This document shows positions 1 through 64,000 of a stretch of DNA of 64,000 nucleotides, in pieces. Source of the stretch: an uncultured Methanosarcinales archaeon (lineage in GTDB: Archaea; Nanobdellota; Nanobdellia; Woesearchaeales; GW2011-AR9); contig CAZEAB010000004.1 in assembly GCA_964510085.1 (NCBI GenBank), positions 9,284 through 73,283 on the forward strand, in the 5' to 3' direction. The first letter of the stretch is position 1. Every line of letters begins with the position of its first letter. The notes beneath the pieces were generated by a model that was given only the letters and a program-made list of their open reading frames with translations, was not told the DNA's origin and did not search any database. The translations under genes were made by a program, and so were the position numbers.

Positions 1-124
1 AAAGTAATTCAAACAACTCGAGTGGGGATAAAAGAAGACGTAGAATTACCTTGGCGGTTCTATCTAGCTGGCAATATGTATGTAAGTAGAAGGTAATGCC
101 CAGAATAGAATGATTTTGTGTAAT

Positions 125-181
125 GGGGGCCCTGACTTGTCGAGGTGGGTACTTCGTAGAAGTACGATACCACCGTGCCCC
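125..181 (-). ncRNA. Copy A of a recurrent structured motif (unclassified; RNA nature inferred)
   Basis: Minus strand reads GGGGCACG GUGG UAUC GUACUUC-UAC-GAAGUAC CCAC CUCGAC AA GUCAGGGCCCCC. It has the same invariant unpaired blocks and compensatory stems as the copies at 44913, 48423, 47079 and 33243. It is GC-rich in an AT-rich spacer. Transcription is not demonstrated. Confidence 0.5.
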
Positions 182-260
182 AATATACAAATTAATGTTT
201 ATTCTGGATGAAGATAAATGGAGATAATTATTTAAACTAGCTCTTCAAATTTTTAATTAT

Positions 261-395
261 GCGGGGGTGAGAGAGTGGTCAATTGTGAATCAGTGATGAA
301 CAATTTGTTCAGAAATCTCTGATTTCAGACAAAATCTGCCAGGTTGAGGGCCTGGTGCCTTAGTGGCTACGCGTGTTCGAACCACGTCCCTCGCA
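261..395 (+). tRNA. tRNA-Leu(GAG), class II, with an inferred ~51-nt intron in the D-loop/D-stem junction (about 283-333)
   Basis: Acceptor GCGGGGG (261-267) pairs with CCCTCGC (388-394, one G-U), and the discriminator is A395. D region is AGA-GAGUGGUCAA. Anticodon arm is CCAGG-UUGAGGG-CCUGG (339-355) with anticodon GAG at 346-348. There is a 15-nt variable arm (356-370) and a T arm GCGUG-UUCGAAC-CACGU (371-387). A T-run follows the 3' end. The D-stem 3' strand UCU-G (335-338) is separated from the D-loop by about 51 nt. Intron boundaries are approximate. Confidence 0.7.
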
Positions 396-478
396 CTTTT
401 TTAAAGAAGTAGAAAACGAGGAGTTTATTTTGTATTCACTTACGGAAAGTTTTTATATCTCAATGGGTATGGTTTCTT

Positions 479-859
479 ATGGCTCTTTCAAGAGAATCAG
501 TTTATCGCCAATGTTTGGAATTAGGTCTTCATCTTTCACATAGTTACGAGAATCTTGATGTCTTTACCACTCTTAATCCAAATAAAGCACTTGGACATCT
601 TGATTTAGTATATGACAGATTAAGTAGTGGAGTATTATTAACAGCACAAGAACCATTATCAACATCATACATTGAAGATACAAGCCCAAAAGCAGCATAT
701 CTACGTCTTATAAATAATGATTTACATAGTTTTCCAGAAGGGGAAGTCGAATTATACATGGCACGTAATGATTCTCCAAAAATTGTTTTTGTGGGAGGTG
801 GATTAGATAGACTACTTGATAGGCTTTTACCAGAATTAATGAAAGAAAGTCCAGCTTAA
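479..859 (+). CDS. hypothetical protein
   Basis: 126-aa ORF following the tRNA. I recognise no motif. Confidence 0.35.
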   Translation: MALSRESVYRQCLELGLHLSHSYENLDVFTTLNPNKALGHLDLVYDRLSSGVLLTAQEPLSTSYIEDTSPKAAYLRLINNDLHSFPEGEVELYMARNDSPKIVFVGGGLDRLLDRLLPELMKESPA

Positions 860-898
860 ATCCTTCGCACTATTCTTTAGAATAAAAAAATAAAAAAA

Positions 899-1294
899 TT
901 AAGCAGCGTGCTTATTCAACTCAATCTGTGCCAAAATCTGTGCAACAGGTGAAAGTAATAACCATAACACAAACATGCCAATTGCACTAAAACCACTTAA
1001 TTCCTCAAGAGCCTTACTATACTTCCAATAGTATAGTATTGCAACAACATATCCGACTAGTGGTATTAACATTAACCAAATCCACCATGGTTTTGGTGCC
1101 GATTGTGTTGTACGTTGTAATTCTCGTGTTGTTGATACTAGCCAATAAATCCCATAAATTCCTAATGTAATTAAAGTAAACAAAAACACTAAGAAAGGAT
1201 TTCTTTTTTTGATGCCACCTGTAGCTTCATGCACAATTTCAGTTTGTGGTTCAGCTGGAGCAGCTTCAGTTTCCGGAGCTTGTTCGTCTGCCAT
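899..1294 (-). CDS. small membrane protein, DUF4234-like
   Basis: Two or three hydrophobic helices and a GIYGIYWLV motif typical of DUF4234. The N-terminus is acidic and Pro/Ala-rich. Confidence 0.5.
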   Translation of the reverse strand: MADEQAPETEAAPAEPQTEIVHEATGGIKKRNPFLVFLFTLITLGIYGIYWLVSTTRELQRTTQSAPKPWWIWLMLIPLVGYVVAILYYWKYSKALEELSGFSAIGMFVLWLLLSPVAQILAQIELNKHAA

Positions 1295-1372
1295 ACTTAT
1301 AGAAAAACATTAATCTTTATATTATTTTGCAATTTCCAAAAGTATATAAACAAGAAGAAAATGATTTAATGT

Positions 1373-2176
1373 ATGGCATGGGAAGTTACACAAGAAGAGA
1401 AAACACTTCCTAAACTTAAGAACCCTTTATTTATTGAAGGATTACCAGGAATTGGAAATGTAGGGAAAATAGCAGTTGATTTCTTGATAGAAGAATTACA
1501 AGCGAAGAAACTCTATTCGTTTTTCTCTTATAAATTTCCTCATTCCGTATTTGTTAACGAAAAAAACCTTGTGGAAATGCCAAAAATAGAAATCTATTAC
1601 AAATCATTTGGTCCACGAAGTAAAAAAAGAGATTTATTATTATTAACAGGAGATATTCAACCAATTGATGAAGAAAGTTGTTTCACATTCTGTGAAGAAA
1701 TAATCAACATAGTCAAAAAATTTGGATGTTCTGAAATAATAACAACAGGCGGAATAGGATTACAATCAGTTCCACAAGAATCACGTGTATTTGCAACATC
1801 CAACAGCAATAAATTGCTCAAAGAATATACAACAAAAAAACTAGGTGTAGAAAAAAACATATTTGGAATAGTGGGACCAATTATCGGCGTTTCTGGACTA
1901 TTATTAGGACTAGGAAAAAAACGAAATGTTAAGGGGGTTGCACTTCTTGCAGAAACATACGGTCATCCAATGTATCTTGGAATAAAAGGAGCAAAAGAAT
2001 TACTAAAATTATTTGAAACAAAATTTAAATTTGGTATAAACTTAAAGAAAATGAGTAAAGAAATAATTGAAGTAGAAAAAGAGTTAATGAAGAAAACCAA
2101 AGAATGGGCAGCTGAAATGGGATCCGCTCGAGCAGGCGCCAAATTAAAAGAACAAGATGTAAGGTATATTGGGTAA
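1373..2176 (+). CDS. PAC2-family protein (proteasome assembly chaperone-like, COG1938)
   Basis: N-terminal LFIEGLPGIGNVGKIAVDFLIEEL motif and a 267-aa length typical of archaeal PAC2/PbaB-like proteins. Confidence 0.6.
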   Translation: MAWEVTQEEKTLPKLKNPLFIEGLPGIGNVGKIAVDFLIEELQAKKLYSFFSYKFPHSVFVNEKNLVEMPKIEIYYKSFGPRSKKRDLLLLTGDIQPIDEESCFTFCEEIINIVKKFGCSEIITTGGIGLQSVPQESRVFATSNSNKLLKEYTTKKLGVEKNIFGIVGPIIGVSGLLLGLGKKRNVKGVALLAETYGHPMYLGIKGAKELLKLFETKFKFGINLKKMSKEIIEVEKELMKKTKEWAAEMGSARAGAKLKEQDVRYIG

Positions 2177-2270
2177 TTGCCCGTTAACTGCACTCATGTC
2201 CCCCATAACTTCTACCAAAACACAAAAAATTCTACAAAAAACACTATTTTTACACACGACAACTCAACAC

Positions 2271-2282
2271 AAGCTTTATAAA
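2271..2282 (+). promoter_or_regulatory. BRE/TATA-like box AAGCTTTATAAA
   Basis: Ends 22 nt upstream of the ATG at 2305. The identical 12-mer occurs 27 nt upstream of sufB (51880-51891). Confidence 0.45.
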
Positions 2283-2304
2283 TCAATTTACTATACTAAA
2301 TGGT

Positions 2305-4266
2305 ATGCAGAAAAAGAGGTACAGTAGAGTCCTAGATAGACCTATTTTTAATAAGAGGGGTCAAGTAACTCTATTTATTATCCTTGGAATAGTTCTGCTT
2401 ATAATTCTCGTTCTCATCATACTTCTGCAGCGTGAAATAGTAACCATAACTCCAGGAAAAATAATTCCTGAAGCAAAAGATAAAATTGAAAACCAAATAA
2501 CTCTTTGTGTACAAGAAGTTGGGGAGGAAGCATTATTCAAAATTGGTCTTCAAGGGGGTTATCTTGAATTCTCAGATCAACAGCTCCGTGATGGAAATTA
2601 TGTATTACAAACACCTGTAACACCAACACCTTACTGGGCATATGGAAATACAATAGATATCCCCACATTACAATCAATCAAACAATCTGTTGATACATAT
2701 ATTGAAAACAACATAGAATCGTGCGTCTTTCCAGCAGGATTACAAGATGAAGAATTTTCATACATCTCACAGGGAACTGTAACATCGGATACAGAATTTA
2801 CCAATTCTAACGTATTGTATAACGTAGATTGGGAGATTGATGTACAAACAAAAGACGGTGAATTAGTGACAAAATTACTTCGTCATGAAACCAAATCAGA
2901 TATTAAATTTAAAGATTTATATGAAACTGCAACAAGAATAATTGAACAGGAAGTAAATGCACTTAAGTTTGAAGACATTACACAAGATCTTATTGCACTA
3001 GAACATCCAGATGTACCAGTAATGGGAATGGAAATAAGTTGTGCAGAAAAGAAATGGGCCCTCCCAACTGTACAAGAGACTCTCAAAGAATTAATCACCA
3101 CAAACATTCCTCAAATCAAGGTTTCGGGAACAGAAATAATAGACTTTCCAAAAGAGTTTCCATATTACCAGAATCATTACATCTGGGATGTTGGCGAAGA
3201 TTTTAGTAAGAAAGACGTTTCAGTAACATTCCGTTATCAAGAAAACTTTCCATTTTCATTTCAAGTAACTCCGCATGATGGTTCTTTCTTACGAAGTGGA
3301 ACACAAGGTGGTTCAGACATCTTATCGGCATTATGTGTGCAAATGTGGAAATTTACATATGATGTTTCATATCCTGTATTAATGAAAATAAAAGATGATA
3401 ACTCAGGATTTGTATTTAACACAGCATTTACAGTACATTTATTACGAAACAATCCAAGTAGGGAAAGTTTTGTTCAAGCATTAAACCCTGATTTAGTTTC
3501 AACCATTCCTGGAGACGACTTTTGCTCTAACAGACGTATTCCAATGACTATTCTAACATCTTCAGTAGTAGATAGTCCAGAAACAGGAGTTTCATTCTCT
3601 GAACCAGTTGAAGGAGTTAATGTTTCATTCACCTGTATCAAACACAAATGTGACATGGGTTCAACAGTACTTGACTTTGATAATAGAGGATACCAAGCAG
3701 GTTTTACTCGAAACTTCCCATTCTGTGTTGGTGGTATTTTACGAGCAACAAAAGAGGGTTATAAAGAATCTTGGCAACGTGTGTTAACTGAAAATTCAAA
3801 ACAAGTTGAAATAGAATTAACTCCATTACATCTCATTCCTGTGCAGAACGTAAAGATAGTTTCTCATGATGAAAAAGAAAATGGAGTTGGACCAGCAACA
3901 ACTCTTACAGAAGATGAAACTGCAATAGTAACTATAAAATCTCTCAAAAAGGATGAGAAAAACAAACCATTCCACGAATCAACAATAGTCACTTCAGCTT
4001 CAGGTTTAGATGTAGAAGGATTTAGTAACTTAGAATTATTAGCAGGAGCAGATTTCACATATGACTTTGATGTAACCGTGTTCAAGAATGATTTGTTTAT
4101 AGCAGGATACAAGGGAAACTGGACTGTCCAATGGGATGAATTGCAACCAAATTCACAGATTACAATACATACAATAGGTAAGGATATGACTCCAGAAGAA
4201 TCATTTGGATTCATTTCACAATTACATTCAAAATCACTACTGGTGCCATCACCAGAAATAAAATGA
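2305..4266 (+). CDS. large extracellular protein with type IV pilin-like (class III) signal peptide
   Basis: The N-terminus ...FNKRG|QVTLFIILGIVLLIILVLIILL fits the [KR]-G-[Q]-hydrophobic prepilin pattern. It is a paralog of the partial ORF at 63539, sharing C(V/I)(Q/E), QGGY and Y(I)(E/N)N..(E)..C blocks. Its stop overlaps the next start (ATGA at 4263-4266). Confidence 0.6.
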   Translation: MQKKRYSRVLDRPIFNKRGQVTLFIILGIVLLIILVLIILLQREIVTITPGKIIPEAKDKIENQITLCVQEVGEEALFKIGLQGGYLEFSDQQLRDGNYVLQTPVTPTPYWAYGNTIDIPTLQSIKQSVDTYIENNIESCVFPAGLQDEEFSYISQGTVTSDTEFTNSNVLYNVDWEIDVQTKDGELVTKLLRHETKSDIKFKDLYETATRIIEQEVNALKFEDITQDLIALEHPDVPVMGMEISCAEKKWALPTVQETLKELITTNIPQIKVSGTEIIDFPKEFPYYQNHYIWDVGEDFSKKDVSVTFRYQENFPFSFQVTPHDGSFLRSGTQGGSDILSALCVQMWKFTYDVSYPVLMKIKDDNSGFVFNTAFTVHLLRNNPSRESFVQALNPDLVSTIPGDDFCSNRRIPMTILTSSVVDSPETGVSFSEPVEGVNVSFTCIKHKCDMGSTVLDFDNRGYQAGFTRNFPFCVGGILRATKEGYKESWQRVLTENSKQVEIELTPLHLIPVQNVKIVSHDEKENGVGPATTLTEDETAIVTIKSLKKDEKNKPFHESTIVTSASGLDVEGFSNLELLAGADFTYDFDVTVFKNDLFIAGYKGNWTVQWDELQPNSQITIHTIGKDMTPEESFGFISQLHSKSLLVPSPEIK

Positions 4267-7200
4267 GTAACATAAGAAAAATATCTGTACTTCTTGTTAT
4301 CTTACTATTTGTTAATCTACCTCTTGTAAGTGCGTTACAATTCTCTGGAGTAGATGCAAAAGTAACCGAAAACTCTGCAGTAATTTCGTGGCAAACTGAT
4401 GAACCTGCAGATAGTTTCGTACGATATGGAACAGATAAAACACAGATGACCCCAATAGGAGATTCTGCTGAAGTTACCAGCCATTCACTTTCGATTACTG
4501 GCTTGCAACCTGAAACAACATATGTCTATGAAGTTGAAAGTAATAACGAGATTGACAACAACAATGGCTCTCTTTATTCATTCACAACTCCTACGCCAGA
4601 TACAACACCTCCAACACTTGATGTGAATATCTCCACAAAAATAAAAGGAACAACTTTAGAAGCAACAGGAACAACAGAAGCAGGAATAGAAGTAATTGTG
4701 TTACTCGGAACTGTTGAAGTAAAGAGAATAACAACAGATGAAACAGGAACATTTTCAGTAAAATTTACAATAGCACCAGACGTATTAAACCCAGTTACAT
4801 TTATTGCTAAAGATCCTTCCGGGAACACGGTTTCAAAATCATACAGTGTTTTATCAGATACAACAAGACCAAAAATAACATTACAGAAACTTCCTGACAT
4901 TATTGGAGATAAACAATTCTCATTAAATGGTACAATCTCAGAAAACAGTTCAATTGAAGTGTTATTAAACAATAAAAGTATTCATTCCTCTATTGGAACA
5001 TCTTTTGAAGCAAAATTAAACGTTAATGAAGGAACAAACAATCTTGTTGTAACAGCAACAGATTCAGCTGGTTGGGTTACGTCTCTTACAAAAAAACTTA
5101 ATTCAGACACAGAAGCACCAACAGTAAAGTTTGATGTGTCTAAAGGAACAGAATATTATGAATTTCAAGCAGAATCTTCAATTACCGGAACTACAGAACC
5201 AGGAGCGACTGTATATCTCTATGTCTTTGTACCACAAACGCAGGAAACACGATTACGGTTTGATAGAGCTCTTCAAAAAGTCACAGCAAATTCAGAAGGA
5301 AAGTTTATATTTGAAGAAGTAGATTTCTCTGGATTAGGAACGTCAACAATAGACACATTATCACCAACACATCTTCCTCCTGGCTTAGAGGGAATAATTC
5401 TTCCAAAGTTAGATAGAATTCAGCAAGCTCAACGAGTAAATTATAGAGTATATGTACTAGCGGAAGATAAATCCGGTAAAGTTGGCCATGCAACTAAAAC
5501 AGTATATGTAAACAGTTGTTCTTCTGGAGATTATGCATTTGATGTATTCGTTCCTCCACAATTTCCTGTACAACCATTAAAATTAAACCCGCTTCTTATG
5601 AAAGAAGGAAGAGAATCAATGTCTGTAGTGTATAACTTAACCTACAGAGGAGCAGCTCTACCAACAATAAACACTAATACTGGCGATACTGAAAACCCAT
5701 ACAGGATCTCAAATGTTAAATTTGAAAAAGCATGTACGAAAGCGAATGCCGATAAAGACGATTTTAATATTGGATGTAAATTAGCCCCTCGATTACTTAA
5801 TGGAAAGTCAATAAAATCAGATAAGACAATGTGGTTCTTAGAAACACCATTACTTCGCACGGAAGATTTCTCAGAGATTACAGATGATGTTCTCACAGAA
5901 TTTACAAAACGGCAACTTAAAATCCCGTTAAAGATAGTAGTTAATTATCAAGAACGAAATGTAGATGGAAGTTGGCAAGCAAAAACTCAAGTTGAATGTA
6001 GAGAAATAGGAAGTTTTGTTGATATCCCTATAGACTCTTCTTTATTAGTTCCAGATTCCCTTGCAGAATACACTGTAAGTGCAACAAATGAAACGTTACA
6101 TCAAATAAATCGTGTAAAGAAAATTTTAGATCCGCTTGTTAAATGGACTGGCGTAAGTTGTTATGGTTCTTGGTTGACGAAAGGGGTCTTAAAAATTAAC
6201 AGAGTTGTCGCTTCGTGGTATGAATCGTTCACACAAAAAGGAAGCAAAGACAAACCCGCATGTCCAACGCCAAGTAAACAACGAGAGATGTATCTTAAAT
6301 CTACATTAGATGACTGGAAGAAATTGCAATCAAAACATCCAAATGCTGCAGCAAGTATCCCAATAGATTTCAATAATGCTGAAGAACTTAAAAAGAAAAC
6401 ATTAGATGAAGCGTGTCCTTCAACAGCAGCTGCATGGGAACGAGAGGCATTCTTTGACAAATTATACAAAACAACCTGTGACAGATTCTTCTGTAGAAGT
6501 TCTCCATCAAGATGGACTGAAACAGAAACCGAAGAAGATGTAAAGAAAGTTGTATTAGATCAACAACAATGTGCTGCGTCAAGTAATTGTATCACCATGA
6601 CTCCAGTAGAGAATTGTCAGAATGAATTGAAAAAGAATCCTGCTGCGGGTGAAATTGTCCGAGTTCGTCAAGAGAAGGGATCATTTACCTGTTGGAGAGA
6701 CAGAGAAGGAACATTATATTATCATTGTACTGAAAATGATGCAGATGTAGAGTGTAAGAAACGTGCAGAATCACTTGAAGAGAAAGGTGTATGGATTTTA
6801 AAACCAGTATTATCTATTGGCAAGAGTAAACCAAAAATACTTGCACTTAAAGGAGAGTTAAATAACGTTGCATGCGTTGCTCAAGATAGAAAATGTAGTT
6901 CTGTATGTAAACGTAAGCAGGGATATGTTTCATCTAAATCTGGGTTCAAACAATCGGGAACAAAATATGTCGCTGGCGGTTCTTGTTACAAAGAAAATGC
7001 ACAAGGGAAATTAGAAGGTGTCAATGGAGTAAAAACCCACGCAAGTGCATTTACAGCAGGATATACACAAGATTGTTTCATTGCAGAAGATACGGGAGAT
7101 AAATACCAATGTGTGTGTGAACAGGATCAAGACATATTGAAAAAACAATCAAAAAAGGGTAGCAGAGAAGCACTACGAATGGAAAAAGATGTAGCAGAAC

Positions 7201-9722
7201 CGTGGATGTATAGACAAGAAAAAGTATACAAGGAAAGTAACGGCGATAAAGGAACGTATTACCCTGAATGGAGATATTATGGTGGAAGAGATTTCACAGC
7301 AGCATTCGGACTAAATCATGTAGCAGATCTTGTTGGAGAAAAAACAAACGCAAGAATAAACCCACGAGATTATGTTGGTGCATGGCAAACAATGTGTCTT
7401 CCACGAATTAACAACCAACTTACTGTAGCGCAAAGTGTGTTAACACAATTTCAAAACTGCGTAATACAAGCACAGAATTCAGAATTTCAAGATGCAGGTA
7501 TATGTAAAACATTCTTTGCAACAAACGTCTGTGGATGGTTATACAAGGGTATTTCCGCATTTACAAACCAATGTTCTCCATTTACATTTGATGACGTTGA
7601 AGGATTTGAAGAATTAGGTGACGGAGGAATTTCTGCATTTTCAAGAGCATTTAAGCAGGGAGTTCCTGAAGCACTAACAAGTAGCGTGAATGAATTAAAA
7701 GATGATTATGGAGCTCATGCACAAGAACAATTTAAAGTAGGAACACAAGGAGTTGCACAATCAATGTGTCTCTTCGCATTTGGTTACGATTTCCCAACAG
7801 ATTTTGATTTCATTACAGATGCAGCATATTCAACTCCAATGAAAACATCTGTGTCACCATTAATTGCAAACAGAGAATTTACTTCATTTGATCCAATAAG
7901 AGGGGTTCCAGAATTTACATATAATCTAGGAACTCTTGTAATACCAGGATGTCCTTTACGAGGATATAAAAGCTCTTTTGTCTGTATAGGAACAAACGAT
8001 TTAGGAAAACCAGGTATAGATCAAAGCTGTAGTGGACAGGGATGTGATTGTTTACAAGCATCAAATCAGAACTCTCCATTTGAAGCAGAGAAAACAAAAG
8101 TTATTCCAAGTGGAACAAAGAATGGAGTATTCCCACAATTTCAAGCAATTGATATTCCATATAAGAACCCGTTACAAGTTGAAAGCAATTTCAGATATGA
8201 CCACGTTAAATTAGAACTATACCTCGAATCTGGTGTTGACCCTAAAGAATGTTTTGATGAATCTGTTGCAACAAATGTCGGTGGAGAGATATACTTCCCA
8301 CTTTCGCATGTGGAAGGAAGAGAATTCGCACAATGTCAAGTACATGGGTCAACAGGGAGATATATCTGTCCTGCATTAAGTCAAATCTTCCAGCAAGGTG
8401 GCGCGTTCTTAGAACATCCATTTGTACAATGTTATGATAAGAGGGAAGATGAATTTGTAGATTGTCAACAACCAAATGTAATCCTTGTTGATGAAGAAAT
8501 AGTTGTGAAACCATATCTCTCAGCAATACAATCAGATTCTTGTTTAGTAATATCAGATAATAAAGGAAATGTAAAACATAACATCCTACTCCCTCAAAGT
8601 CCTGTACCAATCGCTCCTAGAATTAGTTTAGGAAAAGCAACCGCAAACTTACTTACTGGAGGACAAGTAGGAACTATAAGGAAAGTAGATTCACAAAGCG
8701 TGAGTGGCTGTGGAGGAAATGGAGGCCAAATAAATCAAATTGGATTCTCACAAACTTCAACAAAATCAAGAACGATGCCATTTGAATTTACAAGAATAAG
8801 TGGCAAATACCAATTACAAGTTCCTCATGGTATTACAGTAATACCAGGAACAGATAGTTTTGATATTAATACTAACAGATATTTAACAAAGAAAGGTGAG
8901 ATTACACTGTCTACGTCAGATGTTAACAAAGCAACATTTAGTGTTGATGGATATAGATTTAATCAAGTTCTTGGAACACCTTCACAATCTCATGGGAAAT
9001 GTGTTTATAGGACAGTTCCTTCTTATGGGGGGAAGATAAGTAAGGTTGGTGTTGGCTCAACCAGAATAAAGATTGAATTGAAACAACCAGGACCAGGAAA
9101 TAGTTGTTGGAAATCAACAAAACTTGTTGATAAAAATCCTCTTGGAAAGAACGTACATTCACAATCAATCAGGATTCAATCAGCGAAAATGGAATCTCAA
9201 TCGGTAATAACATTACATCAAGATTTCATGAATGGCAATTATCATCTCGTTGCATCAAAAGCACAAGATATTATTAAACAAGAAGAAAGTACAATGGAAG
9301 ATGCACTTGCATTATATTATTGGAGTGCAAGTTTAGTGATGCAAGGTATTGGAAATCATAACTCAGAAATTGTAAGTTTATTGAAGATATTCTTTAAACG
9401 AGAATTACAGGGGAAGAAATTATCAAATTATCCTCAAGGAGTTGTTGGTTTTGATGAGTATAAGAAAATTAGAACATATCTTTGTTTAGTAGATCAACAA
9501 GTCGGTTCACAGAATCAAAATCTATGTAAAGGCGTTGTGAGTTCTGGAACCCTATGTGCAAGTTCAACTGGATTAAAACCAGGATTCAAAAAACCAACAG
9601 GATGGAATTCATATGCATGTAAAGATTCAAAAGCGAAGGGATGTTTAGCATATACGCAATATGTTCCAAAAGGTGTAACAGGGAGGGGTTGTCCAAGTAG
9701 TCAACTATGTTGTCCAACATGA
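4263..9722 (+). CDS. giant secreted cysteine-rich protein (1819 aa; FN3-like and Ig-like N-terminal region)
   Basis: Sec-type signal MSNIRKISVLLVILLFVNLPLVSA, then an FN3-like segment (SAVISWQTDEPADSFVRYG...TTYVYEV) and Ig-like repeats. There are no Cys in the first ~415 aa and roughly 50 Cys (hand count) in the remaining ~1400 aa, ending CPSSQLCCPT. I recognise no catalytic motif. Confidence 0.7.
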   Translation: MSNIRKISVLLVILLFVNLPLVSALQFSGVDAKVTENSAVISWQTDEPADSFVRYGTDKTQMTPIGDSAEVTSHSLSITGLQPETTYVYEVESNNEIDNNNGSLYSFTTPTPDTTPPTLDVNISTKIKGTTLEATGTTEAGIEVIVLLGTVEVKRITTDETGTFSVKFTIAPDVLNPVTFIAKDPSGNTVSKSYSVLSDTTRPKITLQKLPDIIGDKQFSLNGTISENSSIEVLLNNKSIHSSIGTSFEAKLNVNEGTNNLVVTATDSAGWVTSLTKKLNSDTEAPTVKFDVSKGTEYYEFQAESSITGTTEPGATVYLYVFVPQTQETRLRFDRALQKVTANSEGKFIFEEVDFSGLGTSTIDTLSPTHLPPGLEGIILPKLDRIQQAQRVNYRVYVLAEDKSGKVGHATKTVYVNSCSSGDYAFDVFVPPQFPVQPLKLNPLLMKEGRESMSVVYNLTYRGAALPTINTNTGDTENPYRISNVKFEKACTKANADKDDFNIGCKLAPRLLNGKSIKSDKTMWFLETPLLRTEDFSEITDDVLTEFTKRQLKIPLKIVVNYQERNVDGSWQAKTQVECREIGSFVDIPIDSSLLVPDSLAEYTVSATNETLHQINRVKKILDPLVKWTGVSCYGSWLTKGVLKINRVVASWYESFTQKGSKDKPACPTPSKQREMYLKSTLDDWKKLQSKHPNAAASIPIDFNNAEELKKKTLDEACPSTAAAWEREAFFDKLYKTTCDRFFCRSSPSRWTETETEEDVKKVVLDQQQCAASSNCITMTPVENCQNELKKNPAAGEIVRVRQEKGSFTCWRDREGTLYYHCTENDADVECKKRAESLEEKGVWILKPVLSIGKSKPKILALKGELNNVACVAQDRKCSSVCKRKQGYVSSKSGFKQSGTKYVAGGSCYKENAQGKLEGVNGVKTHASAFTAGYTQDCFIAEDTGDKYQCVCEQDQDILKKQSKKGSREALRMEKDVAEPWMYRQEKVYKESNGDKGTYYPEWRYYGGRDFTAAFGLNHVADLVGEKTNARINPRDYVGAWQTMCLPRINNQLTVAQSVLTQFQNCVIQAQNSEFQDAGICKTFFATNVCGWLYKGISAFTNQCSPFTFDDVEGFEELGDGGISAFSRAFKQGVPEALTSSVNELKDDYGAHAQEQFKVGTQGVAQSMCLFAFGYDFPTDFDFITDAAYSTPMKTSVSPLIANREFTSFDPIRGVPEFTYNLGTLVIPGCPLRGYKSSFVCIGTNDLGKPGIDQSCSGQGCDCLQASNQNSPFEAEKTKVIPSGTKNGVFPQFQAIDIPYKNPLQVESNFRYDHVKLELYLESGVDPKECFDESVATNVGGEIYFPLSHVEGREFAQCQVHGSTGRYICPALSQIFQQGGAFLEHPFVQCYDKREDEFVDCQQPNVILVDEEIVVKPYLSAIQSDSCLVISDNKGNVKHNILLPQSPVPIAPRISLGKATANLLTGGQVGTIRKVDSQSVSGCGGNGGQINQIGFSQTSTKSRTMPFEFTRISGKYQLQVPHGITVIPGTDSFDINTNRYLTKKGEITLSTSDVNKATFSVDGYRFNQVLGTPSQSHGKCVYRTVPSYGGKISKVGVGSTRIKIELKQPGPGNSCWKSTKLVDKNPLGKNVHSQSIRIQSAKMESQSVITLHQDFMNGNYHLVASKAQDIIKQEESTMEDALALYYWSASLVMQGIGNHNSEIVSLLKIFFKRELQGKKLSNYPQGVVGFDEYKKIRTYLCLVDQQVGSQNQNLCKGVVSSGTLCASSTGLKPGFKKPTGWNSYACKDSKAKGCLAYTQYVPKGVTGRGCPSSQLCCPT

Positions 9723-10243
9723 AACAAGCAAGTGTAATGGTAAAATTAGTAGTATTCTTGATTGTTATAGTGGTAACAAGTTCAATTGTGTTGTTATTAG
9801 TTCGCACAGGAGTAGTAGATCCAACGGGAGAACAACAAGATGTATTAAATGTTGATTTTATTCCTATTGCAACTGGTTCGTTGAGTATTCGTAGCGTTTC
9901 ATTATGTGGTTCACTAATTGAGTTTGAATGTCTTGAAACAGAAGAGTTTTCAGTTGGACAAAAGGTTAATGTGTTGTTCTTAGTTGAGACAGATGTAGAT
10001 GCTGGCAGAGTGTTGTTAATTAGAAGTTATACGGTTAAAGATTCAGCTGGAAATGTTGTATTTGCATCTTCAGGAAATAATAATGTAGTCTTTGAAGAAA
10101 CAAGTGAAAAATCAGTAGAATTAATTGGCTTTTCAGATTCATTTACTCCAGGCGGAGTTGGTGAGTTTGTATTGGAAGCTATTGTTGAAAATCCAATCTT
10201 GGGAAAGAAAGTATCTGCAAGTAAGAGGTTTGTGATAGGATGA
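9707..10243 (+). CDS. single-pass membrane protein with beta-rich ectodomain
   Basis: N-terminal TM KLVVFLIVIVVTSSIVLLLV. The likely true start is ATG 9719, which forms an ATGA overlap with the upstream stop at 9720-9722. Its own stop overlaps the next start at 10240-10243. Confidence 0.5.
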   Translation: MLSNMKQASVMVKLVVFLIVIVVTSSIVLLLVRTGVVDPTGEQQDVLNVDFIPIATGSLSIRSVSLCGSLIEFECLETEEFSVGQKVNVLFLVETDVDAGRVLLIRSYTVKDSAGNVVFASSGNNNVVFEETSEKSVELIGFSDSFTPGGVGEFVLEAIVENPILGKKVSASKRFVIG

Positions 10244-13200
10244 AATGGGCTGTGTTAGTGGTGATGTTAGTTCTTGCTAGTTCTATGGTTCTTGCTGAAT
10301 CTTTTGGTGGTCCTGGTGGAACAGAGTTTGTATTGGATTGTGGTGAAGGTTACTTAATTAATGGAATTGGTGGAAAAGAAGGAGCGTTAATAGATCAGTT
10401 ATTTGTCAATTGTATTAATCCGTTTAAAGATGAAGGTCAACGGAGAAGTATAAAAGAAGCAGGAGGAAAAGGTGGAGAAGATTTTGCATTTTTTTGTCAT
10501 GAAAGGAAATATGTTTCAAAAATCAATATGCACAAAGCAGGAGATTTTATTTCAGGATTACAAGCAGTATGTACTGATGGAACAAAATCAAAAATATTTG
10601 GAACGGAACAAAAAGGATTTGATTCTTTATTTTGTGATGCAAAGAATCCAGCTTTATCAACAATAGCTGGGAAAGCAGGAAATTTTTTAGATTCAATTAG
10701 TTTTGATAGATCTGTATGCCATATAATCCCAACAGCAGAAGATATTCTCAATGCGAAAATACCTCAAGAAGTAAGAAATGCCGAAGCTCCAATTGGGTTA
10801 CCAGAAATTGGAACAGAAACTCCTACAGAAGAAAATGGTGTGTTTACATGGAATAAAGAAGGAGTAGAGATTGTATATGATGGAAATAATATTGTATGGA
10901 AGAATTCTCTTGGAGAATGGGTTCTTGACATTAATTCTAAATCTAAAAGCTTTCAATCGACAACTCAATCAGTTAACTATTGGTCATTAGACAAAGTAAT
11001 TAATAGTGTTAACGTACCTTCCGGATTTCCAACACCGGATAGGAATGCAGATTGGAATATAGAGAAAGAAAGAAAACATATAAAAATTAATGTTGATGAA
11101 TGGGAAGTAACGTATTTTGTAGATGGAAGCAAGCAATGGAGGCGTGCAGATATAGCATACTCTGTATGGGCCGAGAGTAGCATTGGAAAATTCTTCCTTG
11201 GAAAACGTGAAGATTGGGGAGCATTAAAAGATACAGAAACAGGACCACCATTAGGTGTGCCAGGTTATTCAGGAAATCCAGCAAGTTCTATCTCCATATT
11301 TGATGGAGTATATGATTATTGGGATGTAAATGAATGGAGAATCTTTAAGAAACAAAACGAGAATGAATTTATATGGCAACGTGGTGGAAGGTGGTATTAT
11401 TATGATAATGGAAAACAAGTAAGCCAACCATATGCATCAGAATGGCCTTCTCCACATAGTTTCTCTCCTACATTTGAAACAAGTGGAAGTTCTTGGGTAT
11501 TAAGTAATAATGCTGCTAAGAAAATACAAGACCCATCACTTCAATGTGTTGGTAAATCTATTGGAATAACTGGAGCGTCAAATACCGTTGGTTCTCAAAG
11601 TTGGGCAAATAAACATTTACAAAAATTATGCGGTTCGAAATCAAAAATAAAAGTAAAAGCTACAGGTGGTTGGGGTCCTACAAAACAAAAAGCATTCTTA
11701 ACAAAAGATTTTCTTACACATAATAACGCCCCTTTAGATATTTTGGTAATTAATCCTTCCGGAAATTCTATTACTGGAGGCTCATGTAAAGATATGTACA
11801 AAGATCTAGATACAATGATTAACACCGCATTTGAAAATAATGTGAAGAAAGTTGCTGTAATGACTATTAGCCCTCGTTCAAACTGGCAGAAGAATTGTGT
11901 TGTAAAATATAATAACGGTTTACAAAAATTTATCACAGAGAATATTCAATCTTCACGAGCAGCAAAAGTACAGGTAATACATATTGAAAATGCGCTTATA
12001 ACTCCAGATAAACCAACCCATTGTGCATATTGTAACAAAGGGAATCAACGACATTGGAATTCAGAAGGACATTCACGAGTTGCAGCAGCAGTATATCAAA
12101 ACTTATTTGCTGCGCCAGGAGATTATACCCCAGAACAGATTACCAATTTACGTCGACAATTCGGATTAACATACTCACAGAAGGATGGTGCTGCTGTTTC
12201 AACACCATCTCCACCTATTTTTGACCAGAATTGTTTAGATTTGAATACATGTAAAGAAATTGATGAAGCATGGGGAAAATTATCTAAAGGACTTGGTGTA
12301 GGTGGAAAACCAGCTGAAAATGTATGGGTGAGAGATGCTGGCTGGAAGAAGTTTGAGGATGTGTATAGAAAAGTAACTGTTGAGAGTAGTAAAGGTTCTC
12401 AAAAAAGTCCAGTACCTGTATCAAATGCAATTGATATTTCCCATCATCAGGGTAAGATTGATTGGAAGAAGGTTAAAGCAGCAGGAATAGATTATGCATT
12501 CATTAAAGCATCTGAACATACAACATTTGTTGATAAAAGATTTAAAGAAAATGTAAAGAACGCACAAGCTGCAGGTGTTGAAGTTCTCGGATTATATCAT
12601 TTTGCACAACCAATGAAAAATAGTGCAGTAGAAGGAGCACAACATTTTGTAGAAACAACGAAGGGATACCTTGGAAATGGTATTAGGCCAGTATTAGATG
12701 TGGAAGCAGGAAAAGAATTAGGGAAGAAAGGCGTTTCAGATTGGGTTCTTACGTGGTTACAACATGTTGAAAAGAAAACAGGTCAGAAACCAATAATATA
12801 TGGAGGCAATTACGCTCGTAATTATATGGATGAGAGAATCGTCGATAAATATGATTTGTGGTATGCAAGTTGGACACATAATCCTAACAAAAAGCCAAGA
12901 AGTCCGAGTCCATGGAGTGGATATAAATACTGGCAATATAGTGATAGGGGAAGTGTAGATGGTATTTCTGGAGATGTAGATTTAGATGTTGTAAAAGTAA
13001 CATCTGGTCTTATTGCAGGAATTACAGATGAACAGATAGAGGCACATCAACCTAAAGTTATAGAAGAGAAAGTTGTTAAATATGATACGTTTGAAGTAAA
13101 AACAACATTTAGAGGATTCTTAGATGGAAGTTCTGGAAATGATAGACAAGAATACAAATATTTTATCTTACATGATGGTTCTGCAAATAAAATCCCAGAA

Positions 13201-13707
13201 TGTAATCTTGCAGTTGCAAAAACCGTTGGGTTATGGAAAGCTCGTGCAGTACTTCAAAATTCAAAAGTATCTTCTCATTATTACATATGTCATGACGGAA
13301 CAATTCACCAAATATTAGCAGATCAACGTGTAGGATATCATGCTGGCTGTCCATATAAAGGAAGTCCAAAAGAGTTATGTCCAATCTCTAATGTTAATAG
13401 AAGGTCAATTGGAATAGATTTCCAGAACTATGGTGGAGCAGTGAACTCATATACTGGTTCTAAGTATACGCAAGCGCAATATGATGCAGCTAATAACTTA
13501 ATGGCCTTCCTTGGTAATCTTCACAATATCCCTGTAGATGATGAACATATTCTAGGACATTTTGAAGTTACCAAAACAGTAAAGACAGCAGCCCAATTAA
13601 ACAAAAATGACCCCTATCCTCCATTTGATTGGTCTAAGATCGCAGGATTGAAGTATGACCATCAGCAGAAGAATGGTCCTAAGATGGATCCATTAGTTAC
13701 AGGATAA
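10240..13707 (+). CDS. secreted multidomain peptidoglycan hydrolase (beta-prism lectin-like + SGNH esterase-like + GH25 muramidase + amidase_2)
   Basis: - Signal peptide MKWAVLVVMLVLASSMVLA.
- About 10297-10725: three GGxGGxxF...I.G..G..ID/IS repeats (jacalin-like beta-prism).
- About 11545-12100: SGNH-like blocks (GASNTVG, PSGNS, HWNSEGH).
- About 12424-12995: GH25 signature (DISHHQGKIDW...FIKASEH...AGVEVLGLYHF...DVE).
- About 13150-13635: amidase_2/AmpD-like (SSHYYICHDGTIHQ...GYHAG...SIGIDFQN...ILGHFEV...KNDPYPPFDW). Confidence 0.8.
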   Translation: MKWAVLVVMLVLASSMVLAESFGGPGGTEFVLDCGEGYLINGIGGKEGALIDQLFVNCINPFKDEGQRRSIKEAGGKGGEDFAFFCHERKYVSKINMHKAGDFISGLQAVCTDGTKSKIFGTEQKGFDSLFCDAKNPALSTIAGKAGNFLDSISFDRSVCHIIPTAEDILNAKIPQEVRNAEAPIGLPEIGTETPTEENGVFTWNKEGVEIVYDGNNIVWKNSLGEWVLDINSKSKSFQSTTQSVNYWSLDKVINSVNVPSGFPTPDRNADWNIEKERKHIKINVDEWEVTYFVDGSKQWRRADIAYSVWAESSIGKFFLGKREDWGALKDTETGPPLGVPGYSGNPASSISIFDGVYDYWDVNEWRIFKKQNENEFIWQRGGRWYYYDNGKQVSQPYASEWPSPHSFSPTFETSGSSWVLSNNAAKKIQDPSLQCVGKSIGITGASNTVGSQSWANKHLQKLCGSKSKIKVKATGGWGPTKQKAFLTKDFLTHNNAPLDILVINPSGNSITGGSCKDMYKDLDTMINTAFENNVKKVAVMTISPRSNWQKNCVVKYNNGLQKFITENIQSSRAAKVQVIHIENALITPDKPTHCAYCNKGNQRHWNSEGHSRVAAAVYQNLFAAPGDYTPEQITNLRRQFGLTYSQKDGAAVSTPSPPIFDQNCLDLNTCKEIDEAWGKLSKGLGVGGKPAENVWVRDAGWKKFEDVYRKVTVESSKGSQKSPVPVSNAIDISHHQGKIDWKKVKAAGIDYAFIKASEHTTFVDKRFKENVKNAQAAGVEVLGLYHFAQPMKNSAVEGAQHFVETTKGYLGNGIRPVLDVEAGKELGKKGVSDWVLTWLQHVEKKTGQKPIIYGGNYARNYMDERIVDKYDLWYASWTHNPNKKPRSPSPWSGYKYWQYSDRGSVDGISGDVDLDVVKVTSGLIAGITDEQIEAHQPKVIEEKVVKYDTFEVKTTFRGFLDGSSGNDRQEYKYFILHDGSANKIPECNLAVAKTVGLWKARAVLQNSKVSSHYYICHDGTIHQILADQRVGYHAGCPYKGSPKELCPISNVNRRSIGIDFQNYGGAVNSYTGSKYTQAQYDAANNLMAFLGNLHNIPVDDEHILGHFEVTKTVKTAAQLNKNDPYPPFDWSKIAGLKYDHQQKNGPKMDPLVTG

Positions 13708-13757
13708 ACATAAGATTTTTAAAGAAACCACATCTCTAGCCATATGGACACACATAT

Positions 13758-13885
13758 GGCCCCGTAGCATAGTCTGGTGGTGCGCACGACTGATATTGAC
13801 TATGCAGTTATCGTGAGGTCCGGAGTTCAAATATTAGCGTTTGATAATAATTTCGAACGTTAGTGAGAAAGTCTCCGCGGGGCCA
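13758..13885 (+). tRNA. tRNA-Ile(GAU) with two inferred introns (canonical 37/38, 14 nt; T-arm, 40 nt)
   Basis: Perfect 7-bp acceptor GGCCCCG (13758-13764) / CGGGGCC (13878-13884) with discriminator A13885. D arm is GCAU-AGUCUGGUG-GUGC. Anticodon stem is CACGA (13785-13789) / UCGUG (13811-13815), with loop CUGAUA + 14-nt insert (13796-13809) + A. Variable region is AGGUC. T stem CGGAG (13821-13825) and loop UUCAAAU are followed by a 40-nt insert (13833-13872) before CUCCG (13873-13877). A T-run follows. Confidence 0.7.
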
Positions 13886-13949
13886 CTTCTTTTTCTAATC
13901 CCCATAATAACAACGCATATAAACCTCAACAAAATCATTTAGTTGATAG

Positions 13950-14690
13950 ATGTTAAAACAAACGTTTCTACACATACCAGGAATATCTAAAGAAGTGGAG
14001 TCACATATTTGGCAAAATAATATTCTCAACTGGAATGAATTCCTCGAGTCCTCACATTCAATAAACTTACCTTCTTCAAAAGTGTTGAAAATTAGAGAAC
14101 ATATAGCACGATCTCATATAGCGCTCCAAAACAAAAACCATAACTTCTTTAGCTTACCAAGTAAAGAAGAATGGAGACTTTACAGAGAATTTAAAGATCA
14201 TTGTTGCTTCTTAGATATTGAAACAACTGGATTAAGTCGGCATTATAATCACATTACCACCATTGGAGTTTATGATGGAGAAAAAAGTCGTATATTTGTC
14301 AAAGACCAAGATTTACATGAATTTGCACAAGAAATTGCAAAATATAAAGTAATAGTGACATTCAATGGAAAATGTTTTGACTTACCTTTCCTTCGAGAGA
14401 CGTTTCCAGAAATTAACTTTAACCACATTCACCTCGATTTACGATATATCATGCGTGATCTTGGTTTTTCTGGTGGGTTAAAGAGGATAGAGAGAGAAGT
14501 TGGTATTACACGAGATAATCATCTAGCTGAAGTTGATGGTTTTGAAGCAGTACGCTTATGGAGGCGCTATAAAAGTGGTGACAAACAAGCGTTACAACTC
14601 CTAAAACAATATAATGAAGCAGATGTAGTTAATCTGAAAACCCTTATGGAATTCTCTTATGACAAATTAAAAGAGAGAACTTTATTCTAA
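13950..14690 (+). CDS. RNase H-like / 3'-5' exonuclease superfamily protein (YprB-like)
   Basis: Contains CCFLDIETTGL (Exo I-like DxE) and VTFNGKCFDLPFL (Exo II-like). TATA-like CATATAAACC lies about 25 nt upstream. Confidence 0.55.
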   Translation: MLKQTFLHIPGISKEVESHIWQNNILNWNEFLESSHSINLPSSKVLKIREHIARSHIALQNKNHNFFSLPSKEEWRLYREFKDHCCFLDIETTGLSRHYNHITTIGVYDGEKSRIFVKDQDLHEFAQEIAKYKVIVTFNGKCFDLPFLRETFPEINFNHIHLDLRYIMRDLGFSGGLKRIEREVGITRDNHLAEVDGFEAVRLWRRYKSGDKQALQLLKQYNEADVVNLKTLMEFSYDKLKERTLF

Positions 14691-14753
14691 CATATCCACT
14701 CAACTATATATTCCACTCTGTATAAATGTTTAAATACGAGTTGCCATTCTAGA

Positions 14754-15770
14754 ATGCTAACACAGGGGGTGTGGTTTACTATGAATAAATATATAATTAC
14801 AATTTTGGCTTTAGCATTAATTTTAGTAGGATGTACTGAATATCAGAAGTACGATGCAACAGAAGAAGATTTAAGTTTAATTGATGAAATAGCAAAAATA
14901 GAAGATGAATTAGCGAATACAGATAATCCTGATTTTGAATTATTAGAAGAAGTAGAAGAAACAGTTGAAGAAGAAGTTGTTCTACCAAATCCGAAAGAAG
15001 AACAAGTTCTTATGGAAGATGCGTTAACCGTTTCAGTAAAAGAAAATGAAGCAGTGAAATTAAATGTAAAAGTAACAGATCCGGATGAAGACCCAGTAAC
15101 CTATACATTTACCGCACCATTAGATGAAAATGGTGAATGGAAGACAAACTACGGAGATGCAGGCGAATATCTTGTTACAATCACAGCAACTGACGGAAAA
15201 TTAACTACAGAAAAGAGAGTCAACATTGTAGTTGAAAGAGTTAATGTACCTCCAGTAATTGCAGAAGTAGCAGATATTGTCGTTAAAGAAGGAGAAACAG
15301 TTACATTTGAACCTACTGTAACAGATCCAAACAACGACGCAGTATCAGTAAATGTCGCAGAACCTCTTACAAGCGGCACATTTGTTACAGATCATACCAG
15401 TGCAGGTGAATATGCAATAACAGTACTTGCAACAGACGGCGAGTTAGATTCAGAAAAATCATTCAAACTAACTGTGCATGACGTAAATGAAAAACCAATC
15501 ATTACCGGTGTTGAAGATATCACCATAAAAGAAGGTGAAGTAATTACTATTAAACCAGTAGTCTCAGATTTAGATGAAGACCCATTAGTAATTACAATAA
15601 GTCAACCAGTTGGAGATGACGGAATTTGGGAAACGTCTTACACTGACCATGGTGAGTATAAGATTAGCATCGCTGCAGACGATGGCAAAGACAGAGTTAC
15701 TCAACAAATTACTGTAGTAATTGAAGATGTGAACAAAGCTCCAGAAATTGTGGACATAAGTCTACAATAA
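14754..15770 (+). CDS. surface lipoprotein with cadherin-like/Ig-like repeats
   Basis: The start is probably ATG 14781, preceded by the SD-like GGGGGTG, which gives MNKYIITILALALILVGC (lipobox-like). After an acidic linker come three ~85-aa repeats of the type V(K/T)EGE.V...P.V.DPD.D...Y....PL...G.W.T.Y.DAGEY.V...A.DG with VN.PP(V/I)I linkers. Confidence 0.65.
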   Translation: MLTQGVWFTMNKYIITILALALILVGCTEYQKYDATEEDLSLIDEIAKIEDELANTDNPDFELLEEVEETVEEEVVLPNPKEEQVLMEDALTVSVKENEAVKLNVKVTDPDEDPVTYTFTAPLDENGEWKTNYGDAGEYLVTITATDGKLTTEKRVNIVVERVNVPPVIAEVADIVVKEGETVTFEPTVTDPNNDAVSVNVAEPLTSGTFVTDHTSAGEYAITVLATDGELDSEKSFKLTVHDVNEKPIITGVEDITIKEGEVITIKPVVSDLDEDPLVITISQPVGDDGIWETSYTDHGEYKISIAADDGKDRVTQQITVVIEDVNKAPEIVDISLQ

Positions 15771-15787
15771 TTTTTTTCTTTTTTACA

Positions 15788-18097
15788 ATGAGAAAACACA
15801 TAATACTTGGTGTACTTATAGTAATTATGCTAGTTTTCTCTGCAACCGCAGCAACAAAAATCTTTAGAGTACAAGAAACAGATTTTGTCAAAATAAACGT
15901 TACAGCATTAGATCCAGATTATGATGCAGTTTTATACACATTTGGAACGCCATTAGACCAAGATGGAGAATGGCAAACAGATTTTGGAGATGCAGGTGAA
16001 TATATAGTAGACATCATAGCCTCTGATGGAAAAAGTAATACCACAAAGCAAGTAAAGATAATAGTTGAAACTAAGAATAGAGCTCCCCTTGTTAAAGTAA
16101 AAGAACTACATCTTGAAGAAGGAGATACAGTAGATTTACGAAAAACTGTAGAAGATTTAGAAGGAGATGCATTAACATACGATTTCCCTGTTGGATTTGT
16201 TGATGGCGTATTAGAAACTGGTTATAGTGATGCGGGAGAGTATGTGTATGAATTTACTGTAAGTGACGGAAAATTAGAGACTCATGCTAGAGTTAAAGTT
16301 ATTATACAAGATAAGAACGAACCCCCTATCATTAAAGACATATTTAGTGATAAAGAAAAAATTGAGATAGATGAAGGTGAAGAATTACGTTTCTATGTTG
16401 ATGTTATGGATAATGATGGTGACAAAGTCAATGTTATTTGGGAATATGATAATACAATAATAGCAACAGAACCAGTTGGATTATATGATGTAGATTTTGA
16501 TTCAGCAGGAAACCATAAATTAATTCTTACAATAAATGACTCAAGTAATATTATCACAAAGCAATGGGACATTATAATAGAAAATGTCAACAGGAAACCA
16601 GAACTTGAAGACGTAACATTAACTGTTGAAGAAGGAGACACAGTAGAATTAACTCTCCCAGAAGTAGATCAAGATGGTGATGTGTTAGAATATGTGTTTG
16701 AAGAACCATTTAATGAAGACGGAGAATGGGAAACAACATATGAAGACGCAGGAACTTATTCTGTTAACATAGTTGCAGATGACGGCGATAAGAGAACAGT
16801 CTTTATCGCTACTGTAATAGTTGAGAACGTTGATAGAAGACCAACAATTGAATTAGAAAAACATTACTGGGTAGAAGAAGGAGGCGTATTACAAATAACA
16901 TTTGATGCACAAGATCCAGATGGAGATGAATTAGATATTACAGTAAAAAATGCACCGCCTGGTTCAATATTAGATGGGAACGTATTTACATGGAATCCTA
17001 CTTTATCAGAAGTATCTCGACGAGGTGGTTTTGTAAGTGATATCTTAGCTTCATTACGAGTAGAGAAATATTTCTTACGACAAAAAAGAATTCCAATCAA
17101 AGTAGAAGCATGTGGACTAGACTTATGTGATTCTGCAAAAAGCGTTATTGCAATTCAGAACAAAAACCAAGTACCTCACTTAGAAAATATTGGAGAATTA
17201 TTTGTAAATGAAACAGATACAGTAAAAGTAAATCCAAATGGAAAAGATTATGATGGAGATATGTTACATTATAAATTTACAAAACCACTTTCAAAATATT
17301 TTGGAACGTGGAAAACTGATTATGAAGACGAAGGTGATTATACAGCATATATAACAGCATCAGATGGAGTTGACAGTGCAACGAAACCAGTTAATATAAT
17401 TGTACTTAAGAAAAACAGAGCACCACGTATTGATGTTGAAGATTCTTTTATTATATTAGAAGGAGAAACATTAACATTTACCGTTAGTGCAGATGACGAA
17501 GATATGGATAATGTTACAATCTTACTAGAAAACATGCCTCCAGGAGCATCATTTGTTGATGGTGTCTTTACGTGGATTCCTCCACAAGATTGGGTTGTGA
17601 ACAAGAGTAACTCTTGGGTTTCTGACGTAGTAAGTAAAACCGTACCTACAACACGAAAATTTAGTACAGAAAAAAGAGTACATTGGTTAACTTTCAAAGC
17701 ATTAGATGAAGAATCGGAAACAATACATCCAGTAAAATTGACTGTAAAGAATGTGAATATTGCTCCAGAGATTAAAGATTTCTTACCAGAACAGAAGATT
17801 AATGTTGGCGTTGATGAACCAGTAGTATTCCATGTAGTTGCTAGTGACTTAGATAATGATGAATTATGGTATAAATGGATGTTTGACATTGGACAAGGAA
17901 GTGTAAGTGGTTCAGACACCATAGAAAGAACGTATGTAACCATAGGAAAGAAGAAAGTAGTATTGACAGTTACAGATGGTCGGGATTCAGTAGAGAAAGT
18001 CTGGGAGATAGATGTGACTGGTGGCGGAAGTACTAGTAGTTCTTATGTAGTACCTACAGTTGGTTATGATGAGTATAAAGTGATAGTAGTTGAATGA
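15788..18097 (+). CDS. secreted adhesin-like protein with about eight cadherin-like/Ig-like repeats
   Basis: Signal peptide MRKHIILGVLIVIMLVFSATAA. It carries the same DPD/DxDGD...Y.F..PL...G.W.T.Y.D.G.Y repeat family as the upstream gene. Confidence 0.65.
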   Translation: MRKHIILGVLIVIMLVFSATAATKIFRVQETDFVKINVTALDPDYDAVLYTFGTPLDQDGEWQTDFGDAGEYIVDIIASDGKSNTTKQVKIIVETKNRAPLVKVKELHLEEGDTVDLRKTVEDLEGDALTYDFPVGFVDGVLETGYSDAGEYVYEFTVSDGKLETHARVKVIIQDKNEPPIIKDIFSDKEKIEIDEGEELRFYVDVMDNDGDKVNVIWEYDNTIIATEPVGLYDVDFDSAGNHKLILTINDSSNIITKQWDIIIENVNRKPELEDVTLTVEEGDTVELTLPEVDQDGDVLEYVFEEPFNEDGEWETTYEDAGTYSVNIVADDGDKRTVFIATVIVENVDRRPTIELEKHYWVEEGGVLQITFDAQDPDGDELDITVKNAPPGSILDGNVFTWNPTLSEVSRRGGFVSDILASLRVEKYFLRQKRIPIKVEACGLDLCDSAKSVIAIQNKNQVPHLENIGELFVNETDTVKVNPNGKDYDGDMLHYKFTKPLSKYFGTWKTDYEDEGDYTAYITASDGVDSATKPVNIIVLKKNRAPRIDVEDSFIILEGETLTFTVSADDEDMDNVTILLENMPPGASFVDGVFTWIPPQDWVVNKSNSWVSDVVSKTVPTTRKFSTEKRVHWLTFKALDEESETIHPVKLTVKNVNIAPEIKDFLPEQKINVGVDEPVVFHVVASDLDNDELWYKWMFDIGQGSVSGSDTIERTYVTIGKKKVVLTVTDGRDSVEKVWEIDVTGGGSTSSSYVVPTVGYDEYKVIVVE

Positions 18098-18106
18098 GCC
18101 CATTAA

Positions 18107-18115
18107 TTTTATAAA
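18107..18115 (+). promoter_or_regulatory. TATA-like box TTTTATAAA
   Basis: Lies 21 nt upstream of ATG 18137, which argues that the helicase fragment is an independently transcribed, leaderless gene. Confidence 0.4.
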
Positions 18116-18136
18116 CCAATCCTCTTCTGACATACC

Positions 18137-19657
18137 ATGGATTCAGTTCTTCAATTAGCAACAGATACTATTAACATAGATAAACAAGCAATCGTCTTCG
18201 TAGCAAGTAGAGCTTCAGCAGAAAAGACAGCATTAGACATTTCTAAATTAACTTCTTTATCACATCCAGAACTAGAAGAAGGTGTTCTAAAAGCAATACC
18301 ATCTCCAACGAAACAATGTGAAAAATTAAGTAAATGTATCAAGAAAGGAATAGCATTCCATCATTCGGGATTAACAAATAAACAAAAAGAAATCATTGAA
18401 GACGAATTCAAAACGGGAAAAATCAAAATAATTTGTGCCACTCCAACTCTTGCTGCGGGATTAAGTTTACCCGTATTTAGAGTGATCATTAAGTCATTAA
18501 AACGATTCTCAGGAAAATGGGGAATGGATTGGATTCCCGTTCTTGAATATCTTCAAATGGCGGGAAGAGCAGGAAGACCGGAATACGAAAAATTTGGAGA
18601 ATCAATAGTAGTAGCAAAATCTACTGCAGAAAGAGATGAAATACATGAACGATATATCCTTGGAGAACCAGAAGAGATCTACTCCAAATTAGCAGCAGAA
18701 CCAGTCTTACGGACTTATCTTTTATCACTTATATCGTCTGGCCTGATTCGGGATGAGAAGACGATGAAAGAATTCTTTGGAGAAACATTCTGGGCACATC
18801 AATATGGTGACATGGAGAAATTAACTTCTATTATGGATAGAATGATATCTCTGTTAAATGGATGGAAATTTATTGAAGCAGGAGACACCTCTGATTTTGT
18901 TGCTGCTAATACCGTAAAAGATGAGAGAATGAGACCAACACCAATAGGAAGAAGAATATCAGAACTTTATTTAGACCCATTAACAGCCAACTATTTGTTA
19001 TCTTGTTTGGAAAATTTTGATGAAAGCAAAAATGTATTCTCACTATTACAAATGATTTCACATACGCTAGAAATGAGACCTTTATTACGAACGAAACAAA
19101 AAGAGATGGACTTTGTACATAATGAACTGGGAAAGAGGTATGAATTTTTATTAGAAGAAGAACCATCAAGTTTTGACATGGAATATGGAGAATTTGTAAA
19201 CTCCATAAAAACAGCATTATTCTTCGAAGAATGGATATCAGAAAAGGGAGAAGACTTTCTTTTTGAAACATTTGGAGCAAGACCAGGAGAAATAAGAGCA
19301 AAAGTAGAAAGTGCTAACTGGCTAATTTATTCTGCAGAAGAATTGTCTAAAGTCACTCGAAACTTACATGCTGTTAAAGAATTACGAAAATTACGATTAC
19401 GAATTAAACATGGAGTTCACGAAGAATTGTTGCCGTTACTTCGGTTAAAAGGAATTGGTAAAAAGAGAGCACGTAAAATGTTTACAAATGGAATTAAAGA
19501 TATTGGGGGGGTTAAGGGAGTAGATTTTGTTACATTAGCTCAACTCGTTGGTGGAAAAGTAGCTCAATCCATCAAAGAACAAGTAGGAATTAAAGTAGAA
19601 GAAGTCCCTTCTGGTAAGAGGAAAGGGCAGTTGAGTTTAGGGAAGTTTAATAAGTAA
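18137..19657 (+). CDS. Ski2/Hel308-type helicase, C-terminal portion only (RecA2 + winged helix + ratchet + HhH)
   Basis: Motifs AIVFVASR, GIAFHHSGL, ATPTLAAGLSLP and QMAGRAGRP (helicase motifs IV-VI), plus a C-terminal HhH-like LRLKGIGKKRARKM. No Walker A or DEAH-containing RecA1 domain is present in this ORF or upstream of it. Confidence 0.7.
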   Translation: MDSVLQLATDTINIDKQAIVFVASRASAEKTALDISKLTSLSHPELEEGVLKAIPSPTKQCEKLSKCIKKGIAFHHSGLTNKQKEIIEDEFKTGKIKIICATPTLAAGLSLPVFRVIIKSLKRFSGKWGMDWIPVLEYLQMAGRAGRPEYEKFGESIVVAKSTAERDEIHERYILGEPEEIYSKLAAEPVLRTYLLSLISSGLIRDEKTMKEFFGETFWAHQYGDMEKLTSIMDRMISLLNGWKFIEAGDTSDFVAANTVKDERMRPTPIGRRISELYLDPLTANYLLSCLENFDESKNVFSLLQMISHTLEMRPLLRTKQKEMDFVHNELGKRYEFLLEEEPSSFDMEYGEFVNSIKTALFFEEWISEKGEDFLFETFGARPGEIRAKVESANWLIYSAEELSKVTRNLHAVKELRKLRLRIKHGVHEELLPLLRLKGIGKKRARKMFTNGIKDIGGVKGVDFVTLAQLVGGKVAQSIKEQVGIKVEEVPSGKRKGQLSLGKFNK

Positions 19658-19675
19658 TTAATTATTCTTTTTTTC

Positions 19676-20032
19676 ATGATCTCAAAATCCTTACGAACAT
19701 GGTTTCAAATACATTTCATAATTGACATACTTATTGCAATACCCTTAATAGTATTTCCAGCAACTTTTCTTTCTTGGTTTGGTTTTACTGGAGAAGTAAT
19801 GTTTGCAAGACTTATAGGAGCAGCGTTAATTGGAATTGGCGGCGCATCTCATTTTGTGGAACGAGATGATGCATTTAGTATAATGTTGACTTTGAAACTT
19901 CTTTGGAGTGGAGCTGCAATAATTGGAATTACATGGAGCATTATAGAAGGAGTTTCTTCTTGGGCATGGTTGTTTCTGGCGGTGTTTGTATTGTTCTTCT
20001 TTGTGTGGAGTTATTTTAAGATTAAAGAATGA
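19676..20032 (+). CDS. small integral membrane protein
   Basis: 118 aa with about four hydrophobic helices. No motif recognised. Confidence 0.4.
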   Translation: MISKSLRTWFQIHFIIDILIAIPLIVFPATFLSWFGFTGEVMFARLIGAALIGIGGASHFVERDDAFSIMLTLKLLWSGAAIIGITWSIIEGVSSWAWLFLAVFVLFFFVWSYFKIKE

Positions 20033-21227
20033 AGAAAAGAATAACCGGCAATATCAAACAACCCATTAAATGATTCTTACCAACACCCCAATACGAGGCT
20101 GTTAATCCAATAGCAGTAGCAGTTCCTAATATCAACAGACCTAGAAAACCGTCAAAATAAAGAGTTAATATTGTGATGAAAACTAATATTGAGGTAATAA
20201 CTTTAGCATAATTCACCTTAGTAATATAATGAGCAAATATCTTTGAAATTCTCAAAGCCAAAATAGTCGCAATACCTGCAACAACTAATGCAACGCCAAT
20301 AAACAACATAACTTCTGACAGTGTAATTGCTCCAACTAACTTATGCACTGTTAAAATGGCACCATTCCTTGCCTTTTCTAACACATACAAAGTAGCAATA
20401 CTAATTAACATATTGGCCGTGTTAATCCCTCCAACCAACGTGAGAAAGCCTTCATCACCGATGTCACCAACAATATTGGTGGCAACAATCGCAGCTTGAG
20501 AACTACCAAAACCTGGCAAGAATGCAGCAATAAAACCAACACCAGATGCTGCTCCAACAGCTTTAGTCAATTTATTTTTAGTTAACGTTAAAGGTTGTTC
20601 TGTCTGTTCTGGGATTATTGAATTAGTGGCTAAAGAAACAAGTAATATAGAAAAACCAAACAACCCAGATAATAATGGAAACAAAGGTTGTTCCATATTT
20701 GGAATACTAAGAACAATTAATCCCAGAATTCCGGAGAGAAAGAATGCAGTTGCAGACTTCAATCTCTTTCCTTTTTCCTTTCCTATCATGAAGATCATTA
20801 TAAAAGCAAGAAAATATCCAATCCCTCCCTTAACATACGGAAAGATAAACGCCATTGTAATAATAAAGAGAGGAAAGAAAGACACACAGGTAATCAAAGA
20901 ACCTAAAGAACCAATTAACGTGTATGTAATCGCATTATGCCCTCTCCCTTGATGTAATTCTCGATGTCCTGGAAGAACGTTTAATTCTTGTCCAGCATCA
21001 GGCGCTCCCAAGTAAATAGAAGGGATAGAATCTAAGAAAGAATGCGTTAGTGCTAAAGAAATGATGTATACAGCTACGGTAACTGGTGTTGTGGTTGCTA
21101 ATAGTATTGAAGAGAATGAAATGATAAGTACTGCAATAAGATTTACGTGGATACCTGGGATGAGTCCTGTTATAACTCCTGAAAGTATTCCAAGAGTTAA
21201 TGCAGTAATGGTTTCAATGTAACTCAT
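20022..21227 (-). CDS. polytopic membrane protein, TctA/DUF112-like
   Basis: 401 aa and very hydrophobic. The G..SG.ITGLIPGIH and LPGFGSSQAA motifs resemble the TctA-family PG(I/L)G repeats. Confidence 0.45.
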   Translation of the reverse strand: MSYIETITALTLGILSGVITGLIPGIHVNLIAVLIISFSSILLATTTPVTVAVYIISLALTHSFLDSIPSIYLGAPDAGQELNVLPGHRELHQGRGHNAITYTLIGSLGSLITCVSFFPLFIITMAFIFPYVKGGIGYFLAFIMIFMIGKEKGKRLKSATAFFLSGILGLIVLSIPNMEQPLFPLLSGLFGFSILLVSLATNSIIPEQTEQPLTLTKNKLTKAVGAASGVGFIAAFLPGFGSSQAAIVATNIVGDIGDEGFLTLVGGINTANMLISIATLYVLEKARNGAILTVHKLVGAITLSEVMLFIGVALVVAGIATILALRISKIFAHYITKVNYAKVITSILVFITILTLYFDGFLGLLILGTATAIGLTASYWGVGKNHLMGCLILPVILFFIL

Positions 21228-21362
21228 GAACCAAACAATAACAAGATATTCTTAAACTTATACCTCACAGAACATTTATATACAATAATTCAATCCTTAT
21301 ATTTACATGGTAGGTGCAAATAACATACAATATTATTTGAACCTCCATAAAAGAGGACTTTT

Positions 21363-23135
21363 ATGGTAGGTGTAGAAGCTAACTTTTTCCTAGAATTAGG
21401 TGTTGTAATAATAATTGCAGGACTTGCAGGTATGATTTTCCGTTACTTCAAACAACCACAAATTCTTGCATACGTTCTTGTTGGAATAATGCTTCAACCA
21501 ATCCTGAAAGGACTCAAATACATAGTATACTTAGTATCAAGTAATGGATTCTTTGCATTTGATATACCCTCTATCACCTCAGATATAGGTATTATAGAAC
21601 CTCTTGCCTTAATTGGGATAGCATTCTTACTTTTCATTGTTGGTTTAGAAATGGATCTAAAAGCTCTTAGAAATGTTGCATTAGTATCGAGTTTAGGAGG
21701 AACAATTCAGGTACTCCTCTTATTTACCATAGGATATTTTGTAGCATTACTACTTGATTTTGTATCATTAGAAGCCGCATATATCGGATTGATGATCGCA
21801 TTCTCTTCTACAATGGTGGTTATGAAATTGTTGTCAGATAAAAGAGAATTACACACATTACACGGAAGGTTAGCAGTGGGTATCTTATTAATGCAGGATA
21901 TTATTGCAATCCTTGCAATTTCCATTTTAACAGCAGTAAATGGATTTAGTAGTGCCATTTTAGGAATTGCGTTAATTAAATTTATAGCATTATTTGGAGT
22001 AGCTTATGTTGCAAGTAAATTTATTTTCCCACACATGTTTAGATTTGCGGCAAAACATCAAGAATTATTACTCATCCTCTCATTATCAGTATGTTTCATG
22101 TTTTCTTTAATCTTCCACTACCTTGGATTCTCAATTGCAATCGGTGCGTTTATTGCAGGGGTAACTCTTGGAACGTTAGAATATAATATAGAGATTATTG
22201 CAAAAGTAAAAAGTTTGAAAGATTTCTTCTCACTACTATTTTTTGTATCTCTTGGAATGGGAATTTCATTATCTGTACTTAAAGAATTATGGTTGCCTCT
22301 ATTAATTTTATTGGCAATTGTTATGGTCATAAAACCACTTGTCATAATGACTATTTGTTCACTATTTAAATTTACAAAGAAACCATCATTCTTAACAGCA
22401 AATTCTCTTGCACAAGTAGGGGAATTTTCTTTAATACTAGCAACACAAGGATTACTTTTAGGACATATATCTCAAGATGTGTTTTCTTTAGCAGTAATCA
22501 TTACACTAATATCAATTACATTAACCTCCTATTATATTCAATATAATCAGTTTTTTTACAAACTGTTACAAAAACCATTAAAAATATTTGATAGCTTTAC
22601 AACAGAAGGGCTTGAATATCTTCCAACAAAAGCAAAACCAAACGTGGTTTTATGTGGTCACAGCAGAATTGGATATAGTATATTGCGGCAATTTACAAAA
22701 GTAAAAAAGAACGTATTAATTATTGACTTCAATCCAGAGATTATCACAAAATTAGTAAAAGATGGATACCATTGTATTTATGGAGAAGCAACAGATGAAG
22801 AAATAATTGACAGAATGAACCTTCCTGGACTTAGAATGTTAATCTCAACAGTTCCAAATAAAAGAGATAATTTATTATTAATACGTAAAACTCGTAAATC
22901 TAATCGGAAAGCAAAAATTATTGTAACAGCTAATGATATTGATGAAGCTCTTGACTTATATGAAGAAGGAGCAGATTATGTTATTTTACCTCATTTCCTT
23001 GGTGGTGAGCATGTATCTAATTTAATTACAGATATGAGATCAAAGAAAGTTAAAATTCACGAAGAACGAAAGAAACACATCGAACATCTCGAAGAGAGAA
23101 AGGATGAAGGACATGAACATCCCAAACATCACTAG
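21363..23135 (+). CDS. CPA2-family cation:proton antiporter (Kef-type) with C-terminal RCK/TrkA-N domain
   Basis: About 12 TM Na+/H+-exchanger-like N-terminal region, followed by a Rossmann-like VVLCGHSRIGYSILRQF...IIDFNPE RCK domain. Confidence 0.7.
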   Translation: MVGVEANFFLELGVVIIIAGLAGMIFRYFKQPQILAYVLVGIMLQPILKGLKYIVYLVSSNGFFAFDIPSITSDIGIIEPLALIGIAFLLFIVGLEMDLKALRNVALVSSLGGTIQVLLLFTIGYFVALLLDFVSLEAAYIGLMIAFSSTMVVMKLLSDKRELHTLHGRLAVGILLMQDIIAILAISILTAVNGFSSAILGIALIKFIALFGVAYVASKFIFPHMFRFAAKHQELLLILSLSVCFMFSLIFHYLGFSIAIGAFIAGVTLGTLEYNIEIIAKVKSLKDFFSLLFFVSLGMGISLSVLKELWLPLLILLAIVMVIKPLVIMTICSLFKFTKKPSFLTANSLAQVGEFSLILATQGLLLGHISQDVFSLAVIITLISITLTSYYIQYNQFFYKLLQKPLKIFDSFTTEGLEYLPTKAKPNVVLCGHSRIGYSILRQFTKVKKNVLIIDFNPEIITKLVKDGYHCIYGEATDEEIIDRMNLPGLRMLISTVPNKRDNLLLIRKTRKSNRKAKIIVTANDIDEALDLYEEGADYVILPHFLGGEHVSNLITDMRSKKVKIHEERKKHIEHLEERKDEGHEHPKHH

Positions 23136-23171
23136 AAACCTTAATAATAAACACTCTATTTTCTATACTTT

Positions 23172-24215
23172 ATGAACTTTCAGAAAATACCACCCGTTGA
23201 GCTCTCGGATGTCTTCCTAGACATAGCATTCAGAAGAGCAAGAGAAAAAGTAGCTGTAAAAAAGAAGTACCCAAAAGATGCGCTACAAAAAGCAAGGGTA
23301 ATAGAACACTTACGACTAGATGTTGTTAAAGATAACATTATTTTCCGTTTAGAGAGAATTCTAAATACCTTTCCTGGAACTATTACATTACCTCCATTCT
23401 ACCAAAAATTAATCAAGCTAACATTAAACTACAAGAAATTAAAAGAATCATTTGGAGCAGTAAACTGGGCTCATGAAAGAATACGAAAAGTTCATGGACA
23501 ATATACCAGTAAAGTACGAAAAACAAAAGATGTTAAACTTGTTAAAGTATTGCACAAACAATTCTATGGCCGAGTTGCTTCATTATTAAAACAAATTGAT
23601 AAAAATCTTTCTTATTTAGAAGAAGCACGAAGAGTAATGAAATCATACCCTGACATTAAAGATCTTTACACAGTATGCTTATACGGATTTCCTAATGTTG
23701 GAAAATCTACTTTATTAAATACCATGACCGGGACTAAAGCGAAAACCGCTGCATATTCCTTCACAACTGTTACAATTAACGCAGGATACATCTCTATGGG
23801 AGATAAAACCATTCAAGTTCTAGACGTTCCAGGAACTCTCGGAAGAGATAAGCATAACGATATAGAGAAACAAGCCGAATTAGTATTGGAAGAAGTAGCA
23901 GACCTAATTATTTATGTGTATGATATCACCGAAAATTGTGGATATTCAATAGAAAAACAAAAAGAATTACGAAAGAAGTTAGGAAAGAATGTACTCATTT
24001 TCTTAAGTAAGAAGGATTTGTTAGATCAAGAACAAATAGACTCATTCGATGAAAAACATTATACTTTAGATGAAATAAAAGAAATAATTGATGAAAAATC
24101 TGAAGAGAGACATCAAGAACTGCTTAAAAGATTAGCTTTAGAGAAAGCTCGTCTTGAAGCAGAAAAACAAGCAGAGATTGAATCTCTACAAAAAATGACA
24201 GAAGATTCCAAATAA
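23172..24215 (+). CDS. NOG1-family GTP-binding protein
   Basis: NOG1-type N-terminal region, G1 motif GFPNVGKSTLLN, G3 DVPGTL and G4-like SKKD, with a charged C-terminal tail. Confidence 0.7.
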   Translation: MNFQKIPPVELSDVFLDIAFRRAREKVAVKKKYPKDALQKARVIEHLRLDVVKDNIIFRLERILNTFPGTITLPPFYQKLIKLTLNYKKLKESFGAVNWAHERIRKVHGQYTSKVRKTKDVKLVKVLHKQFYGRVASLLKQIDKNLSYLEEARRVMKSYPDIKDLYTVCLYGFPNVGKSTLLNTMTGTKAKTAAYSFTTVTINAGYISMGDKTIQVLDVPGTLGRDKHNDIEKQAELVLEEVADLIIYVYDITENCGYSIEKQKELRKKLGKNVLIFLSKKDLLDQEQIDSFDEKHYTLDEIKEIIDEKSEERHQELLKRLALEKARLEAEKQAEIESLQKMTEDSK

Positions 24216-24243
24216 CATTTTTTTGTATCTTCTGGTTTCCTGG

Positions 24244-24267
24244 TTGTGAAACTGCTAAACTTCACAA
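24244..24267 (+). promoter_or_regulatory. inverted repeat TTGTGAA-N10-TTCACAA (terminator hairpin or ArsR operator)
   Basis: Perfect 7-bp arms between the NOG1 stop and T-run and the TATA-like CATTTATATA (24291-24300) of the ArsR gene. Confidence 0.3.
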
Positions 24268-24324
24268 TTTCCTTATTTCTCCAATCAGAACATTTATATA
24301 GAACAATAATCTACTAATTGTTGA

Positions 24325-24597
24325 ATGGAACTACGAGAAGAGAAGCTTTCTAGAGCAATTAGCGCATTTTCTAGACGACAGATTCTTAGGCTTCTCGCTG
24401 ACGGGGACATGACTGTAAAAGAAATCGCCACCTCCACAAAGATGAGCATGTCCCTTGCTTCTCGTCATCTTTCCATGCTTAGAGATTTAGGAATTTTAGA
24501 CGTAAAAAGAAAACATCCATTCAAATTCTATTCATTAAAAATCAAAGAAATTAAAGGATTATTAGACATCTATGATAAGGTGATACAGAAAATATGA
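24325..24597 (+). CDS. ArsR/SmtB-family winged-helix transcriptional regulator
   Basis: 90 aa. RRQILRLLADGDMTVKEIATSTKMSMSLASRHLSMLRDLGIL is a typical ArsR HTH. Its stop overlaps the next start (ATGA at 24594-24597). Confidence 0.65.
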   Translation: MELREEKLSRAISAFSRRQILRLLADGDMTVKEIATSTKMSMSLASRHLSMLRDLGILDVKRKHPFKFYSLKIKEIKGLLDIYDKVIQKI

Positions 24598-27500
24598 GAA
24601 AAGCCTGGAAACGAAAGAAGAAAGAGGACCATCATAAAGAAATTGTAGTTCTACTAATGATGATAGGACTCACAGGTTTATTCTTCCTTAGCGTTTCTGA
24701 TACATCAGTACAAACATTCTCATATGTTGGCGACTTCCTAGCAGGTGATTCTATAACCGGTGCTGCTATAGGATTATTTACAGATTCTAATGATGATGAC
24801 TTGGTTGATTTCTTTGAAGATTTTGGAGAAGGTTTAGATAACACCACAAGATGGTATAACTCATCAAGTCTCGCTTCCGTTCATTTTGTCACGAACGGAA
24901 TAATGATCAACACATCATTAACAAACGATGCTGGAGATGTTTCTGTAGTTACAGCACACAATGTTACTGTTCATTCATTTAACATGACTGCTAACATAAC
25001 TGTACAGAATCTTTCTTCAACATTTTCAGTGGATTCTAGTACTGCAGTTCATGTAGCTGCTTTTAATCAAAGTAATCTTCAACAAAAAACTAGTTGCTCA
25101 GTAAATCTTGAAGATCCAGATGAAACTGGTGGTTATTATGTTTTATATTTTTCAAACTCTACAACATCTGGCCCTCCACCAACTATCATCTCAACCTCTT
25201 TAGATGATTTAGGAGCGAACATCACGGGACTGCTTAAAATGAATTATGATAATGAGACAAAAGTGGTTAATTGTTCATTTTTTAGTGGAGGGGACATGTT
25301 ATCTGTTAAGGGCGTAAGTAATGACGTTGCACAAGACTTTGGTGTTGGTATTTTTGCAGAATTAGCATATGCAGGTGCAGGAGATCCAACAGGAGATTTG
25401 AATACTACAATTCATTCATTTAATTATTCATTGGCTCCAGTAGAGGAAGCCCCTCCTGCAAATAGTCTACCTTTACTCGGAAGTATTGATTTAAACACCA
25501 CAGATTTATCGAATGATACAAATCAAAACCTTACTGCTAATGCTGTTCATTTTGATGATGATAGTGACGGAGTAAAAATTATTTACAATTGGTTATTGAA
25601 CGGTTCTTCACAACTATTATTGAATACACCATTTGAAGGAGATAATGAGAATGAAGCAATCAATACTACTGATTATGCCTATTATAACAACGGTTCTGTT
25701 TATGGTGCTACATGGGATCCTTCAACTGGTTTTGATGGAAATGGAAGTTACGATTTTAATGGAAGCACAGACTGGATAAATTTTTCAGATAATACTCGTT
25801 ATGAACCTACAGAAAATTTCAGTATTGAAGTATGGGTAAACCCAAGTGGTAATGGGAGTAGTACTGGTAGTGGTGGGGAACCACGGTCAATAATAAGCAA
25901 AGGAGGGGGATTTTCAGCAGGATATAGTCTGGAACTAAATACAAATGAAATCTCTACAATTTCATTTTATACTGGATCAGGTGGTTCGAGCGATATAGAA
26001 GGAAGTTTGACTGCACCAGATAATGTTTGGACCCATGTTGTTGCTGTATATAACGGTACTAATGCTAGCTTATGGATAAATGGTGTATTAGATACAGCAA
26101 TACCAAGAACTGGAGCTTTCACATATGATACTAGTGCATTAGAAGTTGGTCGTGCTACTGGGACATCCGGACAAGAAGCATATTTTAACGGTTCCATTGA
26201 TGACTTACGAATATGGAATAGATCCTTAACTGGAGAACAGATTCTTGCATTATTCAACAACAAAACCAATCTAATTGTTGCAAAAGAAACCACTTCCGGC
26301 CAAAACTGGACTGTAGATTTAACACCACACGATGGTTCTGCAGCTGGTGGGACCAATAGAAGTAATCAAGTTATTACGGTTCCTGTTTCTGTCGCTGAAA
26401 ACAACCCTCCTCTTCTTGGGGATATTGACTTAAGTTCTACAGATTTGTCTAATGATACCAACCAAAATATATCTGTCTCCTCAGAACCAAGTGATGCAGA
26501 TGGTGACACAGTAAAAACAATTTACAACTGGTTATTAAACACCTCGTCACAGTTATTATTAAACGCACCATTTGAAGCAAATAATGAAAATGAAGCCATT
26601 AATGCAACAGACTATGCTTATTGGAGTAACGGTTCTGTATATGGTGCAACATGGAGTGGCACAAGTGGTTTTGATGGAAATGGGAGTTATGATTTCAATG
26701 GAAGTACTGACTGGATAAACTTTTCAGATAATACGAGATATGAACCAACAGAAAATTTTAGTATTGAAGTATGGGTGAAACCTGATGGAAATGGTAGTGA
26801 GTCTAGTGGTGGTGGAGTACCTCGTGGAATCTTAAATAAAGATGCAGGGTTTACTGCTGGGTATGGTCTTGAGATTTCTACTAATGACTTAAGTACTATT
26901 TTATTTTATACTGGTTCTTTAGGAGCAAATGATATTGAAAGTACTGGAACAGCTCCAGACAATGTTTGGACACACATCGTAGCAGTATATAACAGCACAA
27001 ATGCAAGTGTATGGATTAATGGAGTGTTGGACACTGCTATTGCCAGAACTGGTGCTTTTACATATGGTACTGGTTCATTAGAAGTTGGAAGATCTACTGG
27101 AACAACTAACCAAGAGAACTATTTCAACGGTTCTATGGATGAATTACGTATCTGGAATCGCTCATTATCTGGTGAACAAATTCTTGCATTATTTACAAAC
27201 AGAACAGATTTAATCGTCGCAAAAGAAACAACATCTGGTCAGAACTGGACTGTTGATGTAACACCAAATGATGGAACTCAAGATGGTGGGACTAATAGAT
27301 CAAACCAACTAATAACAGTTCCGGCAGCACCTCCAAATAATCCTCCAATATTGGGTGCTATTAATCTAAACACAACTAATATCACCTCAAATAGTACTAA
27401 TCAAAATCTAACAATATATGCAACGCCTTCTGATGCAGATAGTGATGGCGTAAAAATAATTTACAATTGGTTAGTAAATAGTTCTTCGCAAACAGTTCTG

Positions 27501-30500
27501 AATATTCCTTTTGAATCCAACGGTGGAAATGAGGGGATAAACACAACCGATTATTCAGGAAGAAGCATTAATGGAAGTGTTAACAGTTCCATCTGGAACT
27601 CTACTGGAGGTGTTGATAAAAATGGAAGTTATGTATTTAATGGAATTAATGCATCTATTAAATTTCCAGATAGAACAGAATTTGAATTAGTTGATAATAT
27701 AACTATTGAAGGGTGGGTGAAACATGAAGGAAATTCAACAGATGGCATTACACCAAGGGCAGGAGGTTTCATACAAAAAGATGATGGGATTGGTGCAGGA
27801 TGGTCAATTACAGTTGGAACTGATGACAATGCAACTATTGTATTTCAAATATCTGTTGATTCTTTACCTGTCACACATACTTCAACAGGAAATGTTTCTC
27901 CTAACGCATGGACACATATTGTAGCAAGGTATAACAGAACTAATGTAAGTATTTTTATTAATGGGGTAGAAGACACTATTTTTGCATTTAATGATACAAT
28001 GACGTATGATACAGGTCAACTACAAATAGGACAAGATGGTCCAGATGGCTTTGCGGCATTCTTTAACGGCTCTATGGATGAAATACGTATTTGGAATAGA
28101 TCTTTATCAAATGAACAAATCTCTGCAATTTTTAATAACAAGACAAATGTAATTGTTTCACAAGAAACAACTGGAAACCAGAACTGGACTGTTGATGTAA
28201 CACCAAATGATGGAACTCAAGATGGTGGGACTAATCGAAGTAATCAAGTAATAATAGTTCCTGCTGCTGCTACTGATACTGCTGCACCATTAGTCGAATT
28301 TATTGCTCCAACTAATGGAAGTAATTATAGTAATTTAGATACAAATGTTCTGTTTAATGTAAGTGTTTTAGAAGAAAATAATGATAGTGTTATCTTCATC
28401 TTCAATAATGCGACTGGTACAGCATTCAACAAAACAGGATATAATGCATCGGGTTATTGGAATACTACGCTAGATATGTCTTCTTTGGTAGAAGGAGCTC
28501 ATACAGTAGTTATTCATGCAAATGATACTTCGGGAAACGAAAACAATAGTGTGAATCTTTCATTTACAAAAGACTCTTCCGCACCAACTGTTACATGGAC
28601 TAACCCAACAAATGTTTCAAATTATACCGTTTCTACAGGCAATGTTTCATTTAATATTACTGTTAATGACTTAACTGCTCAAACAGTTTTATTTAGCTTT
28701 GACAATTCCACAGGAAACACTTTCAATGCTACTGCAATAAATGATAGCGGAACGTGGTACGCAAATGTAAACGTAAGTGGTTTAGTAGAGGGAACAACAA
28801 CCGTAACGATAATAGCAAATGATACTTTAGGTCAAATTAACAACACAGAACAGATAATAATTATTGTTGATAACACCGCACCAACAGTTACATGGTCAAC
28901 TCCAAATAACAATACCAACTACTCTTTATCGTATGGAAATGTGTCCTTTAACATCACAGTCAATGAAGCAAACTTTGTAAGAGAATTACTCTTCAGCTTT
29001 GACAATGCAACTGGAAATGCATTCAATGTAACTGGAACGAATGATAGTGGTACATGGTATGCTAACGTAAATGTATCTGGATTGACAGAAGGACTTAATA
29101 CAATTACAGTATTTGCAAACGATTCTTCTGGAAATGTAAATAATTCCATTCAAGTTTCTTTAACTGCAGACTTTACAGCACCAACAGTTACGTTAGTAAC
29201 ACCATCAAATTCATCAAACTTTTCCAAAACAAGCTACAACCAAACATTTAATGTAAGTGTAGGAGATTTAACTAGTAATTCAGTTATCTTCCGATTTGAT
29301 ACTGAGACTGAAACACTATTTGATGTAACAGCAGAAAATAAATCTGGATATTGGTCAGCTTCATACAATGTTTCTAGTCTTGCAAATGGAACTTATACTG
29401 TAACCATAATAGCAAACGATTCTGCAAGTAACCAGAACCAATCTCAAATTATAAAATTTTATGTTGATAAGGAAGCACCAATTGTAACAATTCATGAACC
29501 AGTAGCTCCAGCCAATACAAGTTTATTAGAAATAAACTTTACAACTCACGAATTTGCTGTCTGTTTATGGAAAAACAGTACTGGTTCCTACACTAACTTC
29601 AACAGAACTGAAACTTCCAGTCATTATCAAAATGTAACGGATTTATCTCCAACAAGCCAAATATATAGTTTCTCATGTAATGATACATTAAATAATAAGA
29701 TTAATTTCACATTTCCAATTTTAGTAACAACTCAAAATTACACAAACCTTTCAAGAAAAACGCTTAACTTTAGTGGGAATACAACAGATACAGTAACAAC
29801 ACTTCCTAATTTTAACATTACATTAAACTTATCTGGAACATATGTCTCAAATTTCTCACTTGCTGTAACAGAATATAATTTAACACCTGAAACAGTTAGC
29901 CTTACCATAAGTGGAGAAACAGTTACAGAATTTAGGTATTATGTAATTGAAGCGCCAGATATTACAGAACAAATTAACAAATTAACATTTAAAATAACAT
30001 ATAATGAAACACTCGTTACAAATGCAGGAATTGCTGAAGCAGATTTAGAAGTATTCTATTACAACCTCTCATCTGAAACATGGGTTCCAGAAACAGAGTA
30101 TGCAGTTGATACAGATAATAATTTTGTTGAAGTTAATGTAACTCATTTGAGTACATTTGTTCTTGGAAAATCTGCTGTAGTTGCAGGTGATAGTTCAAGT
30201 AGTAACACAGGAAGTCCAGGAGGTGGCGGTAGTAGTTCCGGTGCTGGAGCAGCATCACCATCAAGTACTCCAACACCATCCACACCATCCACACCAAGTG
30301 CACCAAGTGCTCCGTCTGCTCCATCAACACCACCTGCACCAAGTGCTCCTAGTACTCCAACCACTGCAGCAACAGCACCATCAAGAGGAAACATAGCAGG
30401 ATTTGCGTTCTTTAACAAAGCAGGAGAATTTACAAAAAATAATGCTGGATTAGTACTTGGATTTTTTACAATAATAGTAATATCATTAGGAGCTACAATC

Positions 30501-31262
30501 TCAATCCCAAGAATTAGACGGAGAAGAAAAATGAAACAAACACAACGGTATAGTATTGTATCAGATAAACCAATAGAACCAATTATGGAGATACAAGATC
30601 AATCCTCAAAAGATGATAGTAAATTAGACCAACAATTTAAACGAGTTGAAGAGCTCATTGACAAAATTGGTGAAACAGATGAACATGCACCAATAGCAGC
30701 ACGATATCACGCAGCTGCATCAAGATTTAGAAAAGAAGCTGCTATTGAAAGTCGTCAAAGATCACCAACAACAACTATATTGGCAGAACCAAAGCGACAT
30801 GAAACATTACGAACAGAATTGGATGATATTCATAATGAATTAGCTACATTACGAGAACCAGTAAAAAAATCAAGAATCATTACATCCTCTCCTGTAATGG
30901 GTCATGTTGATGTTAAAAACAGAGATAAAGAATTAAGAGAAGTACAAAGAAAATTGGCTGAAAAGAAAGCTGAAATGAAAGAAATGCCAAAACCTACAAT
31001 TGACCCTGCTAGAGATATTGATATTCAATCAAAATTACAAGAACTTGGTCATCGAAACAAACCACGAATTATTAACTCAGTAAGACCAACAACAGGCCAT
31101 ACAAAATTTGAAGATACAACATTAATGAATAAAAAAATAAACCAATTACAATCAACTGAAACCAACACACCCCCAAAAGCGGAGCAACGGGTTGCTAAAC
31201 CAGGAAAAGAATTACAAGAACTTGAAGAAGAAATTAGAAAATTAAGTGAAAAACTACGCTAA
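24594..31262 (+). CDS. giant surface glycoprotein-like protein (2222 aa; 3 LamG/ConA-like modules, about 5 Ig-like repeats, PT-rich stalk, TM, charged cytoplasmic tail)
   Basis: - N-terminal signal-anchor.
- Three ~310-aa modules, each ending in the Laminin_G_3 signature YFNGS(I/M)D(D/E)LRIWNRSL(S/T)GEQILALF.
- About five ~99-aa repeats beginning AP(T/L/I)V(T/E).
- A PGF-pre-PGF-like segment (THLSTFVLG) and a PS/PT-rich stretch.
- TM helix GLVLGFFTIIVISLGATISI followed by RIRRRRK and a ~250-aa Lys/Glu-rich tail.
- Very many N-x-S/T sequons. Confidence 0.75.
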   Translation: MRKAWKRKKKEDHHKEIVVLLMMIGLTGLFFLSVSDTSVQTFSYVGDFLAGDSITGAAIGLFTDSNDDDLVDFFEDFGEGLDNTTRWYNSSSLASVHFVTNGIMINTSLTNDAGDVSVVTAHNVTVHSFNMTANITVQNLSSTFSVDSSTAVHVAAFNQSNLQQKTSCSVNLEDPDETGGYYVLYFSNSTTSGPPPTIISTSLDDLGANITGLLKMNYDNETKVVNCSFFSGGDMLSVKGVSNDVAQDFGVGIFAELAYAGAGDPTGDLNTTIHSFNYSLAPVEEAPPANSLPLLGSIDLNTTDLSNDTNQNLTANAVHFDDDSDGVKIIYNWLLNGSSQLLLNTPFEGDNENEAINTTDYAYYNNGSVYGATWDPSTGFDGNGSYDFNGSTDWINFSDNTRYEPTENFSIEVWVNPSGNGSSTGSGGEPRSIISKGGGFSAGYSLELNTNEISTISFYTGSGGSSDIEGSLTAPDNVWTHVVAVYNGTNASLWINGVLDTAIPRTGAFTYDTSALEVGRATGTSGQEAYFNGSIDDLRIWNRSLTGEQILALFNNKTNLIVAKETTSGQNWTVDLTPHDGSAAGGTNRSNQVITVPVSVAENNPPLLGDIDLSSTDLSNDTNQNISVSSEPSDADGDTVKTIYNWLLNTSSQLLLNAPFEANNENEAINATDYAYWSNGSVYGATWSGTSGFDGNGSYDFNGSTDWINFSDNTRYEPTENFSIEVWVKPDGNGSESSGGGVPRGILNKDAGFTAGYGLEISTNDLSTILFYTGSLGANDIESTGTAPDNVWTHIVAVYNSTNASVWINGVLDTAIARTGAFTYGTGSLEVGRSTGTTNQENYFNGSMDELRIWNRSLSGEQILALFTNRTDLIVAKETTSGQNWTVDVTPNDGTQDGGTNRSNQLITVPAAPPNNPPILGAINLNTTNITSNSTNQNLTIYATPSDADSDGVKIIYNWLVNSSSQTVLNIPFESNGGNEGINTTDYSGRSINGSVNSSIWNSTGGVDKNGSYVFNGINASIKFPDRTEFELVDNITIEGWVKHEGNSTDGITPRAGGFIQKDDGIGAGWSITVGTDDNATIVFQISVDSLPVTHTSTGNVSPNAWTHIVARYNRTNVSIFINGVEDTIFAFNDTMTYDTGQLQIGQDGPDGFAAFFNGSMDEIRIWNRSLSNEQISAIFNNKTNVIVSQETTGNQNWTVDVTPNDGTQDGGTNRSNQVIIVPAAATDTAAPLVEFIAPTNGSNYSNLDTNVLFNVSVLEENNDSVIFIFNNATGTAFNKTGYNASGYWNTTLDMSSLVEGAHTVVIHANDTSGNENNSVNLSFTKDSSAPTVTWTNPTNVSNYTVSTGNVSFNITVNDLTAQTVLFSFDNSTGNTFNATAINDSGTWYANVNVSGLVEGTTTVTIIANDTLGQINNTEQIIIIVDNTAPTVTWSTPNNNTNYSLSYGNVSFNITVNEANFVRELLFSFDNATGNAFNVTGTNDSGTWYANVNVSGLTEGLNTITVFANDSSGNVNNSIQVSLTADFTAPTVTLVTPSNSSNFSKTSYNQTFNVSVGDLTSNSVIFRFDTETETLFDVTAENKSGYWSASYNVSSLANGTYTVTIIANDSASNQNQSQIIKFYVDKEAPIVTIHEPVAPANTSLLEINFTTHEFAVCLWKNSTGSYTNFNRTETSSHYQNVTDLSPTSQIYSFSCNDTLNNKINFTFPILVTTQNYTNLSRKTLNFSGNTTDTVTTLPNFNITLNLSGTYVSNFSLAVTEYNLTPETVSLTISGETVTEFRYYVIEAPDITEQINKLTFKITYNETLVTNAGIAEADLEVFYYNLSSETWVPETEYAVDTDNNFVEVNVTHLSTFVLGKSAVVAGDSSSSNTGSPGGGGSSSGAGAASPSSTPTPSTPSTPSAPSAPSAPSTPPAPSAPSTPTTAATAPSRGNIAGFAFFNKAGEFTKNNAGLVLGFFTIIVISLGATISIPRIRRRRKMKQTQRYSIVSDKPIEPIMEIQDQSSKDDSKLDQQFKRVEELIDKIGETDEHAPIAARYHAAASRFRKEAAIESRQRSPTTTILAEPKRHETLRTELDDIHNELATLREPVKKSRIITSSPVMGHVDVKNRDKELREVQRKLAEKKAEMKEMPKPTIDPARDIDIQSKLQELGHRNKPRIINSVRPTTGHTKFEDTTLMNKKINQLQSTETNTPPKAEQRVAKPGKELQELEEEIRKLSEKLR
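25456..28270 (+). repeat. three tandem ~0.93-kb coding repeats (LamG modules)
   Basis: Units start near 25456, 26401 and 27334. Units 1 and 2 are near-identical at protein level with mostly synonymous nucleotide differences; unit 3 is more divergent. Confidence 0.8.
28285..29730 (+). repeat. about five tandem ~0.3-kb coding repeats (Ig-like modules)
   Basis: The GCACCA(A/T)... (AP.V) unit starts recur at 28285, 28581, 28879, 29179 and 29476. Confidence 0.7.
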
Positions 31263-31769
31263 TTGAACTTTGCATGAACACGGGAATTTTTTAGCAGCTC
31301 GTTGCAACGCCTCTTTTCCCACTTTCATATTAGCACTATTCAAACGAACTTCCATAAGAATCTGTCCGTCTTTTACCCTTGCAGCAGAACCAATAGATTT
31401 ACCAAAGGATTTCTTCATACCTGTACTTAAACGATCAGCACCAGCACCACTTGCTAACGCATTTTCTCGAAGAACGTGAAATGGATAAATTCTAATCTTA
31501 AAATGATATTCTTTTGCAAGATTCTTTTCAAGCAATCTATTCGCAGTTTGACGTGCAGCTTCAATAGCATTATGCCTAATATTCATTGCTCTTGTTCCTT
31601 TAAGAACTAACTTTGTATCAAAATCTTTTTGAGGTGATCCCATATCAAATTTAATAACTTTCATGTGGGGAAACCCACCACGTACGAAATTCTTTGTAGT
31701 ATACTTACTAATACGAGTATAAGGTCTCTCTAAGTTCTGATATGCAGCGAATTTACGTAGTTTTGCCAT
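31254..31769 (-). CDS. rpl10e: 50S ribosomal protein L10e (uL16)
   Basis: MAKLRKFAAYQNLERPYTRISKY...RIYPFHVLRENALASGAGADRLSTGMKKSFGK matches the L10e/uL16 family. The 23-codon extension in the ORF track (to 31838) looks spurious. The 3' end overlaps the giant gene's stop by 9 nt (convergent). Confidence 0.85.
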   Translation of the reverse strand: MAKLRKFAAYQNLERPYTRISKYTTKNFVRGGFPHMKVIKFDMGSPQKDFDTKLVLKGTRAMNIRHNAIEAARQTANRLLEKNLAKEYHFKIRIYPFHVLRENALASGAGADRLSTGMKKSFGKSIGSAARVKDGQILMEVRLNSANMKVGKEALQRAAKKFPCSCKVQLA

Positions 31770-31878
31770 TTTACAGCAGGGCAGTAGGTTATTTATAAAG
31801 GTTACTATATTTTTGGAGCATAAGCAATAAAAGACCATTGTCGCAGATTTTATATAATCAAATATCTTCTTTCAAGGC

Positions 31879-32562
31879 ATGAAAAGGAAAATAAAAGTAG
31901 TATATGGTGTAATTATACTATTGGCCATACTTTTACTCTTCTATTTCCTTCCAGATATGACACAACTTGCAAAATATGCAGACCCATATCAATTACGCGT
32001 ATTTATACGTAAATTTGGTTTCCTAGCCCCTCTTGTTCTTATATTCCTTCAAACATTACAGGCATCATTCTCAGTATTACCATTCTATGGAGTAACCATA
32101 GCCTCAGGATTTGTATTTGGCGCATTTTGGGGACTAATTTATGCCCTCATTGGTTCATTTATTGGTTCAGCAATAGCATTCTTACTTGCTCGTAAATATG
32201 GAATAAACGTCCTTAACAAATTTGTACGCAAAAAAGATATTGTAAAATTCCAACATTTCTTTGAAGGACGTGAAGGAAAAGCTCTCCTTCTTGCAAGATT
32301 CCTCCCACTATTTCCTAATAATGTGGTAAGTTTCACAGCAGGTCTTACAAAAATGGGATTTAAACAATTTAATATAATCTCAACAATCGGATTTTTGTTT
32401 CAAATCCTTGCATTAACCTATTTTGGAGATGCACTCTCTACAGGTACAGTAAATTGGACAATTGTTGGGATGATCGTTCTTTTAGTCCTATTTGCCTTTC
32501 TAATAATTACAAAACTAGAAAAATGGAAAAAGTTACATCAAAAGATGATGAGGAAGCCCTAA
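31879..32562 (+). CDS. TVP38/TMEM64 (DedA/SNARE-associated) family membrane protein
   Basis: The GVTIASGFVFGAFWGLIYALIGSFIGSAIAFLLARKYG and ARFLPLFPNNVVSF motifs are typical of the family. Confidence 0.65.
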   Translation: MKRKIKVVYGVIILLAILLLFYFLPDMTQLAKYADPYQLRVFIRKFGFLAPLVLIFLQTLQASFSVLPFYGVTIASGFVFGAFWGLIYALIGSFIGSAIAFLLARKYGINVLNKFVRKKDIVKFQHFFEGREGKALLLARFLPLFPNNVVSFTAGLTKMGFKQFNIISTIGFLFQILALTYFGDALSTGTVNWTIVGMIVLLVLFAFLIITKLEKWKKLHQKMMRKP

Positions 32563-33120
32563 ATCTGTAATAGTTTGATTTACAACAAGTCGTACCCATT
32601 CATCCCGAGGATTTCTATCTTGAGTTATAGGAAGTTCAATATAATCAAAGCTTTGTTCTGCTAAAAAGGACCTAATCTTATAATCCATATCCTTCTGGAA
32701 ATCAGGATTGACAGATCTAGTACCAGCCCCTCCTTTAATTCCTGACTCTGTAATTGGTAAAAGATATAATCTATCATACGGAAAATTCCGTGCATGATTT
32801 AAAATCATTTGAAGAGCGTCTTCGTCCCTTCCAACAGCATGTTCCAAATAACAATAATTATCAATACCTCTATCACATACTAACGCTTGATAATTTGGTC
32901 CATTGGGCCTTCTTCTTGCATACCTAAGCTCTTCAGCAATTTGGGTATGAAGAATCCATAACTGTGCTTCTTTTGTAGTACCTTCATTAATTGGTAACCC
33001 CCTTTCCTTAGCATCTGTTGAAACTTCTTTAATAGATTTAGTCTCTACCCCTCGTTTTCGTAATTCACTCTCAACAGCCACAGCAAGCCTTGTCTTACCA
33101 GTAAAGTGGGTACCCATCAA
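32533..33120 (-). CDS. P-loop NTPase (AAA_28/NadR-like ATPase)
   Basis: Walker A GTHFTGKT sits at residues 3-10 of the TTG-initiated ORF. The in-frame upstream codons IEIKYDIHNGGRAYKIAL would supply the expected beta-strand but lack an ATG/GTG/TTG start, so the true start is uncertain. Confidence 0.45.
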   Translation of the reverse strand: MMGTHFTGKTRLAVAVESELRKRGVETKSIKEVSTDAKERGLPINEGTTKEAQLWILHTQIAEELRYARRRPNGPNYQALVCDRGIDNYCYLEHAVGRDEDALQMILNHARNFPYDRLYLLPITESGIKGGAGTRSVNPDFQKDMDYKIRSFLAEQSFDYIELPITQDRNPRDEWVRLVVNQTITDLGLPHHLLM

Positions 33121-33242
33121 CGCGATTTTATACGCTCTACCACCATTATGGATATCATATTTAATTTCTATTCACCTAACGTATAGGAATATGTAAATCA
33201 GTTAAAAGGTTTATTGTTCTTCGTAAGTAATATGTGATCTCA

Positions 33243-33318
33243 TGTGAGCTAGGCACGGCGTTTATCATGAGCTCACTTTGTTTACTCATCGCCTCAGCTG
33301 GCTAGGCCCCTGCTCACA
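33243..33318 (+). ncRNA. Copy E (divergent) of the recurrent structured motif
   Basis: Outer stem UGUGAGC, then UAGGCACG GCG UUUAUC AUGAG-loop-CUCAU CGC CUCAGC UG GCUAGGCCCC, closed by outer stem GCUCACA. It ends 55 nt upstream of the radical SAM ATG at 33373. Confidence 0.4.
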
Positions 33319-33372
33319 AGATATTACTTCCTCTTAAATAGATTTATAAAAGAAAACAGCCAAATACATACT

Positions 33373-34833
33373 ATGCATTATACAATAATAGACTGCTACA
33401 CTGATGAAGCATCCGGACTAGGAGTTCCACCATATCTAGGAACGTATCCTCGATATCTATTTGGAAAACTACGAAAAGAAGGTCACAATGTATCATATCT
33501 TACAATAGATGACATTCGTTTATGGAAAAAGTATGATGGAATAAAAAAAGAACCATCTGTCAAACAGAAAACAAACATTTTGGTATATAACACAACAACA
33601 AATAATGCAGAAGAAGTAATAGAAAAAACAGATAAGATCATTGTCATCGTAGGAGTTCACGTACCAGGAAAATACCTCACAGCTTTACCAGGAACGTTAA
33701 AAGAAGTTACACACCTATTAAAAGATATTAATGTACCAATGGAACTTACCGGCCCGGTAGTTTTTGGAACACAATTAGAAGGCGGAAAATTCTCAGAAAA
33801 AGTTAATGTAGATTTATTTGATGAAATAAAAGAATATAATGCTTCATTTGAAGAATTAGAAACGTATGCAACAAAAAGTGCAGAGATTCTTACTCAAATT
33901 CCTGACAAACGAATGATTGAAATTGAAACAGGAAGAGGTTGCAAGGTAGGGAAATGTAGCTTTTGTACAGAACCACTCAAAAATAGATTTGTAAATAGAA
34001 AAATGGAGGATGTGGTACAAGAAGTTGTAGCATACTATAAGAAAGGGGCAAGAATGTTTAGATTAGGAAAGCAAGCAGATTTCTATGCATCAGATAGACC
34101 AATAAAATTATTAGAAACAATTCATAAAAAATGTCCAAAGATAGAAGTTCTTCACATAGACAACGTAAATCCAAATTCTGTTGTTAGTAAAGATGGAGAA
34201 GAAATAACAAAAGCCATTGTCAAACACTGTACATCAGGAAATATAGCGGCATTTGGAGTTGAATCCTTTGACAAAGAAGTGGTTAAAGCAAATTTACTTA
34301 ACACAGCACCAACAATCGCCATGAAAGCAATTAAAATTATTAATGAGTATGGTGCTGTTCGTGGAGAGAATGGGATGCATAAATTTCTTCCAGGAATTAA
34401 CATCATATTTGGGTTACTAAAAGAAAGTAAACAAACACATAAAGAAAACATGAAATACCTACAGCAGATACTTGATGAAGGGTTGTTATTACGGCGAATA
34501 AATCTTAGACAAGTAGCAGTCCTTCCAGATACATTCCTAGAGAAGCACGGTGGAAACAAGTATTTACGAAAAAATAAATCACTATATTGGAAATGGCGTA
34601 ACGAAATTCGACAAAAGATTGATAATAAGATGTTAGAAAACATATTGCCAAAAGGAACAGTTCTATCTGAGGTCTACACAGAGATGTATGACGGTAAAAC
34701 AACATTCTGTCGACAGTATGGAACATACCCCATTACTATAGGCATAAAAGGAAGATTACCATTGAAGAAAAAAATTAAAATTAAAGTAGTAAGCCACATG
34801 TTACGAAGTGTTGTTGGAGAAGTTGTTGAATAA
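33373..34833 (+). CDS. radical SAM domain protein
   Basis: Contains an ETGRGCKVGKCSFCTE cysteine cluster in a TIM-barrel-like context. 486 aa. Confidence 0.6.
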   Translation: MHYTIIDCYTDEASGLGVPPYLGTYPRYLFGKLRKEGHNVSYLTIDDIRLWKKYDGIKKEPSVKQKTNILVYNTTTNNAEEVIEKTDKIIVIVGVHVPGKYLTALPGTLKEVTHLLKDINVPMELTGPVVFGTQLEGGKFSEKVNVDLFDEIKEYNASFEELETYATKSAEILTQIPDKRMIEIETGRGCKVGKCSFCTEPLKNRFVNRKMEDVVQEVVAYYKKGARMFRLGKQADFYASDRPIKLLETIHKKCPKIEVLHIDNVNPNSVVSKDGEEITKAIVKHCTSGNIAAFGVESFDKEVVKANLLNTAPTIAMKAIKIINEYGAVRGENGMHKFLPGINIIFGLLKESKQTHKENMKYLQQILDEGLLLRRINLRQVAVLPDTFLEKHGGNKYLRKNKSLYWKWRNEIRQKIDNKMLENILPKGTVLSEVYTEMYDGKTTFCRQYGTYPITIGIKGRLPLKKKIKIKVVSHMLRSVVGEVVE

Positions 34834-34835
34834 TA

Positions 34836-35150
34836 TTATAATACATGAATGAGCACATTTCTATATGTTTCTTGCATTTCTTTATCACCGAGAATCTCAG
34901 CAACATTTTTGGCCATACTAAAAACGCCAGCTCTTTCATATGAAAGCATTGCTTGTCTGTAATTGATTCTTGCTTCATGTTTATCACCATTTTTTTCATG
35001 TCTTGTTGCCATTTGTCTATAATGATCTGCTCTAAATACAAAAGATTGTACTTGACTAATATCGCTCTGTCCTCCAGTTGCTCTTAGTCTAGCGTGTTTC
35101 TTTCCTTCCGGAGTTTGAAGCTTATCAATAACGTCATCTATTACTGCCAT
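34836..35150 (-). CDS. hypothetical protein
   Basis: 104-aa ORF convergent with the radical SAM gene. Helical and charged, with no motif recognised. Confidence 0.35.
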   Translation of the reverse strand: MAVIDDVIDKLQTPEGKKHARLRATGGQSDISQVQSFVFRADHYRQMATRHEKNGDKHEARINYRQAMLSYERAGVFSMAKNVAEILGDKEMQETYRNVLIHVL

Positions 35151-35255
35151 AAGTAATTTTATAGGAGGCTATTTAAGAGGTTTGTGGAATGTTAACAAGA
35201 AAAATTACTATTTTATTTAGGTAAAATTTAAATATTTCAACATTCTATAAACAAT

Positions 35256-35369
35256 ATGTCAGAATTTCATTTTATTAAAGATCGTGCACTAAGAAACTTT
35301 TTAGAAAACATAGCCTTAATATTAGGGGCTATAGGGGCAGTTATCGCAATTCTTTCTTTAATATTATAA
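35256..35369 (+). CDS. putative 37-aa membrane peptide
   Basis: MSEFHFIKDRALRNFLENIALILGAIGAVIAILSLIL. TATA-like AAATTTAAATATTT lies about 25 nt upstream. It is below the ORF-track length cutoff. Confidence 0.3.
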   Translation: MSEFHFIKDRALRNFLENIALILGAIGAVIAILSLIL

Positions 35370-35370
35370 A

Positions 35371-35529
35371 ATGAGGCGTTTTACAAAAAGAGCACTTCTA
35401 TTATTCTTCACAGCGTTTCTCTTTCTTGTTACTGGATATAAACTAATTTTATTAAACGCAGATTCATTGGACCAAATGCTTTATCTAATTGCAGTAACAC
35501 TATTTTTTCTAGAACAGTTAACAAGATAA
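35371..35529 (+). CDS. putative 52-aa membrane peptide
   Basis: MRRFTKRALLLFFTAFLFLVTGYKLILLNADSLDQMLYLIAVTLFFLEQLTR. It starts 1 nt after the previous stop. Confidence 0.3.
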   Translation: MRRFTKRALLLFFTAFLFLVTGYKLILLNADSLDQMLYLIAVTLFFLEQLTR

Positions 35530-35566
35530 TCATAACTAATTTAAACCTTTACATATTCTTTAAACC

Positions 35567-36112
35567 ATGGTATTACTCGGATCAGATTATAAACATATGA
35601 AAAAAGGAGATACAGCCCCAGATTTCTCTCTTATAGGAACGGATGGCGCATTTCATTCTCTGCAAGATATTAAAGGAGAAAAAGCCACATTAATTATCTT
35701 CATGTGCAATCATTGCCCTTACGTTATTCCTAAGATGAATGAAATAAAACGAATCTCAACATTACAAGGATTATCTGTAATTGGAATAAATTCAAACGAA
35801 TCAGAAAATTATCCTGAAGATTCATATGAAAAAATGCAAGAATACTTTGACGAATGGGGAATAGATTTCCATTATCTTCATGATGAAAGTCAAGAAACGG
35901 CAAAAGACTATGGAGCAGTATGTACACCAGACCCGTTTTTGTTTGATTCAGAATTAAAATTATTATTTCATTCTCGAATAGATGATTCACATGGCCAAGA
36001 ACAAGCTAATCGTCATGAAATGTATGAAGTAATTGAAAAGTATCTAAACTCAGGACAAATCGTGTTAGAAGAAAGCCCATCCCAAGGATGTAGCATAAAG
36101 TGGAAAACATGA
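35567..36112 (+). CDS. thioredoxin-fold protein (AhpC/TSA-like thiol-disulfide oxidoreductase)
   Basis: APDFSL.G.DG...L.D.KG followed by LIIFMCNHCPYV (CxxC). Confidence 0.6.
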   Translation: MVLLGSDYKHMKKGDTAPDFSLIGTDGAFHSLQDIKGEKATLIIFMCNHCPYVIPKMNEIKRISTLQGLSVIGINSNESENYPEDSYEKMQEYFDEWGIDFHYLHDESQETAKDYGAVCTPDPFLFDSELKLLFHSRIDDSHGQEQANRHEMYEVIEKYLNSGQIVLEESPSQGCSIKWKT

Positions 36113-36531
36113 AATTACGATTATTAATATTATTTATAATTGGAGGAATTGTAGGATTTATTATTGACACTGCGTATAGAAGTGTAACAGAATTAACATT
36201 TACTCATAACGGATTTATTGAACATCTATTGGGTTTTACGTTTCCATTTCTTCCAATATATGGATTTGGTTTAGTTATTATTTATGTAATACATCGGTTT
36301 GTAAAAAACATAGCACATAAAGCACTACTTTTTGGAATTAGTTTAGCTGCATTAGAATTCTTTGGAGGAATAATTACAGAATTAGTTTTAGGAACAAAGT
36401 TGTGGGATTACTCTTCTAATTTTGCAAACATATTAGGACATACAGACGCATTACATATAATATACTGGGTTGTTCTTGGATTACTTGCAGATTATGTGTT
36501 TGGAAGAATCAGTTCTAAATATAATCCTTAA
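36100..36531 (+). CDS. small polytopic membrane protein (possibly PF06541-like)
   Basis: 143 aa with four hydrophobic helices and a LWDYS motif. Confidence 0.35.
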   Translation: MENMKLRLLILFIIGGIVGFIIDTAYRSVTELTFTHNGFIEHLLGFTFPFLPIYGFGLVIIYVIHRFVKNIAHKALLFGISLAALEFFGGIITELVLGTKLWDYSSNFANILGHTDALHIIYWVVLGLLADYVFGRISSKYNP

Positions 36532-37006
36532 TCTTATTATGAATCTCTTCATGCACAATCCAAGCTACTAATAATATGGCATCAATACTATGACTATGAT
36601 TTGTTAACCCCCATGAAGGACATGAAGTAATAAAGTTAAAAGGCCACGTCATTGGTAAAAAACCACCATAAAAACAATCCATCAGAATATGCATGCTCCA
36701 ACCAACTGCAATAGCAACAAAAATCTTACTCCATTTCATATCCTTCTTTAAGTATAATACTAATGCTACAATCCCGAAGAGAACGGCAAACGAAAAACTA
36801 TGTGTGAATATCCTGTGAAGGTTAACATAATCTTGTGCAAAGAAACTTAGCAACCAACTTAAAGGAATATCTAAATCCGGAGCAAGAGCAGCAACACCTC
36901 CCACAACAAGCAAATAACGAGGGAAACCTTGTTTACCTGTAATATAATGTCTAACTAAATCAAGTAAGATAATTGTACCCAGAACATGTGCAACTGCTAA
37001 ACCCAT
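36515..37006 (-). CDS. membrane-bound metal-dependent hydrolase, YdjM/DUF457-like
   Basis: His-rich TM protein: MGLAVAHVLG..., HRIFTHSFSF, SMHILMDCF. Confidence 0.55.
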   Translation of the reverse strand: MGLAVAHVLGTIILLDLVRHYITGKQGFPRYLLVVGGVAALAPDLDIPLSWLLSFFAQDYVNLHRIFTHSFSFAVLFGIVALVLYLKKDMKWSKIFVAIAVGWSMHILMDCFYGGFLPMTWPFNFITSCPSWGLTNHSHSIDAILLVAWIVHEEIHNKIKDYI

Positions 37007-37036
37007 GTGTTGAATAATAGTATGAGGAATATAAAG

Positions 37037-37576
37037 TTATTGTTTTAAGAATAATTCAGGATACGATTTAGTAATATTTTCTTCAAATTCAATATTGTTT
37101 TGTTTTAGAAAATTAAAACAATCCTGTTTTGTAAAATTAACAGTATTATTAGAATTAATAACCTCAACTTCAATAAATAAACCTAAATTTGTTACATTAT
37201 CAAGAACAATCTCAAAATTACCGCATTCCCAATACTCTCTATGTTTTTCAATAATAAACCGTTCTTTCATATCTAAATGTCTAAGAATTGAATCAACAAC
37301 TTTTGGAGAATCAATTTTTGTTTCATATTCCTCAGAATGTTCTGTTGCTAGATTTTGGTCAATTACTCGATGATATGCAACTTGATTCTTTCCTTCCTGT
37401 TCTCGAATTCTTAGAAATTCAAATGCAGGTTTTTCAGCAAAGAAATCTCTATGATGGGGAGTAAAATAAGTATCTTTTTGATGAACTTCTTTCACGAATT
37501 TACCAATAGATTGAAGAATATTTTTTATTACGTTAAGATCTTTAACTTTTAACTTTATTTCAATTTCTTTATTCAT
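37037..37576 (-). CDS. CYTH-domain protein (CyaB-type adenylyl cyclase / triphosphatase family)
   Basis: The N-terminal EIEIKLKV is the CYTH ExExK signature. 179 aa. Confidence 0.6.
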   Translation of the reverse strand: MNKEIEIKLKVKDLNVIKNILQSIGKFVKEVHQKDTYFTPHHRDFFAEKPAFEFLRIREQEGKNQVAYHRVIDQNLATEHSEEYETKIDSPKVVDSILRHLDMKERFIIEKHREYWECGNFEIVLDNVTNLGLFIEVEVINSNNTVNFTKQDCFNFLKQNNIEFEENITKSYPELFLKQ

Positions 37577-37653
37577 TGTAATACCCCACTAAATCATTCT
37601 CTATTTTATATAATTATGCAAAACTTATTAAACATCTACATTATCTCAAAAAC

Positions 37654-38214
37654 ATGAAAGAAGTGATACGTAAAGAACTACTAAAAGACTTAGATAACAT
37701 TATTAACATTCTCCAATCACCAAACAGACAAGAATATCAGAAACTAAAAGACCTTAGTAACCATGCAATTGAAGATGTAGCACTATACAAAGATTTAGAT
37801 ACAATTTCTATAACTGTTCTTATTTACTCATTATTTAAAATTGTATCAACAATGAATGAAGAAGATTATAAAGAACTTCTTTCAAAAATAAAACTTGCAA
37901 GAAAAGCACTTAAAGACCATAAATATCGAATATATAACCAAAACATACGAAAATCATTTACAATAATAAAAAAATCAACACCAAAAGTAAAACAACATTT
38001 ACAAAGTGTGTTACAAGCAGCAAGGATAAAAAAAGGAACAGTTCTATTACAAAAAGGTCTTTCACTTGGACAAGCATCAGGATTGATGGGTCTTTCAAAT
38101 TGGGATTTACAAGAATATGCAAGTAAAACAACCTACGTAGAACAAGGGCATGAAGTAATCTCTGCAAACACTCGACTTAAAAAAGCATTACAAATGTTTG
38201 GAGTACGATCATGA
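37654..38214 (+). CDS. hypothetical protein with C-terminal HTH-like segment
   Basis: GLSLGQASGLMGLSNWDLQEYASKT resembles antitoxin-type HTH. Its stop overlaps the next start (ATGA). Confidence 0.35.
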   Translation: MKEVIRKELLKDLDNIINILQSPNRQEYQKLKDLSNHAIEDVALYKDLDTISITVLIYSLFKIVSTMNEEDYKELLSKIKLARKALKDHKYRIYNQNIRKSFTIIKKSTPKVKQHLQSVLQAARIKKGTVLLQKGLSLGQASGLMGLSNWDLQEYASKTTYVEQGHEVISANTRLKKALQMFGVRS

Positions 38215-38897
38215 AAGCTCTCTTCTTTGACGCGGGACCTGTTATCACATTAGTAATGTCTCGTTTATCATGGATCCTTCCACATCTAAAACAAAAATAT
38301 GGCGCTCCATTCTATTTAACACCAGCAGTAAAATATGAACTTGTAGACAGACCTTTATCAATAAAACGATTTGAATTTGAAGCACTTCAAGTAATGAAAT
38401 TAATCCGTGACGGCGTTTTTGAAATATATGATAAAGTACCTCAACAACAAGTAAAATCATTACAAACTCTTGCTAACAGCACATTTAAGATTGGAAGAAA
38501 ATCGATGGATATTATTCAATCTGGTGAAATGGAATCTGTTGCCTCCGTATTACAAAATCCGGGTTCATCGATTGTAATGGACGAACGAACACTTCGTTTA
38601 CTTATTGAAAGTGGAAAAGACTTAACAAGCTTATTATCACGTAGATTTCATAAAGAAGTAACCTCAGATATGCAAAAAATAAAAGATTTCCAATTACGGA
38701 CTAAAGGAGTTTCAATAATAAGATCTGTTGAACTTGTTGGTGTAGCATATAAACTTGGATTACTAAATGGGTATATCCCCAAATTACGAAAAGGAAAAGA
38801 AAAACTAGTAGATTCAGTATTGTGGGCAACAAAATATAACGGGTGTGCTTTAACAAGTCATGAGATAGAAGAACTAAAGAAAACACTTCTAACATGA
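38211..38897 (+). CDS. PIN-like domain protein (tentative)
   Basis: N-terminal ALFFDAGPVITL, then later SGEMESVA and IVMDERT acidic positions that resemble PIN catalytic residues. Confidence 0.3.
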   Translation: MKALFFDAGPVITLVMSRLSWILPHLKQKYGAPFYLTPAVKYELVDRPLSIKRFEFEALQVMKLIRDGVFEIYDKVPQQQVKSLQTLANSTFKIGRKSMDIIQSGEMESVASVLQNPGSSIVMDERTLRLLIESGKDLTSLLSRRFHKEVTSDMQKIKDFQLRTKGVSIIRSVELVGVAYKLGLLNGYIPKLRKGKEKLVDSVLWATKYNGCALTSHEIEELKKTLLT

Positions 38898-38933
38898 TAA
38901 TGTTTTTAAATAAACTTCAATTTTACAATAAAG

Positions 38934-39131
38934 ATGGGAAAAAAATGTATTGATTGTAATGAGGAAGCTCAATATAAAATAAAAGATACTTCTGAATATT
39001 ATTGTAAAGAATGTGCATTAGAACATTTTGGTGACGTAGAGATGCTTGTAACACTTGAGGAAGAAGCACAAGCACTAAAAAATGTTGTAGACAACCTAGC
39101 TCCACAGGAACTCGAAGATAATGGCGATTAA
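38934..39131 (+). CDS. small zinc-ribbon protein
   Basis: CIDC...17 aa...CKEC pattern in 65 aa. Confidence 0.4.
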   Translation: MGKKCIDCNEEAQYKIKDTSEYYCKECALEHFGDVEMLVTLEEEAQALKNVVDNLAPQELEDNGD

Positions 39132-39732
39132 ATTAGGAAAAATAAGAACTTCTAAAATAGAACTGGTTGACATCTCTAAAGCATGGATTGCAATCTCAAT
39201 AGCATTTGCGTTTGTGTTATCTAATACAACCATCTTCTCAGGAGGAATTTTTACATTTAAATTTGTTCTATTCTTTGTAGTGTCATTAATTACAGCAGGA
39301 ATTGGATTCTTACTACATGAACTAGGACATAAATTTGTAGCGCAACATTATGGCTGTGTAGCAGAATTTAGAGCATTTGATCAAATGTTATATCTTGCAG
39401 TAGGATTAGCAGCAGTAATTGGATTTATTTTTGCAGCACCAGGGGCTGTAATGATTTCTGGCCATATAACAAGAAGAGAAAACGGAATTATAAGTGCAGC
39501 TGGTCCAATTGTAAACTATGTACTAGGAATAATGTTTTTAGTTGCGGGTATGTTTGTAAAAGGTCAACTAATAGATTTAGTAATTAGTGTAGGATTCATG
39601 ATAAACATGTGGCTTGGATTATTTAACATGCTACCATTTGGAAACTTTGACGGAAAGAAAATTCTTAATTGGAGTCGAGTTGCATGGAGTGCAATGGTAG
39701 TGTTTGGAGTTTACTTTACATTCTTTGTATAA
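39121..39732 (+). CDS. M50-family (site-2 protease-like) zinc metalloprotease
   Basis: HELGHKFVAQHYG (HExxH) within a TM helix, and a distal NMLPFGNFDG motif. Confidence 0.65.
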   Translation: MAIKLGKIRTSKIELVDISKAWIAISIAFAFVLSNTTIFSGGIFTFKFVLFFVVSLITAGIGFLLHELGHKFVAQHYGCVAEFRAFDQMLYLAVGLAAVIGFIFAAPGAVMISGHITRRENGIISAAGPIVNYVLGIMFLVAGMFVKGQLIDLVISVGFMINMWLGLFNMLPFGNFDGKKILNWSRVAWSAMVVFGVYFTFFV

Positions 39733-40015
39733 TGTTAAATGAGAAGAATTTGTTAAATTTCTTTTTATTTTCAAAAATGTTATTTTTGTTAAATGCACTC
39801 CTCTACCTCTAAAATTGTATAAACATTTATATAGGAGTATTACATTTAACAACGTAAGACGGTGTTTCTCTTAAAAAAAAGAAGGTGATAAAACTGAAAC
39901 AACACGTATTTCAGGAAGTCAAAAAGTTCAAAATACAACGGTGCTGCAAAGGATGTGGAAATCGAATTGTTGTAGAAAATGCGAATAGGTATTACTGCAG
40001 TAGTTGCCGAGGGTA

Positions 40016-40558
40016 TTAAGTTTTTATTTTTATTTTTTTTATTTTTTCTAGTAATTGTGGAAATGTTGTAAACCCAGAAGATTGATTCAAATGACCACCA
40101 TTTTTAATAACACTTAATTCACAGTTTAATTTATCTTTTAATTCATATGCTTTTTCAATCTTAACATATGGGTCATTATCAGAATGAAAAATTTCAAAAT
40201 GCGAACAATTCTTTCTCACTTTATCCCAGTTAAATTCTCTTTGAGCAAATGTTTTGGTTACATGATCAAATTGATTATTAAGCTTACCAACAAAACCAGC
40301 AACTAAAAATGCACTGTGGCACATACTCTTTTCAAGAATATTAAGAATGAAAGGAACTCCTAAACTATGGCCTACAAAGATTGTATCTTTATCAATATTA
40401 TAATTATCAATAATCTCTAACCAGTCTGATAATCTTTCTGGACTTGGAAATTGAGGGATTTCTACTTTGTGTCCTTCTCTTTCTAGATTCTCTTTGAGCC
40501 AAGGAAACCAATTTTCTTGAGGATGTCCCCCAACACCATGTATTATAATCACATTCAT
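40016..40558 (-). CDS. alpha/beta hydrolase, YdeN/RBBP9-like serine hydrolase
   Basis: MNVIIIHGVGGHP..., nucleophile elbow VGHSLG, and a C-terminal D...GH pair. Confidence 0.55.
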   Translation of the reverse strand: MNVIIIHGVGGHPQENWFPWLKENLEREGHKVEIPQFPSPERLSDWLEIIDNYNIDKDTIFVGHSLGVPFILNILEKSMCHSAFLVAGFVGKLNNQFDHVTKTFAQREFNWDKVRKNCSHFEIFHSDNDPYVKIEKAYELKDKLNCELSVIKNGGHLNQSSGFTTFPQLLEKIKKIKIKT

Positions 40559-40576
40559 ACTATATAAAATAAAGAA

Positions 40577-41257
40577 TTAATTAAATAAGTTTCTAAAAAA
40601 ATTACCAATACTACTAAAGAATCCTTCTTTAACTTCTTCTTCAGGCATTTCAACAGCTTTACCTACAGGAGCAATGTTCTCTTCAACAATCGGTGTAGGC
40701 GCTTTCTCTTTCACATACTCTGGTTCTTTCACTTCTTTAGGAAGGATACCAATAACAAAGTTACCAAATCCAGTTGTAGTTGCAGTTAATGTTAAATGTC
40801 TATCTTCTTCCATAACTAACGAAGTTAATACCGGAACACCATCTTGATGTAACATAATTTCATTTTGTCTATACCCCTCAATAACTTCCTTTTCTAACTT
40901 TAATGTAAATGTAACATCACCAATAGAATCTTCGTGAGTGAACTTCGCATTAAACTTATAGAACGCTTTACCGGGAAAACTAATTGTTTCATCAGTATTA
41001 ATATCTAATTTTCCACCTTTAATATCTTTTGTAGTTGCAAATGTAACTTCTTTAACACCTTCTACACCATTAACACCTGCAATAATCTGTGAACTAGCTT
41101 TCTCAAACGCAATTTGTTGAACAGCCTTTCCTGTTAAAGGAAAACCTGTTTGTGAAGCAATGACAACAGTAAGAAATGAAATAACAAAAACAGCAGCAAT
41201 ACCTGACCAAAACGCCTTATGAACTGGTGTTGGTGCCCTTTTCTTTTTTCTTGCCAT
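40577..41257 (-). CDS. membrane-anchored protein with PGF-pre-PGF-like domain
   Basis: N-terminal anchor AFWSGIAAVFVISFLTVVIA. The ectodomain ends ...LTLTATTTGFGNFVIG, resembling the archaeal PGF-pre-PGF fold signature. Confidence 0.4.
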   Translation of the reverse strand: MARKKKRAPTPVHKAFWSGIAAVFVISFLTVVIASQTGFPLTGKAVQQIAFEKASSQIIAGVNGVEGVKEVTFATTKDIKGGKLDINTDETISFPGKAFYKFNAKFTHEDSIGDVTFTLKLEKEVIEGYRQNEIMLHQDGVPVLTSLVMEEDRHLTLTATTTGFGNFVIGILPKEVKEPEYVKEKAPTPIVEENIAPVGKAVEMPEEEVKEGFFSSIGNFFRNLFN

Positions 41258-41329
41258 AGTTCAGAGAATATTTTAGAGTATTTAAATTTAACGAGAAATA
41301 TTAAATACTAAAAGTAACTTTTCATTTGA

Positions 41330-41836
41330 ATGCTTAGAATAATTTTTGATACGAATATATATGGTAAAATTATTGAAGAAGAAAACTTTGAACAAATTGC
41401 TACTAAAATTAAATCCGACGTAAATTTTAAAGTATATGGTTATAGTCCTATTAGAAAAGAGCTACGTGACACTCCAAAATCATCAAGGTTAGGTAAATTA
41501 AATAGACGTAACTTATTACTTAATGTTTATGATGGTATTACTAATGGGAAATATCTTAGAGATTCTTTAGTTATTCATAGACTTGCTATGAAGTTTTACA
41601 ATACTTATAGAGAACTTGGTGGCATAAGAAATTGGGAAAAAACAAACATAAATGTTGATTTTACTATAGTCGCATGTGCTATGTTCTACAAATTAGATAT
41701 TGTTGTTTCGGATGACTCAAAAACAATGTTAAGTAAACAAGCTTTGAAAGCTTTTAGACACATTTCAATCAAAGAAGCATTACGACAACCAACATTCTGG
41801 AAATATTCGGATTTAAGAACAAGATATAAATTTTAA
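41330..41836 (+). CDS. PIN-like domain protein (tentative)
   Basis: MLRIIFDTNIY... and ...DIVVSDD acidic motifs. 168 aa. Confidence 0.35.
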   Translation: MLRIIFDTNIYGKIIEEENFEQIATKIKSDVNFKVYGYSPIRKELRDTPKSSRLGKLNRRNLLLNVYDGITNGKYLRDSLVIHRLAMKFYNTYRELGGIRNWEKTNINVDFTIVACAMFYKLDIVVSDDSKTMLSKQALKAFRHISIKEALRQPTFWKYSDLRTRYKF

Positions 41837-42011
41837 GAAGTTGTTACTTTAATAAATTGCTTTAATTCTTTTCTAAATTGTGGATCTTTTTTTGCTTCCT
41901 TTATCTCTGCCATAAGCCTAGCCCACTTTTGGTCCTTTTTCTTTGAAAATAGTTTTTTAATCATCTTTCTAAGGATATTATTTTGATATTTAAATCTTTT
42001 GAATATAAAAA

Positions 42012-42157
42012 TGGGGTCGCTGGGACTTGAATTCCTGGACTAATTCCATTGAAACTAGTCTCCCAGGACCTCAAGATTTCAATTGAGGAAGATCCTCATC
42101 TTCAGTATCGCAGAAGCGTATGCTCCACTTGCGCTCTCCCAACTGAGCTACGACCCC
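42012..42157 (-). tRNA. tRNA-Phe(GAA) with three inferred introns
   Basis: The minus strand reads GGGGUCG UA GCUC AGUUGGGA GAGC G CAAG[21 nt]A CUGAAG[22 nt]A UCUUG AGGUC CUGGG[30 nt]UUCAAGU CCCAG CGACCCC A. Removing the bracketed segments (+ coordinates about 42107-42127, 42078-42099, 42032-42061) gives a canonical 73-nt tRNA-Phe with a perfect acceptor stem, D arm and T arm. T5 follows the 3' end. Confidence 0.7.
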
Positions 42158-42304
42158 ATCAAAGTCTTATATCTATAGCCTATTTATAATAGTTTTGGTG
42201 TTGGGATTACGTTTAGTATGAAAAATGACCCCCCTACACTTAGGTGTAAGAAAAAGTGAGAGTTGTTTAGGAAAATTTATATAATAATTTAACTCAATAA
42301 TAAC

Positions 42305-42586
42305 ATGCTTGAATTGATTGTAAATCTAACAAAACCATTTTGGGAGGGGTATGTTAATAGAAAAAAACTTTCAAGATATGAGCCTCCCCGAGATCATAAT
42401 CAAGAACGACTTGATGCTTTTGGTGGTAATTGCTGGATTACTATTGGAGAAGGTCATGTTTCTGGATATGGAAGTACCATATTTGATTCTTATTTTGATT
42501 TACTTGAACAAGCTCCATGGACTACTCGTTCAGTTGCAATGAGAATTAATAATTATGGAAAAGATCCGCTTCCCGATATTGGTTAA
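42305..42586 (+). CDS. hypothetical protein
   Basis: 93-aa ORF with no motif recognised. Confidence 0.3.
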   Translation: MLELIVNLTKPFWEGYVNRKKLSRYEPPRDHNQERLDAFGGNCWITIGEGHVSGYGSTIFDSYFDLLEQAPWTTRSVAMRINNYGKDPLPDIG

Positions 42587-42635
42587 ATAACCCTCCCTTT
42601 CTTCATCAATAAACAGACCACCCTAAACAACTTCT

Positions 42636-44831
42636 CTACCCAGCAAATGTCTGGCCCATTATCTTAATCGCAAAGAAGTTAAACAATAACATAACTATGC
42701 CTGCAAGGGTAGTATACAACAGAATACTACTCACTAAATTCTTCCCTAACGCATATCTCTCACCTAACTTATCAGCACCATTCTCAATACCATTAGCCAA
42801 TGTAGTCAGAATATACGCAATTTGAATAATGTAAATACCCACAATTATCTGAAAATAAAATGTAGGAACACCAACACCAAACAAATCTAACAAATTACCA
42901 AAACCACCAGTATCTCCTCCACTTGTAATCTCACGTAATTTACCTGATAACTGTGTTAAAATCAACGAAATCATTGACGTAATACCAATAACAATACCTG
43001 CAATTGCTGGTGTTAAAAACTTCACCTGAGCTTTCATGGAAGAGATTACATCCGCCATTAAATCTTTTAGCCGTGCTTCTACTCGATGTATTTCCTTAAT
43101 ATACCTAGACATACTTAACAAAGCCTGAGCAGCAATTCGAGGTCCTTTCTTAATACTCTCAGCCAAAACTTTCATAGATGACTCAATAACCTTTGACGGA
43201 AACTGAACTAACGCACCAACTTTTGGATCAAACAAAGATTCCTCTAACCCCATACCTAACTTAGTAATATTTCGAGAAGCAAGATTAAAGAAATCTCCAG
43301 ACGTAGTACCATGCATTGTCGTTGCAATTTTGGAAAATGCAATTTCAGCAGGTAAACCATCCCCTAACCGATTACCTAACTGAAATAAAGCAGAAGAAAA
43401 TTCATCCTCTAATAATTTTGTTCTATTTCTAATCTTAATAACATTCTTTGACCGTAACTTAAAATACATCCCAATAGATAACCCTAAACCAGCAACTAAA
43501 ACCAAACTAAGTAAAGAAGCACCTAACCCAAACGGACCCACTTTTTCATTCTCAGCACAATTAGGTCCAACATTTGGAGGGCAAACATAATCCAATAACT
43601 TAATAGTACCATCAGGATTTGCCATTTCAAAACCAGAATCAAGAGTATGTAATATAATTGGACTACCACCAATAATTAATGCTAAAATTAATACAGTCAA
43701 ACTAAAGAACAAAGGATTGATACTAATATTTATCTTACCACCAAGAGGAATATTAACATTTCGTAATTTTTTAATTCCCTTTTTCTTACTAATGTCCGTT
43801 GCACCATACCCGGCAGGACGTTTTGATAAAATCGTCTTACCAAGATAAAACACACCCGTTGGAAGTGTAATATTGTATAAGAAACTAATAATCAGCAGAA
43901 GAACAAATGGATTCATATCACCAGCCATAAAACTTACAACTAAAGGTAAAATTACTAAACCCAATATTGGAAGAATAATACCTAACATATGTAACATAGT
44001 CATAGGAGCTTTCAAATCGTGAGCGTAATGCAACATATTCTCATACGTCCCATTTAACACAACATCTAACGCCTTATCTAATAACGAAAGACGGCGATCT
44101 TCAGTAGATTCAAATAAAGATGCCTCTACCAAATGAAATGCTTCCACAAATTCCTTATCCCAATCCTTCCACTTATCTAAATAATTATCAGCCGCATCTC
44201 GAATAGTACTAAACTTTTCCGTTTCAACATCCCACAAAATTTTTCTAAAATCTAATGACAAAGGGGGTTCAACGTGATTAGCAGCAAATTCAATAGCTCT
44301 CTCTAAGTTTGAAGTATGTCTCATATACGTAACCATGTAAAAAATACTTTGAATCATTTGATTAGATGCTTTCATACGCCAGGTATTTGCCATGAAATCT
44401 GGAACTTTTCTAATAACCATGATAAGAATAAGACCAGTAACTGCACCACCAACTGCAAGAAAATAAAGAGGTTCACCAAAAATGAGGAACGGAATTGCAA
44501 AACCACCAAGAACTCCGAGTAATATAGTAAGTAAACCAGCAAGAAGTGCAAATGATAAAACCCCAGAAGGCGTAACATTCAAATGAGAAACTTCAATATT
44601 CTTCTTAACAACTTCTGCTCTTTTGGGGTCTTCCTTTAATTTCAAAATTTTTTCAGAAAAATTACATGCCTTCTCAAACAACGAATAATGTCCTGGGTAT
44701 AATTCCTTCTTAAAAGTTGTATATTCTTGAGATGAGATTGGTTTTTGTGTTACACTACCTTTCGTACCAAACTCTTCTTCAACACGTTGTTTGTACTTTT
44801 CTAATAAATCCTGGTATTTGTCTTTTTCCAT
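42636..44831 (-). CDS. polytopic membrane protein, probable FlaJ/TadC/PilC-like (T2SS-F) platform protein
   Basis: 731 aa. Two cytoplasmic helical segments (about LSLDFRKILWDV...LDKALDVVLNGTYENM and EDEFSSALFQLGNRLGDGLPAEIAF...ESSMKVLAESIKKGP) are each followed by TM clusters, matching the duplicated T2SS-F architecture. The assignment rests on pattern only. Confidence 0.45.
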   Translation of the reverse strand: MEKDKYQDLLEKYKQRVEEEFGTKGSVTQKPISSQEYTTFKKELYPGHYSLFEKACNFSEKILKLKEDPKRAEVVKKNIEVSHLNVTPSGVLSFALLAGLLTILLGVLGGFAIPFLIFGEPLYFLAVGGAVTGLILIMVIRKVPDFMANTWRMKASNQMIQSIFYMVTYMRHTSNLERAIEFAANHVEPPLSLDFRKILWDVETEKFSTIRDAADNYLDKWKDWDKEFVEAFHLVEASLFESTEDRRLSLLDKALDVVLNGTYENMLHYAHDLKAPMTMLHMLGIILPILGLVILPLVVSFMAGDMNPFVLLLIISFLYNITLPTGVFYLGKTILSKRPAGYGATDISKKKGIKKLRNVNIPLGGKINISINPLFFSLTVLILALIIGGSPIILHTLDSGFEMANPDGTIKLLDYVCPPNVGPNCAENEKVGPFGLGASLLSLVLVAGLGLSIGMYFKLRSKNVIKIRNRTKLLEDEFSSALFQLGNRLGDGLPAEIAFSKIATTMHGTTSGDFFNLASRNITKLGMGLEESLFDPKVGALVQFPSKVIESSMKVLAESIKKGPRIAAQALLSMSRYIKEIHRVEARLKDLMADVISSMKAQVKFLTPAIAGIVIGITSMISLILTQLSGKLREITSGGDTGGFGNLLDLFGVGVPTFYFQIIVGIYIIQIAYILTTLANGIENGADKLGERYALGKNLVSSILLYTTLAGIVMLLFNFFAIKIMGQTFAG

Positions 44832-44912
44832 CTATCTTCTTCTAAGAAGAAGAATATGTTTAAAAAAGTTCTCCTAAAAAACTTTATCTAAAATTAAACA
44901 CATTTGTATATC

Positions 44913-44967
44913 GGGGCACGCCCGAATCGTACCTTTTAGGTACCGGGCTCGACAAGTCAGGGCCCCC
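44913..44967 (+). ncRNA. Copy B of the recurrent structured motif
   Basis: GGGGCACG CCCG AAUC GUACCU-UUU-AGGUAC CGGG CUCGAC AA GUCAGGGCCCCC. Flanked by complementary UUUGUAUAU / AAAUACAAA. It ends 87 nt upstream of the GH15 start. Confidence 0.55.
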
Positions 44968-45053
44968 AAATACAAAATGATGTTATTACATATAATCTTC
45001 TCTTTGAAGAAACTATTATAAACAATGAATTATTACTATAAAACTAAAAAAAG

Positions 45054-47048
45054 ATGGTACGACACTTTGTTCTTGGAAACGGGAACATTTTAGTAGGTTT
45101 AGATAGTTTAGGTAGAATTAGAGACTTCTATTTCCCTTATGTTGGGCAAGAGAATCACGTAAACGGAAAAATACACAAAATAGGAATATGGGTAAACGGA
45201 ATGTTTACTTGGTTTGAATCTGATGAATGGAAAAAAACAATATCATACAAAAAAGAAACACTTATTACAAATATTGTTGCAATTAATGAACGACTTGGAA
45301 TACAAATCACATTTAATGATGGAGTATCTCATGATAAAAACATATTAATACGAAAAATCAAAGTAAAAAATGTACATGATGACACGAAAGAAGTACGTTT
45401 ATTCTTCCACCAACAATTTGACATTTCAGAAGGAAACATAGGAGACACAGTATATTATCACCCATTACTAAAATCTCTTATACACTATAAAGGAAAACGA
45501 TACTTCTTAATGAACGGTTGCGTTGGAAAACAAGGGATTTCTGAATATGCAACAGGTCTCGTAGGAGAATATGGAAAAGAAGGAACGTATAAAGATGCAG
45601 AAGATGGAGTATTAAGTAATAACCCAGTAGAACATGGCTCTGTCGATTCTACATTAGCACTACATCTTCAATTACCTCCTCAAAAATCAAAAGATTGTTA
45701 TTACTGGATTTGTGTTGGAGATTGTTTCCATGATGTTGAAACATTGAATGCAACCATTTTAAATCCAGGTCCACAGAATCTTTTACAAGAAACAGAACAA
45801 CATTGGAAAAAATGGGTTAACAGGACAGATTTCAAATTTATGGATTTGTCAAAGAATGTAATAGATTTATTCAAACGCTCTCTTTTGATAATAAACACAC
45901 AAATGGATAATGGTGGATCAATAATTGCATCATCGGATTCAGAGATGCTTCATTTACGAAGAGATACATATGCGTATATGTGGCCAAGGGACGGAGCTTT
46001 AATTTCTCGTTCTTTAGATAGAGCAGGATATTCTAATTTAACAAGCAAATTTTTTGAATTCTGTACTACTGCTATCTCAAGAGAGGGATATCTTCTTCAT
46101 AAATATAGGCCAGACGGTTCTCTAGGAAGTTCATGGCATTCCTGGTTATATCATGGACATATACAACTTCCAATCCAAGAAGATGAAACAGCTCTCGTAC
46201 TAGATGCATTATGGAAACATTTTCAACAACATGGAAATAAAAAAATAATGAAAAGTTATTTAGACACCTTTGTAAGACCAGCAGCAGAATTTATGCTTTC
46301 ATATATTGATGAAAAAACAGGATTACCAAAAGAAAGTTATGATCTCTGGGAAGAAAAACTAGGAATCCATACATTTACCTCTGCAACAGTCTATGCAGGA
46401 TTTAAAGCAGCAGCTAATTTTGAAAGAGTATTTGGTAAAAAAGAAAAGGGTAAAAAGTATCTAGTTGCTGCTGAACGAGTTAAAGAAGCAATATTAAAAC
46501 ATCTTTATGATCCAGAATTAGGATATTTTGTAAAAATGGCGTACTATGATGGTAATGAACTCAAAAAAGATACAACTCTAGATATGAGTAGCGCGTATGG
46601 AGTATTCCAATTTGGTGTCCTTGACAGCGATGATGAAAGAATAGAATCTTCTATGAATGCTTGTTTGGAAAGGCTTTCTCTTAATACAAACTCAGGAGGA
46701 CATGCTAGATATGTAAATGATTATTATTACCGTGTTGATAAAGAAGGCACACCAGGAAATCCTTGGTTCATAACCTCATTATGGGTAGCAGAATATTATA
46801 TACATAAAGCGTATAATAAAAAAATGTTACAACCGGCAATAGATATCTTTAACTGGGTAGCATCACATACATTAGAAACAGGAGTTCTTTCAGAACAACT
46901 TAACCCCCACACTTCGGAACCAGTATCAGTAGCACCATTAACCTGGAGTCATGCAGGCTTCGTCATCGCAATTAATAAATACTTAGAGAAACTAGATAAT
47001 TTAGGGATATGCACGATGTGTAATCCACCAAAATATAAAGAAAAATGA
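45054..47048 (+). CDS. GH15-family glucoamylase/glucodextranase-like glycoside hydrolase
   Basis: The N-terminal LGNGNILVGLDSLGRIRDFYFPYVG beta-sandwich and the (alpha/alpha)6 motifs YMWPRDGA, DLWEE and LTWSHA are typical of archaeal GH15. Confidence 0.8.
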   Translation: MVRHFVLGNGNILVGLDSLGRIRDFYFPYVGQENHVNGKIHKIGIWVNGMFTWFESDEWKKTISYKKETLITNIVAINERLGIQITFNDGVSHDKNILIRKIKVKNVHDDTKEVRLFFHQQFDISEGNIGDTVYYHPLLKSLIHYKGKRYFLMNGCVGKQGISEYATGLVGEYGKEGTYKDAEDGVLSNNPVEHGSVDSTLALHLQLPPQKSKDCYYWICVGDCFHDVETLNATILNPGPQNLLQETEQHWKKWVNRTDFKFMDLSKNVIDLFKRSLLIINTQMDNGGSIIASSDSEMLHLRRDTYAYMWPRDGALISRSLDRAGYSNLTSKFFEFCTTAISREGYLLHKYRPDGSLGSSWHSWLYHGHIQLPIQEDETALVLDALWKHFQQHGNKKIMKSYLDTFVRPAAEFMLSYIDEKTGLPKESYDLWEEKLGIHTFTSATVYAGFKAAANFERVFGKKEKGKKYLVAAERVKEAILKHLYDPELGYFVKMAYYDGNELKKDTTLDMSSAYGVFQFGVLDSDDERIESSMNACLERLSLNTNSGGHARYVNDYYYRVDKEGTPGNPWFITSLWVAEYYIHKAYNKKMLQPAIDIFNWVASHTLETGVLSEQLNPHTSEPVSVAPLTWSHAGFVIAINKYLEKLDNLGICTMCNPPKYKEK

Positions 47049-47078
47049 ATAAGGAGAAGATTTTGAAATAATTATTGT

Positions 47079-47111
47079 GGGGCACGCCCGAATCGTACAG
47101 GCCACCCACAA
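47079..47111 (+). ncRNA. Copy D (5' half only) of the recurrent structured motif
   Basis: GGGGCACGCCCGAAUCGUAC is identical to the first 20 nt of copy B, then diverges (AGGCCACCCACAA). An alternative outer stem is UUGUGGG/CCCACAA. It ends 83 nt upstream of the glycogen synthase start. Confidence 0.35.
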
Positions 47112-47193
47112 AGAATATTCCAAAAATAATGTAAATGACAAAAGTACAAAAAATGTATACATTTTTGAACATCCAAAGTGAGGTGCCTTCACT

Positions 47194-48396
47194 TTGAAAG
47201 TATTAATGTTTGGATGGGAATTCCCTCCCTTTCACAGTGGAGGACTAGGAACAGCATGTTACGGTCTCACAAAAGGACTTTATAACCACGGAGTTGATGT
47301 AACATTTGTCGTACCAAGATTACCAGAAGTAGCAGACTCAGAATTCGTAAAACTTGTAGCAGCAAACGAAACAGCAACAGTAATCCCCATAAATTCTCCA
47401 TTACAAGCATATATGACAGAAGAAGAATACACAATCATGATGAACGAAGAATACTCTCCAACAAAAACAAAATCAATGTATGGTGGGAATTTATTTTCTG
47501 AAGTAAAAAGATATGCACAGAAAGCACAACAAATTGCAGAAGAACAGGAACATGACATAATACATGCACACGATTGGATGACATACCAAGCAGGTTATGC
47601 AGCAAAAAAAATATCTGGAAAACCTCTTGTGCTACATATACATGCAACAGAATTTGATAGAACTGGAGGAAATGGATTACATCCATTCGTACATCAGATA
47701 GAAAGAGAAGGTTTCGAAAACGCAGATAAAATAATTGCAGTAAGTAGGTTTACAAAACGGAAATTAGTTGAAAAGTATAATGTAAATCCAGATAAAATAG
47801 AAGTAGTACATAACGCAGTTGAATTAACCCCACAACCCGTTCGTAAAGAACGAACAAAAAACGTATTGTTTTTAGGAAGAGTTACGTTACAAAAAGGTCC
47901 AGATTACTTCATCTCAGCTGCGAAAAGAGTTTTAGAATTACGAAAAGATGTTACATTCATTATGGCGGGATCTGGTGACATGCAACGGTCTCAAATAGAA
48001 AAAGCAGCAGAACTTGGAATAGGCGATAAAATTCTTTTCACGGGATTTTTACGAGGAAAAGACGTAGACAAAGCATATCAAATGGCGGATCTTTACGTAA
48101 TGCCATCTGTCTCAGAACCATTTGGCATCACGCCATTAGAATCACTTAACAACAACGTACCTGTCCTAATATCAAAACAATCAGGCGTATCTGAAGTACT
48201 ACATCATTGCTTGAAAGTCGATTTCTGGGATATAGATGAAATGGCAAGTAAGATTATTTCAGTATTAGATAATGATATTTTGTGGAAAAGTTTACGAAAG
48301 AATGGTGCTAAAGAAGTTTCAAAGTTTAGTTGGAATGAACCTGCTTCTAAATGTGTTAACGTATATGATAATTTGATGGTTAAAGTTGAAGGGTAG
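47194..48396 (+). CDS. glgA: glycogen synthase-like glycosyltransferase (GT-B, GT4/GT5)
   Basis: MKVLMFGWEFPPFHSGGLGTACYGL N-terminus and a C-terminal E..G...LE motif (SEPFGITPLESL). TTG start is preceded by the SD-like GAGGTG. An alternative ATG lies at 47206. Confidence 0.7.
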   Translation: MKVLMFGWEFPPFHSGGLGTACYGLTKGLYNHGVDVTFVVPRLPEVADSEFVKLVAANETATVIPINSPLQAYMTEEEYTIMMNEEYSPTKTKSMYGGNLFSEVKRYAQKAQQIAEEQEHDIIHAHDWMTYQAGYAAKKISGKPLVLHIHATEFDRTGGNGLHPFVHQIEREGFENADKIIAVSRFTKRKLVEKYNVNPDKIEVVHNAVELTPQPVRKERTKNVLFLGRVTLQKGPDYFISAAKRVLELRKDVTFIMAGSGDMQRSQIEKAAELGIGDKILFTGFLRGKDVDKAYQMADLYVMPSVSEPFGITPLESLNNNVPVLISKQSGVSEVLHHCLKVDFWDIDEMASKIISVLDNDILWKSLRKNGAKEVSKFSWNEPASKCVNVYDNLMVKVEG

Positions 48397-48422
48397 GAAG
48401 TCTATCCAGAATGAAATAAAAA

Positions 48423-48559
48423 TGTATACTGGGGCACGGCAGATTCGTTTAGTTTATAACTAAACCTGCCTCGACTCATGAAAATCAAAACATATTGATT
48501 TTCAGAGCTTAAATGAAATCCTTGTTTCATTTAATGCTACGTCAGGGCGCCAGTATACA
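48423..48559 (+). ncRNA. Copy C (expanded) of the recurrent structured motif
   Basis: UGUAUACUGGGGCACG GCAG AUUC GUUUAGUU-UAU-AACUAAAC CUGC CUCGAC [two extra perfect hairpins, 48475-48540] GUCAGGGCGCCAGUAUACA. It ends 81 nt upstream of ATG 48640. Confidence 0.55.
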
Positions 48560-48639
48560 AATTACATTCATTCTGAACAGACTAATGTAGGAATACCTTT
48601 TTATACTATAACTCATTACTTTACACCTAAGAGGGTAGA

Positions 48640-49368
48640 ATGAGCAAGCAAATTTTAAACGAAGTACATCCAGATAGTCAGTTCTGGCTAGCTGATGGAA
48701 AGACTCTTAAGAATCTACATGAATTACGAAATGCCCTCCAACAAATGGATGATACAGTCTTCGGCCATCATGTTAATGAAGAAAGACATGACTTTCATAA
48801 CTGGGTAAAAGATGTTCATCAAGATGAAAAACTAGCAGAAGCAATGTTGCAACAAAAACATAGGAAAGGTGTTCTTTATGAAGTTGCTCGTAGAATTAAG
48901 GAAGTAGAAGGTTATATTGGAAATTCAAAGATAGAGTATGCAAAAAAGAAATCATTGAAAAAAGAATCTAAAAACAAAAATCTCAAAAAAGCAACCGTTA
49001 CAAAAGTAAAAAAAGCAACTTCAACTAAAAAATCAATAAAAAGAAAGAAAAAAAGTTCTGTAAAAAAACTAAGTAAGGAAGACAAGGAGATTAAAGAAAT
49101 TAATAAAGCACTACAAGAACCAGATAGATTATTTACATTCGATTTTCTCACAAAATTTACAATCAACAATAAAATTGAAACTATTGCAATAACTACTGCA
49201 ATTGCATTCTCATTGATAATACTTGCAAGTAACTCAACCGGACCAAATATAACTGGAGCAGTAATTGGTTCGGCAGGAGCGTTTTCAATCTCTGGAATAA
49301 TCGCTGCAACAGGAGTAATTACACTTCTCTTCATGACATTATACTTCATGCAGCAAGAAAAATGGTAA
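48640..49368 (+). CDS. hypothetical protein: conserved N-terminal domain + Lys-rich linker + C-terminal TM
   Basis: The N-terminal ~75 aa (FWLADGKTLKNLHELRNALQQMDDTVFGHHVNEERHDFHNWVKDVHQDEKLA) is paralogous to ORF 50549-50857. The C-terminus has one or two TM helices. Confidence 0.5.
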   Translation: MSKQILNEVHPDSQFWLADGKTLKNLHELRNALQQMDDTVFGHHVNEERHDFHNWVKDVHQDEKLAEAMLQQKHRKGVLYEVARRIKEVEGYIGNSKIEYAKKKSLKKESKNKNLKKATVTKVKKATSTKKSIKRKKKSSVKKLSKEDKEIKEINKALQEPDRLFTFDFLTKFTINNKIETIAITTAIAFSLIILASNSTGPNITGAVIGSAGAFSISGIIAATGVITLLFMTLYFMQQEKW

Positions 49369-50597
49369 GTATCTGCTTTTACTTCCAAGTACATCAACCT
49401 TTTCGACTAAGTAGATATAAAGTATTTGATATTGGTTCAACAAGAGATTATTTTGACGAAGAAAAAAATTCTGCAGTACTCCAGAAAGTTGCAAAAAAAT
49501 GTTACTTACCAACAAATAAACTTTTACTAGCACTAATTCGATTACATCCAGAATTTAAAATAAGTTTCAGTTTTTCTGGCGTATTCTTAGAACAATGCGA
49601 AAAATATATGCCAGAAGTTCTAGAAAGTTTTAAGGAATTGGTAAAAACAGGAAACGTAGAAATCCTTGCAGAAACATATTATCATTCCCTTGCATTTCTC
49701 TACTCAGAAACAGAATTTGAAGAACAAGTTAACATGCATATGGCAACAATTAAACGACTTTTTAACGTTACTCCCACCGTATTTAGAAATACTGAATTAA
49801 TTTATCAAAATGCTCTTGCAAGAAAAGTAGAAGATATGGGATTCAAAGCAATTCTCTTAGAAGGATGGGATAACATCCTTGAATGGAGATCGCCTAACTT
49901 TGTGTATAAATCTTTACTTGGAAATCTTCCTTTATTATGTAAAAATTATCGTCTCTCAGATGATGTCGCATTCAGATTTTCAAACAAAGAATGGAAAGAA
50001 CATCCACTAAGCGTAGAAAAATATGCCTCCTGGATTAACGAAGTAAATGGAACTGGAGATACAGTTAACTTATTTATGGATTACGAAACATTTGGAGAAC
50101 ATCAATGGGAGTCAACAGGAATCTTTGAATTCCTACGGCATCTTCCTGGAGCTTTATTACAACATCCAGATAATAACTTCAAATTTCCAAGTGAAATAGC
50201 AGAATACCCTGCACGAGATGTTTTAGATATTCACGAACCTTTATCCTGGGCGGATATGGAAAGAGATGTAAGTGCGTGGCTTGGAAATGACATGCAGAGA
50301 TCTGCAATACAAAAATTATATGCACTCGAAACATATATTAAGGAGAAAAATAATCCAGAACTATTGCACTTATGGAGAAAGATGCAAACATCTGACCATT
50401 TTTACTACATGTGTACGAAATGGTTTAATGATGGTGATGTTCATAAGTACTTTAATCCGTATGACAGCCCTTATGATGCGTTCATATATTACATGAATGT
50501 TTTTAAGGACTTACAAGATAAATTAGAAGAAAAAGGAGTGGTAGAAACATGGCAGCAAAAAGAAAAAAATCAGAAACAGCTAAGGGAGTACGCGTAG
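49362..50597 (+). CDS. GH57-family glycoside hydrolase (alpha-amylase / branching-enzyme-like)
   Basis: ICFYFQVHQPFRL N-terminus, and later FMDYETFGEHQW containing the GH57 E/D region. Confidence 0.7.
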   Translation: MVSICFYFQVHQPFRLSRYKVFDIGSTRDYFDEEKNSAVLQKVAKKCYLPTNKLLLALIRLHPEFKISFSFSGVFLEQCEKYMPEVLESFKELVKTGNVEILAETYYHSLAFLYSETEFEEQVNMHMATIKRLFNVTPTVFRNTELIYQNALARKVEDMGFKAILLEGWDNILEWRSPNFVYKSLLGNLPLLCKNYRLSDDVAFRFSNKEWKEHPLSVEKYASWINEVNGTGDTVNLFMDYETFGEHQWESTGIFEFLRHLPGALLQHPDNNFKFPSEIAEYPARDVLDIHEPLSWADMERDVSAWLGNDMQRSAIQKLYALETYIKEKNNPELLHLWRKMQTSDHFYYMCTKWFNDGDVHKYFNPYDSPYDAFIYYMNVFKDLQDKLEEKGVVETWQQKEKNQKQLREYA

Positions 50598-50857
50598 CAA
50601 AAAAATCATATTTAGACGTTCAACATGAACATCATCAATTCTTTGCAAATGATGGACAGATTCTAAAGAATATAAGTGAATTACCAAAAGCGTTACAAAA
50701 TATGGATGCACAAACATTTGCACATCATGTTAATGGTGATAAAAACGATTTTGCAAGTTGGACAGAACATGTATTTGGAGACGACAAACTTGCAGGAACA
50801 TTACGTGGACTAAAGAAAAAACCAAGTATTATTCGTGCAATTCGACGGCATTTTTAA
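50549..50857 (+). CDS. hypothetical protein, paralog of the N-terminal domain of ORF 48640
   Basis: FFANDGQILKNISELPKALQNMDAQTFAHHVNGDKNDFASWTEHVFGDDKLA. It overlaps the GH57 3' end by 49 nt, so the start is uncertain. Confidence 0.45.
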   Translation: MAAKRKKSETAKGVRVAKKSYLDVQHEHHQFFANDGQILKNISELPKALQNMDAQTFAHHVNGDKNDFASWTEHVFGDDKLAGTLRGLKKKPSIIRAIRRHF

Positions 50858-51853
50858 ATGAAAGAAATTACTTATGTTAACAGGATTCCCTCAATCAAGA
50901 ATGGGACTTTAGCTGTTGACATTGGTGGCACAAATACTAATTTTGGAATATTTCACAAAAAAAAGTTACTTCTTTCTCTCCATTTTAAAAGTTCAGAAAT
51001 CACTAAATTTAGCCATATAATAAAGAGAGTTCTTAAACACATCAAAGAGAAATACAACATTACCTGCATTAAAGCAGGAGTTGCTGCCGCAGGAAGATTA
51101 CATCAGAATAATATTGAACTAACTAATCAGAAATGGAATGTAAAAAAGAAAGATCTTCCGTTCATAAAAGTTCGATTGATGAACGACTTTCAAGCACTTG
51201 CATATGGCATTGATGTGTTATCAAAAAATAAGATTCTACCAGTAAAAACAGGAACAGCAGACAAAGGTCCACGAATTTTATTAGGTGCAGGAACGGGTTT
51301 AGGAAAATCAATATTGCTTCATAATGGAAAGAAGTATGAACCCCTTCCTTCTGAGGGAGGTCATGGAAATTTTGCACCGATGAATGAAGACGAATATAAA
51401 TTACTGAAATTTTTACAAAAAAGATTGAAAAGAGAAGTAATAGAATGGGAAGACGTCCTATCAGGAAGAGGTCTAACAAATATCTACCTCTATCTTAATT
51501 CAAAGAGATTTAAGAAGACAACACATACTCAGAAAATAATCACTTCAGGATTCCATTCTCTTGCTATCTGTGCAGGTAGAAATACAGACCCACAATCAAT
51601 GGAGGTATTCAAATATTTCACACGATTTTATGCAAGATGTGCAAGAAACTTTGCATTAGATGTATTAGCATCTGGTGGAGTATATATTGGTGGTGGGATA
51701 GCAGCAAATCATTACCCAATCTTTCGAAAACTTGGATTTGCAAAAGAATTTTTGAATGCACATAAAATGAAAGATTTCTTAAAGAAAGTACCTGTATATG
51801 TGATTAAAGATTATAATATCAGTTTGTACGGTGCAATGGCGAGTGTTGAATAG
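50858..51853 (+). CDS. glk: glucokinase (Glk family)
   Basis: LAVDIGGTNTNFGIF phosphate-1 motif, GAGTGLG, and a GGVYIGGGIA C-terminal motif. Confidence 0.7.
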   Translation: MKEITYVNRIPSIKNGTLAVDIGGTNTNFGIFHKKKLLLSLHFKSSEITKFSHIIKRVLKHIKEKYNITCIKAGVAAAGRLHQNNIELTNQKWNVKKKDLPFIKVRLMNDFQALAYGIDVLSKNKILPVKTGTADKGPRILLGAGTGLGKSILLHNGKKYEPLPSEGGHGNFAPMNEDEYKLLKFLQKRLKREVIEWEDVLSGRGLTNIYLYLNSKRFKKTTHTQKIITSGFHSLAICAGRNTDPQSMEVFKYFTRFYARCARNFALDVLASGGVYIGGGIAANHYPIFRKLGFAKEFLNAHKMKDFLKKVPVYVIKDYNISLYGAMASVE

Positions 51854-51879
51854 TTTTTGATTTTTAAGATTTCAACCAT

Positions 51880-51891
51880 AAGCTTTATAAA
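51880..51891 (+). promoter_or_regulatory. BRE/TATA-like box AAGCTTTATAAA
   Basis: Lies 27 nt upstream of the sufB ATG and is identical to the 12-mer at 2271-2282. Confidence 0.45.
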
Positions 51892-51918
51892 CCAACATTA
51901 ACAATTGTTAATCCTACA

Positions 51919-53307
51919 ATGGAAATCAACATAAATAGAGACCTGTACGACCAACCAGACCAACATCAATCTAAATTCATCGCTACACCAGGATTAAGTG
52001 TAGAACTCATCAAAAAAATATCAGAAAGCAAGAATGAACCAGAATGGATGTTACAAAAGAGACTAAAAGGATTAGAACTCTTTCAGAAAACAGAATTACC
52101 AAAATGGGGTCCGAACTTAAAACACCTCAACTTTGATGAAATTGTCTTTTTCTCAGATCCAAACGCAGAAGAATCAACAAGTTGGGAAGACGTCCCACAA
52201 GAAATAAAAGATACATTTGACAAACTTGGAATTCCTGAAGCAGAAAAACAAGCACTTGCAGGGGTAGGAGCACAATATGACTCAAATGTAGTATACCATA
52301 ACATCAAGAAAGAACTTGCAGACAAAGGAGTTATCTTTGAAAATATGGATGTAGCTTTACAAAAATATCCAGAGATGGTAAAAAAACATTTCATGACCTC
52401 CTGTGTTCCAATAACAGATCACAAATTTGTCATGCTTCATGCAGCTGTATGGAGTGGTGGAACATTCATTTACATACCAAAGGGAGTAAAAGTAGAATTG
52501 CCATTGCAAGCATACTTCCGAATGAATCAACTTTCTGGAGGACAATTTGAACATACTTTAATCATAGTTGACGAAGGAGCAGAATTACATTACATAGAAG
52601 GATGTAGTTCTCCAAGATATAGTAAAAACAGTTTACATGCAGGATGTGTTGAAATTTTTGTCAAAGACAATGCAAAAATGCGATATTCTTCAATAGAAAA
52701 CTGGAGCAGAAATACCTATAACTTAAACACAAAACGAGCACTTGTTGATGAAAATGCGGTTATGGAATGGGTTTCTGGAAACATGGGGAGTTCTATTACC
52801 ATGTTATACCCCTGTTCAATATTACGAGGAGAAGGAGCTTCAACAGACAGTTTAGGAATCGCATTTGCAGGAAAAGACCAACATCAAGATGTAGGTGCGA
52901 AAGCAATACATTGTGCCCCAAGAACTACTTCCAAAATAGTTTCAAAAAGCATCAGCAAGGATGGAGGAATCGGAGCGTACAGAGGACTAGTAAAAATCTT
53001 ACCTATTGCAAAAGATAGTAAGACAAGCGTCGTATGCGATGGATTAATTTTAGATGAAACATCTGTATCAAACACCATTCCTGCATTAGAAGTAGGAAAC
53101 AACCAAGTAGATGCAGCACACGAAGCAAAAGTTGGACGAATTAGTGAAGACGCATTATTCTACTTACAATCTAGAGGATTAGATGAAGAACACGCAATGC
53201 AAATGATAGTGTCTGGATTCGTAGAACCAATTATACGACAATTACCATTAGAATACGCATTAGAATTGAATAGGTTAATAGAATTAGAAATAGAGGGCCA
53301 AGTATGA
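51919..53307 (+). CDS. sufB: Fe-S cluster assembly scaffold SufB
   Basis: 462 aa. FIYIPKGV...L.AYFR, HTLIIVDEGAELHYIEGCS and GRISEDALFYLQSRG are typical of SufB/SufD beta-helix proteins. Confidence 0.85.
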   Translation: MEININRDLYDQPDQHQSKFIATPGLSVELIKKISESKNEPEWMLQKRLKGLELFQKTELPKWGPNLKHLNFDEIVFFSDPNAEESTSWEDVPQEIKDTFDKLGIPEAEKQALAGVGAQYDSNVVYHNIKKELADKGVIFENMDVALQKYPEMVKKHFMTSCVPITDHKFVMLHAAVWSGGTFIYIPKGVKVELPLQAYFRMNQLSGGQFEHTLIIVDEGAELHYIEGCSSPRYSKNSLHAGCVEIFVKDNAKMRYSSIENWSRNTYNLNTKRALVDENAVMEWVSGNMGSSITMLYPCSILRGEGASTDSLGIAFAGKDQHQDVGAKAIHCAPRTTSKIVSKSISKDGGIGAYRGLVKILPIAKDSKTSVVCDGLILDETSVSNTIPALEVGNNQVDAAHEAKVGRISEDALFYLQSRGLDEEHAMQMIVSGFVEPIIRQLPLEYALELNRLIELEIEGQV

Positions 53308-54473
53308 GAAAACAAGATTTCCCAATATTGAACAACGTAGTGTACCTAGATAGTGCAGCAACAACGCAGAAACCACAAGTTGTTATTGATAGACTTACTA
53401 AATATTATCAAGAAGAAAATGCAAACGTTCACAGAGGTATTTATACTCTTTCACAGATTGCAACAATGGAATACGAAAAAGTACGAGAAATTATTGCAGG
53501 ATTTATAGGAGCAAAAGAAAAAGAAATAGTATTTACAAAAGGAACAACAGAAGGATTGAATTTATTAGCAAGATCTCTTGGAGAAACATTACAACAAGGA
53601 GATGAAATAGTTTTAACCGTAATGGAACATCATGCTAATATTGTACCGTGGCAACAACTTGCTAAAGAGAGAGGGGTAATATTGAAATTCATTCCATTAA
53701 CTTCTGATTACAATCTTGACATGAAGAAAGCAGAAGAATTAATTACAGAAAAAACAAAAATTGTTTCCGTAGTTCACATGTCAAACGTTCTTGGAACCAT
53801 TAATGATGTTAAAAAAATAGCAGATATGATCCACAAGAAAAATGGATTACTAATTGTAGATGGAGCACAATCAATAGCACACATGCCAATTAATGTACAT
53901 GAACTAGATTGCGACTTCTTTGTATTCTCCGGTCATAAAGTCTATGGGCCAACAGGAATAGGAGTTCTCTATGGAAGGAAAGAATTACTTGAAGGGATGA
54001 AACCATACCAATACGGAGGAGATATGATTCGAGAAGTTTCTTTAAATGAAGCTAGTTGGAATGACTTACCGTGGAAATTTGAAGCAGGAACACCAAACAT
54101 CTCTGGAGTGGTTGGTCTGGGAAAAGCTATTGAATATGTGCAATCTGTTGGAATGGAAAATATTGAAAAACATGAGAGTGAATTAATAAATTATTTCATG
54201 AAAAAAATAGAAGAAATTACTATAATTGGTCCAGAAAATAATAGAGGAGCGGTATTCTCCTTCATAATGGAAGGAATACACCCACATGACGTCAGTGAAA
54301 TTCTTAATGCATCTAATGTAGCAGTCAGAGGAGGACATCACTGTGCTATGCCGTTAATGAAAGAACTAGGATTAACAGGAACAACGCGAGCATCTTTTGG
54401 AATGTATAACACCACAGAAGATATTGATAAATTATTTGAAGGACTACAAAAAGTTACAGAGGTCTTCAAATGA
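53304..54473 (+). CDS. sufS: cysteine desulfurase SufS (class II aminotransferase V)
   Basis: YLDSAATTQKP, HRGIY, the SGHKVYGPTGIG PLP-lysine motif, and RGGHHCA active-site Cys. Confidence 0.85.
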   Translation: MRKQDFPILNNVVYLDSAATTQKPQVVIDRLTKYYQEENANVHRGIYTLSQIATMEYEKVREIIAGFIGAKEKEIVFTKGTTEGLNLLARSLGETLQQGDEIVLTVMEHHANIVPWQQLAKERGVILKFIPLTSDYNLDMKKAEELITEKTKIVSVVHMSNVLGTINDVKKIADMIHKKNGLLIVDGAQSIAHMPINVHELDCDFFVFSGHKVYGPTGIGVLYGRKELLEGMKPYQYGGDMIREVSLNEASWNDLPWKFEAGTPNISGVVGLGKAIEYVQSVGMENIEKHESELINYFMKKIEEITIIGPENNRGAVFSFIMEGIHPHDVSEILNASNVAVRGGHHCAMPLMKELGLTGTTRASFGMYNTTEDIDKLFEGLQKVTEVFK

Positions 54474-54847
54474 GTGATTTAGAGTTATATCAAGAGAATG
54501 TACTCGACTATTACAAGAATCCTAGAAACAAATGTGAAATTGAAGAGTATACACACACAGCTCGTGAACTAAACCCATTATGTGGAGATGAACTTACAAT
54601 ATATCTTAATGTGAAAGAAGGGATTGTACAGGAAGTAGGGTTTCAAGGAACTGGATGTGCAATAAGTCAAGCGGCTATCTCCATGTTAACAGAGAAATTA
54701 GTTGGTATGAATGTTGTTGACATGAAAAAAATAGGAAAAGAAGACATCTACGGAATGTTAGGAATACCAGTAAGTTATACACGAGAAAAATGCGCATTAC
54801 TCTCAAAAAAAGTACTTCATAAATCATTGGAGGTACCACAATGTTAG
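54470..54847 (+). CDS. sufU: SufU/IscU-like Fe-S scaffold / sulfur acceptor
   Basis: NPLCGDELTIYL, GTGCAISQAA and a C-terminal EKCALL give the three conserved Cys. Confidence 0.8.
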   Translation: MSDLELYQENVLDYYKNPRNKCEIEEYTHTARELNPLCGDELTIYLNVKEGIVQEVGFQGTGCAISQAAISMLTEKLVGMNVVDMKKIGKEDIYGMLGIPVSYTREKCALLSKKVLHKSLEVPQC

Positions 54848-55593
54848 AAACCAAAGACCTACATGTTGAAGTAGATGGAAAGAAAATTCTAAATGGAATT
54901 AGTCTACAATTTGAACAAGGTAAAGTACATGCTTTAATGGGACCAAACGGTTCAGGAAAAAGTACCCTTGCTAACGTAATAATGGGGCATCCTAAATATG
55001 TCATTACGTCAGGAGATATCTTACTAGATGGCAAAAGTATTCTCACATTAAACCCCGCAGAACGTTCCAAGTTAAGGATATTCTTATCATTCCAACATCC
55101 AGAAGAAATAGAAGGAGTACGAATCAGAAAATTCTTACGAACAATTGTTAATGCGAGAAGAGAAGAAAAGATATCAGTACTAGGTTTTAAACAAATACTA
55201 GATATCAAAATGAAAGAATTAGGAATCAATCCAGAATTAGCTGGAAGATATCTTAACCACGGATTTTCAGGAGGAGAGAAAAAGAGAATGGAAATGTTAC
55301 AACTATCTCTCTTAGAACCACAATATGCATTCTTAGATGAAACAGATTCAGGACTAGATGTAGATGCTATCCGGGCCGTTGCATCATCTATACACACAGT
55401 AAAAGATAAAACTAACATGGGCATTATCTTAATTACACACTATAACCGTTTCCTTGAATACATTAAACCAGACATAGTAAGTGTTATATATGACGGAAAG
55501 ATAGTATTACAAGGTGGGAAAGAACTTGCAGGACGGATTGAAGAAGAAGGATTTGGAGGTATCATAGATGATTACGAAAGAACAGCTAATTGA
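54841..55593 (+). CDS. sufC: Fe-S cluster assembly ATPase SufC
   Basis: Walker A GPNGSGKST, ABC signature FSGGEKKR and Walker B FLDETDSGLD. Confidence 0.9.
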   Translation: MLETKDLHVEVDGKKILNGISLQFEQGKVHALMGPNGSGKSTLANVIMGHPKYVITSGDILLDGKSILTLNPAERSKLRIFLSFQHPEEIEGVRIRKFLRTIVNARREEKISVLGFKQILDIKMKELGINPELAGRYLNHGFSGGEKKRMEMLQLSLLEPQYAFLDETDSGLDVDAIRAVASSIHTVKDKTNMGIILITHYNRFLEYIKPDIVSVIYDGKIVLQGGKELAGRIEEEGFGGIIDDYERTAN

Positions 55594-55855
55594 AAACGTA
55601 TTCAAAAAGTATGAAGACCCAGAGATCCATTTAGATGTCTGGACTATTGGGTTAGTATATGACATTAAAATAGATGGAACCAAAGTAGATATCTTACTTA
55701 CATTTACATCCCCCTTTTGTCCATTCGGACCACAAATGGTTTCAGAATTAAAGGACATGATAAAAAAGGAAGGAGCAGAAGAAGTAGAAATAGATATTAC
55801 ATTTGACCCACCATGGAAGCCATCAGACGAATTACGGGAGATGTTAGGAGTATGA
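55568..55855 (+). CDS. DUF59/MIP18-family Fe-S assembly factor (SufT/PaaD-like)
   Basis: V.DPEI..DVW.IGLVYDI...V.I.LTFTSPFCPFG. Confidence 0.65.
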   Translation: MITKEQLIENVFKKYEDPEIHLDVWTIGLVYDIKIDGTKVDILLTFTSPFCPFGPQMVSELKDMIKKEGAEEVEIDITFDPPWKPSDELREMLGV

Positions 55856-56208
55856 TACCACAAAAACATCCACAGGAAATTGAAGTATGGTATATTCTTC
55901 CTGCTATTAGAAAAGAACTAGTTCGAGTCTTTAAAACGAAAGGAAAGAATGGAAAAGAAATAGCTGGACTCTTAGGATTAACACCTGCAGCAGTATCACA
56001 ATATGGAAAAGACAAACGTGGTGGAGCAGAATTGCCTCAAGAAGTAAGGGGATATATATTGGAATGTTCTGAAAAGATAACTAACTCTAAAACAGCTTAT
56101 AGAGAGATACAGAATATTGTGGGTTATATTAAAGAAACAAAAGCACTATGTAAAATACATTTGTTATTTGAAGATGAATTGGATGACTGTGATGTTTGCT
56201 ATGTTTGA
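55852..56208 (+). CDS. HTH transcriptional regulator (COG2522-like) with Cys-containing C-terminus
   Basis: The start ATG at 55852 forms an ATGA overlap with the DUF59 stop. WYILPAIRKELVRVFKTKGKNGKEIAGLLGLTPAAVSQYGKDKRG is the HTH. There are four Cys in the C-terminal half, ending DDCDVCYV. Confidence 0.5.
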   Translation: MIPQKHPQEIEVWYILPAIRKELVRVFKTKGKNGKEIAGLLGLTPAAVSQYGKDKRGGAELPQEVRGYILECSEKITNSKTAYREIQNIVGYIKETKALCKIHLLFEDELDDCDVCYV

Positions 56209-56211
56209 TAT

Positions 56212-57015
56212 TTATTGAACAATTTTTGAATTTCTTTCACAACTTAACTTAAGATAAATTAAACATGCTGTCAAATCTGCTATAATCCCTGTAGGCATAT
56301 CTGGTTTATTTAGACGAACTTCATTATACACTAATTCCATAGATTCAGATAATGGCATATTGTTACATCTTGACAAATCACTAAACATGGCACGTAGTGT
56401 AGGATAATTAGTAGTAATTTCTATGTTATGATATTTATCAGAGGGTTTTACTGAATTCTTTAATCTGTTTTGGTAATATTTTAAAACATTTTCATTTTTT
56501 CTAATTGGAAATGTTCTGTGATAATAACCACTCATTTCAAAAGCCAAATTTTGCATACGCTGTAACCATATCGTGTCTTCTGGCGTTGTATTTTCTAAAA
56601 TTTTTGGAACATTATCTAAAATACTTATTTCATCTTTGTCTTGGTTTGATACTTGTGAAATAACGATTGGAAAGAGAAATTCTATTATACCTTGATTAAC
56701 TCTTCCTCCTCGCCGATTCTTTTTTGAATCTGCTTGTGCACGATAACAAAGGTCGTATGTTCCACAAGGAAACCCAACCGAATAGATTCTGGTTGTGAGA
56801 TCTTCAAAGGCATCTCCAATATTTACACCAGCTGACAAGAAGTATTCTAGTTTTTGAAATTCATTGAGATTACTTCTTCTGGTAGTACACCCCTCTTTTT
56901 CGGATATTGGTTCAAGAACACTAGCTAGTTGAACAAATCTACGTATTTCTCTAGGCAAAAGTTTTTCTTCTAATTCGGACCATACAATGTCGTGAAATCT
57001 AGATTTTGTAGCCAT
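56212..57015 (-). CDS. hypothetical protein (weak CitG/triphosphoribosyl-dephospho-CoA synthase-like pattern)
   Basis: 267 aa. LEPISEKEGCTTRRS...FLSAGVNIG and RRGGRVNQGIIEFLFPIV loosely resemble CitG-family blocks. Low certainty. Confidence 0.3.
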   Translation of the reverse strand: MATKSRFHDIVWSELEEKLLPREIRRFVQLASVLEPISEKEGCTTRRSNLNEFQKLEYFLSAGVNIGDAFEDLTTRIYSVGFPCGTYDLCYRAQADSKKNRRGGRVNQGIIEFLFPIVISQVSNQDKDEISILDNVPKILENTTPEDTIWLQRMQNLAFEMSGYYHRTFPIRKNENVLKYYQNRLKNSVKPSDKYHNIEITTNYPTLRAMFSDLSRCNNMPLSESMELVYNEVRLNKPDMPTGIIADLTACLIYLKLSCERNSKIVQ

Positions 57016-57619
57016 GTTCTTCTAACATTTTGATAGTGTCGCTTACTCTTGCACGCAGGGTATCATAACTATCTGTGTTTATTCCTATATTCGGAAAATC
57101 CCATAAATTTTCGATTAAGTGAAGCTTTGGTTGCTCTATTCTTGGAATTTCTGCATGAATCAGTCTCAGCCAAGGGCGTTTATGTTCCAGATTCTTTCCA
57201 ATAATTTCCTCAATCTGAGCAGGAGTGTGTTTTCCACCCTGATATTCTCTATCAGATTCTAAAAGAGAACATACTGCATCTACAGCTCCAAGTTTCATAT
57301 CATCATCAGTAGCATTTGGATTAGGGTTATTCCATTTTTGATGGTGATATTGACATCTATGTCTTTCAAGTGAAGGCGTGACATAGCGATTAAAGAATTC
57401 TGGGCTTCTATTTCTGTATTGGAGAGCAAACCCTCTAATAACTTCCCATTCAAACTTGTTTCCATAGCCTATTATATCATGAGGTCGTTGTGGGTCTTCT
57501 TTTCCAATCTGTAATCTTTCAAGAAAGTACTCAATATGTTGAACATGTCTGATTGTTCCAAGTAACCACGTTTCTATTTCAGCACTTGTTGGTTTGTTTT
57601 TTAAGCTTCTTTCTTTCAT
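56999..57619 (-). CDS. hypothetical His-rich protein (possible HD-like metal-dependent enzyme)
   Basis: 206 aa with HVQHIEYF, RPHDIIG and HRCQYHHQKW motifs. It overlaps the downstream ORF by 17 nt. Confidence 0.35.
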   Translation of the reverse strand: MKERSLKNKPTSAEIETWLLGTIRHVQHIEYFLERLQIGKEDPQRPHDIIGYGNKFEWEVIRGFALQYRNRSPEFFNRYVTPSLERHRCQYHHQKWNNPNPNATDDDMKLGAVDAVCSLLESDREYQGGKHTPAQIEEIIGKNLEHKRPWLRLIHAEIPRIEQPKLHLIENLWDFPNIGINTDSYDTLRARVSDTIKMLEEHGYKI

Positions 57620-57725
57620 TATTTATTCACTTTGAACTATCCTCTTTTTATCATAAATAATCTTCCCCCCTCGTTGTGGGGAGTAAAAAGAAAGATTTAA
57701 ATAAACTCAACAATTCTAAGCATAC

Positions 57726-58472
57726 ATGATAGAACAAGTCTTGCAAGAAATTGGACTTACACAGAACGAAATTAAAGTATACCTTGCCCTTTTAGATTTA
57801 GGAGAATCAAAAACAGGTGATATTCTAAAAACATCGGGATTAAATTCTGGGAGGATTTATGAAATACTTGATTCACTACAAAAGAAAGGTCTTGTTTCTT
57901 TTATTGTGAAATCAGGAGTAAAGCTCTTTAGCCCAGCTGATCCTAAAAGAGTTAGAGATTACCTTGATGAAAAGAAAAAAGCAATAGAAAAACAAGAAGA
58001 AGATTATAACAAAATTCTTCCAGATTTATTACAGAAAATTTCAGCAATCAAATCAGAAGCAAAGATAGAAGTTTTTTCAGGATTAAAAGGAATGAAAACT
58101 GCATGGAGAAAAGAATTCAATTATCCTAAATCAGAAAAAATATATGTGTTAGGAGTAAGTGCTTCTGCAAAGTATCCTAAAGAAGTGTGGGATTACTTTA
58201 CTAATATTCACCGTAAGATAAGAGATAATAGAGGATACAAAGTTAAAAAATTGTTAAACATTAAAGCAAAGAAGGAGAGACAGCTTCATGAAAAAAATGC
58301 AGATGTTAAGTATCTACCTTACGGTTCATTAGTTCCAATTAGTATTGTAGGAAATTTAACAATTATAGGGATTATTTCAGAACAAATGATTAGCATTACC
58401 ATTGAAAGTAAAGAAGTTGCAAATAACTTTAAGGAACAATTTAACACTCTTTGGAAAGTAGCAACTCTATGA
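57726..58472 (+). CDS. TrmB-family transcriptional regulator
   Basis: LQEIGLTQNEIKVYLALLDLGESKTGDILKTSGLNSGRIYEILDSLQKKGLVSF is a classic TrmB winged helix. Confidence 0.75.
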   Translation: MIEQVLQEIGLTQNEIKVYLALLDLGESKTGDILKTSGLNSGRIYEILDSLQKKGLVSFIVKSGVKLFSPADPKRVRDYLDEKKKAIEKQEEDYNKILPDLLQKISAIKSEAKIEVFSGLKGMKTAWRKEFNYPKSEKIYVLGVSASAKYPKEVWDYFTNIHRKIRDNRGYKVKKLLNIKAKKERQLHEKNADVKYLPYGSLVPISIVGNLTIIGIISEQMISITIESKEVANNFKEQFNTLWKVATL

Positions 58473-59459
58473 ACTTAGCTTCTCCAGAATAAACTTTCTT
58501 GCTTCATTACCATTCTCAACAAAAATAGTTGCGCCACCAACATAGAAATGACCGCCTCCACTTCCTTCACCAAACTTAGTCCCAACTTCTTTACATAACT
58601 TTCCAATATCAACTTTACATAACTTCTTATTAAAAATGTTAGAACCAATACCAATTCGAACCATATCCTCATCTACTTGACGTATAACAAGGTTATAACT
58701 TGCCTTTGGAAATTTAATGTATGCATAAAATCTATCTGGTACACCTTTAGAAAAACCAGCATTTCTGTCATCTTGCACAACCGTCTTATCAATAAATTCA
58801 ATATGCTCATCAACAAAATCTCGCCATTGTTTATAATTACTAATTTGTGCTTTATGAAATACCTCTGGCCTAAAATTCCAAATAGATTTAGTAGATAATG
58901 GAGTTTCACCTAATTCTTCATGCAAAACTGTTGTAAAAACCTCATGATTTAATGCATTATCCCGAGTATGAAATAATGAACCAATCTGATGCATTTTCTG
59001 TAATGGTGTAGAATATTCTTTTTGCCGATAATAACACGCTTTAATCTCCTCAGGAGTATATGACGCAGAATCAATCTTATCCATCGCTACTTTAAAATCT
59101 TTAAGTTCTTTTGTTAATCTCAGTCCATTCTCCTCAGCCAAATCTAATAAAAATCCAGTACAACTTGGAGTAACCTTCCAATGATCTGAATCTGTTAATG
59201 TATCTTGTTTATTTGAACTATGATGATCAAACCATAAAAACACGTTGGTATCTGGCTTTGGAAGATCTAATAAAATATCCTTATCAGTAAACTCAAACTC
59301 CCCATGAGTTTGTACATCTCTAGGTAATAAAGGAATAACTTCCACATCAGCAAGATCTTCTTCAGTTAAATTAGAGAGATACGTCACATATTTCTTAAAG
59401 ATAAACGCACTACAAAAACCGTCTGTACATTTCGCATGTGTAATAATTCTGTATGTCAT
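58467..59459 (-). CDS. DHH/DHHA1-superfamily phosphoesterase-like protein
   Basis: N-terminal ITHAKCTDGFCSA, then WFDHHSS, and a C-terminal GGGHFYVGGA (DHHA1 GGGH motif). Confidence 0.45.
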   Translation of the reverse strand: MTYRIITHAKCTDGFCSAFIFKKYVTYLSNLTEEDLADVEVIPLLPRDVQTHGEFEFTDKDILLDLPKPDTNVFLWFDHHSSNKQDTLTDSDHWKVTPSCTGFLLDLAEENGLRLTKELKDFKVAMDKIDSASYTPEEIKACYYRQKEYSTPLQKMHQIGSLFHTRDNALNHEVFTTVLHEELGETPLSTKSIWNFRPEVFHKAQISNYKQWRDFVDEHIEFIDKTVVQDDRNAGFSKGVPDRFYAYIKFPKASYNLVIRQVDEDMVRIGIGSNIFNKKLCKVDIGKLCKEVGTKFGEGSGGGHFYVGGATIFVENGNEARKFILEKLSS

Positions 59460-59489
59460 AATGTTAATTAATTAAGTGGCTATAAAAAA

Positions 59490-60629
59490 CTATGCCAAAA
59501 ACTCTACCTCAATCTCTAATTGATCAGCTGTAGGATATTCAGTAACAATAGCAGGGAATAAATCTAAACCAAGGAAATACGTTTTCTTTTTCTTCACCAA
59601 CTTTCTTGAAATCAAAATTCTAGGTTTTTCTTCATCCAAATAAATCTCACCATCATCAAGTTTAAACTTCTTCTTAATTCTATCAAATAACGGTTTTAAT
59701 TTATCAATAAACTTACTCTTATCAACTTCAGACAACTTTTTTCTATACTCTACTCCTGGCTTAAGATGATATAAATACAACGCACCACGAATCAGCAAAC
59801 CTTCATCATCAACAATATCAAAATCTCTCTTAACATTCTTAGACTCTCTTTTTATCCTATTAGTTAATTGTACAGCATCTTTTAACTTAGCAGTACAAAG
59901 ATGTGCCTGTAAGGGATATTCTTTCTCCTGAATGTATTCTAATAATCTTATTCCGGATTCTAAAGAACCTTCAATAGCATAACTTAATTGATTTTTAACT
60001 TTAAAATCCATCTCTCCCAACTTTGATAAAGAATTATCAGCAATCTCTAACTCATTTAAATTAAGAAAACTGACTTTATCCTGGATATAATCAATAATCT
60101 TTTGAATTTCCTTTTCTTTTGTAGGAACTAAAGGCAATTCAACACCGACATCCCACTCAAATTCTTTAGCTAACAGAACTCTTTCCCAAAATGTATCATT
60201 ATCTAAATCCAAATGAAACCTAATTTCATCTAAACCTGCATCATACAATTTTGTAAGCGTTTCTTTTGTAACAAGATTCAATGAAGTATAAAGATGAACA
60301 TGGAACTCTTTCCCATACCTCTCTTTTAATAATTTGATATACTCTACAGTTCTATCCAACCTACTTAACGGATCACCACCAGTAATACCAGCGCCTCTCG
60401 CTTGCATTAACTCACATTCTTTAAACAAATCTTCAGTAGAGTTAATCTTTCTCTCATTAGCATACGAATCATCTTTTCCAAACTTGTGGTCAGAAACAGG
60501 ACAAAAATAACATTTTCGAGGACATATGCCCGTAATAAAGATAACTACCTTCTGTCCAAGGATACAGGATAAACAGCCGTTCGGCAATTTCTTAAGATTG
60601 TAGGAGTGACACTTGTTTGGTTTTAACAT
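59490..60629 (-). CDS. radical SAM protein (PflA/activase-like)
   Basis: GICPRKCYFCPV CxxxCxxC cluster and ITGGDPL. 379 aa. Confidence 0.6.
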   Translation of the reverse strand: MLKPNKCHSYNLKKLPNGCLSCILGQKVVIFITGICPRKCYFCPVSDHKFGKDDSYANERKINSTEDLFKECELMQARGAGITGGDPLSRLDRTVEYIKLLKERYGKEFHVHLYTSLNLVTKETLTKLYDAGLDEIRFHLDLDNDTFWERVLLAKEFEWDVGVELPLVPTKEKEIQKIIDYIQDKVSFLNLNELEIADNSLSKLGEMDFKVKNQLSYAIEGSLESGIRLLEYIQEKEYPLQAHLCTAKLKDAVQLTNRIKRESKNVKRDFDIVDDEGLLIRGALYLYHLKPGVEYRKKLSEVDKSKFIDKLKPLFDRIKKKFKLDDGEIYLDEEKPRILISRKLVKKKKTYFLGLDLFPAIVTEYPTADQLEIEVEFLA

Positions 60630-60680
60630 TAGAACTCTTTTTAGTTTGTGTTTTATAACTCTTTCTTATTGTTATACATA

Positions 60681-60841
60681 TTTAGTTACACAGGCCGATT
60701 TGTCTTTTGCGCCTCAATCATCATGGGCTTTGCTCATTTTCGGCTAGTTATGAACTTGTTGAATAACTTTCCAAAAAGCTCTGCTTTTTGATATACATAT
60801 CGCACAATGAAAATAGATTGTCGGCGAAGGGCAACTAAATA
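60681..60841. ncRNA. candidate structured intergenic element (unclassified)
   Basis: An 8-bp long-range stem ATTTAGTT (60681-60688) / AACTAAAT (60834-60841) encloses several nested perfect hairpins: GGCCGA/TCGGCT, AGTTAT/ATAACT, AAAAAGC/GCTTTTT and ACAAT/ATTGT. The region has locally elevated GC. The strand is unknown. Confidence 0.3.
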
Positions 60842-60846
60842 CGTTC

Positions 60847-63141
60847 TTATTGTTTCCTCACTTCTCTTTCCAACCAATCCTTATACTCAAAGAAAATTTG
60901 CTCAGAATCTAACGTCCCAGTTTTATCCTTAACCTTATCAGATATTAAATGAAATTTATCATTTGCTTTTACTATAAACTCTGCTTCCAACAATTCTGGC
61001 TTCTCTAACTCTTCAGCTAAATCCGTAACAGCTTGCTTACACCTTGCACGTAACTCAATATTCTGCCATACTGCATCCCAATCACCAGCAAATTCTTTAA
61101 TACGGCCAGCCATTCTCTTTATAATCATAGAATTACCATTACGTAAATCATCAGTAATCTCTAACTGATCCGTTTCTGCATTATACACCATCAAATCAAC
61201 AAACGCCTTCTCAGCAAGAGGATCGTTCTCCCACTGCTTACGAACTTCTGTAACACGCAACACTCGTTTATATTTCTTCAAACCAGATAATACAGGATTC
61301 GTCACAACAATAATGTCAATCGCTTTAAACGACGTCTTAGGAACGCCAATATCATTTACAACCCTATCATAGACCCCATATGGAGAATCAGCGTGAATCG
61401 TTCCCGCAACAACATTCGCAGCAGCACCAACACGCATTGCTTCAAATAATGCAACAGCTTCCTTACTTCTAACTTCACCAACAAAAATCGCAGAATCTCC
61501 TAATCGAAGAGTGGAACGAATGCCAATAGAAGGATCAACTTCCGAACCACCTTCAGAAGCAAGAGCAGAAGCAACTTTTAACGGTTCTAAATTATATCCT
61601 AACTGCCGTAATGATCCCTGAGGAAGTTCAAAAGTATCTTCAATAGTAATAATTCGTGATTTCCGTGGGATCTCAACAAGAAAACTTCCTAACAAAGAAG
61701 ATTTCCCACTAGACCTTGTTCCTGCAATTAACATCGTTGCATTATTATCAATAAGAAAACTTAACAAACCAGCCCCCATTGAATTCAAATAATTAATCTT
61801 CTTCTGCAAGTATAACGGAAACGTCCAAGGATGATCTCTGTGACGTCTAAAAGAAAACGCTAGCCCCTTAGGACTTAACGGAGCACCTATAGCAGAAACC
61901 CTTGCACCAAAATCAGCAACAACTAACTCTGTATCAAGAATAGGATTCGCTTCATCCAAAGGTCTGCCAGAAATTAACCGTAACTTCGTAGCCCAACTAT
62001 CTACTTCAGCATGAGTTGGATAAATATTAGTATAACAATCACCATAATCTTGATGAACTATAAAAATTGGAAGAGTTCCATTTGGTGCGTTAATATTAAC
62101 ATCCTGCACTTTTGGATCTGCTAGTAACAGCTCAATCAACCCAAATCCAACAGTATACCGTAACAACGCTCTTGCCAATTGCTCAACTTTCTCAACAGAC
62201 ATATGCTTTTTCTGATGTTGTGTTAAATCCGTAATTAAATCCTTGCCAATATTAAAAAACACTTCCCTCATACGTTGAGGGTCAATAAACTCTTCCCTCG
62301 TTGGCTTATGCTCGGACATAATACGCTTTGCGTCATCTAACAACTGATATGATTCTTCATCAAACTGAAATTCAGGAGGAGAAAGATGATACATAATCTT
62401 AATATTATCATCAAACGTAAAAATATTAACCTCAGACTCATCACCACTCGCCTTAAAACGATAACTCTCAGCAAAATTTCCTTCGGGAAACTGTGAAACT
62501 AACTTAGTATACATAAAATCCGGTCGAGTTGTTGGATTAAATGCAATACCATAAATTTGTCTGTTATGTAACTCATAATCATGCGTATGAGGCATCAATA
62601 ACTGAATAAGTTTAGTAGAACCAATCTTCTGCACTGCATCTACAAGAATCTGTACAAATTTATGTTGACTTTCCTTATGCCTTGCATCCGTAACTAACTC
62701 TAATTTCTTTTTCTCATCTCTCTCTAACCGCTTTAACTTAACAAACGCAGCAAGAGGGTCTTCCTTCAACACCTTATGAATTAACTGTTGAAACCTTGCA
62801 TAACTACCCCTAACATACCTCTCATGTTGAGGATCTGCAACAATATGAGAATACGCAAACCTCTCATCAACATTAAGTTTCTTGTAAATAAACGCAAGTT
62901 CATTCAGAATATGCGTTTGAGTGTAATCATACTCATACTCTCTAAGTTGCGTAATAGTAACAATAGTAACACCGCTATTTTGTACAAGAAGTTCAATAAC
63001 TTTCCCCATACATGTAGCACTATACTCAACAGAAGGAGGGAAATTACAATTACTAGCATCTATTCTGAGAATCTTATTCTCACCTTCATGAACTGTTTCT
63101 GAAACAAAACACTTCTTTTTACTAACCTCTTTATCTGCCAT
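60847..63141 (-). CDS. type IV pilus/archaellum-type secretion ATPase (FlaI/PilB/VirB11 superfamily) with long N-terminal extension
   Basis: Walker A AGTRSSGKSSLLGS, Asp-box/Walker B RIITIEDTFEL, and His-box VVAGTIHADS. 764 aa. Confidence 0.75.
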   Translation of the reverse strand: MADKEVSKKKCFVSETVHEGENKILRIDASNCNFPPSVEYSATCMGKVIELLVQNSGVTIVTITQLREYEYDYTQTHILNELAFIYKKLNVDERFAYSHIVADPQHERYVRGSYARFQQLIHKVLKEDPLAAFVKLKRLERDEKKKLELVTDARHKESQHKFVQILVDAVQKIGSTKLIQLLMPHTHDYELHNRQIYGIAFNPTTRPDFMYTKLVSQFPEGNFAESYRFKASGDESEVNIFTFDDNIKIMYHLSPPEFQFDEESYQLLDDAKRIMSEHKPTREEFIDPQRMREVFFNIGKDLITDLTQHQKKHMSVEKVEQLARALLRYTVGFGLIELLLADPKVQDVNINAPNGTLPIFIVHQDYGDCYTNIYPTHAEVDSWATKLRLISGRPLDEANPILDTELVVADFGARVSAIGAPLSPKGLAFSFRRHRDHPWTFPLYLQKKINYLNSMGAGLLSFLIDNNATMLIAGTRSSGKSSLLGSFLVEIPRKSRIITIEDTFELPQGSLRQLGYNLEPLKVASALASEGGSEVDPSIGIRSTLRLGDSAIFVGEVRSKEAVALFEAMRVGAAANVVAGTIHADSPYGVYDRVVNDIGVPKTSFKAIDIIVVTNPVLSGLKKYKRVLRVTEVRKQWENDPLAEKAFVDLMVYNAETDQLEITDDLRNGNSMIIKRMAGRIKEFAGDWDAVWQNIELRARCKQAVTDLAEELEKPELLEAEFIVKANDKFHLISDKVKDKTGTLDSEQIFFEYKDWLEREVRKQ

Positions 63142-63232
63142 TAACTTACTATGGTTGTATCTCTGGGTTTATTATATTTTCTGTCTTTTACGTTTAATAA
63201 TATATATATACTTACTTTATTTACTAAAAGAC

Positions 63233-63475
63233 ATGCCAAAACAACAGTACAAAAGAATTAATTTACCAGGATACCAAGGAGAATTTTATGATATGGGACC
63301 ATTACCAGAATTAGTTGGTGATACACGTACCATGGTGGTAACTTCTACTGGAGCAGAACTTGTCGGACCAAAACCTCCAGGACAACATTATCACCAAGTT
63401 GGTGTGATGCAAGATGGTAAAATAATGCCTGTTAATAGTTTCTTATACACTCCTCAAGGCAATACCACTCAATAA
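63233..63475 (+). CDS. hypothetical small protein
   Basis: The start is probably ATG 63233 (MPKQQYKR...), about 25 nt downstream of AATAATATATATATAC. The ORF-track N-terminal extension looks spurious. Confidence 0.4.
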   Translation: MPKQQYKRINLPGYQGEFYDMGPLPELVGDTRTMVVTSTGAELVGPKPPGQHYHQVGVMQDGKIMPVNSFLYTPQGNTTQ

Positions 63476-63538
63476 AAAGTATTTATTATATTTTCTGTAA
63501 TTGGAATGATTTATATAACAGAACTCTTTCCTTAAACT

Positions 63539-64000
63539 ATGAACAAAAGAGGACAATTAGCCATCTTTATGATAGTGGGAGTGCTTTTAGTAGGTCTTTT
63601 TCTCCTCATATTCTTTTTAGTCTCTACAAATAAAGAAGTAAAACAACCTCAAGAGGTGTATAGCGGAAATTCAATCCAAAGTTATGTTCAATCTTGTATA
63701 GAAAGTACTGCCAAAGCCGCTATAACTCATACAGGAAAGCAAGGGGGGTATTATAAACTTCCATTACTTGAAGAGTATAACACTCCATATTATTTCTATG
63801 ATAAAAAAAGTACTATAATAACTAAAGAAGAGATAGAAAAAGAATTATCCTCATATATTAATAACGAACTATTCTTTTGTTTACAAAATTTTCAAGTATT
63901 TAAAGACCAAGGAATAAAAATCACATCTCAAGAAGTTAGCACCACTACCCTATTAAAACCAGATAGTGTTATGTTTGACATCACATTTCCAGTAAGTTTT
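63539..64000 (+). CDS. pilin-like (class III signal) protein, paralog of ORF 2305; 3' end outside the window
   Basis: My translation is MNKRG|QLAIFMIVGVLLVGLFLLIFFLVS..., then SCIES...GKQGGYYKL...YINNELFFCLQNF, aligning with ORF 2305. TATA-like TTTATATAAC lies about 25 nt upstream. The frame is open to the window end. Confidence 0.6.
   Translation, partial: MNKRGQLAIFMIVGVLLVGLFLLIFFLVSTNKEVKQPQEVYSGNSIQSYVQSCIESTAKAAITHTGKQGGYYKLPLLEEYNTPYYFYDKKSTIITKEEIEKELSSYINNELFFCLQNFQVFKDQGIKITSQEVSTTTLLKPDSVMFDITFPVSF

Follow-up and report, generated by a model that had tools for sequence, protein, structure and literature searches.

That a single archaeal tRNA gene can carry as many as three introns is established, mainly from Thermoproteales (PMC4033280, PMC8450103), where multi-intron tRNAs were described in Pyrobaculum, Thermofilum and Caldivirga (Sugahara et al. 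2007/2008, reviewed in PMC4033280 and PMC8450103). Sequential formation of bulge-helix-bulge (BHB) motifs has been described for other archaeal multi-intron tRNAs (PMC8450103). In DPANN archaea increased tRNA disruption is reported together with variants of the splicing endonuclease EndA, and some DPANN tRNAs escape prediction (PMC5829648). An EndA of the epsilon2 type is known from ARMAN-2 (PMC3239211, PMC3488258); a survey that included one Woesearchaeota and one Pacearchaeota genome in its set reported epsilon2 in ARMAN-2 and, for several DPANN lineages whose tRNAs are disrupted, an alpha4-type EndA carrying an L3 loop (PMC5829648). Broad-specificity EndAs cut relaxed BHB motifs (PMC5829648, PMC3239211).

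The tRNA-Phe locus analyzed here lies in a 64-kb stretch of DNA (hereafter the window), which is part of an 80-kb metagenome scaffold; the same population is present in several samples. The window has a G+C content of 34%, a DPANN-like gene content and the archaeal markers Hel308 domain 4, NOG1-type GTPase and TrmB. Homologs of the 731-aa membrane protein encoded next to tRNA-Phe are named Candidatus Woesearchaeota or Nanoarchaeota archaeon, and judging by its genes the host is a Woesearchaeota/Nanoarchaeota (DPANN) archaeon, neither a member of the Thermoproteales nor an ARMAN. Of the lineages considered in the initial annotation, "ultrasmall archaea" came close, while Thermoproteales or ARMAN did not agree with the homologs of the neighboring gene. 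The window also encodes a 1155-aa protein (10240-13707, plus strand) in which a GH25 lysozyme domain is joined to an N-acetylmuramoyl-L-alanine amidase domain, both of them domains of bacterial cell-wall hydrolases and here found in an archaeon. Giant Ig/laminin-G surface proteins are encoded nearby (4263-9722 and 24594-31262), and the GH25-amidase fusion beside these surface proteins fits a DPANN lifestyle dependent on other cells.

The tRNA-Phe(GAA) locus occupies positions 42012-42157 of the minus strand. Its 146 nt comprise four collinear exons and three introns, listed here with the flanking signals in the order of transcription:

42181..42189, minus strand: TATA-box-like element UUAUAAAUA, about -32 to -24 from tRNA position 1 as read from the sequence; putative promoter
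42128-42157, minus strand: exon 1, tRNA positions 1-30, GGGGUCGUAGCUCAGUUGGGAGAGCGCAAG; acceptor 5' strand, D arm, G26 and anticodon stem 27-30
42107-42127, minus strand: intron 1, 21 nt, UGGAGCAUACGCUUCUGCGAU; non-canonical site 30/31
42100-42106, minus strand: exon 2, tRNA positions 31-37, ACUGAAG; contains the anticodon GAA
42078-42099, minus strand: intron 2, 22 nt, AUGAGGAUCUUCCUCAAUUGAA; canonical site 37/38
42062-42077, minus strand: exon 3, tRNA positions 38-53, AUCUUGAGGUCCUGGG; anticodon stem 3' strand, variable loop AGGUC and T stem 5' strand CUGGG
42032-42061, minus strand: intron 3, 30 nt, AGACUAGUUUCAAUGGAAUUAGUCCAGGAA; non-canonical site 53/54
42012-42031, minus strand: exon 4, tRNA positions 54-73, UUCAAGUCCCAGCGACCCCA; T loop UUCAAGU, T stem and acceptor 3' strands, discriminator A73
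42007..42011, minus strand: oligo-T run directly 3' of A73; likely an archaeal transcription stop

Joining the exons gives a product of 73 nt in which all stems are paired (acceptor 7 bp, D 4 bp, anticodon 5 bp, T 5 bp), with the anticodon loop CUGAAGA and the T loop UUCAAGU. ARAGORN called this spliced sequence tRNA-Phe(gaa). The alignment shows that it keeps U8, A14, G18, G19, G20, U33, G53, U54, U55, C56, A58, C61 and A73; CCA is not encoded at the 3' end. The box UUAUAAAUA recurs with the same spacing upstream of the orthologs in the related contigs L134 and L141, similar boxes precede those in L138 and L139, and T runs are also found after tRNA-Phe orthologs. The initial annotation had proposed a tRNA-Phe(GAA) interrupted by three introns, two of them non-canonical, with inserts of about 21, 22 and 30 nt near 30/31, at 37/38 and at T-stem position 53, and with a perfect acceptor stem, D arm, T stem and loop and anticodon loop CUGAAGA. 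Our parse gives 21, 22 and 30 nt, every one of these elements is found in the joined exons, and the perfect 73-nt product agrees with an intronless ortholog (L138) described below. We hold with high confidence that the Woesearchaeota-type DPANN host has at this locus a real tRNA-Phe gene with three introns, which is very probably functional.

Exploring related contigs, we found that the gene of the 731-aa membrane protein is conserved and that tRNA-Phe directly adjoins it in the relatives. The syntenic tRNA-Phe genes are as follows, with the identity of the neighboring protein to that of the window:

Window: neighboring protein 100%; introns at 30/31 (21 nt), 37/38 (22 nt) and 53/54 (30 nt)
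L134: neighboring protein 96% identical; intron at 20/21 only, 18 nt, with a perfect BHB
L138: neighboring protein 72% identical; no introns
L140: neighboring protein 72% identical; introns at 30/31 (21 nt) and 37/38 (17 nt)
L139: neighboring protein 69% identical; introns at 20/21 and 37/38
L142: neighboring protein 71% identical; introns at 20/21, 37/38 and 59/60
L141: neighboring protein 70% identical; intron at 37/38, the gene being cut by the contig end before the T arm

Six orthologous tRNA-Phe genes thereby display 0, 1, 2 or 3 introns at five positions in all. The intronless gene of L138 (4733-4805, directly downstream of the 731-aa gene) scored 74.8 bits against the Rfam tRNA model (RF00005). 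It equals the predicted spliced product of the window except at base pairs 4:69, 49:65 and 50:64, each of which is changed on both sides; exon 1 aligns to it free of gaps, and across the 37/38 junction it reads ...CUGAAG-AUCUUG.... Because a syntenic intronless gene equals the predicted product, all three junctions are independently confirmed. The cloverleaf of the six orthologous spliced products was paired in 100% of cells with compensatory changes in 10 of 21 pairs, a result reached by 0 of 500 shuffles. At the level of sequence, the exon/intron anatomy, the BHB geometry, the orthology and, through the intronless ortholog, the junctions are established.

The introns themselves can also be compared. 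At 30/31, the introns of the window and L140 are of equal length and have the end ...GCGAU in common, and at 37/38 they share the start AUGA and the motif UUYCUCAA; based on these shared features the introns of both sites look orthologous. The helices of the L140 intron 1 BHB covary with those of the window (CGCC/GGCG central, CAGCC/GGCUG inner): the change of exon A28 to C is compensated by a change of intron U to G, and the inner helix differs in sequence and still pairs. Introns at 37/38 are also present in L139, L140, L141 and L142. The 53/54 intron was absent in all five orthologs with a complete T arm (L141 is cut before the T arm), and in L134 both the anticodon arm and the T arm are uninterrupted. 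In another strain, represented by contigs L123 and L125, synteny ends just short of where the tRNA would lie and the sequence covered contains no tRNA-Phe, and the contigs of cluster member P0014 are rearranged and without the tRNA. A metagenome scan requiring an insert before CUGAAGA matched only two contigs, the window's own population not being among the matches. One is an unrelated metagenome contig with a G+C-rich archaeal-type tRNA-Phe that carries a 23-nt insert at 30/31 (L126, 1635-1688, minus strand), and the other, also unrelated, has a tRNA-Phe with a 35-nt insert at 30/31 (L127, 669-734, plus strand). Since these unrelated contigs carry introns there, the 30/31 site recurs across lineages. 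In a collection-wide pattern scan, intronless Thermoplasmata tRNA-Phe genes were among the matches listed.

For analysis of the splicing motifs we used the BHB geometry of a flanking helix, a 4-nt central helix, a 3-nt bulge and a flanking helix on each strand, with cleavage after the second bulge nucleotide. In intron 1 the central helix CGCA/UGCG forms 4 of 4 pairs, the bulges are AG|U and AU|A, and the inner helix GGAGC/GCUUC has 5 bp. Intron 3 has the central helix CCUG/CAGG (4 of 4 pairs), the bulges GG|A and AA|U, and an inner helix GACUA/UAGUC of at least 5 bp that can be extended. The T-arm insert had been noticed as BHB-like, which stands; the register given for it (CCUGG, bulge GAG, ACUA) does not, the fit being CCUG/CAGG, bulge GGA and GACUA/UAGUC. 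The registers of introns 1 and 3 yield exactly the tRNA junctions, and the minimum-free-energy structure computed for the precursor (-61.1 kcal/mol, z = -4.9) contains both motifs. In intron 2 the anticodon stem and a 6-bp inner helix (UGAGGA/UCCUCA) are separated by an internal loop of canonical 7-nt/7-nt spacing, and the central helix CUGA/AUUG pairs at 2 of 4 positions (C-G and G.U), making it a relaxed BHB. At 37/38 the introns of three complete orthologs (L141 left out) have 2-3 of 4 pairs in the central helix and an inner helix of 3-8 bp. Cleavage after the second bulge nucleotide leaves exons that join to a complete tRNA-Phe, gap-free against L138.

Each intron was then shuffled with its junctions fixed by homology, and the observed quality of the central and inner helices was matched by 15 of 200000 shuffled introns for intron 1, 268 of 200000 for intron 2 and 0 of 200000 for intron 3. 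As shuffled introns rarely reach the observed helix quality, the BHB pattern exceeds chance. The inner helices are strong, the outer ones weak. The outer helix of intron 1 has 2 bp, that of intron 2 has 1 bp while intron 1 is still present, and that of intron 3 has 0 contiguous bp, with 5 bp only past a 3-nt offset. Once intron 1 is removed, the completed 5-bp anticodon stem CAAGA/UCUUG could serve as the outer helix of intron 2. Brute-force removal of BHB segments followed by ARAGORN gave hundreds of alternative "tRNAs" and was non-discriminating; the junctions were settled through homology to the intronless ortholog.

Standard tools did not detect the gene in raw DNA. ARAGORN, run on the unspliced window by default and with intron options, found no tRNA at normal thresholds, and when the threshold was relaxed very far, about 94 spurious genes appeared in the window. 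Rfam searches of unspliced DNA found no tRNA at the gathering threshold, at E<=5 for the whole window or at E<=10 for the locus. ARAGORN reported Phe(gaa) only if intron 3 was removed and the remainder sat where one intron can be modelled. The initial annotation had suggested running ARAGORN with intron options as a check, and this held for the spliced form, which was called; the gene with all three introns was not. Further tRNA genes surfaced in G+C-rich intergenic islands:

13758-13885, plus strand: tRNA-Ile(GAU) with introns at 37/38 (14 nt, 13796-13809) and in the T loop at 59/60 (40 nt, 13832-13871)
261-395, plus strand: tRNA-Leu(GAG), class II, with anticodon arm CCAGG-UUGAGGG-CCUGG and 51 nt extra in the D loop
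L128 (the 80-kb source contig), about 40-140, minus strand, just outside the window: tRNA-Ser(GCU)-like gene of which the contig end leaves the 5' part, with a ~38-nt intron at canonical 37/38

The spliced tRNA-Ile (74 nt) was called tRNA-Ile(gat) by ARAGORN, and the BHB central helices form 3 of 4 pairs in both introns. The D-loop insert of tRNA-Leu can be read as one 51-nt intron or as two (32 + 19 nt), and either reading leads to a tRNA-Leu that ARAGORN recognizes. The three complete tRNA genes of the window together hold at least 6 introns. Every tRNA gene found on the contig is interrupted, tRNA-Ile and tRNA-Leu at non-canonical sites as well, and the Ile, Leu and Phe genes of the window were all missed by ARAGORN and Rfam on raw DNA. 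Because the other tRNA genes of the contig are also intron-bearing, the interruption of tRNA-Phe is not a local accident. Beside the tRNA-Phe of L142, a tRNA-Met(CAU)-like gene (about 4085-4195, plus strand), read by eye, has a ~35-nt T-loop insert; given that this gene has one as well, T-loop introns seem common in the lineage. Short BHB introns can fragment the tRNA genes of Woesearchaeota enough to hide every tRNA in a 64-kb stretch, and such misses affect how many tRNAs are counted, how complete a genome is estimated to be and which tRNAs are claimed to be "missing".

The same locus could be read as a decaying tRNA-Phe pseudogene with three insertions, the work being done by an intact tRNA-Phe elsewhere in the genome. 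The view of the genome is an 80-kb contig that leaves room for a second, uninterrupted tRNA-Phe, the closest relative (L134) has a far less interrupted gene at the same position, and the flanks are rich in indels, with the 93-aa and 168-aa ORFs next to the gene missing from L134. Against this, the exons are intact in all 73 nucleotides and pair in every stem, each insertion lies in a BHB motif whose predicted cuts give the exact mature junctions, and the locus is syntenic with the sole tRNA-Phe seen in relatives and has kept its putative promoter and stop signal. Moreover, the other tRNA genes of the window are interrupted in like style and cannot all be pseudogenes. We therefore consider decay distinctly unlikely. 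That the sequence is a chance collection of nearby tRNA-like fragments, or a chimeric contig, is hardly credible: ARAGORN and Rfam report nothing at the locus, yet the 146-nt sequence is identical in two separately assembled contigs, L120 (ENA) and L121 (JGI), so that it is not an assembly artefact, and the identity of the exons to the orthologs together with the shuffle tests excludes chance.

A narrower doubt concerns intron 2, since only introns 1 and 3 might be endonuclease substrates and the 37/38 segment might be cut elsewhere or otherwise, giving a different product. In favor of this, the central helix CUGA/AUUG forms 2 of 4 pairs, and a clean BHB at 37/38 is missing from the minimum-free-energy folds computed for the intermediates. 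The 7-nt/7-nt spacing from the 5-bp anticodon stem to the 6-bp inner helix is nevertheless the exact canonical geometry, four orthologs have 37/38 introns whose central helix is likewise weak in the three complete ones, the intronless ortholog reads straight through the junction (...CUGAAG-AUCUUG...), and broad-specificity EndAs cleave relaxed BHB motifs (PMC5829648, PMC3239211). A different product is on these grounds very unlikely indeed, and we retain the reading of a functional gene with three spliced introns.

On this reading of three spliced introns, the 146-nt precursor would be transcribed from its own TATA-box promoter, and EndA would excise the BHB introns at 30/31 (21 nt), 37/38 (22 nt) and 53/54 (30 nt). 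The exons would then be joined by an RtcB-type ligase, followed by addition of CCA. Neither endA nor rtcB was found within the 80-kb contig. Splicing is probably ordered. The BHBs of introns 1 and 3 are expected to form in the primary transcript, because their helices draw on bases that will later belong to the anticodon stem and the T stem. The intron 1 motif ties up three nucleotides that are to form part of the anticodon stem (C27, A28 and G30), so that the outer helix of intron 2 would be complete only after loss of intron 1. Minimum-free-energy folds of the splicing intermediates showed neither a clean cloverleaf nor a clean intron 2 BHB and are neutral on the order. As to the enzyme, the cores of introns 1 and 3 are near-strict, and the strongest argument for relaxed specificity comes from intron 2, where 2 of 4 central pairs form. 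The earlier suggestion that this organism needs an epsilon2 or heterotetrameric EndA is probably too narrow, because alpha4 EndA with an "L3" insert has been reported in several DPANN lineages.

Comparison of the window with L134 is informative on the history of the introns. The intron set of L134 {20/21} and that of the window {30/31, 37/38, 53/54} are fully disjoint, with a neighboring protein that is 96% identical. As this closest relative lacks all three, the introns of the window are dispensable and at least one of them may be recent. The history would be simplest if the ancestor had been rich in introns that were then lost differentially, and if the 53/54 intron is specific to this lineage. 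In 136 comparisons among 17 introns of the window and its relatives, a small sample, no sign of intron transposition was found: the best local matches were 7-8 nt (z <=3.8), and introns of different sites or genes showed no similarity beyond chance. We propose, tentatively and as somewhat short of an even chance, that BHB introns of woesearchaeal tRNAs turn over near strain-level divergence and that their density may exceed the Thermoproteales record. If this is true genome-wide, these populations would offer a natural setting in which to observe archaeal tRNA introns while they are being gained and lost, and many "missing" DPANN tRNAs would be detection failures. The series of orthologs with 0, 1, 2 and 3 introns at one locus, including the disjoint 96%-identical pair, is material for a study of intron gain and loss, and it is relevant as well to the question of how relaxed a specificity the local splicing endonuclease needs.

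The surroundings of the gene vary as well. The flanks of tRNA-Phe are indel-rich (window 41258-42635 vs L134 12197-12381); the 93-aa ORF (42305-42586) and the 168-aa ORF (41330-41836) that flank it are both absent from L134. No att-like duplicate of the tRNA 3' end was found around these indel-rich flanks. Apart from the tRNA genes, the 80 kb contain at least 7 copies of a G+C-rich, structured intergenic element of about 55-110 nt. Its core, within a longer hairpin, reads GYCGA-GGNGG-hairpin-GAWW-CCNCC-GUGC. Copies were located at:

Window 122-181, plus strand
Window about 33235-33320, minus strand
Window 44912-44968, minus strand
Window 48434-48472, minus strand
L128 693-762, plus strand
L128 2266-2335, minus strand
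L128 4940-5050, plus strand
L134 7787-7823, plus strand

Compensatory changes occur in 7 of 12 consensus pairs of the element, and no Rfam match was found for it. Its copies are insertion-polymorphic between close relatives. The one upstream of the 731-aa gene is a 133-bp insertion relative to L134 and is bordered by a GAGAA repeat; L134 in turn carries a copy elsewhere in this gene neighborhood. The family may be a mobile REP- or MITE-like element, or it may consist of small RNA genes.

Multi-intron archaeal tRNAs and DPANN tRNA disruption are already published, and the tRNA-Phe case shows no new mechanism. Two points deserve notice: at one locus introns turn over at the level of strains, and standard tools fail on each of the tRNAs of the window. 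The gene resembles those of Thermoproteales in having up to three BHB introns per gene at canonical and non-canonical sites, in neighboring BHB motifs that probably form only one after another, and in rapid intron change between relatives. Unlike the Thermoproteales, which are hyperthermophilic crenarchaeotes, the host is a DPANN Woesearchaeote with 34% G+C, and the signature of intron transposition reported for Thermoproteales was not seen in our small sample of 17 introns. The likeness to DPANN archaea with disrupted tRNAs includes ultrasmall hosts, introns that are multiple and non-canonical, and standard predictors that miss part of the set. Whereas the earlier survey gave genome-level counts for one Woesearchaeota genome (PMC5829648), here one three-intron tRNA-Phe is resolved along with orthologs carrying 0-3 introns. 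Three short BHB-type introns across different arms are also reminiscent of a eukaryotic three-intron tRNA gene; that one is nuclear, is served by a eukaryotic endonuclease and has its introns at other positions, and no evolutionary link is implied. Finally, disruption at BHB sites in a small archaeal genome is shared with the split and permuted tRNA genes of Nanoarchaeum equitans and Caldivirga (PMC4033280, PMC3978253), but in contrast to those the tRNA-Phe gene has its four exons in linear order on a single strand, all within 146 nt, and their joining needs neither trans-splicing nor permutation.

Follow-up and report, generated by a model that had tools for sequence, protein, structure and literature searches.

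A structured motif in the glycogen cluster of a DPANN archaeon is probably the core of a MITE-like foldback repeat

Three copies of a recurrent structured motif (B, D, and C) lie upstream of the genes for GH15, glycogen synthase, and a DUF/GH57 pair, which raises the question of whether the motif regulates glycogen metabolism or has reached these positions in some other way. An earlier note on this DNA favored the first answer and proposed a functional structured RNA, such as a cis-regulatory leader or a small protein-binding RNA; its distances of 87, 83, and 81 nt from the copies to the downstream start codons are arithmetically correct. Here, we refer to the whole 64,000-nt stretch of DNA that was analyzed as the window. 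Copies A, B, and C, the truncated copy D, and the diverged copy E are located where the earlier note placed them, and the covariance-model search that it had suggested was run and returned three further copies (F, G, and H) on the same contig, just past the window end. In total, there are eight copies in approximately 81 kb of one contig, all of them intergenic, which corresponds to a density of approximately 99 per Mb. E-values of the whole-motif covariance model ranged from 1e-33 to 1e-5. The short word GGGGCACG, searched with up to one mismatch, gave 6 matches versus 6.3 expected and is not significant alone.

The extent given previously for the motif was too small, because the cores sit at the tips of inverted-repeat arms. 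Each GC-rich core caps a longer AT-rich inverted-repeat hairpin, and the full elements are 87 to 183 bp in length. Copy A (97..209, 113 bp, minus strand) consists of a core at 125/126-181 and arms at 182-209 and 97-125. It is directly touched by an 8-bp direct repeat, GAAGGTAA (89-96) and GAAGATAA (210-217), and it occupies the spacer from the 3' end of a DNA-glycosylase gene to tRNA-Leu, antisense to both. Copy B (44874/44882-44997, plus strand) has its core at 44913-44966/44967 and its arms at 44882-44912 and 44967-44997. Copy D (47061..47125, plus strand) is an internally deleted relic that keeps its arms and the 5' 20 nt of the core, which are identical to the corresponding part of copy B; the core remnant lies at 47079-47107. 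Copy C (48400..48582, 183 bp, plus strand) has a core at 48431-48551 and arms of 31 nt. Copy E (33225..33329, plus strand, core 33250-33310) occupies the spacer that separates divergently oriented AAA_28 and radical-SAM genes; it represents a diverged subfamily (GAGC-UAGGCACG type) and was recovered only by the broader covariance model R2 (E=2.6e-4). Outside the glycogen cluster, the neighbors of the copies are DNA glycosylase and tRNA-Leu, radical SAM, SepF, and small hypothetical genes. The copies are found in both orientations. Four of them (C, D, G, and H) lie in sense orientation between co-directional genes, directly after stop codons, and three copies sit in divergent promoter regions. 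In tandem-gene contexts, the orientation is 4 sense versus 1 antisense, which is not significant, and the copies in divergent spacers carry no information on this point.

The core folds as a three-way junction of P1, P2-P3, and P4. P1 continues the inverted-repeat arms. One branch is built from P2, a bulge of 4 nt, and P3; the other is P4, present as a stub of 5 bp or enlarged to a domain of two hairpins. Because MAFFT misaligned the copies with P4 expansions, we used a hand-registered alignment with N padding instead and cross-checked it against a model-derived alignment. In these alignments, approximately 95 to 96% of the cells are paired, and two-sided changes occur in 12 to 14 of 18 to 22 pairs. 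The covariation of P2 and P3 is as described previously (in copy E, P2 is GCG/CGC). The segment CUCGAC..GUCAGG, which had been called unpaired, contains the fourth helix, P4, and this helix also covaries across copies (GAC/GUC, GGC/GCC, AGC/GCU in copy E, and GUC/GAC). The junction nucleotides are invariant across subfamilies. The 65-nt insert of copy C (48476-48540) does fold as two hairpins, as had been reported, and it is a two-hairpin expansion of P4; an unrelated two-hairpin expansion in copy G is located at precisely this apex of P4. Hairpin stability is very high (z-scores down to -9), and both strands of the element fold equally well. Compensatory changes in three helices, together with the invariant junction, show selection on a folded single strand. 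The alignments thus bear out the view that the motif is a structured nucleic acid whose compensatory changes are genuine, and we agree that a simple double-stranded operator does not fit.

The arms behave differently from the core. They are 17 to 35 nt long in every full copy, with complementarity at 207 of 245 aligned positions (84%). A, B, and C share homologous arms, and the arms of E, F, G, H, and a copy detected in a related sequence, L147, are different. Arm mismatches show no strand bias (G-U versus A-C, 4 versus 8). The termini of the arms thus vary between subfamilies while the center is conserved, the reverse of what is seen in a classical MITE, and this counts against the reading that we prefer below.

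The motif matches no Rfam family, which supports the earlier note on this point. A search of the whole window at the Rfam gathering threshold returned no matches, and local searches at permissive thresholds returned only chance-level matches (E>0.3). There was no blastn match between the element and phages or plasmids. A genome-contig scan with GGGGCACG..CTCGAC..GTCAGGG gave, among the matches listed, only chance ones in high-GC bacteria; a metagenome-contig scan with CTCGACAAGTCAGGGCSCC gave eight chance matches (56 to 69% GC); and a viral-contig scan gave one (68% GC). The patterns used for these three scans were too GC-rich to be selective. By inspection, the fold is not an H/ACA guide (no symmetric pocket, K-turn or K-loop, or ACA directly after the stem), a K-turn (no tandem G.A pairs beside the bulge), or a bulge-helix-bulge (the required pair of bulges, on opposite strands and separated by 4 bp, is missing), and hammerhead and HDV-like topologies do not fit in core sequences or strand order. 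Our literature search found no description of the motif.

Comparison of orthologous loci showed which copies are recent. The closest relative, whose GH15 is 86% identical, carries only copy D, and the glycogen clusters of L135, L136, and L138 are either without B and C or without any copy. Relative to L135, copy B is a precise 129-nt insertion and copy C an indel of approximately 190 nt, and in both cases the flanking sequences align up to the boundary. The repeat TTCTC flanks copy B (44869-44873 and 44998-45002) and is single at the empty site in L135; likewise, GTAGGAA flanks copy C (48393-48399 and 48587-48593) and is single at the empty site. The spacer that lacks copy C measures 48 nt in L135 and 49 nt in L136. 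The ortholog of copy D in L135 (5803-5859) is full length and intact, and the copy in the window has decayed, so the older copy D is decaying in this genome. L136, a more distant relative, has no copy at the D site and none in its glycogen cluster.

The copies beyond the glycogen cluster follow the same pattern. The two genes on either side of copy G overlap by 4 nt in the gene map of the close relative; here the element keeps them apart, and its 11-bp duplication (TGAAGAAATGA / TGAAAGAAAATGA) restored the stop codon as well as the start codon. At the E site, the spacer is 98 nt in a close relative versus 252 nt here. From such spacer lengths and gene coordinates, rather than from the DNA itself, we infer that E, F, G, and H are absent from the close relative. 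Outgroups are empty at the C, D, E, and H sites, and the copies are therefore gains. The copy in L147 is flanked by the 10-bp repeat CTAAGAATCC. Across the nine copies tested, flanking repeats exceed random expectation (P of about 0.008 to 0.02), with duplications that vary from 5 to 11 bp in length and some repeats that lie 4 to 8 nt off the arm ends. The distribution among relatives is patchy: more distant ones had no copies or one, with a single copy in 65 kb of GCA_964552945.1 and none in L138, L152, and L155; the related sequence surveyed amounted to about 300 kb. These data show that the elements insert into intergenic DNA, duplicating 5 to 11 bp of target, and that at least six copies were gained after the split from a relative with about 86 to 90% protein identity. 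Dispersed copies with target-site duplications, as observed here, are the pattern that the earlier note had itself named as marking a MITE and refuting its proposal.

We conclude that the elements spread recently, in a lineage-specific manner, through the intergenic spacers of this Woesearchaeota/Nanoarchaeota-type DPANN archaeon, and we consider it probable (roughly 65%) that the motif is the core of small, non-autonomous, MITE-like foldback repeats. MITEs are defined in general as elements in the size range of 50 to 800 bp (PMC11602168). The elements described here are non-coding, multi-copy units within this range, with inverted repeats of 17 to 35 nt (the minimum for a MITE being 10 to 15 bp), target-site duplications (of atypically variable length), and insertion polymorphism between relatives; their terminal sequences are shared within A, B, and C only. 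Their density of approximately 99 per Mb agrees with a published value of 105 MITEs/Mb for the genome of a Woesearchaea member (PMC11602168). Prokaryotic MITEs with long-hairpin folds, such as Correia/NEMIS of Neisseria, Nezha of cyanobacteria, and the Sulfolobus MITEs, are likewise small, non-coding, multi-copy, and intergenic, with terminal inverted repeats and target duplications, presence/absence polymorphism, and lineage-specific bursts. The present elements differ from them in that the arm termini vary by subfamily, the center with its three compensated helices is the most conserved part, and the duplication has no fixed length. We know of no parent IS element for the foldback element, and we found no transposase or autonomous partner in the approximately 81 kb of genome read (window plus flanks). 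The variable duplication length, the offset repeats, and the absence of a partner from these 81 kb also speak against the MITE-like reading, and a purely double-stranded cut-and-paste element needs no such fold, so that selection on the single strand counts against a classical MITE.

Under the MITE-like reading, the elements would be mobilized in trans by an enzyme encoded elsewhere, and that enzyme, or the transposition intermediate, would need the folded core; such a need would explain why the junction is invariant and the stems co-vary while the arm sequences drift. The three copies in the glycogen cluster are located there because the cluster offers intergenic spacers; they sit past the stop codon of the preceding gene and ahead of the promoter of the next one. 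Where C, D, G, and H are inside a transcript, they would give the mRNA a stable, branched hairpin, which may incidentally affect 3'-end stability or read-through. It is conceivable, if rather doubtful, that the three-way-junction core is itself a functional RNA or ssDNA module that is read by, or acts in, mobilization, or that it represents a domesticated small-RNA family.

Several other explanations account for part of these observations. The elements could have spread via a single-stranded intermediate that needs the folded core (a SINE-like RNA that is reverse-copied into DNA, or ssDNA processed by an enzyme specific for structure), or they could be dispersed genes for small structured RNAs used by the host. 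The strong covariation of P2, P3, and P4, the junction nucleotides that stay invariant across subfamilies, the unrelated expansions of C and G at one apex, the variable duplication length with unconserved arm ends, and the four of five tandem-context copies on the sense strand speak for it. However, every copy keeps long inverted-repeat arms that a retroposed RNA does not need, the copies have neither an A-rich tail nor a promoter at a constant spacing, the arm mismatches lack a strand bias, copy A is antisense to its neighbors, and the 4:1 excess of the sense orientation falls short of significance. The window encodes neither a reverse transcriptase nor an HUH/Y1 enzyme, and we regard this explanation as unlikely. 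Decidedly unlikely, in our view, is that the elements are REP/ERIC-like palindromes kept by the host as 3'-end stabilizers, terminators, or insulators. The very stable hairpins and the placement of C, D, G, and H after stop codons suit such a role, but close relatives lack copies at the same sites, copy D has been allowed to decay, three copies are in the promoter regions of divergent genes, where transcripts are not expected to end, and G interrupts a translationally coupled gene pair. The likeness to the ERIC/IRU and REP/BIME repeats of enterobacteria is that of imperfect palindromes in transcribed intergenic regions with a maintained hairpin. ERIC variants also carry extra sequence at fixed internal sites, resembling the P4 expansions of C and G; however, ERIC is a simple hairpin rather than a three-way junction, and REPs are shorter, lack target duplications, and depend on a RAYT transposase. 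Compared with REP/RAYT systems (20- to 40-nt palindromes, 5' GTAG, Y1), the elements are longer, branched, without a GTAG head, and duplication-flanked, and there is no RAYT in the window. ERIC and REP are not known to share sequence similarity with the element.

The proposal that first drew attention to the locus, control of glycogen-metabolism genes by a cis-regulatory leader or by an RNA that binds a ligand or a protein, retains its structural part and little else. Three copies do lie upstream of glycogen genes, a TrmB-family gene is present at 57726, and, as in riboswitches and other cis-regulatory leaders, several helices meet in a compact junction whose nucleotides are invariant, with covarying stems and an optional peripheral domain. 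The copies had correctly been placed upstream of TATA-like boxes. Because these boxes are conserved in relatives without the element and lie downstream of the B and C insertion points, the copies are outside the 5' UTRs, and a leader role does not follow. In addition, copy A is antisense and follows a stop codon, and copy D survives here only as a truncated remnant. The 86%-identical relative has neither B nor C, and L136 has no copy at all in its version of the cluster. Target duplications flank the copies, and next to the five other copies are unrelated genes. Unlike a leader, the element is mobile, is not bound to a pathway, and is not kept at orthologous genes, and we consider glycogen regulation very improbable. 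Just as improbable is a role in site-specific recombination, with the motif as a site folded as ssDNA in the manner of integron attC. A folded single-strand architecture conserved while stem sequences vary, an apical domain as variable as the terminal structure of attC, and positions between genes are points of resemblance, but the arm ends lack RYYYAAC / GTTRRRY core sites (R'/R''), no integrase domain was found in the window or flanks, the neighbors are syntenic housekeeping genes rather than a cassette array, the copies occur in both orientations, and attC recombination does not produce flanking target duplications.

With this result, archaeal glycogen metabolism loses an apparent riboswitch-like regulator. 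A cis-regulator and a structured mobile repeat are not told apart by covariation alone, and here the comparison of orthologous loci decided between them. The result also shows that a foldback element has recently spread in a burst through a reduced DPANN genome, in which one insertion (G) split a translationally coupled gene pair and damaged neither gene. Conservation of a branched core through compensatory changes, alongside drifting arms, is unusual for a MITE-like element. If the mobilizing machinery recognizes this fold, the transposition mechanism would be an unusual one, and the repeats would represent a structure-dependent class of mobile elements in DPANN archaea, in which the fold is recognized rather than the terminal sequence.

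The window, with a GC content of 34%, is part of an 80-kb metagenomic scaffold (ENA ERZ23498963, scaffold_476). Close homologues of its proteins are labeled Woesearchaeota, Nanoarchaeota or Nanoarchaeia, and we therefore assign it to a DPANN archaeon. We checked the sequence for the five motif copies (A to E) reported in the earlier note and found all of them as described. A covariance model built from three copies (R1) independently recovered C and the truncated D, and a broader model from five sequences (R2) additionally recovered E (E=2.6e-4). Three further copies (F, G, and H) lie past the window end on the same scaffold (stretch L144), for a total of 8 copies in ~81 kb, or ~99 per Mb. A search of Rfam at gathering thresholds and permissive local searches both returned nothing for the motif.

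Each core forms the apex of a longer hairpin with AT-rich inverted-repeat arms of 17 to 35 nt. A, B, and C have mutually homologous arms (..ATCCAGAAT..TTTGTATAT / core / ATACAAA..ATTCTG..), while those of E, F, G, H, and a copy on L147, from a related MAG, differ from this type. The core folds as a three-way junction: P1 (GGGGC/GCCCC or a variant) is followed by an invariant AC, P2 comprises a G-C pair and four variable pairs and leads into a 4-nt bulge (usually WWUC), P3 is a hairpin, and P4 lies within CUCGAC-AA-GUCAGG, which had previously been read as unpaired. P4 covaries (GAC/GUC, GGC/GCC, AGC/GCU, and GUC/GAC in the L147 copy), and its apex is expanded in C (65 nt) and G (~50 nt) by unrelated sequences that form two hairpins each. 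We counted covariation in two alignments, both fitted to the structure. In the hand-registered alignment of 8 sequences, 96.4% of cells are paired and 14 of 22 pairs change on both sides, with slid-partner pairing of 31 to 52%; in the model-derived alignment of 9 sequences, 94.8% of cells are paired and both sides change in 12 of 18 pairs, with slid-partner pairing of 31 to 46%. None of 500 shuffles reached these values in either case. Judged from these structure-fitted alignments, the structural signal of the core is real, and the original inference of a covarying structured nucleic acid was right. The arms are 84% complementary, most of their mismatches are wobble-incompatible, and G-U (4) and A-C (8) mismatches show no strand bias; they appear to behave as decaying inverted repeats. 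Folding of either strand is about equally good, and the relevant single strand could be DNA or RNA alike.

Comparison with relatives decided the nature of the motif. The closest relative, represented by L135, L149, and a JGI 106-kb contig (for which we used the gene map alone), shares 86% protein identity with the window in GH15, 89% in the radical-SAM protein, and at least 90% in the T2SS ATPase (same 90%-identity cluster). It lacks B, which is a precise 129-nt indel with TTCTC twice at the filled site and once at the empty site, and it lacks C, a ~190-nt indel with GTAGGAA at its bounds. At both sites, the flanks align up to the junctions and the downstream TATA-like boxes are conserved. Its gene map fits the absence of E, F, and H, with spacers of 98, 148, and 91 nt against 252, 225, and 173 nt in the window organism, and of G, where a 4-nt gene overlap stands against a 163-nt spacer. 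Copy G (L144 4913-5075) sits exactly where the stop and start codons of two small codirectional genes overlap (ATGA). The flank on the left ends ..TGAAGAAATGA, and the one on the right reads TGAAAGAAAATGA.., so an 11-bp duplication of the overlap kept both the stop and the start codon; both reading frames are intact, and translational coupling is removed. At the D position, the closest relative has one intact full-length copy (P2 GCGG/CCGC, linker UA), and D in the window is therefore its decayed ortholog.

The sites of C, D, E, and H are empty in more distant relatives, which makes these copies gains rather than losses elsewhere. The MAG GCA_964552945.1 (L136, L147, and L154; 65 kb) has one copy, which belongs to another subfamily, occupies the same divergent spacer as F, and carries a perfect 10-bp repeat (CTAAGAATCC) on both flanks; the related stretches L138, L152, and L155 have none. 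A direct repeat also abuts copy A exactly (GAAGGTAA/GAAGATAA). Across nine copies, flanking direct repeats are longer than those of random window pairs (P ~0.008 for exact repeats, 0.02 with one mismatch). The copies inserted with target duplication, are restricted to intergenic DNA, and represent a recent, lineage-specific expansion in which an old copy, D, has decayed.

The earlier note had proposed a cis-regulatory leader of glycogen-metabolism genes. Pfam upheld its gene identities: GH15 (45054-47048), glycogen synthase (GT4/GT5, 47194-48396), an unassigned 242-aa protein followed by GH57 (48640-50597), glucokinase, and TrmB (57726). Copy placement, unrelated neighbors, and the glycogen clusters of relatives argue against the regulatory reading itself. 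Copies in the cluster lie downstream of the preceding stop codon and upstream of the next gene's promoter, and therefore outside 5' UTRs. Copy A lies 3' of a DNA-glycosylase gene and ahead of tRNA-Leu, antisense to both, and E, F, G, and H neighbor radical-SAM, SepF, and small hypothetical genes. The motif is absent from the glycogen clusters of three relatives, save the single D copy in L135. The nearly constant spacing of 81 to 87 nt is coincidental; in L135, ~110 nt separate the insertion point of B from the start of GH15, versus 52 nt in the window. Dispersed placement with target-site duplications, which the earlier note had set against its own reading as the mark of a MITE, is what we observed. 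Nor did the element pass as a riboswitch or leader, as an attC site, or as a member of any Rfam family.

Several other features were observed. Directly ahead of glycogen synthase, which starts with TTG, a hairpin (AAGTGAGGTGCCTTCACTT, window 47176-47194, + strand) encloses a Shine-Dalgarno-like GAGGTG and is identical in three species (L135 ~5928-5946, L136 ~12072-12090); it could be a candidate control of translation initiation. In L138 (11985-12160), from a relative at 70% identity, a different, GC-richer sequence of ~165 nt fills the spacer between GH15 and glycogen synthase, which is the D-equivalent site. This sequence is bounded by an inverted repeat (ATGTTAACAG/CTGTTAACAT), has no Rfam match and a fold z of -2.5, and is probably another foldback element family. 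The tRNA-Leu(GAG) gene (window 261-395, + strand) carries a ~50-nt insertion that breaks the D-arm region and bears C-box (GTGATGA)-like and D-box (CTGA)-like motifs, with only sub-threshold C/D snoRNA matches in Rfam (E 0.4-8); ARAGORN misses this gene and calls the uninterrupted allele of a co-occurring strain (L140 1641-1725). The gene for a 2222-aa Laminin_G_3/Ig-like surface protein (24594-31262) contains three tandem repeats (25553-28276; period 939 nt, identity 72 to 87%). A 1155-aa protein (10240-13707) combines GH25 muramidase and N-acetylmuramoyl-L-alanine amidase domains, peptidoglycan-degrading activities that, in an archaeon, may be linked to episymbiosis on bacteria.

With its size, its inverted repeats and target duplications, and its multiple, polymorphic copies, the element falls within the working definition of a MITE given in PMC11602168, and its density is in line with the 105 per Mb that this survey gives for a Woesearchaea genome. 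Unlike in a classical MITE, the termini vary from one subfamily to another, the duplications differ in length, and the most conserved part is a branched, covarying core. ERIC elements likewise combine palindromic RNA-level conservation with fixed-site internal insertions. We infer that mobilization would occur in trans. A search of the window and of the flanks read revealed no transposase, integrase, reverse transcriptase, or HUH enzyme. There are several diverged subfamilies, all recently inserted; the compensatory differences would therefore have arisen in active sources under structural constraint, and the folded core may contribute to propagation.
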